Shown one piece after another: positions 1-28,526 of a stretch of DNA of 28,526 bases. Both the position numbers and the translations under genes were made by a program. How positions within the stretch are numbered: the stretch's first letter is position 1; each line of letters opens with the position of its first letter. Under the pieces are notes generated by a model. The model was not told where the DNA came from. It made no database searches and was given only the letters and a program-made list of their open reading frames with translations. The DNA lies in the IMG/VR virus record IMGVR_UViG_3300020042_004057, positions 1-28,526 of that record, one strand, 5' to 3'. Source of the DNA: a virus. Lineage: Duplodnaviria > Caudoviricetes.

Positions 1-161
1 CAGACTTTCACAAGCTGATTCTCCCTAACGCAGAGATTAGGTTCCTTCGTGGCCGAGTGACTTTCTTGAAGGATGGAAAACCGAAGATTGGTAAAAAGGG
101 GCAAGTGCAAAAAGGAAAGCACGACTCTATGCTTGTAATTTTTAAGGGAAAATCAAAATGA
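1..161 (+). CDS. C-terminal part of phage DNA N6-adenine methyltransferase (Dam-like), truncated by window edge
   Basis: The frame from base 3 reads DFHKLILPNAEIRFLRGRVTFLKDG...GKHDSMLVIFKGKSK*, with TGA at 159-161. FH...AEIRFLRGRxxF...SMxVIF is the typical C-terminus of phage Dam-family proteins. Not in the ORF track. Confidence 0.7.
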   Translation, partial: DFHKLILPNAEIRFLRGRVTFLKDGKPKIGKKGQVQKGKHDSMLVIFKGKSK

Positions 162-199
162 TGGAGGGCCCTCGCCGCGCTTAACAAGGAGAAGAACAC

Positions 200-379
200 A
201 TGACACACGAAGAAATGAAGGCGCAACTTGATTTGCACGGATTTGTGCCTTGGACTTTAACTATTGCAGATGCTATGGAAGAAAACATGGATTGGGACAG
301 GGATGATGTAATCAAAGCCTTGCGGGGCGCACAGAAAAAGATTGATGAACTAACCATCAAACTCAAGGAGAAGAAATGA
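200..379 (+). CDS. hypothetical protein (59 aa)
   Basis: Read manually as MTHEEMKAQLDLHGFVPW...IKLKEKK*. AAGGAG lies upstream, and the stop overlaps the next ATG (ATGA). Below the ORF-track cutoff. Confidence 0.75.
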   Translation: MTHEEMKAQLDLHGFVPWTLTIADAMEENMDWDRDDVIKALRGAQKKIDELTIKLKEKK

Positions 380-789
380 CACCCGCATCGTCGAAGACAC
401 AAATAATCTGGCTTGAAGACCGTATTGACGGTTTAGAAAAGAGGCTAAAGGAGGTGGAGCGTTTAAACAAACCACCTACCAAGCTACTCGCAATACCGGA
501 GGTGCTTCGTCAGGCGGGGTGGATGCCGAATCCGCTGTTATTTGATCACGGCGGGGAACACGGGCAATGCGTATCGCTATACGACTACAACTATCTCCGC
601 GCCAAGGCTGTCGAATTAACAAAATTCCAACTTGAACGTGCCGCCGCAAACGAACAGAATCGCCCGCTGACGGATGCGGAGATCATTGAGACTTGCGCTA
701 CGTGGGTAGTAGATGATATCGGTAGCGACGAAGTTATCAAGATCGTTCGGAGAACTGAACGCGCACATGGGATAGGAGAGAAAGAATGA
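376..789 (+). CDS. hypothetical phage protein
   Basis: 137-aa ORF with AAGGAG SD and ATGA overlaps at both ends. The C-terminus RPLTDAEI...RRTERAHGIG resembles the PLTDEEI...ARAIE.AHGI tail common in small phage proteins. Confidence 0.8.
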   Translation: MTPASSKTQIIWLEDRIDGLEKRLKEVERLNKPPTKLLAIPEVLRQAGWMPNPLLFDHGGEHGQCVSLYDYNYLRAKAVELTKFQLERAAANEQNRPLTDAEIIETCATWVVDDIGSDEVIKIVRRTERAHGIGEKE

Positions 790-1040
790 CCAACTGCGTG
801 AAACAAGGAGAGTGGCTGCACTCCATAATAAAAGGAGGAAGGGAAGCGCGGATGAGTGGAATGAATGACTATGAACGCGGTTGGAAAGCGGCGATAGACG
901 AAGCTGAACAGGTGATGGTTAAGTGTCAATTAATACCACTGATGACGCCGCCAGATCACCCGCTGTTTCAATTGTTTTTTGCGCTGAAGGATTCGGTAGT
1001 TAAGCTGCGGGATGTGTTGCCAACGGAGGCAGATTTATAA
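786..1040 (+). CDS. hypothetical protein (true start may be downstream, near 852 or 861)
   Basis: ORF coupled to both neighbours. An internal AAGGAGG precedes MSGMNDYERGWKAAI, a YERGW-type motif seen in small phage proteins. Confidence 0.65.
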   Translation: MTNCVKQGEWLHSIIKGGREARMSGMNDYERGWKAAIDEAEQVMVKCQLIPLMTPPDHPLFQLFFALKDSVVKLRDVLPTEADL

Positions 1041-1234
1041 TGAAATGGTCTGAACAAACCATACCGCAGCGCGTAGCTACCCTGCAACGGCATTATGAAC
1101 GCATGGCTGATCGTTTATATCCAGACGGGGTTCCGATGATGGCTTACAAAACGGAACCAAAGAGGCATGATCTGTATCAAGACTACATGACTTTCTTCAA
1201 CCAACTCGGCACGATACTGGAGAAAAAGAAATGA
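1040..1234 (+). CDS. hypothetical protein
   Basis: 64 aa, GGAGG upstream, TAATG coupling at the start, ends LEKKK* overlapping the next ATG. Confidence 0.7.
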   Translation: MKWSEQTIPQRVATLQRHYERMADRLYPDGVPMMAYKTEPKRHDLYQDYMTFFNQLGTILEKKK

Positions 1235-1437
1235 GACTCCAGATGAAAGCGTGGGACTTGGTTGGTCTTGAGAACGGCACCCAAGAACACTTGGGGACGT
1301 TCAGTAGTCATAGAAAAGCTATGGCATACGGAGAGTATTTAATAACAACGGGGCAGGAAATATGTTGGGCTAACGCAACCAGCGATGGCTTGTCAGTGAG
1401 CGGCCCGTATAAATTACGTATCAATCCAGAATACTAA
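1231..1437 (+). CDS. hypothetical protein
   Basis: 68 aa, GGAG SD, ATGA coupling. Confidence 0.7.
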   Translation: MRLQMKAWDLVGLENGTQEHLGTFSSHRKAMAYGEYLITTGQEICWANATSDGLSVSGPYKLRINPEY

Positions 1438-1754
1438 AGGAGCTTCAAAGTGAGGAAGCAAGTAAGCACCCTAAAGACTGATGACAGCGGGATGTATTGG
1501 AAAAGAACTAATACGAACGACAGACTATACAAGAATCTGAAGTCGAAGATTAACCAGAAGCAGCGGGATAAGATAGAGCGTCTGATAGGTCACATAGCAG
1601 ATATGCCCATTCGTTATAACCACGGTAGATGCAGCGGCGAAGCAATTAAAGAACTAGCGTGGATGTTAGCGGCTATCCAAGACGTAATTTATAAAGATGT
1701 TGTGTAGAGGAGTTACAAAGTGAAGAAGCAAGTAACGACCCCAAAGACTGATGA
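1438..1754 (+). repeat. imperfect 47-bp direct repeat covering SD, start and first codons of two adjacent genes (1438-1484 and 1708-1754)
   Basis: AGGAGCTTCAAAGTGAGGAAGCAAGTAAGCACCCTAAAGACTGATGA versus AGGAGTTACAAAGTGAAGAAGCAAGTAACGACCCCAAAGACTGATGA, 41/47 identical by manual alignment. Confidence 0.9.
1450..1707 (+). CDS. hypothetical protein
   Basis: 85 aa, GTG start with AAGGAG SD. Confidence 0.7.
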   Translation: MRKQVSTLKTDDSGMYWKRTNTNDRLYKNLKSKINQKQRDKIERLIGHIADMPIRYNHGRCSGEAIKELAWMLAAIQDVIYKDVV

Positions 1755-1881
1755 ACTTCTATACAAACTGATGGGGCAGATAGACAAACACCGCAAGACG
1801 AGCCAGAGTGTGTATGAAGCGTTTTGGGAGATGGCGCAACATGCGCGGGAGTTGGAGACAAAACTACGGGAGAAGAAATGA
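1720..1881 (+). CDS. hypothetical protein (53 aa)
   Basis: Read manually: GTG start after GAGGAG, MKKQVTTPKTDELLYKLMGQIDKHRKTSQSVYEAFWEMAQHARELETKLREKK*. The stop overlaps the ATG at 1878. Not in the ORF track. Confidence 0.75.
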   Translation: MKKQVTTPKTDELLYKLMGQIDKHRKTSQSVYEAFWEMAQHARELETKLREKK

Positions 1882-2459
1882 ATAAAACACTTAAAAAACT
1901 AGTAGCGGAGCCTGGTAAACCTGTGGACAAGGAGCCGGTTAAAACACCGTGGGGTGATTTGGATTCTGCAACTTGGGGTGATTTGGATTCCGCAGACGAG
2001 AAAGACAAATGGTTTGTAAAAGGAAGTACAACGGTCGCGCTGACAGACAAAAAAATCGAGACTATTCCAAGCAAGTTGCTTGATCCGAAAAAACAGGGGG
2101 CGGCATGTCGCAAACTGTTTGCATCGGTGATGACTATGGCTATACAGGACGCCACCATACGACCACTTGTGGACGATACTTTTGGTAAGCTTACAACGTG
2201 TTATAACGCCCGTAGTGCTATGGCTTTCTTATTCAGTGACAGGTGTGATGTTTATTTGCACTTCTTGGATATAAACCCAAAGACTTTCCGCAAGAGTCTG
2301 GTTGAATGCATGTCTGGGGCGAAAAACTTCTCCGCCAGTTCCGCGTTTTGTAAACTGGTTACTCCAATGGCGCGAAAATCTTTTATGTTTAATTACCGGC
2401 ATTATGAAAATGTTGTGGCTCCAGATACATATGATTTTGAATGTGAAACAAATGCGTAG
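1878..2459 (+). CDS. hypothetical phage protein
   Basis: The ATG at 1878 (MNKTLKK) has a GGAG SD and ATGA coupling, so it is preferred over the track start at 1824. The helical core RKLFASVMTMAIQDA...ARSAMAFLF...LDINPKTFR resembles a recurrent uncharacterised phage family. Confidence 0.75.
   Translation: MNKTLKKLVAEPGKPVDKEPVKTPWGDLDSATWGDLDSADEKDKWFVKGSTTVALTDKKIETIPSKLLDPKKQGAACRKLFASVMTMAIQDATIRPLVDDTFGKLTTCYNARSAMAFLFSDRCDVYLHFLDINPKTFRKSLVECMSGAKNFSASSAFCKLVTPMARKSFMFNYRHYENVVAPDTYDFECETNA
1950..1997 (+). repeat. in-frame 24-bp tandem duplication (WGDLDSAT/WGDLDSAD)
   Basis: TGGGGTGATTTGGATTCTGCAACT followed by TGGGGTGATTTGGATTCCGCAGAC. Confidence 0.9.
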
Positions 2460-2495
2460 TAAATGCCGGTTTTTAATTGTGCAAAGGGTTTAACA

Positions 2496-3242
2496 ATGAA
2501 CATCATTAGTTTGGGTGCGGGAGTTCAGTCATCAACCATGGCGCTCATGGCTGCTCATGGCGAGATTACACCGATGCCAGAATGTGCAATCTTTGCTGAT
2601 ACTCAGGCTGAACCACACGCAACATACGATTACTTGAAATGGTTGGAAACAATTCTTCCATTTCCAATTTACAAAGTAACGGCTGGCAGTTTGCTGGATA
2701 ACATATACGCCAATAAAACATTGTCTGGACATGAGTATCAAGACGTCCCATGGAGAACCCAAGGCGGGATGGGTAAAAGACAATGCACCACTCAATACAA
2801 AATACTTCCGCTATACAGGAAGTTGAGGGAAATGGGAGCCAATCACAAAGACCCAATTGATTTCTGGATTGGGATTAGCGCAGATGAAGCAGACAGAATG
2901 AAGCCAGCAAGGGTGAAGTATGTAAAAAACCGCTGGCCGCTTTTGGAAAAAAACCTTACGCGTCTTCATTGTCTTGAGTGGCTTACTAAAAATAACTATG
3001 CTCACCCTCCGAAGTCAAGCTGCGTATTTTGTCCATACAAGGGTAACGCTGAGTGGAGGGCGCTAGATGCTGAAGATTTTGCCGTTGCCGTAAAGGTGGA
3101 TAACTTCATTAGAACTCTTTCTGTTGAGCAGTTTGTTCACAGAGATCTCAAACCATTGCAAGATGTTGACCTGAGAAGCGCCGAGCAAGCCGGCCAGATG
3201 GCTATGTTTGGCGAAGAATGCGAAGGAATGTGTGGACTATGA
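2496..3242 (+). CDS. PAPS reductase-like / adenine nucleotide alpha-hydrolase (PP-loop) family protein
   Basis: Motifs IISLGAGVQS (PP-loop variant), FADTxxE, RQCTxxYKIxP, GISxDExxR, PPKSSCVFCPY and C-terminal ECEGMCG. An alternative start exists at 2463. Confidence 0.8.
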   Translation: MNIISLGAGVQSSTMALMAAHGEITPMPECAIFADTQAEPHATYDYLKWLETILPFPIYKVTAGSLLDNIYANKTLSGHEYQDVPWRTQGGMGKRQCTTQYKILPLYRKLREMGANHKDPIDFWIGISADEADRMKPARVKYVKNRWPLLEKNLTRLHCLEWLTKNNYAHPPKSSCVFCPYKGNAEWRALDAEDFAVAVKVDNFIRTLSVEQFVHRDLKPLQDVDLRSAEQAGQMAMFGEECEGMCGL

Positions 3243-3496
3243 ACAACAAGCTAACGCCGGCAGACAGGCGACATCTAGGTATCATTAAGGAGATGCCCTG
3301 CGGTGTTTGCGGCGCTGCCGGCCCTAGCGATGCCCACCATATCAAGCAGGGTCTCCAATACACCTGTATCCCACTGTGCAAGGACTGCCATCAGGGTTCC
3401 CACAACGGCATCCATGGGCAAAGATCGATCTGGAAGGTCTTGAAAAAGGATGAGCTATCCGTCCTGAACGACACCATCAAAGCCGCCCTTGAATAG
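3239..3496 (+). CDS. Zn-binding HNH-type nuclease (Ref / recombination-enhancement-like)
   Basis: PCGVCG...AHHIK...IPLCKDCHQGSHNGIHG. The ATG at 3239 overlaps the upstream stop. Confidence 0.75.
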   Translation: MNNKLTPADRRHLGIIKEMPCGVCGAAGPSDAHHIKQGLQYTCIPLCKDCHQGSHNGIHGQRSIWKVLKKDELSVLNDTIKAALE

Positions 3497-3845
3497 GCAC
3501 ATTGGCCTGGATCTTCCGTGGCCTCCCAGTGTTAACCACTATTGGGGGCAGTTTGGAAAACACCGGTTTATCGGCAAGAGGGGTAAGGAGTTCCGTATAA
3601 AGGTGCTTCAGGCGTGTCAGGATGGCGGTATAGAGCCTCTGGAGGGTAGGTTGGCTATGCATGTATCCCTTTTCCCTCCAGACCGCCGTAAACGCGATAT
3701 AGACAACGTCCTGAAGAGCCTCCTGGATGCCTGTGAACACGCTGGCTGTTACGCCTCAGACTCCCAGATCGACGAGCTACACGTAGTCAGGCTGGAGAAC
3801 CTCGCGGGTGGAGGCTGCTCCGTCCTTATCATGGTTAGGGACTAA
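3489..3845 (+). CDS. rusA: RusA-family Holliday junction resolvase
   Basis: LPWPPSVNHYW...PPDRRKRDIDNVLKSLLDA...DSQID contains the RusA catalytic DxDNxxKxxxD signature. Confidence 0.92.
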   Translation: MNRHIGLDLPWPPSVNHYWGQFGKHRFIGKRGKEFRIKVLQACQDGGIEPLEGRLAMHVSLFPPDRRKRDIDNVLKSLLDACEHAGCYASDSQIDELHVVRLENLAGGGCSVLIMVRD

Positions 3846-6800
3846 AGGCCGCTTATACTCCGCATCTTTTCAACCCCAGTAAGAGTTGAATTTTTGGCGC
3901 GCTGCAACAACTCTATTGTTTTTCTCTTTTCCTGCGGGGACATTGGGTTCATTTGCCCTTCTGAAATTTCTCGAATAATTTTGTTTATTCTACTCAGTTC
4001 TTTATTTGTATTGTCTACATAATCATGCATTGCAATCAATCGTTTGTTCTCTTCAACATTAGATAGAACTCCCTTTACATTTTGACGATCAATTTGTAGT
4101 TCCATAGTTTTGTATTTTTCGTCAACGCGTTCTTTAAAGTCATAGAACAAATCTTCTGGGCCACGCTGGACTGGTTTCACAAATGCCCCATAAAACGGGT
4201 TCTGTTTGTCGGTCATTGCGGGACGTTTTTCAGCCGCCTCTCCAATCAAGTTGGATGCCCATTGCGCCAAAGACCCAACACTGCCAAAAAAACCTCTGAT
4301 AATGTGATCAGCTTGTATTGGGTTCAGCGCACCTCTGGTCGCCGATGAAACATATTTGCCTAACTCAGAGGTTGTCGCGGTGTATTGTTCTGCTGCTTCA
4401 ACACCATTAAGCCCGACTGGAACAACCGGTCGCCCTGTCAGGAAACTACGATTTATTCCGATTTCGATAACCGGTCTTGCGCCAGATGGCACTGGAGTTG
4501 GGCCAAGCAACATGTCAATCGCGGCGGTTTTAAGAGCTTCTTTCAGGCGCGTTGCGTCTTTTGGCGTTGCAGTAGATTCCTCAATATACTTATCGTATAG
4601 AAACTCTGGAAGAACCTTAAAGAAAAAAGCGCCGGAGTTGTGCATTGGCAACATGATGTTGGTTCCCGGAATTATATAATTACCATACCTGGTTTTATCA
4701 TCATATTTTTTATATTCATCGTCATCGCCAATGGCGCATCTGAGCAATAGCGTAAGAATGCCCAGCGACGTTCCTGTGATAGCCATTTGCGCAAATGCGG
4801 CTTTTCTAGACTTACCTTTAAGTCCTCCGCCAGCTAATGTCTGAGCCATTACATCCGTTGCGTTTGCATAGGCCGAAATGAATGGAACTGTTTTTACAAG
4901 AATTTGCGCTACCTGTCCAGATCCGCGATGGTGAAAGTTAATTACGTTCGCCGCACGATAAAGAGCCAAAGCCTCATCGCCAGTTTCAGCCAGAACCCGT
5001 TTATATGTAGCTATACGCGGAGCAACATCCGATGAGTCTCCAATGTGATCTAGCGCCTTTAAAATAAATTGAAAGGCGTTTCGATTCATAATTCCAACCT
5101 GCATCTTTACTTCTTTTTCTGCCGTTCTGGATGGGATGTGATATCCGCCAATGCCCGCCAATTGTAATGTTCTAGCAACAGGCTCTATGTCGAAGTTTTG
5201 ATTTCCGGTAAGAGTAACTCCCACTTTATTTGCAACAGGCCTGACCAAAGTATAAACAAAGTTTTTATATACCCCGCCAAGCAACTTATACCAATGCTTG
5301 GTGCCAGATGCCCACGCTGCCACGGGCGCATCCATTAGTAATTGTTTAAGTTGAAATTCTGGATCTATCGTAATAAGTCTTCTTGTAAAGTTTGCAAGGT
5401 AATTAAAACCGTAAAGCATTTTTATGTCTAGGTTTTCCATCCCAAATACAGCTTCTGCAATAAGCTTGTCTTCGATTTCTACAACGATATTCCTGCCATT
5501 AGAAATATGAGTAAAGCGGCCTTTGTCCTTATCTACCTTTGGAAATACTGTGAGCTGGCCATTCAAATTGCGTGTTGCGTAACGATCAACAATATGGTTT
5601 GCGGCGTTTTTACGAAGTCCGTTCATGGTCATTCGCATAACGCTGCGAGTCATGTTGTCAACCATGTTTTGAATTTCGCGATTGGTTTTAAACTCAACAA
5701 TATCGCCTTCGTTTATTGGAACATTGATCGTTACCTCTCCGTTCGGAGCGCTTCTTACATCATTTGGATTTATTGGATTTTCATTTATTTCAACCCCAAC
5801 AACGCGGGAAGGTTGAATTTTAAAAGTCTGCTGACCTTGCTTTGCCTTGAATCTTGTGGAAACAGATGGTCGGCCAGCTTTAAACAGTTTTTCCCTGCCT
5901 ATGTTTGTCATAGACCTGGTAGTGCTTTGGAGCGCGGAACCGGCCTCGTCGGTGTCTGCCGATATAGTGCCGTCTTCCATGATTCGATACCATGGAATAT
6001 AGTCTTTTATGTTTGACAATAGTTCGTAGCGAGCCTCACTAATCAAACCAACATCTCGCCAGAACACAAGCAAGTTTTGGTTAACGGCGTTGTAATTAGT
6101 CATGATGTCGCCAAGCTCGGGATGCGCCCTTGCTCTACTCAAGAAGTCTCTTATTTCCCCGTTTGACATGCTGACCTTGCGTTCAACCAATTCAATAGCG
6201 GTCAAAGCCTTTTTTGCTTCCGAAATTTCCATCTTCAAGGCGCTGATATCATCTGGGTCAGCATTGGGATTGGACTTGAGTGTAATTAAATCAGCAGCCA
6301 GTTGATTTAACTGATCTTGCCGCGCAACCAATTCGTTCCTAATACTTAAAGAACGCTTTGCCTCCAAATACCCTTGAATTATGTCCGTGCCTAACTGATT
6401 TCCAAGCTTTTTCTTTATGAGTGATTCGGCTTTGTATACGCCGACCATTCCTTTGTCGCGTTTCTCCGCCACATAACTCAAAGAATTAGGGTCGTATTTA
6501 ATACCGCCATTTAATACCACTTGAGATGAAATGGCGGTAGCGCGAATAGCATTGTCCAACGCTATGGACGCATTTACTAAACCGTTCGCGTCCCTCATCT
6601 GGCCGTTGAATGCGCTGTATTCGGCGGCGTCTAAACCAGTGCCAAACCATACGTTTTTGTTGCGCATATATATGGTTGCTCGATCAGCCGTCGTAATGGC
6701 ATCTATAGCCAAACTCTTGGGGTCTTCAACTCCTTTTTTAAATATTTGTTTGGCTGTTGTTGTGGCGGTAAGGACGGCTTTCTTAAGAGAAGATGTGCCT

Positions 6801-9800
6801 GAAACTGGAGTATGTGCGTGACCATACCTTTCCAACAGATCCATGTCGTCTTGTAGGTTATTAAGGGCGACAAAATCTTTGTCGCCGGTAACCATATCAA
6901 CCAATTGACTGCGTGAAATCCTGTTCATTTCACCAGACATAATCTGATTAAATACTTTTTGGACTGCGTATTTGTTGTCAAAACCAAACACTGATTTCAG
7001 ACCTTCAAACATCCTTTGAACAAACAACTTGAACCGTTGCCATGCGGTTCCAAGCTGGCTTGCCATAAGCTTTTCTGCGTTAACTGCCCAGTATTCTGAT
7101 GGGTTGACGTATTGATACATCTCATAGCCAGGCAAAGCAGCCATGGCTTTTTCATGGTTAGCCAAACTAGGATTTTCTATAAAATTTAATACCGCATTAA
7201 AAAACTTTTGATGAAGCTCATCTTGGTTTTTTTCTGATGCTTTTTGTAAATCTTTCAGCCATGCGTCAAAAACAACTTGACGCTGCGCGCCAGACATCAT
7301 TTGCTCTAATGAGTGGTTAAGCTCGTGCCGTATTGATTTTGGGTCGGTTGCGCCAGTTGTAGATTTAAACAGCCTTACTATTCTGGCTAACGGAACAAAC
7401 ATTGCCGCCGCTCTATTGTTGCTATCTTTGCCGTGAGACCTAACGCTAAGCCTTATCCCGTCAAGTAGCTGTGGATACTTGTTATACGCAACTTGAGCAA
7501 CGGCAAGCACATCAGCAGATATATTGCCCGCATCGTATTCGGACAAAGCTTTTGCCAAGAATGTTTCTGGGGATGTGCTGGTGGGGGTGCTTATATCAAT
7601 TGCGGTTTTTAAGTAACTGCTTCTGCCCATCAAAGATGAGAGGCTTCTTTGGAGATCTGTGGATACCTCTCCTTCCGCAACCTTACGAACAGCGGACGCC
7701 ATCCGACGCCTAAGTCCGGCGTATTCGTTTATCTGCTCGCGCCGAATGTCGGTATTTCTTTGCGCAAGCTCTCCGGCTGAAAGGGGAGGCTGCGAGTCTA
7801 TGTTGAAAAGAAAGTCTTCTTTCTTGCCAAAGGTGACGTTCTTGCCAAGAACCATGTTACCAATTTGAAGAACTTCATCAGCCGCAATTACTGGGACTGT
7901 TGTGCGACGGTCGTAGAAGTAAGAATGACGGGTGGGATTTAAACCTATCTGCGTCCACGCCGGGTCAATTAATGCTAACTTTGCTTGCTCATAAATTTGT
8001 TCAGGAGTTGTCGAAACATAAGAACCTTCAATTGTTTGAAGGGGTTTTTTTGCCTCTCCAGCCGCTATATTAAGGGCCGCGCTTTGATTGCCAGGGCTAA
8101 ATTTAACATTGATAGCTTTAGCCGAACTACTATATCCAATTATTCTTCCAGAACCAGATTTTGTTCCTTTTTCGTGAATAGAAACAACATGTACGCCTTT
8201 GCGATTAAAAGACGGAATATCAAGCCTTAAACCAACGGCGGTTCCATTGGTAATTTTGGGGTTGACTTGTTTGCCTTGCGTTGAAGTAAGTGCATCTACC
8301 ATTTTTTCAATGGTGGCTGGAACTAATGGATCAGTAAAAATGTAAATCGGTTTGTATTTATTAACCAGACTATCAAACTGAGCGGTGGTCATGGTGCCGT
8401 CTTTGACCATCTGCGCGGCAGCAGCAAGCTCTGGAGAACGACCAGGCGGGAGCTTTTTCTTAGCCGTTGGCAGCTGATCCATTTCGTTCAAAGCCTTGGA
8501 CTCAGCTGGATTCGCGGCGGCTATCTTGTCGGTAATGTCAGACTCGTTTTTAAGGTCATACTCCTTTGGTATAAAGCTAGTCCTGCCGCCGTCCTCATCT
8601 ATTATTCCATCAAGTCCGATTGAATATAGCGCAGAAATTGCCATGCTTAATTCAACAGGGTCTACTTGGCGCTCATCATTCCTATTGGACATAACATCCA
8701 ACAATTCTTGTCCAGTAACGTCTTCGTCTACCAAATTAAGGAACATGTCTTCCCAAAGAACGGCGTCGTCTGTTGTTCCCCGAAACCCCGCCGCAAGGGC
8801 CTCACGCACATCGGCTGGCTGTTCTGACAAACGCTTGTCTCCAATTAGATTGGTTCCAGCGTCTTTTGCGCCCGCCTCTCCGGGCTTGCCTTCCTGCCTT
8901 CTTCTGCTTGGCAGCGTTACGTTGGTGCGTGGGGATCTAAGCACACCTTGTTCGGAATGCTTTGATACATTGAACGCACTTTGTGGGTTGCTGACAATGC
9001 TTGTAACAACGGTAGTTGTTGGTTGATACCCAGCAATACCCTCAAACGTCTGTTCCAGAGTCTGGCTCATTGGGGTGATGTATTGAATACCGCCATCTGC
9101 AAACTGTTTTTCTATGTGATCGTTGTAAAATTTTTCTCCGTAATTAATGCAGCCATAGGATATGAAGTTATCATCCGCAGTTGGCGTTGAGAGGCGTTTT
9201 AGCCTGTTTTCTGCCGGGTTTCCTGTATATGCAATGTGACCAACAAGAGAAGAGTTGCCAAGTTTTATAAAATCAAAAGATGTCCCAGATTTACGCCGCT
9301 CTATTTTTCCTTTAAATCTGCCGGCTGGAGTAACCTTTTCTTCTTTTGTTGTTTGCGCTACTGTCTTTTCAATTGCAGAACGCGGGATAACGTCTTTATC
9401 TTTGGCAGCGCCCAACAGAACTGGCGCGGCGGCAACAAGATTTCCCTTCGCATCAAATACATAACTAGTTGCAATTGGTTTGTCAGTTATTATGAATGGC
9501 AAGCCTTCGTTATCGTTAGTTCCGACAACATAGTGGGCAAGCCTAGCGGTGGTAACTGACGGAATTATGGCACCAAAGTTTGCCTTTGGTTTCTCTACAA
9601 TTTTTACCAGTTCTGTTGTTTGTATAGAGGGTATGTTGAATGCTTGAGATTCTGCGTTGAATGTAACCGGATTGAACGCAACACCAACAGCCAGGATAGT
9701 GGCAAGAAGTTTCTTAATAACATTGCGTATGCCTTTGGCTACAGCATTGATGCCCTTTTCAATGGCACGCTGTATATCGGCGCGTAACTTCGTGGCAAAC

Positions 9801-12800
9801 CCATCCGTGTTTTTCTTATAACCGTAATGGTCTTCAAGCTTCTCAACCTCTTTGTCGTTGAGTTTCTCGAGGGCTGCGTCTACTTTTTTGTTATCCGACT
9901 CTTCTGTTTGAGCAGTTGTTTCGGTAGGTTTAGTCGCGTCTATGGAAAAATAATCCGTGCGCCGTTCTGGAAAACGAGCGCGAGCCACATCACCAATTGC
10001 CCATAATTGCAGGCTATCTCTGTTGACAACGGGTTTTCCGTTTACAACAGGATGAGCTAATACTGAACCTTGGCGCGATGACCACACCTCGAATTCGTTA
10101 CCCTTGCCGTCTTTGAAACGATCGCCTTTTACCGGTTCTCGTTCTTCTGTCTTGACTTCATCCGTCTTTTTTTCTCCATCAAGCATATCACTCTGACGAG
10201 ACAACTCTTGCTCGGCCTTCTTCTTATCAATCTCCGCCTGCTCTGCCTTGCTTACTTCTTCAGATGGCGTCAGCGAAAAATCAGCCTTCTTGGATGCTTC
10301 GGCAATAGCCTTTTTGTCACGTTCTTTTTTTTCTTTGGCCTCAACTTCCGCTGCGGCTTTTTCTTCCGCCGCTTTAGCTTCTTTCGCTTTTCTTTCGCGT
10401 TTTCTAATCTGGGCCTCGGTTTCGCCGGTCAGTATTAGCTCTTCTGGCTTGGCTTCGCCGGTTCCACCTTTTTCATTTTTTCCAGGTATTCCTGTTGCGC
10501 TGGGTTGAGGGGTAGCCCCCTCAGCATTTGCCTGAACAGCCCCAGTCCCTTCGGTTGTTGCCACATCTTGCGCGATTGGTCTTTCATATCCATCCCTTAT
10601 TTTATTCAGAACGTCTTCTCGTGTAGCGCCTGTGCCAAACATGTCTGTAGATGGTTCAAAAGCTGTTTTGTATGCAAGATTTGCGGCATTTCGCAAAGCC
10701 ACTATAGCCGCTTTGTTACTGCGCGGGTTTGCCGCAAACAATGCAACTATAATCTGTGCATCTGGCGACATTTCTATATCAGATTGAATGGCGGCTTCTT
10801 TTAAGTTAAGACCCCTGCTCCTAGCGTTAAGTATGGCTATCGCACCATCAGTAACAATGTCTCTTATATCAAGTATTCCCGCTCCTTCAAGCCGCGACAT
10901 TTGCGGAGCCACTTGGGCCAAAGCAGATAAAAGCAATTTACCTTCGGCATTATTTGCCTGCGAGAACAAACCAATAAGTCTGTCGTTGTTATACGCCTTG
11001 GCAAATATAGCCGCTTCAAGTCTTGCGTAAGCTAGTTTGGACGGAACACCTTTTTTGTCCATTAACTCTTCTAATTCTGTTTCTGGCATTCCGCGTATGA
11101 ATTGCCTTACAGCATTAGCAGTTACATCGCCATCATCATTAAATTCTAATGCGTTTAGATCAACCCTATTGATATCGTTTTTGGCTTGTGCAACAGCACT
11201 CAAACCAAGACCTGTTCTAATGTTTGAAACGTCGCCTATGTCTGAGGTTATATCGGATTCCGACATAATCCTTACTGTCATTCGATTGGGTATTCTTGCA
11301 ACTACTTCAAGCGATACGCCGTGCATACGATCTTGAATTAATTCGCTTTTGTATTTATCGGCTGTTCCGGCTTTATACGCTTCTTGTATTCCTTCTTTTC
11401 TACCATTTCCCGCTATTGCGCGTGGTTGCTTGATACTAGAATCGTTGTAGTCTTTATTAACCGTTCCATCTATAAAGTTAGATGCCAAAATAGAATTTGC
11501 ATCTACAACTGCGTATTGAATTGGTATGCGACGCCCCGTTGCCGTAACAGCAAAATCCTTTCTTCCTAACTGTTCAATTGGAATGTTGCCACCGGCAATT
11601 ACGGGAGCGCCGTTTGCAAAATCTCTAGAAAACCCAAGACGCCCATAGTCAGGGTCTGCGGCGATCCCTTGCATCTGGTTAATAGATGCATCGCTCGACC
11701 GGTCCCTGTTTTGAAGAATCGGCGCGGGAGTTTTCTTTTCAACTACTTCGGCCACCTCTTCAGGTTTGACGCCGGCAGCGCGAAGCATGACCTCTTTGTC
11801 CCAGAACCGACCATCCTTTAGGTCAAAGGAGCCAGTGAGCGGGTTTATTTTTACAATCTTTTCTGCTATTAATTTACCGAGGGCGGCTCTTGCTTGCTCT
11901 TGGGTAAGCCCAAACTGCTCCATTACCGAAGACTCAAAGCTGTCCATGGCTGCTTTACCGCGAGCCACAAAACCTGTTACCGGAGGCTTTTCTTCAATTC
12001 TTTCGACAGTTTCGGCTTTAAATGCCTTGCGTGCGTCTTCAATTGTTAGAAGCACGATGCTGATGGTTTTTATACCGCCCTTGGTGAGAGACTCGATTCG
12101 CTGAAGTATTTCCTCGTCGGTGCGGCCTTTGGCTACTCCATTGCGTATCTCAATATCCACCATATTACGCAACAAATCCTGCTCCTCCATCGGCAGGCTC
12201 TCGTTTGGCGCATCTACTTTTGCGGGGCCGTTAATGACTAACCCGCGACCCTTTACGGTAACTTCTGCAAGAGTCTGGCGGGCAGCGGTTGTTGCGGCAG
12301 GGGTAGTTTCAATAACCGTCCGCGACCCGCTTGCGTCCGCAGGGCTTACAACACCGTTGCGCTCCATTTCTTCTATGAGGGCTATCGCCTCGTCAAAGCG
12401 TATGTTTAACTGTCGTTGCACTAAGCTCGGGGAGGCTCTATCAGTTGTGCGGACAATCTCAACGGCTTTGTTGTACAGATCATCCGGCGCGGCAGTCTTG
12501 GTTTCGTTGGATGATCCTTCTAGTGTAACACCTGTTACACTAGGGTCTTCAAGATCGTCAATAGCGGGAGCCTCAAAATCACTGGGCGCAAGTAAACCCT
12601 TGGGGACTACCCTCTGCTCCTCAGGTGCAGCTTCTCCCGCCGCAGGGACAACTTGGGCTGCTTCTGTTTTTGGCTCTGCTGCTACAACTGCTGGAGCTAT
12701 TGGTGCGGCTGTTACCCTGCCTTGTGGGGGCTGCGGACGCGCCGCAGGAGCGGCTGTAGAGAGGTATTGGGCTTGGTCTGGATTCAGTCTAGCCAATGCC

Positions 12801-14260
12801 TCGCGACGAGATCCTTCTTGCGTATAACCTTTTTCGGCAATGTCTTGCTGCAATGCTTTGCCAATTTTTTGGCTTGGAGATAGTGTTGCATCCTTGCTTA
12901 GTTCTACACCTTTAACGGCAGAACCAAGAACATTCCCAGCCAGACCCTCAAGAACGCCGGCAAAAACAGCGCCTCGGAAAGTGGGAACATCTACTAGCCC
13001 CTCCCTCTGTTGGGCAATATTAGATGCAACAGCCTCTTGAAACGCTTGCAGAAATTCTGGCGCACCCTCATAAATACCGGCCTCTGCTAATTTTTTTGTA
13101 ATGGTAACAAAATTATTTTTGGCATAATCTTTAGCTAAAATTTTTGCAGAGTCTGCTGTGGCGGATCTTGCAAGAATTTTATTTACCATTCCTTTTATAA
13201 GGACTGATTCTATGCCGGTTTTGCTAGCAAACGCCCCGAGACCGCCGCCCAAAAGTATGTTGTCAAGGTTTTTGCCATTGTATTTTTGAGCTTCTTGCGC
13301 TGTTTTATCAGCAATTTCTGGATTTACTCCAGCCTCAATAAGGGCTTTTTTTGTTTCTTCGTAGATGGTGCCTTTTATAGTTCCAGCACCCATCATTGCG
13401 CCAATTCCAACGCCAACCCCCGTAGCAACCGCAGCGGGCGCACCAAAAAAGGCTGTTGCTAATCCGGCAACCAATGCTGGCGCTGCCGTCCCAAAAGCAT
13501 TAACAAGTGTGTCTACCGGAGCTACGCCAAGCGCACGAATAGCTCCACCAATCTGCGCCTCAATACCCTTGTCTTCAACTTCTTTTTTAATGCGAGCAAT
13601 TTCTTTGGAATTGTTTTGCGATTGAGCGGACATTAACTTGCCAAGATAGTCTTCCGAACTACGCAAAACTTTAGAAGTTTCACTGTCTGCCCCAAAAAAA
13701 TCCGTTATTGAACGGACGCCACTTACGGTTCCTTTGGTAAGTTGCAAAGGAACGTCAGCAAATTGTCTGGCTACAGATTGCTCCTCTGGCACTGGCAAAA
13801 CAATTGGAGCATTGACCGAATCACCACGAATTACTTTTCCCTGTCTATCAATAATGGTATTAACAGTTGCCCGTTTTTGAGCTATAGCTAATTCACTTTC
13901 AGTTGGGGGCGGCTCAACAGGGCGCTCTACTTGCGGGGCAACGGGCACAACCCTGCGTGTTGGCACTTGAAAACGATACGGTTCACTTGCTATTGCCAGT
14001 TCTTTTTCTGTTGGTTCTTCAATGGGCTGAACTACCGCTGGCGCAACAAGCGGCGCTGGCGTAACAGGTAGCCTATTACGCATCCGCTTGCCTTGCGCCA
14101 TGATGTTACTGCTTACAGGAACAAACGGGACAGTTGCACTGGGCGGCCCCTCGGCTGCGTTTGTTGCGGGCTTCTGTGTAGCCAGCCACTGCTCTGGCGA
14201 CAATGGTGCCGAAGCTGCGGGAGCGGTCTGCTGGGTTGCCAGCCATTCTTGCGGACTCAT
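3842..14260 (-). CDS. giant polyvalent internal virion/ejection protein (~3472 aa) with C-terminal LPD38-like region
   Basis: Uninterrupted 10.4-kb ORF and last gene of the structural operon. The start is placed at 14260 (MSPQEWLA) because it forms an ATGA overlap with the upstream gene. It contains several recognisable domains, listed separately. Confidence 0.9.
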   Translation of the reverse strand: MSPQEWLATQQTAPAASAPLSPEQWLATQKPATNAAEGPPSATVPFVPVSSNIMAQGKRMRNRLPVTPAPLVAPAVVQPIEEPTEKELAIASEPYRFQVPTRRVVPVAPQVERPVEPPPTESELAIAQKRATVNTIIDRQGKVIRGDSVNAPIVLPVPEEQSVARQFADVPLQLTKGTVSGVRSITDFFGADSETSKVLRSSEDYLGKLMSAQSQNNSKEIARIKKEVEDKGIEAQIGGAIRALGVAPVDTLVNAFGTAAPALVAGLATAFFGAPAAVATGVGVGIGAMMGAGTIKGTIYEETKKALIEAGVNPEIADKTAQEAQKYNGKNLDNILLGGGLGAFASKTGIESVLIKGMVNKILARSATADSAKILAKDYAKNNFVTITKKLAEAGIYEGAPEFLQAFQEAVASNIAQQREGLVDVPTFRGAVFAGVLEGLAGNVLGSAVKGVELSKDATLSPSQKIGKALQQDIAEKGYTQEGSRREALARLNPDQAQYLSTAAPAARPQPPQGRVTAAPIAPAVVAAEPKTEAAQVVPAAGEAAPEEQRVVPKGLLAPSDFEAPAIDDLEDPSVTGVTLEGSSNETKTAAPDDLYNKAVEIVRTTDRASPSLVQRQLNIRFDEAIALIEEMERNGVVSPADASGSRTVIETTPAATTAARQTLAEVTVKGRGLVINGPAKVDAPNESLPMEEQDLLRNMVDIEIRNGVAKGRTDEEILQRIESLTKGGIKTISIVLLTIEDARKAFKAETVERIEEKPPVTGFVARGKAAMDSFESSVMEQFGLTQEQARAALGKLIAEKIVKINPLTGSFDLKDGRFWDKEVMLRAAGVKPEEVAEVVEKKTPAPILQNRDRSSDASINQMQGIAADPDYGRLGFSRDFANGAPVIAGGNIPIEQLGRKDFAVTATGRRIPIQYAVVDANSILASNFIDGTVNKDYNDSSIKQPRAIAGNGRKEGIQEAYKAGTADKYKSELIQDRMHGVSLEVVARIPNRMTVRIMSESDITSDIGDVSNIRTGLGLSAVAQAKNDINRVDLNALEFNDDGDVTANAVRQFIRGMPETELEELMDKKGVPSKLAYARLEAAIFAKAYNNDRLIGLFSQANNAEGKLLLSALAQVAPQMSRLEGAGILDIRDIVTDGAIAILNARSRGLNLKEAAIQSDIEMSPDAQIIVALFAANPRSNKAAIVALRNAANLAYKTAFEPSTDMFGTGATREDVLNKIRDGYERPIAQDVATTEGTGAVQANAEGATPQPSATGIPGKNEKGGTGEAKPEELILTGETEAQIRKRERKAKEAKAAEEKAAAEVEAKEKKERDKKAIAEASKKADFSLTPSEEVSKAEQAEIDKKKAEQELSRQSDMLDGEKKTDEVKTEEREPVKGDRFKDGKGNEFEVWSSRQGSVLAHPVVNGKPVVNRDSLQLWAIGDVARARFPERRTDYFSIDATKPTETTAQTEESDNKKVDAALEKLNDKEVEKLEDHYGYKKNTDGFATKLRADIQRAIEKGINAVAKGIRNVIKKLLATILAVGVAFNPVTFNAESQAFNIPSIQTTELVKIVEKPKANFGAIIPSVTTARLAHYVVGTNDNEGLPFIITDKPIATSYVFDAKGNLVAAAPVLLGAAKDKDVIPRSAIEKTVAQTTKEEKVTPAGRFKGKIERRKSGTSFDFIKLGNSSLVGHIAYTGNPAENRLKRLSTPTADDNFISYGCINYGEKFYNDHIEKQFADGGIQYITPMSQTLEQTFEGIAGYQPTTTVVTSIVSNPQSAFNVSKHSEQGVLRSPRTNVTLPSRRRQEGKPGEAGAKDAGTNLIGDKRLSEQPADVREALAAGFRGTTDDAVLWEDMFLNLVDEDVTGQELLDVMSNRNDERQVDPVELSMAISALYSIGLDGIIDEDGGRTSFIPKEYDLKNESDITDKIAAANPAESKALNEMDQLPTAKKKLPPGRSPELAAAAQMVKDGTMTTAQFDSLVNKYKPIYIFTDPLVPATIEKMVDALTSTQGKQVNPKITNGTAVGLRLDIPSFNRKGVHVVSIHEKGTKSGSGRIIGYSSSAKAINVKFSPGNQSAALNIAAGEAKKPLQTIEGSYVSTTPEQIYEQAKLALIDPAWTQIGLNPTRHSYFYDRRTTVPVIAADEVLQIGNMVLGKNVTFGKKEDFLFNIDSQPPLSAGELAQRNTDIRREQINEYAGLRRRMASAVRKVAEGEVSTDLQRSLSSLMGRSSYLKTAIDISTPTSTSPETFLAKALSEYDAGNISADVLAVAQVAYNKYPQLLDGIRLSVRSHGKDSNNRAAAMFVPLARIVRLFKSTTGATDPKSIRHELNHSLEQMMSGAQRQVVFDAWLKDLQKASEKNQDELHQKFFNAVLNFIENPSLANHEKAMAALPGYEMYQYVNPSEYWAVNAEKLMASQLGTAWQRFKLFVQRMFEGLKSVFGFDNKYAVQKVFNQIMSGEMNRISRSQLVDMVTGDKDFVALNNLQDDMDLLERYGHAHTPVSGTSSLKKAVLTATTTAKQIFKKGVEDPKSLAIDAITTADRATIYMRNKNVWFGTGLDAAEYSAFNGQMRDANGLVNASIALDNAIRATAISSQVVLNGGIKYDPNSLSYVAEKRDKGMVGVYKAESLIKKKLGNQLGTDIIQGYLEAKRSLSIRNELVARQDQLNQLAADLITLKSNPNADPDDISALKMEISEAKKALTAIELVERKVSMSNGEIRDFLSRARAHPELGDIMTNYNAVNQNLLVFWRDVGLISEARYELLSNIKDYIPWYRIMEDGTISADTDEAGSALQSTTRSMTNIGREKLFKAGRPSVSTRFKAKQGQQTFKIQPSRVVGVEINENPINPNDVRSAPNGEVTINVPINEGDIVEFKTNREIQNMVDNMTRSVMRMTMNGLRKNAANHIVDRYATRNLNGQLTVFPKVDKDKGRFTHISNGRNIVVEIEDKLIAEAVFGMENLDIKMLYGFNYLANFTRRLITIDPEFQLKQLLMDAPVAAWASGTKHWYKLLGGVYKNFVYTLVRPVANKVGVTLTGNQNFDIEPVARTLQLAGIGGYHIPSRTAEKEVKMQVGIMNRNAFQFILKALDHIGDSSDVAPRIATYKRVLAETGDEALALYRAANVINFHHRGSGQVAQILVKTVPFISAYANATDVMAQTLAGGGLKGKSRKAAFAQMAITGTSLGILTLLLRCAIGDDDEYKKYDDKTRYGNYIIPGTNIMLPMHNSGAFFFKVLPEFLYDKYIEESTATPKDATRLKEALKTAAIDMLLGPTPVPSGARPVIEIGINRSFLTGRPVVPVGLNGVEAAEQYTATTSELGKYVSSATRGALNPIQADHIIRGFFGSVGSLAQWASNLIGEAAEKRPAMTDKQNPFYGAFVKPVQRGPEDLFYDFKERVDEKYKTMELQIDRQNVKGVLSNVEENKRLIAMHDYVDNTNKELSRINKIIREISEGQMNPMSPQEKRKTIELLQRAKNSTLTGVEKMRSISGL
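4200..4735 (-). other. LPD38-like (large polyvalent protein-associated) domain
   Basis: DDDEYKKY...NYIIP...FKVLPE...PVIEIGINRSFLTGRPVVP...EQYTATTSELGK...NPIQADHIIRGFFGS matches the remembered LPD38 pattern. Boundaries are approximate. Confidence 0.7.
7070..7460 (-). other. zincin-like metallopeptidase domain
   Basis: SIRHELNHSL (HExxH, 7313-7327) with downstream NPSEYWAVNAE supplying a candidate third Glu ligand. Confidence 0.6.
9070..9545 (-). other. L,D-transpeptidase (YkuD-like) domain
   Basis: DNEGLPFIITDK...VFDAKGNLVAAAPVLLG...TPAGRF...GH...NRLKRLSTPTADDNFISYGCIN. Catalytic His and Cys candidates are present. Confidence 0.8.
10900..11722 (-). other. DdrB-like ParB superfamily domain
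   Basis: LQNRDRS...QMQGIAADPDYGRL...GAPVI...QYAVVDA...AIAGNGR...DIGDVSN...LSAVAQAKND. The GNGR motif is typical of this ParB-like family. Confidence 0.75.
12311..12487 (-). other. FtsK gamma-like winged-helix domain
   Basis: DDLYNKAVEIVRTTDRASPSLVQRQLNIRFDEAIALIEEMERNGVVSPADASGSRTVI aligns without gaps to the FtsK gamma pattern DxLyxxAVxxVxxxxxASxSxvQRxlxIGYNRAAxliexMExxGiVSxxxxxGxRxVl. Confidence 0.85.
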
Positions 14261-16893
14261 TGCGGCGATCTCACAAATTTCTTGTAGTCTCTCCACTGAG
14301 CATCGGTGAAGTCTGCAGGTCGAGCGTAAGTTTTATTACCAACTGTCACGCTGTCTGGTGCTGCTGGCTTTGGGGTGGCGACTGGGGCGGCAACCCGAGG
14401 AAGTTGTCCGGGTCTTGTTGGAGACCTAATATTCCTTAGAGCTTCTTGAAATATACTTTCTCGCAAATCTCTTTCAATGGTTGTTGGTTTGCCAGCTCTT
14501 GCATTTTTAGCATCCTGTTCTTGTGCTTGAAGTATTGCAATAGTTCCTTGTGTAGATTTTAATTTTTGATCCGCTGAAGCCTGTGCGGCCCTATTATCTA
14601 CACCCTCTTGTCCAACCGCTGCTGTATTGGCTTGTATATCTTGACCGCGAGCCTGAACTCCTACACCAGCATAACGCGGATCGTATGCTCCTTTTAGTTT
14701 TAGAAATGCATCCCTAGCCTCCGTTGAAAGAGCCGTAACACTCTTTTTGCTTCCGTTTTCTATTGCCGATGCAACGTAGTCACGAACGTATGCGGCCATA
14801 TCATTTGGCGGCTTGGCTGCAAGGGCGGCTTCTTTTGTTGCCACCAGATCAGCCGATTTTGCGGTAAGTTTTGCTAGCTCTAAGTCAATAGCTTTAATGC
14901 GATCTTCTTTCTTCTCAAACGAAGCTTGGGCAATTTTTGCAATGCCAGTAGCATCGTTGTAGCGCATATTTTCCAACTCAGCCAATTCTTTATCGCGAGT
15001 ATTAGTAAGGGAGCGGATTTCTTTCTGTTCTGACATAAACCCAGGAAATGCTTGTGCAGCGCCAACAGACAGAGGTTGTGTAATTGAACTAAGAATACCC
15101 GATTGTGGACGACCGTATTTAGAAGCTTCTGATGCCATCCCAAGACCGGTGCTAATAATGAAGTTGTTTAACGCCTCCTTCTTGCGGGCGGCCTCAGTTA
15201 GCTGAAGATCCTCGAGTTGTTTTTGACGTTTGTCACCATAGTTACCGGTGATGCCGGCAGCTCTTAATGCTTGTTGCTGCGCCTCTCTGGCGGATGCTAC
15301 CTCACCAGCCATTGTGGGTTGCGTGTATTGAGCGCGTAAACGCTCTTGTTCTTGTCTTGCCATTTTAAGCAACCCCTGAGATGACATATCAAGCGGTTCA
15401 CTTGTATCTGCTTCTGATTTTATAATTCCCAACCCAGTGGGACTTGAAACAAAATCACTATCTCCATTTGCGGCTGGAACAACGCCCGCACTTTGGAACG
15501 CAATAATCCCACCGCCATCATAATTCTCTGGGGCAAAGTTATTAATTGGCAAAGAAGTCAGCCCACCGTTGGGTTGCTCTTGCGGCATTTGGGGGGCGTC
15601 TTGCTGGACTTCCTGCGAAGGCATAGCCTGCTGGATTCCCTGCGGGGGCATGGCTTGTTGTGGCTGTTGTCCCTGCGGCATCACTTGTGGCATTTGCGGC
15701 GGCGCATCTTGCGGTTGTTGACTGCGCGACAGAATCTCTCTAGCCATGTCTTCAGCCACAGTAGTCATGCTTGGCCTTGCTATAGGCTGATGCATTTTGT
15801 TAATAGCCGGCAGCATAAACTTGGCTAAAGCCATAGCCTGATTGATTGGCGGGAGTTTTGACTTAGCCGCTATTTCTGTTTCGGGATCTGTTAATAAAGA
15901 AGTAATCCCGCCGCTTTCAAAATGACGAACCGAGCCGCCATGTTTATAGCCCTGGATGATGCCGCCCTCTTTCTTAAACGCATTGTTTAACCCATATCCA
16001 GCCAAACCAAGGCCGGCAATTTGTCCAAACATACTCGGGGCTACTTGGGACTCTTGTTTCGTGGTAACTCCACCTGTCGGCGTCCCGCGTATGATGTCTG
16101 ACATAAATCCAAGTTGTTGATACGGGTAATTCTGCCGGTTCAAAAACTCTTGATATTGATTAGACAGTCCTTGTTGATTGAAAGCCTGTTGCTGTGCGCC
16201 GGCTTGTAATTGTGCGGCATTAATACCAGACTGCTGTTGATATTGGTTCTGACCCAACTGACCAAGTGTGCTGGCCCCTTGCAACGCTTGGTTGTAGCCT
16301 TGCAGCCCTAAACTAGAACCAAACTGTTGGGCTTGCTGGGCGTTCTGAAATGCGTTCTGACTACCGGTGGCTTGGATACCGGCAAGCTGGTTCTGGAGGT
16401 TACGTTGCCCTTCACCTTCTACGATGGCCTGACGGCTCCCACCAAACGCACCTTTGTTAGATGCTGCCGCCCCCATACCAGGAAGCTGGCGTCCGTAGTC
16501 CATCACGGCTTGTTGTTTCTGGTAGTCAGTGACGTTCTGTTGATAGGGCGACATGAATGCTTGTATGGCACCGGGGTCGGTTGCCATCCGGTTGTAGTTC
16601 TGACCAGCACCCAAACTACCCAGCCCTGCCGCACCCGCAAGTCCTGTTGCTTGTTGAGTCTGCGGAGATACTTGCATGCCACCGATGGTGTTAAACGCCT
16701 GCTGCTGCATCGGCGCGAAGTCAGCTACGCGCTGCCCCCCATACTGCTGATAGGGGTTCTGGTTAATATCCGTCAGCGCACCAGCTTGACCAAAAAGCTT
16801 TTCAACATACGGTTGTGCATATGCTGGGAGATTTGTATTAGTGACAGTCGAACTTGTCGGCTGTTGCTGCTGTTGTCCGCCGCCTTTACCCAT
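14257..16893 (-). CDS. internal virion / DNA-ejection-like protein (Q/G/A-rich, 878 aa)
   Basis: AGGAG SD. The N-terminal third is Q/A/G-rich (GAFGGSR motif, NYPYQQLGFMSDIIRG), followed by a P/Q/M linker and a coiled-coil C-terminus. It lies directly upstream of the giant protein. Confidence 0.75.
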   Translation of the reverse strand: MGKGGGQQQQQPTSSTVTNTNLPAYAQPYVEKLFGQAGALTDINQNPYQQYGGQRVADFAPMQQQAFNTIGGMQVSPQTQQATGLAGAAGLGSLGAGQNYNRMATDPGAIQAFMSPYQQNVTDYQKQQAVMDYGRQLPGMGAAASNKGAFGGSRQAIVEGEGQRNLQNQLAGIQATGSQNAFQNAQQAQQFGSSLGLQGYNQALQGASTLGQLGQNQYQQQSGINAAQLQAGAQQQAFNQQGLSNQYQEFLNRQNYPYQQLGFMSDIIRGTPTGGVTTKQESQVAPSMFGQIAGLGLAGYGLNNAFKKEGGIIQGYKHGGSVRHFESGGITSLLTDPETEIAAKSKLPPINQAMALAKFMLPAINKMHQPIARPSMTTVAEDMAREILSRSQQPQDAPPQMPQVMPQGQQPQQAMPPQGIQQAMPSQEVQQDAPQMPQEQPNGGLTSLPINNFAPENYDGGGIIAFQSAGVVPAANGDSDFVSSPTGLGIIKSEADTSEPLDMSSQGLLKMARQEQERLRAQYTQPTMAGEVASAREAQQQALRAAGITGNYGDKRQKQLEDLQLTEAARKKEALNNFIISTGLGMASEASKYGRPQSGILSSITQPLSVGAAQAFPGFMSEQKEIRSLTNTRDKELAELENMRYNDATGIAKIAQASFEKKEDRIKAIDLELAKLTAKSADLVATKEAALAAKPPNDMAAYVRDYVASAIENGSKKSVTALSTEARDAFLKLKGAYDPRYAGVGVQARGQDIQANTAAVGQEGVDNRAAQASADQKLKSTQGTIAILQAQEQDAKNARAGKPTTIERDLRESIFQEALRNIRSPTRPGQLPRVAAPVATPKPAAPDSVTVGNKTYARPADFTDAQWRDYKKFVRSPQ

Positions 16894-16894
16894 A

Positions 16895-17329
16895 CTATTC
16901 TCCTAATCCCGCTTCGGCAGCGGGAAGTTCAAATGTCTGCCACAACGGTTTATGTCCGTCAGTTTTAAATATTTTTGCCCAACCCAAACGGGCTGTTGCT
17001 TCAATTCCGTCACACTTACTATCAAAAGCCCATGCCTGTAACATCCTTAGCATTGGGGTTTTCCATTCATCTAGATCAACCCCGCCACAAAATGTCATAC
17101 ATAGAAACTTTCTTCTGGGGTAGTTTATATAGTTAGTTACAACTGCACCTTTGATATTAGCCCCATCAAATGCAATCCAAAGCAAATGCTCGTAATCAGT
17201 TATAGCTGTCAGTATGTCGTCAACTTGGTATCTGCCGTGCGTATAGTCCGCTGCACCTTCCAGATACTTTTCAACTTGAGGCCATATTTGGTTAACCATC
17301 GTAGGCGGCACCAAACTAATTTGTATCAT
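16895..17329 (-). CDS. putative GNAT-fold virion morphogenesis protein
   Basis: W..V..YL..A...GRY...LWIAF...GAVVT...YPRRK.L...FCGG..L.EW...WA....CDGIE...R.GW matches a phage family found among internal-virion genes. The fold assignment is an inference. Confidence 0.6.
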   Translation of the reverse strand: MIQISLVPPTMVNQIWPQVEKYLEGAADYTHGRYQVDDILTAITDYEHLLWIAFDGANIKGAVVTNYINYPRRKFLCMTFCGGVDLDEWKTPMLRMLQAWAFDSKCDGIEATARLGWAKIFKTDGHKPLWQTFELPAAEAGLGE

Positions 17330-18993
17330 GCGGGCATGAAGTTAGCGGGGTTGATCTGCCTACCCTGCTTCTTGGTGCCTGTTCTTGCGTGACGAATCTT
17401 GTCCATCATGGCATAAAGCCTCTTGGCTCCAGCATCCGTCGAACCGTTGCCCAAGTGCGAAACTACGTCAGCAGGTATAACAAACTCACCCTGCGCCAGT
17501 GCCGCCCGTTGGGGTCTGGCACCCTTGATTACCGCAGGGATGGAGTCCGACATGCCGTCTCCCGGCCCTTGGAGCAGTTTACCACCCGCAGCGTATTCGT
17601 TGGGCAGAGAGGCGATACCACCAGCAGCCATTTTTGGAGCGTAGGATTGACCGGTAGGGTCAAAGGAATACTGCGCGGGGGTGCTAGAAACGGCACTCAT
17701 TCCTTGACCGGAATACGTTTGATTTGCTGGATTGTAAGAGTAATTATCCGGCCCTCTTAACTTCGTTACCATTTCTGGGTTCTGGGACAATAATTGGTCA
17801 AACACACTGGGGCCGCCGGAATTGATGTCTCCGCTCATGCCACCTTTTAAAAAATCATACCAATGATGTTCTCCTGCGCTACTAGGGGGCGGGCCTCCCG
17901 CCGTAGCCGTAGCTGAAGTTGAACCGCCGATACCAAACCCCATAATCCCGCCCTGCGCCGCTTGCATGGTCGGTTGATCCATATAGGACGTATTGGAAGC
18001 GTTAGCCCGGTCATAAAGCTCTGTAGTGGCAGCGGCTTGGACGATAGAATCCGTCCCACTTTGTGAAAGCTTGGACAGCATAGTCGGAGACATCTTGTCT
18101 AGCTGCGCTTTTAATCCGGCGTATTTATCGACGTTCTTATACATTTTTTTGCCGGACTCGCCAATCGGCCCCGCGTTAGAGCCGTAGATGTTAGTGCGAA
18201 TATTCTCGCTTTGCGGGATGTAGACTCCATCAGCAAAGCTTGGAACTTCACCCCCCTCTGCCCCTTTATAGGTATACGACATAGGCGCAGCAGCAATATA
18301 TCTCTGAGTTTTTGGGTCGAAAGTATACTGAGGTGAATAACCCGTTTTGTCTTGAAGCCCTGCAACGGGTGGAGGTTGCTTAAGCATACTTGCAATCCCA
18401 GTAACCGCACCGGCCACCGTAGATGGGTTCTGCACCATGTAGTTAGCGGGGTTCTTCATAAAAGTTGCTTTAGGCGGAGTTAGCCCAGATGTTTGTTGAT
18501 AGAGCTTATCGTAGTAATCCGGCTTGGTGGCAAGAGGGGAATCTCCGTAAGAGGCGTTATTTATATCTGCAATATTTGAAGAATTAACAGGAAGCGGAAG
18601 AGGTTCGGCAGGGGTAAGTATAGGGTTCTCAAACGTGCCAAACCGGTCAGTTATACTCTTACTGCCCGCATCTATTGCTTCTTGGCTTGGCATAGTCACT
18701 GCATTTTCTGCAAAATTCTTAGTAGCCGCATCTAGCCCAGGCTGCGCCGCTTCTGCCGTCAGTGTTTCTAATGTTTTACCACCCATAGCACTACCAAGAC
18801 CACTCACTATCCCAGCGCCCGCTCCACCTATCAGCAGGTTCTGACCGAAGTTATCAAATACATTATTTCCTTTGATAACATTACCAATTGCACCGGTAGT
18901 AGCGCCCATCATTGCCCCACCAAGCATCGTTGTACCGATACCTATCGCACCTGTAGTTCCCAACATCGTTCCAGCCAAGGCAATGAAAGACAT
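17326..18993 (-). CDS. internal virion protein (555 aa) with Gly-rich hydrophobic N-terminus and C-terminal GPGDGxSDSIPA domain
   Basis: The N-terminus is a GxxxG-rich hydrophobic segment. The C-terminus reads YAAGGKLLQGPGDGMSDSIPA...LAQGEFVIPADVVSHLGNGSTDAGAKRLY. Confidence 0.75.
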   Translation of the reverse strand: MSFIALAGTMLGTTGAIGIGTTMLGGAMMGATTGAIGNVIKGNNVFDNFGQNLLIGGAGAGIVSGLGSAMGGKTLETLTAEAAQPGLDAATKNFAENAVTMPSQEAIDAGSKSITDRFGTFENPILTPAEPLPLPVNSSNIADINNASYGDSPLATKPDYYDKLYQQTSGLTPPKATFMKNPANYMVQNPSTVAGAVTGIASMLKQPPPVAGLQDKTGYSPQYTFDPKTQRYIAAAPMSYTYKGAEGGEVPSFADGVYIPQSENIRTNIYGSNAGPIGESGKKMYKNVDKYAGLKAQLDKMSPTMLSKLSQSGTDSIVQAAATTELYDRANASNTSYMDQPTMQAAQGGIMGFGIGGSTSATATAGGPPPSSAGEHHWYDFLKGGMSGDINSGGPSVFDQLLSQNPEMVTKLRGPDNYSYNPANQTYSGQGMSAVSSTPAQYSFDPTGQSYAPKMAAGGIASLPNEYAAGGKLLQGPGDGMSDSIPAVIKGARPQRAALAQGEFVIPADVVSHLGNGSTDAGAKRLYAMMDKIRHARTGTKKQGRQINPANFMPA

Positions 18994-18994
18994 A

Positions 18995-19402
18995 CTATTT
19001 CCCCTCTTCTAACAACGGCTGGGAGTTATCCACCAGCATGTTTTCAAGCTTCTCTATGTCGGTTTCATCTGTTGAAAAGATGTTCTGGAACCGCACAGTC
19101 TCTAAAATGTAAGCCGTCTTCCGGCCTTTCTTTGCCATAAACACTGAAGGTGCAGCCACTTCCATCTGCTCCCCGTCTTCGTTTACGACAATCATGCGCC
19201 CCGTGATCATGTTGCACATATGCTCAGTCTTATGTGGCTTACCAACAACTACCGTCCCTGCTGGCATTACGACTTCGCGGATGTAGATATTGGGGCCAAA
19301 GTGGTGGGTAACGGGGCAATCAACCTGCGGAAGCTGAAGCACTTCCCGCATAAGAGTATTGATCTTATCCGTTGCCTTACCAACTTGGGCTACCTGCGTC
19401 AT
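18995..19402 (-). CDS. cupin-fold protein
   Basis: HHFGPNIYIREVVMPAGTVVVGKPHKTEH...ITGRMIV...APSVF...GRK has the cupin beta-barrel pattern with His residues. Confidence 0.65.
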   Translation of the reverse strand: MTQVAQVGKATDKINTLMREVLQLPQVDCPVTHHFGPNIYIREVVMPAGTVVVGKPHKTEHMCNMITGRMIVVNEDGEQMEVAAPSVFMAKKGRKTAYILETVRFQNIFSTDETDIEKLENMLVDNSQPLLEEGK

Positions 19403-19857
19403 AGCGTAGCCATAACCTTATACTCAGGTTGATCGGATTGCTGCGCTGCAACACCGATAGATTGCAGAGATTGCATGATCGTCGGGTCTATCTTGTTCAT
19501 ATAAATAGCTTGAACACCAGACTGCTTCAACCCGCCCAGAAGCTGTTTAGCTGCCTCTGTAAAGGCTGGCGGCGGGTCTATGGAGAAGAAGTAAACTTGC
19601 GCCGAAGACGGGGGTAGTGGTTTAAACCCCATTATGGTGTTGCCTGACCGTTTAAACTGCACACCGGACTGCACGGCTGCTTGTAGGAGCTTAAGTGACT
19701 GCTGGGGCGGGATGTTAGCTTGGCGGAAATAGGCGTTAATAATGTCTATCTCACGGGTTTCTTCCTGCCGAGATGCGCCAACCATAGCGGGGCGCAAAAA
19801 CTCCATATCTCCTGCACCCAAAGAAGCAATGCCTTGCTGGGGTTGAGCTATTGCCAT
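19399..19857 (-). CDS. hypothetical protein
   Basis: 152 aa, AAGGA SD, ATGA coupling to the next gene. Confidence 0.75.
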   Translation of the reverse strand: MAIAQPQQGIASLGAGDMEFLRPAMVGASRQEETREIDIINAYFRQANIPPQQSLKLLQAAVQSGVQFKRSGNTIMGFKPLPPSSAQVYFFSIDPPPAFTEAAKQLLGGLKQSGVQAIYMNKIDPTIMQSLQSIGVAAQQSDQPEYKVMATL

Positions 19858-19865
19858 ATCGTTCC

Positions 19866-20204
19866 TTATGTAGCTTCGCCGCCGCTGGCGGTTATGGTTA
19901 GACCTGTGGTCGTGCTTTTAACGCTGATGAACGTCCCAGCAACTAATACCTGTAACCCGCGCCACGACAGAGTGGTATTTGCAGCAATGGTATACCCCGA
20001 ATACAAAGCGTTTGCTGTCCCTGCTGTCCCAGCCGAAGCAACCAGAGAGATGAATATTGTCAGCGAACCCGCTGTAGTGTTAGAAACATCTATGCTTTTC
20101 AATAACGTGCGCGTAAGTGCTGGGGTAGTATATAGCGTAACAAAAGAGCCGGTAACTGCGGTTGCCGGTATAAGCACATTTGCCGTTATATTCTGAAAAG
20201 CCAT
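19866..20204 (-). CDS. small beta-rich virion structural protein
   Basis: TLYTTPA...LKSIDVSNTT...TLSWRG.QVL.AG...ITASGGE is T/A/S-rich and lies in the tail module. Confidence 0.7.
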   Translation of the reverse strand: MAFQNITANVLIPATAVTGSFVTLYTTPALTRTLLKSIDVSNTTAGSLTIFISLVASAGTAGTANALYSGYTIAANTTLSWRGLQVLVAGTFISVKSTTTGLTITASGGEAT

Positions 20205-20389
20205 CAGTCATCCCCCATCCATTGCAAGGTAGTTAACCCATTGATTGCTTGTATAATTTCAGTATTGTTGCTGCTTTGCTGATTAAAGTACAACCGTAGC
20301 GCATTCAAGAGTTGATCTTGATACCGCTGGTTATATTCCTGCGGCCCTACTGGAAGGTTTGGAGCTACGGCGGGGAATATGTTTTCCAC
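20204..20389 (-). CDS. small tail-associated protein
   Basis: APNLPVGPQEYNQRYQDQLLNALRLYFNQ, coupled on both sides (TAGTG, TGATG). Confidence 0.7.
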   Translation of the reverse strand: MENIFPAVAPNLPVGPQEYNQRYQDQLLNALRLYFNQQSSNNTEIIQAINGLTTLQWMGDD

Positions 20390-22821
20390 TACCTTCTCCC
20401 GTCAGGCCGAACGTCCAAACGGGTAGCACCCAACTGCCACGCCACACCAATCTCCGTAGATTCAATCTTAAACGCCATCTGCCGCCCACGTATGCGCGTG
20501 TAAACTTGACCAGTGAAAAGCTGAACAACGTAGTTCTGGGTTAATGCGTAGTTGTTACCGCTGGTTACCGCAGGAGAGTTACCAACGCCGTAGTTCGTGC
20601 CTGAGTTCTGACGCGGACGCACAGACAAATTTACCTTGGGCGCAGCCACCGTGGAGCCGTCAAACGTAAGGTCAGGCAGCATCCGCGATACCAAACCAAA
20701 GTTATGCCCATCCCCGATATCAAAGTCGGAAGTCTGGACGTAAGCGTTAATAGCCGCAGGAGCCACACCAGAGTAATCGTCTGTGCCGTTTTCGTGGAAC
20801 ATGACTTGGTTCGGCGTCAGGAAAGTTACTGCTGAGTATTGAACGTGAGTAGCGGCAGTCGTGGGCGACCCAGTAACCGGGTTAACCGCCCCGCGAGTAC
20901 ACCCCGTCAACGTATTACCGTCAGCACTGTCGTGTGCGGTATAGCTTATATACTCAGAGTCAATAACCAACGTGCCTGAGTTGGGATAGGAATACCCGTT
21001 AATCAGAGTCAATGATGTAGCTGTTGCTGAAGTTATAGCTACTGCCAAGAACGAATTCTGCACACTCTGTGCGCCCATCGGATACTGACGAAGCGGTGAA
21101 TCCAGCCATGCTGTGCGGTTTATCGTGCCGTAATACCAAATCTTCTCCATATGATTGTAGATTACATACCGATTATTTACTGGGCTATCGGTAGATGGAT
21201 AGAACCACCATACTTCGCTGTATTTCTCATTAGTGCCAGAAACTATTTGATATTTTTGATCTAGGTTTATGTCATTGAAGACATACTGTTGCAAGGTGCA
21301 GTTAAGCGTATCAACACGACCCGTGTAAACATAGAATTTATCCACACCCATCCAGAACGTCTGGTTATTCACAGAAGCTATAGCGTTAGGCGATATGATG
21401 GAAGTGTTGTCCATCAGCAGGTTGAAGCCCCAAACATAGGGTGGCCCCAGATACTGCATGGTAAACAGCGCCGCATCAGTCCAAATCAGCACCTCTTGCT
21501 TTGCCGTTCTTGCGGTGACAATCGTAGAGCCACCGGCAAGCTTGTATTCACCAGATTGGTTGGTTGCAGCCGGAACCCATGTGTATGCATCTTCTTGGTC
21601 AGACCACCGGACAATCATCGGGTCAAACGTCGTAGCTGAGTTACCGGGGACGTAGGGGTTTGAGCCAAACGCTATGACAAACCGTTGAACATCTGAGGCT
21701 ATGATGGCAAGCGTAGTTGTTGGGGTATATGGGCCGTTTGTTGCGTTAGCGGTAGTAGCCAAACTTGTCAGCGTCACCGCCCGTGCGTATGCGGAAGTAT
21801 CTACTTCCCAGTAGTAAATAGCCCCGCCACGGGGAGCTAAGATTAAGTCTTCGCCAAAGGTATCCGCAGACCACAACCGAAGCTGAGTGCCGATAGAGTT
21901 AGCCGTAGCAGAAGCATCTCCCCACCCATAGGCTGAGTCCCCAGAAGTTTCGCTATCGTATTGCTGCACAGTAACCCCAGCCAAGTGGATGGTTGCCATG
22001 CTCTCATCGGTAGCCCTAGTGCAGCCGGTAAACGTGATACCCCCGGAGAGGCCGGTGTAGGTAATAATTTCAGACTCAATAACTATGGTGCCAGTGCCGG
22101 TAAACGATGTAGTTGAAGCTACGCTGATAGAAGTTGCAGCCGCCGAAATAGTTGAAGACAGGGTAGAACTACCCGTTCCAAAGATAACCGCGTTCCACGG
22201 GCCAGCACCCCAGCCGTTACCAGTGGAGTAGGTGGCGTTACCAGCCGGTATTTGAAAGTTTGCAATAACAGAAGCACCGCCAGTGGTAGCGTTTGTAGAT
22301 GTAGCAGCAGTTGGGCTAATGATGGTAAACGTGCCGCCTGTTGGTGTTGAGATAATTTCAAACTCACCGTTGAGCGTCAAACCACCACCCGCTACTGCTC
22401 CTGAGAACGTGACCCAAGAGCCGGGAGATACACCGTGCGCTGAGATAGTAACCAAAACAAGCTTAGAGCCATTGGTAGTAGCAAACGGGCCAGACCCACC
22501 AACGGTTACTGGAGAGGCAGCGGTCAGCGGAGTAACGTCGTGATACAACCCGCCGTTCTCAACGTAATACTTCTGGTTGGTTCCAATCGCGTTCAGGTTA
22601 CTGTAGTTCAGCGTAACCCAGTTGGTCATGTTCCTGTTTACACCATTGTAGGTATTAACTACCCCACCAGTTGATGTAGCCAAGTTAGTCCAGCCGCCGA
22701 TCTTCTCAGGATAGCCGGAACGGAACCTGATCTTTTCAGATTCAAAAAACCCACCCTCATTGGCATAAGTGGTGGATTCCCGGTTGATGCCCGGTTTTAA
22801 TACAAGTTTTTGTAGTGGCAT
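20389..22821 (-). CDS. tail hub / head-stabilisation protein (P22 gp10 / T7 gp12-like position) with inserted beta-modules
   Basis: KPGINRE.T.Y..EG...IRFR.GYPEKIGGW, then RLWS..TFGEDL, DPMIVRWSDQE, GPPY.WGF, EVWWFYPS and a C-terminal R.RGRQ...WQLG..R.D.RPDGRR. This is a propeller-type podovirus tail protein pattern. Confidence 0.75.
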   Translation of the reverse strand: MPLQKLVLKPGINRESTTYANEGGFFESEKIRFRSGYPEKIGGWTNLATSTGGVVNTYNGVNRNMTNWVTLNYSNLNAIGTNQKYYVENGGLYHDVTPLTAASPVTVGGSGPFATTNGSKLVLVTISAHGVSPGSWVTFSGAVAGGGLTLNGEFEIISTPTGGTFTIISPTAATSTNATTGGASVIANFQIPAGNATYSTGNGWGAGPWNAVIFGTGSSTLSSTISAAATSISVASTTSFTGTGTIVIESEIITYTGLSGGITFTGCTRATDESMATIHLAGVTVQQYDSETSGDSAYGWGDASATANSIGTQLRLWSADTFGEDLILAPRGGAIYYWEVDTSAYARAVTLTSLATTANATNGPYTPTTTLAIIASDVQRFVIAFGSNPYVPGNSATTFDPMIVRWSDQEDAYTWVPAATNQSGEYKLAGGSTIVTARTAKQEVLIWTDAALFTMQYLGPPYVWGFNLLMDNTSIISPNAIASVNNQTFWMGVDKFYVYTGRVDTLNCTLQQYVFNDINLDQKYQIVSGTNEKYSEVWWFYPSTDSPVNNRYVIYNHMEKIWYYGTINRTAWLDSPLRQYPMGAQSVQNSFLAVAITSATATSLTLINGYSYPNSGTLVIDSEYISYTAHDSADGNTLTGCTRGAVNPVTGSPTTAATHVQYSAVTFLTPNQVMFHENGTDDYSGVAPAAINAYVQTSDFDIGDGHNFGLVSRMLPDLTFDGSTVAAPKVNLSVRPRQNSGTNYGVGNSPAVTSGNNYALTQNYVVQLFTGQVYTRIRGRQMAFKIESTEIGVAWQLGATRLDVRPDGRR

Positions 22822-23204
22822 TATGGTATGAAAAACCTATGTCCAGAACGCGGTGGAACACACTGGATATGGCACCAAGTCGGCGTAGCCACATCATCCT
22901 CTAGCCAAAGACCTATGCCCTCTAGTATCTGGACATTGTTGCGACAGAACTTATCCAACTCTCCGTCGTTGTCTTCAATGTCTACTGCGTGACCCGTCTT
23001 GTGCTTTGAATGCGGAGCGCCGCCAACACGGTGGTTTACAGACGATGGACGCCAGCCTGACCGTAGCCCACGGTCTTCTCCAAAAGCCGACATTAGCTGG
23101 TTAGCCTTCTCACAGATAATAGCAGCATTCGTCTTGATATCTTCGGTCAACTCCATTTCATGACCTTGCAGATGCTGACCTAGATACTGGGCTACGGTAA
23201 TCAT
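22821..23204 (-). CDS. endolysin, peptidase M15 family
   Basis: SGWRP..VN..VGGAPHSKHKTGHAVDI...WCHI gives the Hx6D...H zinc ligands. It is adjacent to a holin. Confidence 0.85.
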   Translation of the reverse strand: MITVAQYLGQHLQGHEMELTEDIKTNAAIICEKANQLMSAFGEDRGLRSGWRPSSVNHRVGGAPHSKHKTGHAVDIEDNDGELDKFCRNNVQILEGIGLWLEDDVATPTWCHIQCVPPRSGHRFFIP

Positions 23205-23635
23205 CTATGCCCCTCTGCGTTTCTTACCTTTTCTACAGTTCTGGCGGCGGCTAGACCCAACATGCCCAGCAAGACTTGCATCGTTATCGTCGTGTCTATG
23301 ACCGGGAAAGCCCCGGTATAGTGGAACCAAACCTGTGCAGCAAACCTAGCCAGCGGTTCAATGATGGATACGTAAGCAAGACCGCAACCACAAGTCCAGC
23401 CAATAAATGGCCTCCACCCAGCTACAAACCAGTTAGCACTTTTAGCTTCTTCTAAATTTACTTGCACTTGCAACTTCGCTAGATCAGTCTCTGCGGCAAG
23501 CTGGGCAAGGTCTCCGTTCTGCTGCATCTTCAGTAGTTCAAGCTGCGCTGCTGCCTTCTTCTCCGGGTCAGGAAAGAACCGCTCAATCAAAGACTGAGCA
23601 GCAGAGAACAGACCTGATATGACCAGCGGGTTCAT
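23201..23635 (-). CDS. holin (GTA holin 3TM-like)
   Basis: IERFFPDP...QVNLEEAKS.NWFVAGWRPFIGW...LLGMLGL...R..EK with hydrophobic segments. Confidence 0.85.
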   Translation of the reverse strand: MNPLVISGLFSAAQSLIERFFPDPEKKAAAQLELLKMQQNGDLAQLAAETDLAKLQVQVNLEEAKSANWFVAGWRPFIGWTCGCGLAYVSIIEPLARFAAQVWFHYTGAFPVIDTTITMQVLLGMLGLAAARTVEKVRNAEGHR

Positions 23636-23865
23636 TTGTCGGCTTTGGCTTCTAGCTTCTCAAATATTTTTGCCAACATTGCTTTGATGTCCCGGATGTC
23701 CTCGCGGTAATCATCTTTTACAACATACTCTCGCGGCAAATCTTCCCGCAGCTTGGCTAGGTCGGCTTTTAACTCTTTGACCGCAGCCCAAAGCTCACGA
23801 GCGAACCAGCCAAGAACAGTACAACCACTGGCAAGAAGCGCGTTTATTAGATGTTGGTTTTCCAT
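23632..23865 (-). CDS. small membrane-anchored coiled-coil protein (lysis-associated)
   Basis: N-terminal hydrophobic stretch, then ELKADLAKLREDLPREYVVKDDY...KLEAKADK. Confidence 0.7.
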   Translation of the reverse strand: MENQHLINALLASGCTVLGWFARELWAAVKELKADLAKLREDLPREYVVKDDYREDIRDIKAMLAKIFEKLEAKADK

Positions 23866-24671
23866 TACGACGTTGCCCCCGGTGTAACTGTATTTGCGTT
23901 TGAAACTACATAGGTATTGCCAGAAAGTGAACCACCAACCGCACCTCCAGTGCCGAAGCTACCGGACTGGTCAACGCCAGAACCAGCAACACCATTGCTT
24001 CCAGCACTACCGCCGTTGCCGCCGTTACCACCCCTGCCACTAGTATCACCAAACCCGTCACTAGTCCCAGCACCAAAAGCACCGCCAGTAGCATTACTTC
24101 CACCAACAGTCCCCGCGCTACCAACAGAACCAGCTATTGATAGGCTTCCAGCAGCACCGAATGCCCCCGCATATGCGCCTCCACCACCGCCACCGCCTGT
24201 TGCTCCGTAAAATTGAGGCACACCAGTAAACCTAATTGCTCCACCACCGCCACCACCGCCACCACCGCCGCCAAGGATAGAACCTGCTCCGGTTATTGTG
24301 ACCCACTTTGTAGAGCCAGATAGCTGTTGAATTGTGACCGCAGGGCCACCAGCACTACCAGTAACGCCAGAACCCGCCGCACCACCAGCCGCACCACCGG
24401 TGCCGCCAGCACCTCCCTTACCAATAATAGTTCCACTGTTTACTATAGAAATAGTCGATCCTACAGACCAACCAGTTCCGGTATCCAAAGCAACAGTGCC
24501 TGTTGATGTAGAGTAGACATAAATACTAGCGTTAATAGTAAGCGTAACGGCAACCGGAACCGTGGGGGAACCAGCAGAAGTGAATATGTTGTAGTTAGCG
24601 GTATCGCTAGAGATAGTCAGCGACACCGGCGTAATTCCACCACCCACAAGCATATGCATGATACCGCTCAC
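23865..24671 (-). CDS. glycine-rich tail fibre / receptor-binding protein
   Basis: The GTG at 24671 overlaps the upstream TAG (MSGIMHML), so it is preferred over the track start at 24701. It contains N.G.I.G.GG.GG and poly-Gly runs. Confidence 0.75.
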   Translation of the reverse strand: MSGIMHMLVGGGITPVSLTISSDTANYNIFTSAGSPTVPVAVTLTINASIYVYSTSTGTVALDTGTGWSVGSTISIVNSGTIIGKGGAGGTGGAAGGAAGSGVTGSAGGPAVTIQQLSGSTKWVTITGAGSILGGGGGGGGGGGAIRFTGVPQFYGATGGGGGGGAYAGAFGAAGSLSIAGSVGSAGTVGGSNATGGAFGAGTSDGFGDTSGRGGNGGNGGSAGSNGVAGSGVDQSGSFGTGGAVGGSLSGNTYVVSNANTVTPGATS

Positions 24672-25633
24672 TAGCTTACCCCAGCGCCAGAGACAAACCA
24701 CGTATTGGTATCTACCTTAAGGCACGTTGCTACACCTTTGGTAGCTATCGTTCTGTTACCGGTATTGGTCGTTCCAGCTTGAAACACCGTTAACGATGTA
24801 GTGACAATAGTGATTGAGGTTGTGCCGTTGTTTACGATAGTGAATGCAGTTCCAATTGGGAAGGCTACCGAAGCATTGGTTGGGATGGTAATACTCTGTG
24901 CGCCTGAGTTAGTGCTGTAGATGTGCTTGCCACCGTCAATCAGGACAAGCGTGTAGTTGCTGGATTGAATGTTTTGTGGGATAGCCAGATAGCCAATAGC
25001 AAAGGCTGTAGTGCCGTCAGATATGGTTGAGCCACTGGCTGCTACGACAGTGCCAGTAAAAGTTGTTAGCGCAGTAGAAGCCCAGTTAGTCCCGTTAGAG
25101 GTAAGCAAATTACCAGAGGTGCTGGGAGCAATAGGAGTAAATCCAGTGCCCGCACTATTACCTGCATAGACTGCGTAAGCAGTAGTAGATGTAGACCCCG
25201 TGCCACCGGAAGCAACCGGCAGGGCAGCGCCAAGGGTCAGCGAAGCAAGATAGTTCTGAGCAACAACAATGTCTGTGCCATTACACACCAGCACGGTCTT
25301 TGCACCAGCGGGGACTGATACACCTGTGGTTACCCTGACGGTTATGGCGGACGCGGTATTGTTAAATATGAAGTAGAGCTTCTCATTGGTAGGCACAACC
25401 AAGATACCGCCGCCCGTGCCGGTCAACTCCAAGAACATATTCCTAGCCACACCAGAAGCGCCGTTAGGGATAGTTATGGTGTCTGTTCCACCCGTGCAAG
25501 GAACAGTTTGATACCCAGAGATTGCCTGATCTATCAGGGTTCCCAGATTGGTATTGGTCGTGGTTCCCCACGTTCCCGTCTGTTCGCCAGCACCGATCAG
25601 TTCGATGCCAAGGTTGCTGTATGTTGAGGCCAT
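24671..25633 (-). CDS. tail fibre / tail structural protein
   Basis: MASTYS.L.IELIG.GEQ.GTWG.TTN.NL N-terminus, LPVASGGTG repeat-type motif, and C-terminal GYLAIPQN...YTLVL.D.GKHI...FPIGT...W..SG. Confidence 0.8.
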   Translation of the reverse strand: MASTYSNLGIELIGAGEQTGTWGTTTNTNLGTLIDQAISGYQTVPCTGGTDTITIPNGASGVARNMFLELTGTGGGILVVPTNEKLYFIFNNTASAITVRVTTGVSVPAGAKTVLVCNGTDIVVAQNYLASLTLGAALPVASGGTGSTSTTAYAVYAGNSAGTGFTPIAPSTSGNLLTSNGTNWASTALTTFTGTVVAASGSTISDGTTAFAIGYLAIPQNIQSSNYTLVLIDGGKHIYSTNSGAQSITIPTNASVAFPIGTAFTIVNNGTTSITIVTTSLTVFQAGTTNTGNRTIATKGVATCLKVDTNTWFVSGAGVS

Positions 25634-25634
25634 A

Positions 25635-25850
25635 TTAGAGTCCTAATGCTTGTTTGAGTGCTGCAAGGTCAGCAGGGCTTGCAAGGATTTGTTCGACTAG
25701 CGTAGGTGCGGGGGTCGGTTCTGGCACAGGGTCTGCTGCTTCAATCAGCGTTCCTTCTGGCAAGACAGAAACTAGGCAAGACTCCATGCCACCGTTGTCA
25801 AGAGTGCGGCAAGCGACAAGGTTATCTTTGTCAGTAAATTTCCAATTCAT
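25635..25850 (-). CDS. small tail-fibre-associated protein (71 aa)
   Basis: The ATG at 25850 (MNWKFTD) has a GGAG SD and ATGA overlap. It ends PEPTPAPTLVEQI...LKQALGL, typical of small fibre-chaperone-like genes. Confidence 0.7.
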   Translation of the reverse strand: MNWKFTDKDNLVACRTLDNGGMESCLVSVLPEGTLIEAADPVPEPTPAPTLVEQILASPADLAALKQALGL

Positions 25851-27082
25851 AGCCGCGCTCCGGTGAATAGTATGTATTTTCCAACCGTGTTCAAATAAAC
25901 ATTGAAACCACGGGTTACAGTGAAAGGTGTTCCAGCTACCGTAACATTTATTGCACAACTACTAATTCCGGCAAACCCAAAAACTGCTGCTGTGCAAACC
26001 GTATTTGCAGAACCGTCATTAGTTGACAAATCCGCCGCCGCAGATACCGTGATTCCGGTGACTGTGACTCTTGCCGGAACTTTAAATTGGACTGCCGCTT
26101 GAACTTGGTTTGTAGAAAATGCGTTTCCATATGCAATTACCTCAAACGTGCTGCCAGAAACAATTGCCGGAAGATACCGCTGACACCGCGCAAACTCACT
26201 CTGGTAATCGCGGTAATCCCACGAGGTTGCAACTGAACCGGTCTCAATCTGCACACCGGTAATGTCCATCGTTGCGCTGAGCGTGGAGATCAGACGGACT
26301 GCACCAGTAACGCCAAGGTATTGACCCGCTTGCCAAGTTAAAGCTGTTGACCGGGCATTTGCCCCGGTTCCTAAATCAACCGTCACGGCGAGGCCAAGTG
26401 TATTGGCAATAGACCATGTTCCACTCAAATCGCCAGTCAACGTAACGGTTTTTTGCTCCCACGTATTAGCCGCGTTAATTGTGAAACTGAACGGGTAAGA
26501 ACGATCAAACGTACCGTTATTGACTGCCCCACTAAACGCACCAGTGAGCGAAGAGCGCACCCAAAACGAAACAGTAAACGCAATTGCGTTTGCAGTTCCA
26601 AGGCTAAAGTCAATGACGTTAAGACCCTCTATTCTGTTGTTGGTAACGTAAATAGAACCAGCAGCCGGTGCTGCATCGGCGGTTGTCACGGTATATCTAA
26701 GATAATTCTTAAAACCCGTCGGCGGGGTGGCTGCAAGCTGTTGAACTGTAAACACACCAGCCGCCGCAGCGCCATACGCAGTAAACATGTCGGCGCTGTA
26801 GAACACAGATGCAGCATTAATCGTAAGCGCCGCCCCAGCGTTCGTCTGGTCAATGCGAACGTCGCCGTTGATTGCGCGGTTTTTAAATGCAAAGGTATTG
26901 GGCGCGTTTAAACTGCCGGTAATCGTAGGGCTTGTGATAGTGGGGCTTGTGATAGTGGGGCTTGTTAGCGTCTTGTTCGTCAGCGTCTGGGTATCCGTCG
27001 TGCCAACCACAGCACCCGCAGGGTTGCCTACCCCACCCGCAGGGAATGTAACACCAGCAGTGCCGTCTACTATGGTTGCCAT
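25847..27082 (-). CDS. tail fibre protein with carbohydrate-binding-like domain
   Basis: TQTLTNKTLTSPTI, FKNR.INGD.RIDQ, SFWVRSS, ANTWEQKT and ITGVQ.E.G..AT....R....E..RCQRY. Confidence 0.8.
   Translation of the reverse strand: MATIVDGTAGVTFPAGGVGNPAGAVVGTTDTQTLTNKTLTSPTITSPTITSPTITGSLNAPNTFAFKNRAINGDVRIDQTNAGAALTINAASVFYSADMFTAYGAAAAGVFTVQQLAATPPTGFKNYLRYTVTTADAAPAAGSIYVTNNRIEGLNVIDFSLGTANAIAFTVSFWVRSSLTGAFSGAVNNGTFDRSYPFSFTINAANTWEQKTVTLTGDLSGTWSIANTLGLAVTVDLGTGANARSTALTWQAGQYLGVTGAVRLISTLSATMDITGVQIETGSVATSWDYRDYQSEFARCQRYLPAIVSGSTFEVIAYGNAFSTNQVQAAVQFKVPARVTVTGITVSAAADLSTNDGSANTVCTAAVFGFAGISSCAINVTVAGTPFTVTRGFNVYLNTVGKYILFTGARL
26928..26965. repeat. 15-bp in-frame tandem repeat (TSPTI x3)
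   Basis: GGGCTTGTGATAGTG twice plus a partial third copy. Confidence 0.85.
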
Positions 27083-27084
27083 GT

Positions 27085-27441
27085 TTAAACGCTCTCAATC
27101 CAATTTAAAGTTGATTCGTCCCAAGAATACATCTTTCCATCAGTCGGCATAGGCACGGGCGCTTCCCACTGGCAGGTTTGTTCACTCAGAACCCAAGACG
27201 GAAACGGTTGCGGAGCGATAAACGCGTCACGCCCTGCGTCGTAAGCGTAGCCAATCCCGGCGTAGTTCTTACGCATCTTGCCGTTGTAGCTGGTCTGTTT
27301 CCAATCACCACCGATTAGCCGTTCACAGAACGCAGCGCCAATATGCTCAAGCTCAACGCCTTCAGCGTTTGCCGTGTCTGCGTTACCAACGACGATCACT
27401 TGCGTTACCAGACCGTTTTCAATTTTTGCAAAGTGCGCCAT
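27085..27441 (-). CDS. conserved tail-associated phage protein
   Basis: Start MAHFAKI at 27441 with GGGAG SD. WKQTSYN...RKNYAGIGY.YD..RDAFI.PQPFPSW...W.AP...P is a family typically found next to Gly-rich fibres. Confidence 0.8.
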   Translation of the reverse strand: MAHFAKIENGLVTQVIVVGNADTANAEGVELEHIGAAFCERLIGGDWKQTSYNGKMRKNYAGIGYAYDAGRDAFIAPQPFPSWVLSEQTCQWEAPVPMPTDGKMYSWDESTLNWIESV

Positions 27442-27667
27442 TGCTGCTCCCTGTGTATTCTTTAATTTGTGCTGGAGACCAGACGGTAGGAATGGAATCC
27501 TCAAACTTTTTTATCTTTTCCATCGTTTCCTGTATCTCATCCCAAGTAGGCTGCTCGCGGTAATCTTCCCACTTGGTAATCACGTTGTTGCTGATTTCGT
27601 ATCTTGCATTAGGCCGCAGCAGTTGCATGGCAGTATCAATGCCGTATAGCTGGTAGATTTTTACCAT
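27419..27667 (-). CDS. small tail-associated protein (XkdW-like)
   Basis: AMQLLRPNARYEI...W.D....PTWDEI pattern, overlapping both neighbours. Confidence 0.65.
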   Translation of the reverse strand: MVKIYQLYGIDTAMQLLRPNARYEISNNVITKWEDYREQPTWDEIQETMEKIKKFEDSIPTVWSPAQIKEYTGSSNGALCKN

Positions 27668-28524
27668 GCTATAACCACTATGCCTGAACCACCGGAAGAA
27701 GATATGCTGACAGCGTCAGCGCCAGCCCCGCCACCGCCGCCAGTATTTGCCGTCCCCGCTATGGATGATACTGCAAGCTTAGCACCAAGCCCGCCGCCAC
27801 CAGCACCGCCAGCGCCTCCGGTTGCGGTGACGTTAGAACCACCTCCACCACCGCCGCCGCGAGTAACGGATGATCCAGAAATTGAAGAAGCCAATCCATC
27901 ACCACCCGCACCGCAAACTGCTGTTGCTCCGATACCGTTGCCACCTACAGCATTTGCGCCCCCACCACCGCCACCAGCACGCGAACCGGATAGCTCGCCA
28001 GTACCACCGTTATTCCCCCCGGTCGTCCCTGTGCCTCCGGCAGTCGGAGAACCGCCGCCGCCACCGCCACCGCCAGAGCCTCCATTCGAACCAGTTAATG
28101 GTGTATTGCCGTTGCCGCCGCCGCCACCACCAGATGAGGTAATAGAAGAAAAAACGGAATCGCTGCCGTTTGTTCCACGAGAGCTAAGAGCGCCCCCGCC
28201 CCCGCCCCCGCCGACCGTAACTGTGTATGCGGTCCCCGGCGTTACCGCAAAACCTGTTGCCGTTCTGTAAGCCCCCGCACCACCACCGCCGCCTGCCGTA
28301 TTGCCACCACCACCCCCACCACCCGCGACAACAAGGTAATTCACACTTGTCACGCCAGCAGGAGCAGTCCAGATACCGGACATGTTGAATACGGCAATTT
28401 TGCTAGGCGCGGTGAAGGATATGATTACGATGCCGGAGCCGCCAGCTTTTCCGTTGCCACCGCTAAGACCTGCGCTACCGCCACCGCCGCCAGTATTCAC
28501 GGTGCCAACGGTTGCAGTTAATCC
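27661..28524 (-). CDS. glycine-rich tail protein, 5' end outside the window
   Basis: The frame stays open to the window end (GLTATVGTVNTGGGGG). It contains W.AP.GVTSV.YLVVAGGGGG, Y.VTVG.GG, ANTGGGGG and two GGSGIV(I/V)I domain ends. Confidence 0.85.
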   Translation of the reverse strand, partial: GLTATVGTVNTGGGGGSAGLSGGNGKAGGSGIVIISFTAPSKIAVFNMSGIWTAPAGVTSVNYLVVAGGGGGGGNTAGGGGGAGAYRTATGFAVTPGTAYTVTVGGGGGGGALSSRGTNGSDSVFSSITSSGGGGGGNGNTPLTGSNGGSGGGGGGGGSPTAGGTGTTGGNNGGTGELSGSRAGGGGGGANAVGGNGIGATAVCGAGGDGLASSISGSSVTRGGGGGGGSNVTATGGAGGAGGGGLGAKLAVSSIAGTANTGGGGGAGADAVSISSSGGSGIVVIAW

Positions 28525-28526
28525 TG

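Follow-up and report, generated by a model that had tools for sequence, protein, structure and literature searches.

The window analysed here, a 28,526-nucleotide stretch of viral DNA from an uncultured phage, probably a short-tailed one, encodes a giant protein that, to judge from its domains, is a phage-type polyvalent protein (Iyer et al. 2017, PMC5512222) carrying a divergent, non-canonical member of the YkuD fold, as predicted by modelling. New here is a ~300-aa module composed of a phage-specific leader and this transpeptidase domain, for which we found no description in giants in the literature; the segregation-type parts of the protein are already-described phage cargo. Sequence comparisons place the wall-enzyme module in well over a hundred giants and indicate that it is exchanged between unrelated giant backbones in mosaic fashion.

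The giant ORF and its cargo modules

A preliminary description of the window had proposed a single ORF of ~3470 aa, and this frame is indeed free of stops (Table 1). We prefer its ATG to the GTG at 14296 selected in the ORF listing because the upstream gene ends in a stop codon that shares nucleotides with the ATG; of 42 related viral loci, 18 have a homolog of that gene ahead of the giant. The ORF closes a podovirus-type ejection cluster. The source is taken to be a short-tailed phage because a gene further upstream matches stabilization/needle-head proteins (its HTVC023P homolog is unannotated). Since no lysozyme or SLT Pfam match was found in the window's upstream ejection genes, or in 44 module-bearing giants scanned, no second wall enzyme can be recognised in the ejection cluster.

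Table 1 Features of the giant ORF and of two neighbouring genes.
Feature	Position (nt)	Strand	Residues (aa)	Remarks
Virion structural gene	20389..22821	minus		Best GenBank matches annotated stabilization/needle-head protein (DSL-LC04, Pag-Yong1)
Upstream gene	14257..16893	minus	878 in all	Matches PHROG 4287 'DNA ejection protein', E 2.9e-21
Giant ORF	3842..14260	minus	3,472 in all	No internal stop; last and largest gene of virion/ejection cluster
N-terminal short repeats	14171..14257	minus	2-26	Two SP[QE][EQ]WL repeats, in Pro/Ala-rich leader
Hydrophobic Gly/Ala-rich segment	13376..13516	minus	249-295	N-terminal region common to other giants
FtsK-gamma-like winged helix	12311..12484	minus	593-650	62 bits vs Pfam cut-off 30.6
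Small mobile module	12053..12205	minus	686-736	Common to 4 other transpeptidase-bearing giants
Second small mobile module	11756..11962	minus	767-835	Sub-threshold GntR similarity, E 0.04
DdrB-like ParB domain and C-terminal extension	10571..11722	minus	847-997, extension to about 1230	50 bits vs Pfam cut-off 27.6; GNGR at 951-954
Lys/Glu/Ala-rich charged linker	10151..10393	minus		49% charged residues over aa 1301-1400
Putative small beta domain	9935..10147	minus	1372-1442	No relative found among 189 giants
Phage-specific four-helix leader	9674..9910	minus	1451-1529	Ends in amphipathic/hydrophobic helix and F-N-P
YkuD-fold cysteine transpeptidase/peptidase domain (putative activity)	9035..9589	minus	1558-1742	His1675, nt 9236-9238; Cys1704, nt 9149-9151
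Unnamed conserved domain	7790..8446	minus	1939-2157	Also in 5 other giants
Zincin-like metallopeptidase (predicted)	6926..7528	minus		HELNH aa 2312-2316, downstream SE, Glu2389
Helical backbone with beta-rich insert (about nt 5666-5878)	4724..6913	minus		47-50% identical to three other giants
LPD38 domain	4193..4723	minus	3180-3356	72 bits vs Pfam cut-off 27

Most of the modules named in the preliminary description, namely the N-terminal repeats, the hydrophobic segment, the FtsK gamma-like and DdrB-like ParB domains, the charged linker, the HExxH peptidase and LPD38, were recovered. On crude scales the giant has two apolar stretches, the Gly/Ala-rich segment, which is likely to be membrane-inserting, and a hydrophobic helix (aa 3154-3178) that precedes LPD38. 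The second winged-helix module was upheld in part: its GntR similarity lies below threshold, but it is a real mobile module, ~60% identical to one at a different position in giant L026 and present also in giant P0134, and it is possibly a winged helix. The unnamed domain also occurs in large genes directly downstream of the portal gene in three GenBank phages. The zincin-like domain, related to the DarB-like giant of Erwinia phage PEp14, has H2312, E2313, H2316 and E2389 unchanged across all 30 full-length rows, and the helical backbone is 47-50% identical to those of L026, P0134 and giant P0164.

The proposed link to chromosome segregation did not hold. The giant's gamma domain matches that of P. 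aeruginosa (E 2e-11) and, by profile and sequence, FtsK gamma (2ve8, 2j5p, 5dcf), with the equivalents of R1289, E1303 and E1306 retained; unlike FtsK, however, the giant has no FtsK/SpoIIIE motor match in whole-protein or 23-window scans, and the NCBIfam FtsK model aligns only at model positions 1291-1353. In the recognition helix GYNRA has become RFDEA, such that G-Y-N-R is replaced by R-F-D-E and R1300 by Ala; these changes fall in the peptide that activates XerD (1289-1297) and in the KOPS helix. GYN and R1300 are lost from the gamma domains of all four giants that have one together with the transpeptidase, whereas GYN is kept in 5/5 bacterial FtsK proteins. The ParB domain likewise belongs to a phage family: ddrB-ParB (PF18763) was the sole match at E up to 1, with none to ParB_N of chromosomal ParB/Spo0J. 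An identity with chromosomal FtsK/ParB segregation proteins was accordingly rejected.

Among the features of polyvalent proteins, the giant has several disparate biochemistries in one polypeptide, LPD38 and DdrB-ParB (named as phage-only marker domains in PMC5512222), a zincin with a downstream Glu, and a late-gene context beside virion structural genes. Phage polyvalent proteins are likewise giant late-gene products with LPD38, zincin metallopeptidase and DdrB-ParB domains (PMC5512222); named examples are phi24B gp47, phiARM81mr p69, which also combines ddrB-ParB with LPD38, and the DarB-like protein of PEp14. Domains of the giant's segregation type were thus already listed in 2017, the FtsK wHTH as infrequent cargo and DdrB-ParB with it (PMC5512222). 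The wall enzymes given there are lysozyme, SpoIID, DD-peptidase and zeta kinase, in place of which the giant has a YkuD fold; 'transpeptidase' and 'YkuD' have 0 occurrences in the main text of that paper.

The leader-plus-transpeptidase module

The presence of an L,D-transpeptidase, as the preliminary description had it, is borne out by fold and similarity but not by profile searches. Pfam and NCBIfam searches gave no L,D-transpeptidase match in the giant, which scores below the Pfam YkuD (PF03734) gathering score, and a PDB sequence search with the domain found no match; phage relative P0177 exceeds the Pfam YkuD cut-off (25.7 versus 23.4), and 13 of 32 bacterial relatives match it weakly. 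The domain is 32-42% identical to stand-alone bacterial proteins, some of them named L,D-transpeptidase. Its predicted model (pLDDT 81) returned, in a VIA structure search, 20 top matches that all have the L,D-transpeptidase fold, the best being Csd6 (Z 12.2, rmsd 2.6, 129 residues aligned) and Ldtfm (Z 12.0, rmsd 2.7, 123 aligned), with the next unrelated fold at Z 4.6; Foldseek agreed. The catalytic His and Cys are invariant in 33/33 rows of a smaller alignment and in all 149 proteins covering both sites. Ldtfm (6fj1), Csd6 (4xzz), Pgp2 (6xj7), DpaA (8ikr) and Tlde1a (7uma) have the fold (Z 12.2 to 6.9) and the His/Cys pair in common with the giant's domain, which differs in being embedded mid-protein behind a phage-specific leader and in its motif, H-x25-SYGC (25 residues separating His and Ser) rather than the canonical HX14-17(S/T)HGC. 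Hydrolase and transferase matches were tied within 1 Z unit, so the fold fits either kind of reaction; YkuD enzymes include carboxypeptidases, endopeptidases and enzymes that anchor or detach proteins, and one of them, Tlde1a, is a delivered antibacterial effector.

The 'signal-like' helix before the domain is present, but as the predicted last helix of the conserved four-helix leader rather than as a free signal peptide; 185 of the 188 phage giants have this leader, against none of 80 bacterial copies. Among the best 150 module clusters, 141 carry the module mid-protein and 141 are at least 1,000 aa long; the module ends at 48-55% of protein length (interquartile), and the domain sits in ORFs of at least 1,393 aa in 40 of 42 viral loci. 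The giant's transpeptidase core shares 74% identity with that of an unrelated phage giant and no more than 42% with any of the 80 bacterial copies examined, which argues against the host as its immediate source. No cultured phage among 50,697 GenBank phage records carries the module. L026, the closest backbone relative found, lacks the module, and 5/5 cultured LPD38 giants have no Pfam wall enzyme, so the module's function is dispensable or supplied elsewhere. As for the suggestion that the combination is uncharacterised, the exact architecture occurs once among 189 giants, but it is a mosaic built on a common module.

Possible roles during infection

The view of the giant as a polyvalent protein in which an enzyme fold of periplasmic type is combined with cytoplasmic modules stands, with ejection probable. 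The LPD38 giant phi24B gp47 is described as detected in virions by proteomics and as a proposed ejection protein, and by analogy with it and with P1 DdrB the giant would very probably be carried in the phage head and leave it together with the DNA. As the giant crosses the periplasm, its module would cut or exchange peptide bonds, either in the host wall or in the tethering proteins of that wall; we consider action on the host envelope at entry likely and, if the module is active, think it rather likely too that bonds are cut or exchanged and not that a stable tether is made. If the chemistry follows that of YkuD enzymes, attack by Cys1704 on an L,D-type bond would give an acyl-enzyme, to be released by water or an amine. 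The giant's own metallopeptidase would then process the polyprotein, leaving the ParB and winged-helix cargo to act in the cytoplasm, a step that we favour slightly; the N4 virion polymerase, which has a metallopeptidase of this kind, is nevertheless packaged without being cut. For this explanation as a whole, in which an ejected polyvalent giant acts on host wall-peptide or tether bonds and processes itself, the chances seem to us about even.

Such a role would match wall opening by the T7 gp16 transglycosylase, with different chemistry. In both cases the gene is the largest of an ejection cluster and stands at its end, and the product joins a wall-acting domain, known to be swappable in the gp16 type, to cytoplasmic functions; gp16, however, has an N-terminal transglycosylase in a chain of 1,318 aa, whereas the cysteine enzyme of the 3,472-aa giant lies mid-protein. 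A PHROG scan found no family match between the giant and gp16, and Pfam scans gave no SLT or lysozyme match in the giant, which at most works like gp16. Trimming of stem peptides alone would not open a hole in the wall.

The nearest bacterial subfamily consists of unnamed stand-alone L,D-transpeptidases of the ISYGCIN[VL]P type, mostly from Pseudomonadota (596 stretches in a scan of 41/64 parts of GTDB), for which no NCBIfam model matched. Its members resemble the giant's module in core identity, extended loop and motif; they differ in standing alone with an N-terminal export-type segment and in their neighbours. In 56 of 80 loci (0-3 of 80 in shuffles) they adjoin exported proteins ending in a [KR][QPA][DA]R[NHF] tag, which are linker proteins, lipoproteins and filamentous-haemagglutinin-type adhesins. 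The tag likely marks substrates of the bacterial enzymes, which appear to recognise proteins. These gene neighbours point to protein anchoring more than to wall cutting.

These observations favour an alternative in which Lpp-type transpeptidation by the module would link the ejected conduit covalently to peptidoglycan, the conduit being either the giant itself or a neighbouring ejection protein. Anchoring by L,D-transpeptidases is established in the literature, D1593, K1594, D1623, T1644-G1647, R1686 and L1690 are kept in both phage and bacterial cores, and the module holds a fixed mid-protein position behind a basic-then-apolar helix. We nevertheless regard anchoring as unlikely: the tag was found at no C-terminus in 42 viral loci, the window (a 44% complete record) or 10 phage genomes 89-100% complete, internal tag-like words were not enriched in phage proteins (9 versus 10-18 in shuffles), and several residues near-invariant in bacteria are altered in the giant (W to Y1577, D to L1667, R to F1699). 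Given this absence of the tag from phage loci and genomes, a tag-type substrate would be the host's.

The preliminary description had also suggested that the protein either spans the envelope during ejection or is cut into pieces. In a spanning form, the uncut protein would pass through the inner membrane at the signal-like helix; the transpeptidase would then lie outside and the DNA-binding modules inside, where the gamma and ParB domains would engage host segregation machinery. T7 gp16 is modelled across periplasm, membrane and cytoplasm, the FtsK-gamma and ParB domains lie N-terminal of the helix, net charge is higher before than after it in 149 of 184 giants, and on crude hydropathy scales it is more apolar than background. 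It is, however, only weakly membrane-like, passing a signal-peptide-type cut in 9 of 184 giants versus 38 of 77 bacterial signal peptides, and the gamma domains have lost GYN and R1300. Moreover, in relatives ADP-ribosyltransferase (13), methylase/SNF2 helicase (3) and JAB (2) domains, counted in a set that holds near-duplicates, lie C-terminal of the module, so that cytoplasmic enzymes flank it on both sides, which favours processing over single-pass sorting. This arrangement is therefore improbable; a multi-pass hairpin version may exist.

Processing could instead fall to the cysteine enzyme, which would cleave or ligate the polyprotein itself and leave the wall untouched. The module is central between cargo blocks, its bacterial relatives appear to recognise proteins, and in 78 of the 188 giants that carry it no HExxH follows; but 110 of 188 have one there already (4 have it N-terminal), all fold matches are envelope enzymes, and no conserved cleavage motif adjoins the module (AxA follows the leader helix in 23 of 147), which makes such a role quite improbable. 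Least likely of all is modification after entry, in which added cross-links or exchanged D-amino acids would reseal the wall or block competing phages: these are core YkuD reactions and the module is optional, but few copies would arrive per virion, and in 40/42 loci the enzyme is part of an ejection giant instead of an early gene product made for export.

Returning to action on host wall or tether bonds at entry, our results raise a broader, rather doubtful possibility: that a tag-directed, sortase-like system for protein-to-wall transpeptidation in Gram-negative bacteria, comprising a YkuD-fold enzyme and exported proteins with a terminal [KR]x[DA]RN and not found in the literature, has a large phage counterpart. 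This counterpart would be a mobile module that reaches the periplasm by ejection from aquatic podoviruses, there to clip the host's tagged tethers or to weld the DNA conduit to the wall; the phage side appears more diverse in the tree and could be the source of the bacterial subfamily.

A YkuD-fold cysteine module in a giant, probably ejected protein

The window, an entire linear virus record of 28,526 bases whose completeness is estimated at 44%, encodes a 3,472-aa protein (the giant) in the last gene of a minus-strand cluster that also holds tail-fibre-like genes, a holin, an M15 peptidase, a virion structural gene and, just before the giant gene, a gene that matches PHROG 4287 ('DNA ejection protein'); the giant gene lies tail to tail with a plus-strand RusA gene. 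The best matches of the structural gene are annotated as stabilization or needle-head proteins in DSL-LC04 and Pag-Yong1, from which we infer a short-tailed phage, and include an unannotated gene of HTVC023P. In the giant, Pfam confirmed above cut-off the FtsK gamma, DdrB-like ParB and LPD38 domains that had been named in the preliminary description. The HExxH peptidase also named there was upheld by its HELNH motif and Glu2389, which are kept in 30/30 full-length rows of a local alignment and fit the definition of polyvalent metallopeptidases in PMC5512222.

Features of the window and of related loci (aa numbers refer to the giant unless another protein is named)
Feature	Position (strand)	Residues	Basis
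Giant ORF	3842-14260 (-)	1-3,472	
FtsK_gamma		593-650	above Pfam cut-off
FtsK-gamma stretch shared with P0204	12284-12478	P0204 644-708	94% identity
ddrB-ParB		847-997	above Pfam cut-off
Module leader		1451-1529	
Module YkuD-fold domain		1558-1742	His1675, Cys1704
Unnamed domain	7790-8446 (-)	1939-2157	RLDIP and RxxYFYD motifs
Beta-rich insert	5666-5878 (-)		
LPD38		3180-3356	above Pfam cut-off
Virion structural gene	20389-22821		
Low-complexity gene, 555 aa	17326-18993 (-)		no Pfam or PHROG name
Gene in ejection cluster, 144 aa	16895-17329 (-)		no Pfam or PHROG family match
PAPS-reductase-like gene	2463-3242 (+)		PHROG 424, E 5e-41
Gene of closest backbone relative; residues are its second HExxH region	L026:7826-18610	about 1733-1993 of that protein	
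Tag-bearing neighbourhood, bacterial example	L050:164-2701		
SLGC paralogue, bacterial example	L027:2033-2665 (-)		
SLGC paralogue, bacterial example	L041:3723-4352 (+)		

The assignment of a YkuD domain was not borne out by Pfam or NCBIfam profiles, which gave no such match in the giant, whole or as 23 overlapping 300-aa windows, and sequence and profile searches of the domain against the PDB returned nothing useful; it stands instead on a fold match and on relatives named L,D-transpeptidase. With residues 1511-1760 as query, 46 proteins of 177-310 aa and 32-42% identity were found among 741 candidates, four of them labelled L,D-transpeptidase or L,D-TPase by their source. His1675 and Cys1704 are invariant in an alignment of the query with 32 of the 46, and the YkuD profile matches 13 of these 33 rows weakly. 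In Foldseek the domain model (pLDDT 81) matches L,D-transpeptidases, and when VIA-align was run against 48,161 chains the top 20 all had this fold; Csd6 leads with Z 12.2, Ldtfm reaches 12.0, and the first chain of another fold scores 4.6. A second structure comparison agreed. The catalytic motif is divergent, H-x25-SYGC as against the canonical HX14-17(S/T)HGC (PMC9638812), and the modelled fold is equally compatible with a hydrolase and a transferase. At about 200 aa and modelled with confidence, the domain is directly testable.

The two best BFVD matches of the domain are uncultured-phage entries, one of them named an LPD-domain protein. The module (leader plus YkuD-fold domain) was also found in eleven other proteins of 1,909-6,076 aa, and two viral scans yielded 42 distinct contigs with the domain, which lies within an ORF of 1,393-4,424 aa in 40 of them; the upstream ejection gene has a homolog in 18/42. 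A profile built from 21 phage copies matched 277 clusters at E 1e-30 in a search of 1.84 billion representatives. Among the best 150 of the 277, 141 are at least 1,000 aa long, 145 include the leader, His and Cys are intact in all 149 representatives covering both sites, and the end of the module falls at 48-55% of the length (interquartile) of the proteins exceeding 2,000 aa; these representatives come without genomic context, and their size and domains suggest phage proteins. Among its partner domains are LPD38, LPD39, pyrophosphatase, ADP-ribosyltransferase, GNAT, methylase and SNF2 helicase. When viral contigs were scanned with single-sequence patterns, nothing came up for the transpeptidase or the giant's C-terminus, and L026 was the one locus that came up for the FtsK/ParB region. 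One of the records with the module, that of locus L007 (genome G008), is classed as a provirus, and its host could be found in the flanking sequence.

Most of the wall enzymes known from ejection proteins and polyvalent proteins of virions are glycosidases or D,D-peptidases. A literature search, with most subscription papers outside its range, found no L,D-transpeptidase described in phage ejection proteins; the main text of Iyer et al. 2017 contains neither 'transpeptidase' nor 'YkuD', and a 2025 review of these enzymes uses 'phage' twice, each time in connection with a wall-binding domain. The module, intact in at least 141 clusters of giants and found in 0/50,697 GenBank phage records, suggests that uncultured phages use a chemistry of entry that has gone unstudied. 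The giant is a real new variant within the polyvalent ejection protein class, and its interest lies in the module and the bacterial relatives linked to the tag rather than in this one string of domains.

Mosaic backbone and exchanged domains

Over 1,601 aligned positions the C-terminal backbone of the giant is 47% identical to that of L026, the viral locus with the closest backbone relative, which has neither transpeptidase nor FtsK-gamma, carries a second HExxH region in the transpeptidase slot, and has its wHTH-like module after ParB, versus before ParB in the giant. Two further giants, P0134 and P0164, share 49-50% identity with the backbone and only 28-29% in their modules. P0048, an LPD39 giant with no other resemblance, has a module 64% identical to this one (74% in the core). 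These discordant identities indicate that the module has been exchanged between backbones. The exact string of domains seen earlier is a mosaic, of less weight than the module. A beta-rich insert in the helical backbone is shared by L026, P0134 and P0164, while other relatives seem to have a shorter one or none.

Recent capture of the module from a host by this phage was rejected, the core being at most 42% identical to the 80 bacterial copies. In an unrooted tree of 73 phage and 23 bacterial cores, thinned by identity out of 267, a branch with SH-aLRT 100 sets the bacterial rows apart on one side, and the giant groups with P0048, P0050 and P0051 near the bacterial branch (support only 82). 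As the tree has no root and the bacterial rows are a biased sample (the best 80 of 596, picked by one pattern), transfer between phages and bacteria may have run either way.

The FtsK-gamma and ParB domains had been read as chromosome-segregation modules, a reading that we abandon. According to Iyer et al. 2017, DdrB-ParB is a family of phage late genes whose products are predicted to sense nucleotides or DNA or to degrade them, and the FtsK wHTH is infrequent polyvalent cargo. E. coli FtsK residues 1289-1297 are enough for XerD activation (PMC5052618), and KOPS recognition uses R1300, E1303 and E1306 (PMC2680272). In the giant, residues 616-633 align with the gamma recognition region; the equivalents of R1289, E1303 and E1306 are kept, GYNR is replaced by RFDE, and R1300 by Ala. 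All four copies seen in giants (P0001, P0204, P0182 and P0188), each in a protein with the transpeptidase, have F-[DK]-E-A at the recognition site; GYN is kept in 5/5 bacterial FtsK, and three of four gamma domains encoded by other phage genes keep GYNRA. A role directed at KOPS or XerD is unlikely; the domain may bind DNA in an altered way or act as a decoy. The gamma domain is nearly identical to that of P0204, a giant of 3,891 aa that is otherwise unlike this one and shares just 35% identity in the transpeptidase, which argues for a very recent domain exchange. The altered gamma domain is a smaller curiosity.

The unnamed domain of about 220 aa recurs in two Roseobacter phages, CRP-9 and CRP-207, and in a Manatee Spring podovirus, each time in a large gene that directly follows the portal gene. 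It has no PDB or Atlas match, and Pfam PF25735 is matched below threshold only (3/5 members, best 9e-5); it is likely an unlisted polyvalent domain.

Bacterial relatives and a C-terminal tag

Bacterial neighbourhoods were taken from the best 80 of 596 genome loci (L027-L106). In 56/80, including L050, L040, L085 and L106, the product of an adjacent gene has a C-terminal [KR][QPA][DA]R[NHF] right before the stop, and a gene with this tag lies anywhere within the locus in 61/80; shuffles gave 0-3/80 and five FtsK loci from five of the same genomes gave 0. The tagged products are short low-complexity exported proteins, lipoprotein-like proteins and filamentous-haemagglutinin-type adhesins, with a signal-like start in 37/62 tagged ORFs by our own rule and a filamentous-haemagglutinin-type match in 5/5 tagged adhesins scanned. 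TpsA-like adhesin genes occur in a cluster of 17 loci, where they are often preceded by a TpsB-like gene. In 11/80 loci a paralogous second enzyme, with the motif SLGC, is found close to the first.

This neighbourhood resembles Lpp/OutB-type wall tethering (PMC12729407), but differs in that 26 of the 56 tags are RADRN and have no Lys, so that the C-terminus of the tagged protein may be the acyl donor, as in sortases. A sortase-like anchoring system in these bacteria is possible; the tagged neighbours are candidate substrates and may mark a new way of anchoring proteins. Anchoring is one rival to wall or tether cutting by the phage enzyme, which shares core residues with the bacterial enzyme and differs at several bacterial invariants. 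No phage-encoded tag turned up: there is none in the window or in 751 kb of 42 loci, and no true match in 10 phage genomes that are 89-100% complete, where a degenerate DNA scan gave three matches, none spelling the tag, versus six control matches.

Proposed action during entry, and topology

By analogy with gp16-type ejection proteins, which are packaged and ejected (PMC8954989), the giant is most likely carried in the virion and ejected; phi24B gp47 has been found in virions (bioRxiv 10.64898/2026.04.10.717836). On reaching the periplasm, the cysteine enzyme would act on peptides of the wall or on tethers of the host, and processing would free the cargo. Scans of 44 module-bearing giants gave no lysozyme or SLT family. 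Against a wall-enzyme role, L026 and 5/5 cultured LPD38 giants have no recognised wall enzyme. That cultured relatives carry a glycosidase in the module slot was borne out in part only: the PEp14 giant has an SLT, but an N-terminal one (aa 57-159), and those five have none. Self-processing, in which the enzyme would cut the giant itself, and cross-linking after entry are further rivals to periplasmic cutting.

The signal-like helix reported before the enzyme is the end of a predicted four-helix leader, present in 185/188 phage giants versus 0/80 bacterial copies, for which a fold search gave weak helical matches only (best Z 6.0). It is not a leftover host signal peptide, since it sits in the phage leader and AxA follows it in 23/147 only. 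The stretch before it is more basic in 149/184, and a crude scale of membrane insertion gives the helix a median of 4.4, versus 2.0 for bacterial N-termini and 8.7 for background. The helix may dip into a membrane, but it is not a convincing signal anchor.

Among 189 giants, in counts that include near-duplicates, ADP-ribosyltransferase (13), methylase/SNF2 (3) and JAB (2) follow the module in the chain, and GNAT (9) and pyrophosphatase (3) come before it. Since cytoplasmic-type domains thus flank the module on both sides, a single crossing at the helix cannot sort cytoplasmic from periplasmic parts, and single-pass spanning, one of the two alternatives first suggested for the giant, is an unlikely rival; the other, cutting into pieces, stays as a proposal. 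HExxH follows the module in 110/188 giants and precedes it in 4/188. Iyer et al. propose that such metallopeptidases do the processing, and also name proteins that stay uncut (PMC5512222).

Three further genes of the window deserve mention. The low-complexity gene probably encodes another ejection protein; one region of it is conserved, at 39-70% identity, in ORFs of many related loci. The 144-aa gene has homologs in 3/42 loci, and we take its product to be GNAT-like in appearance. The PAPS-reductase-like gene possibly serves DNA modification.
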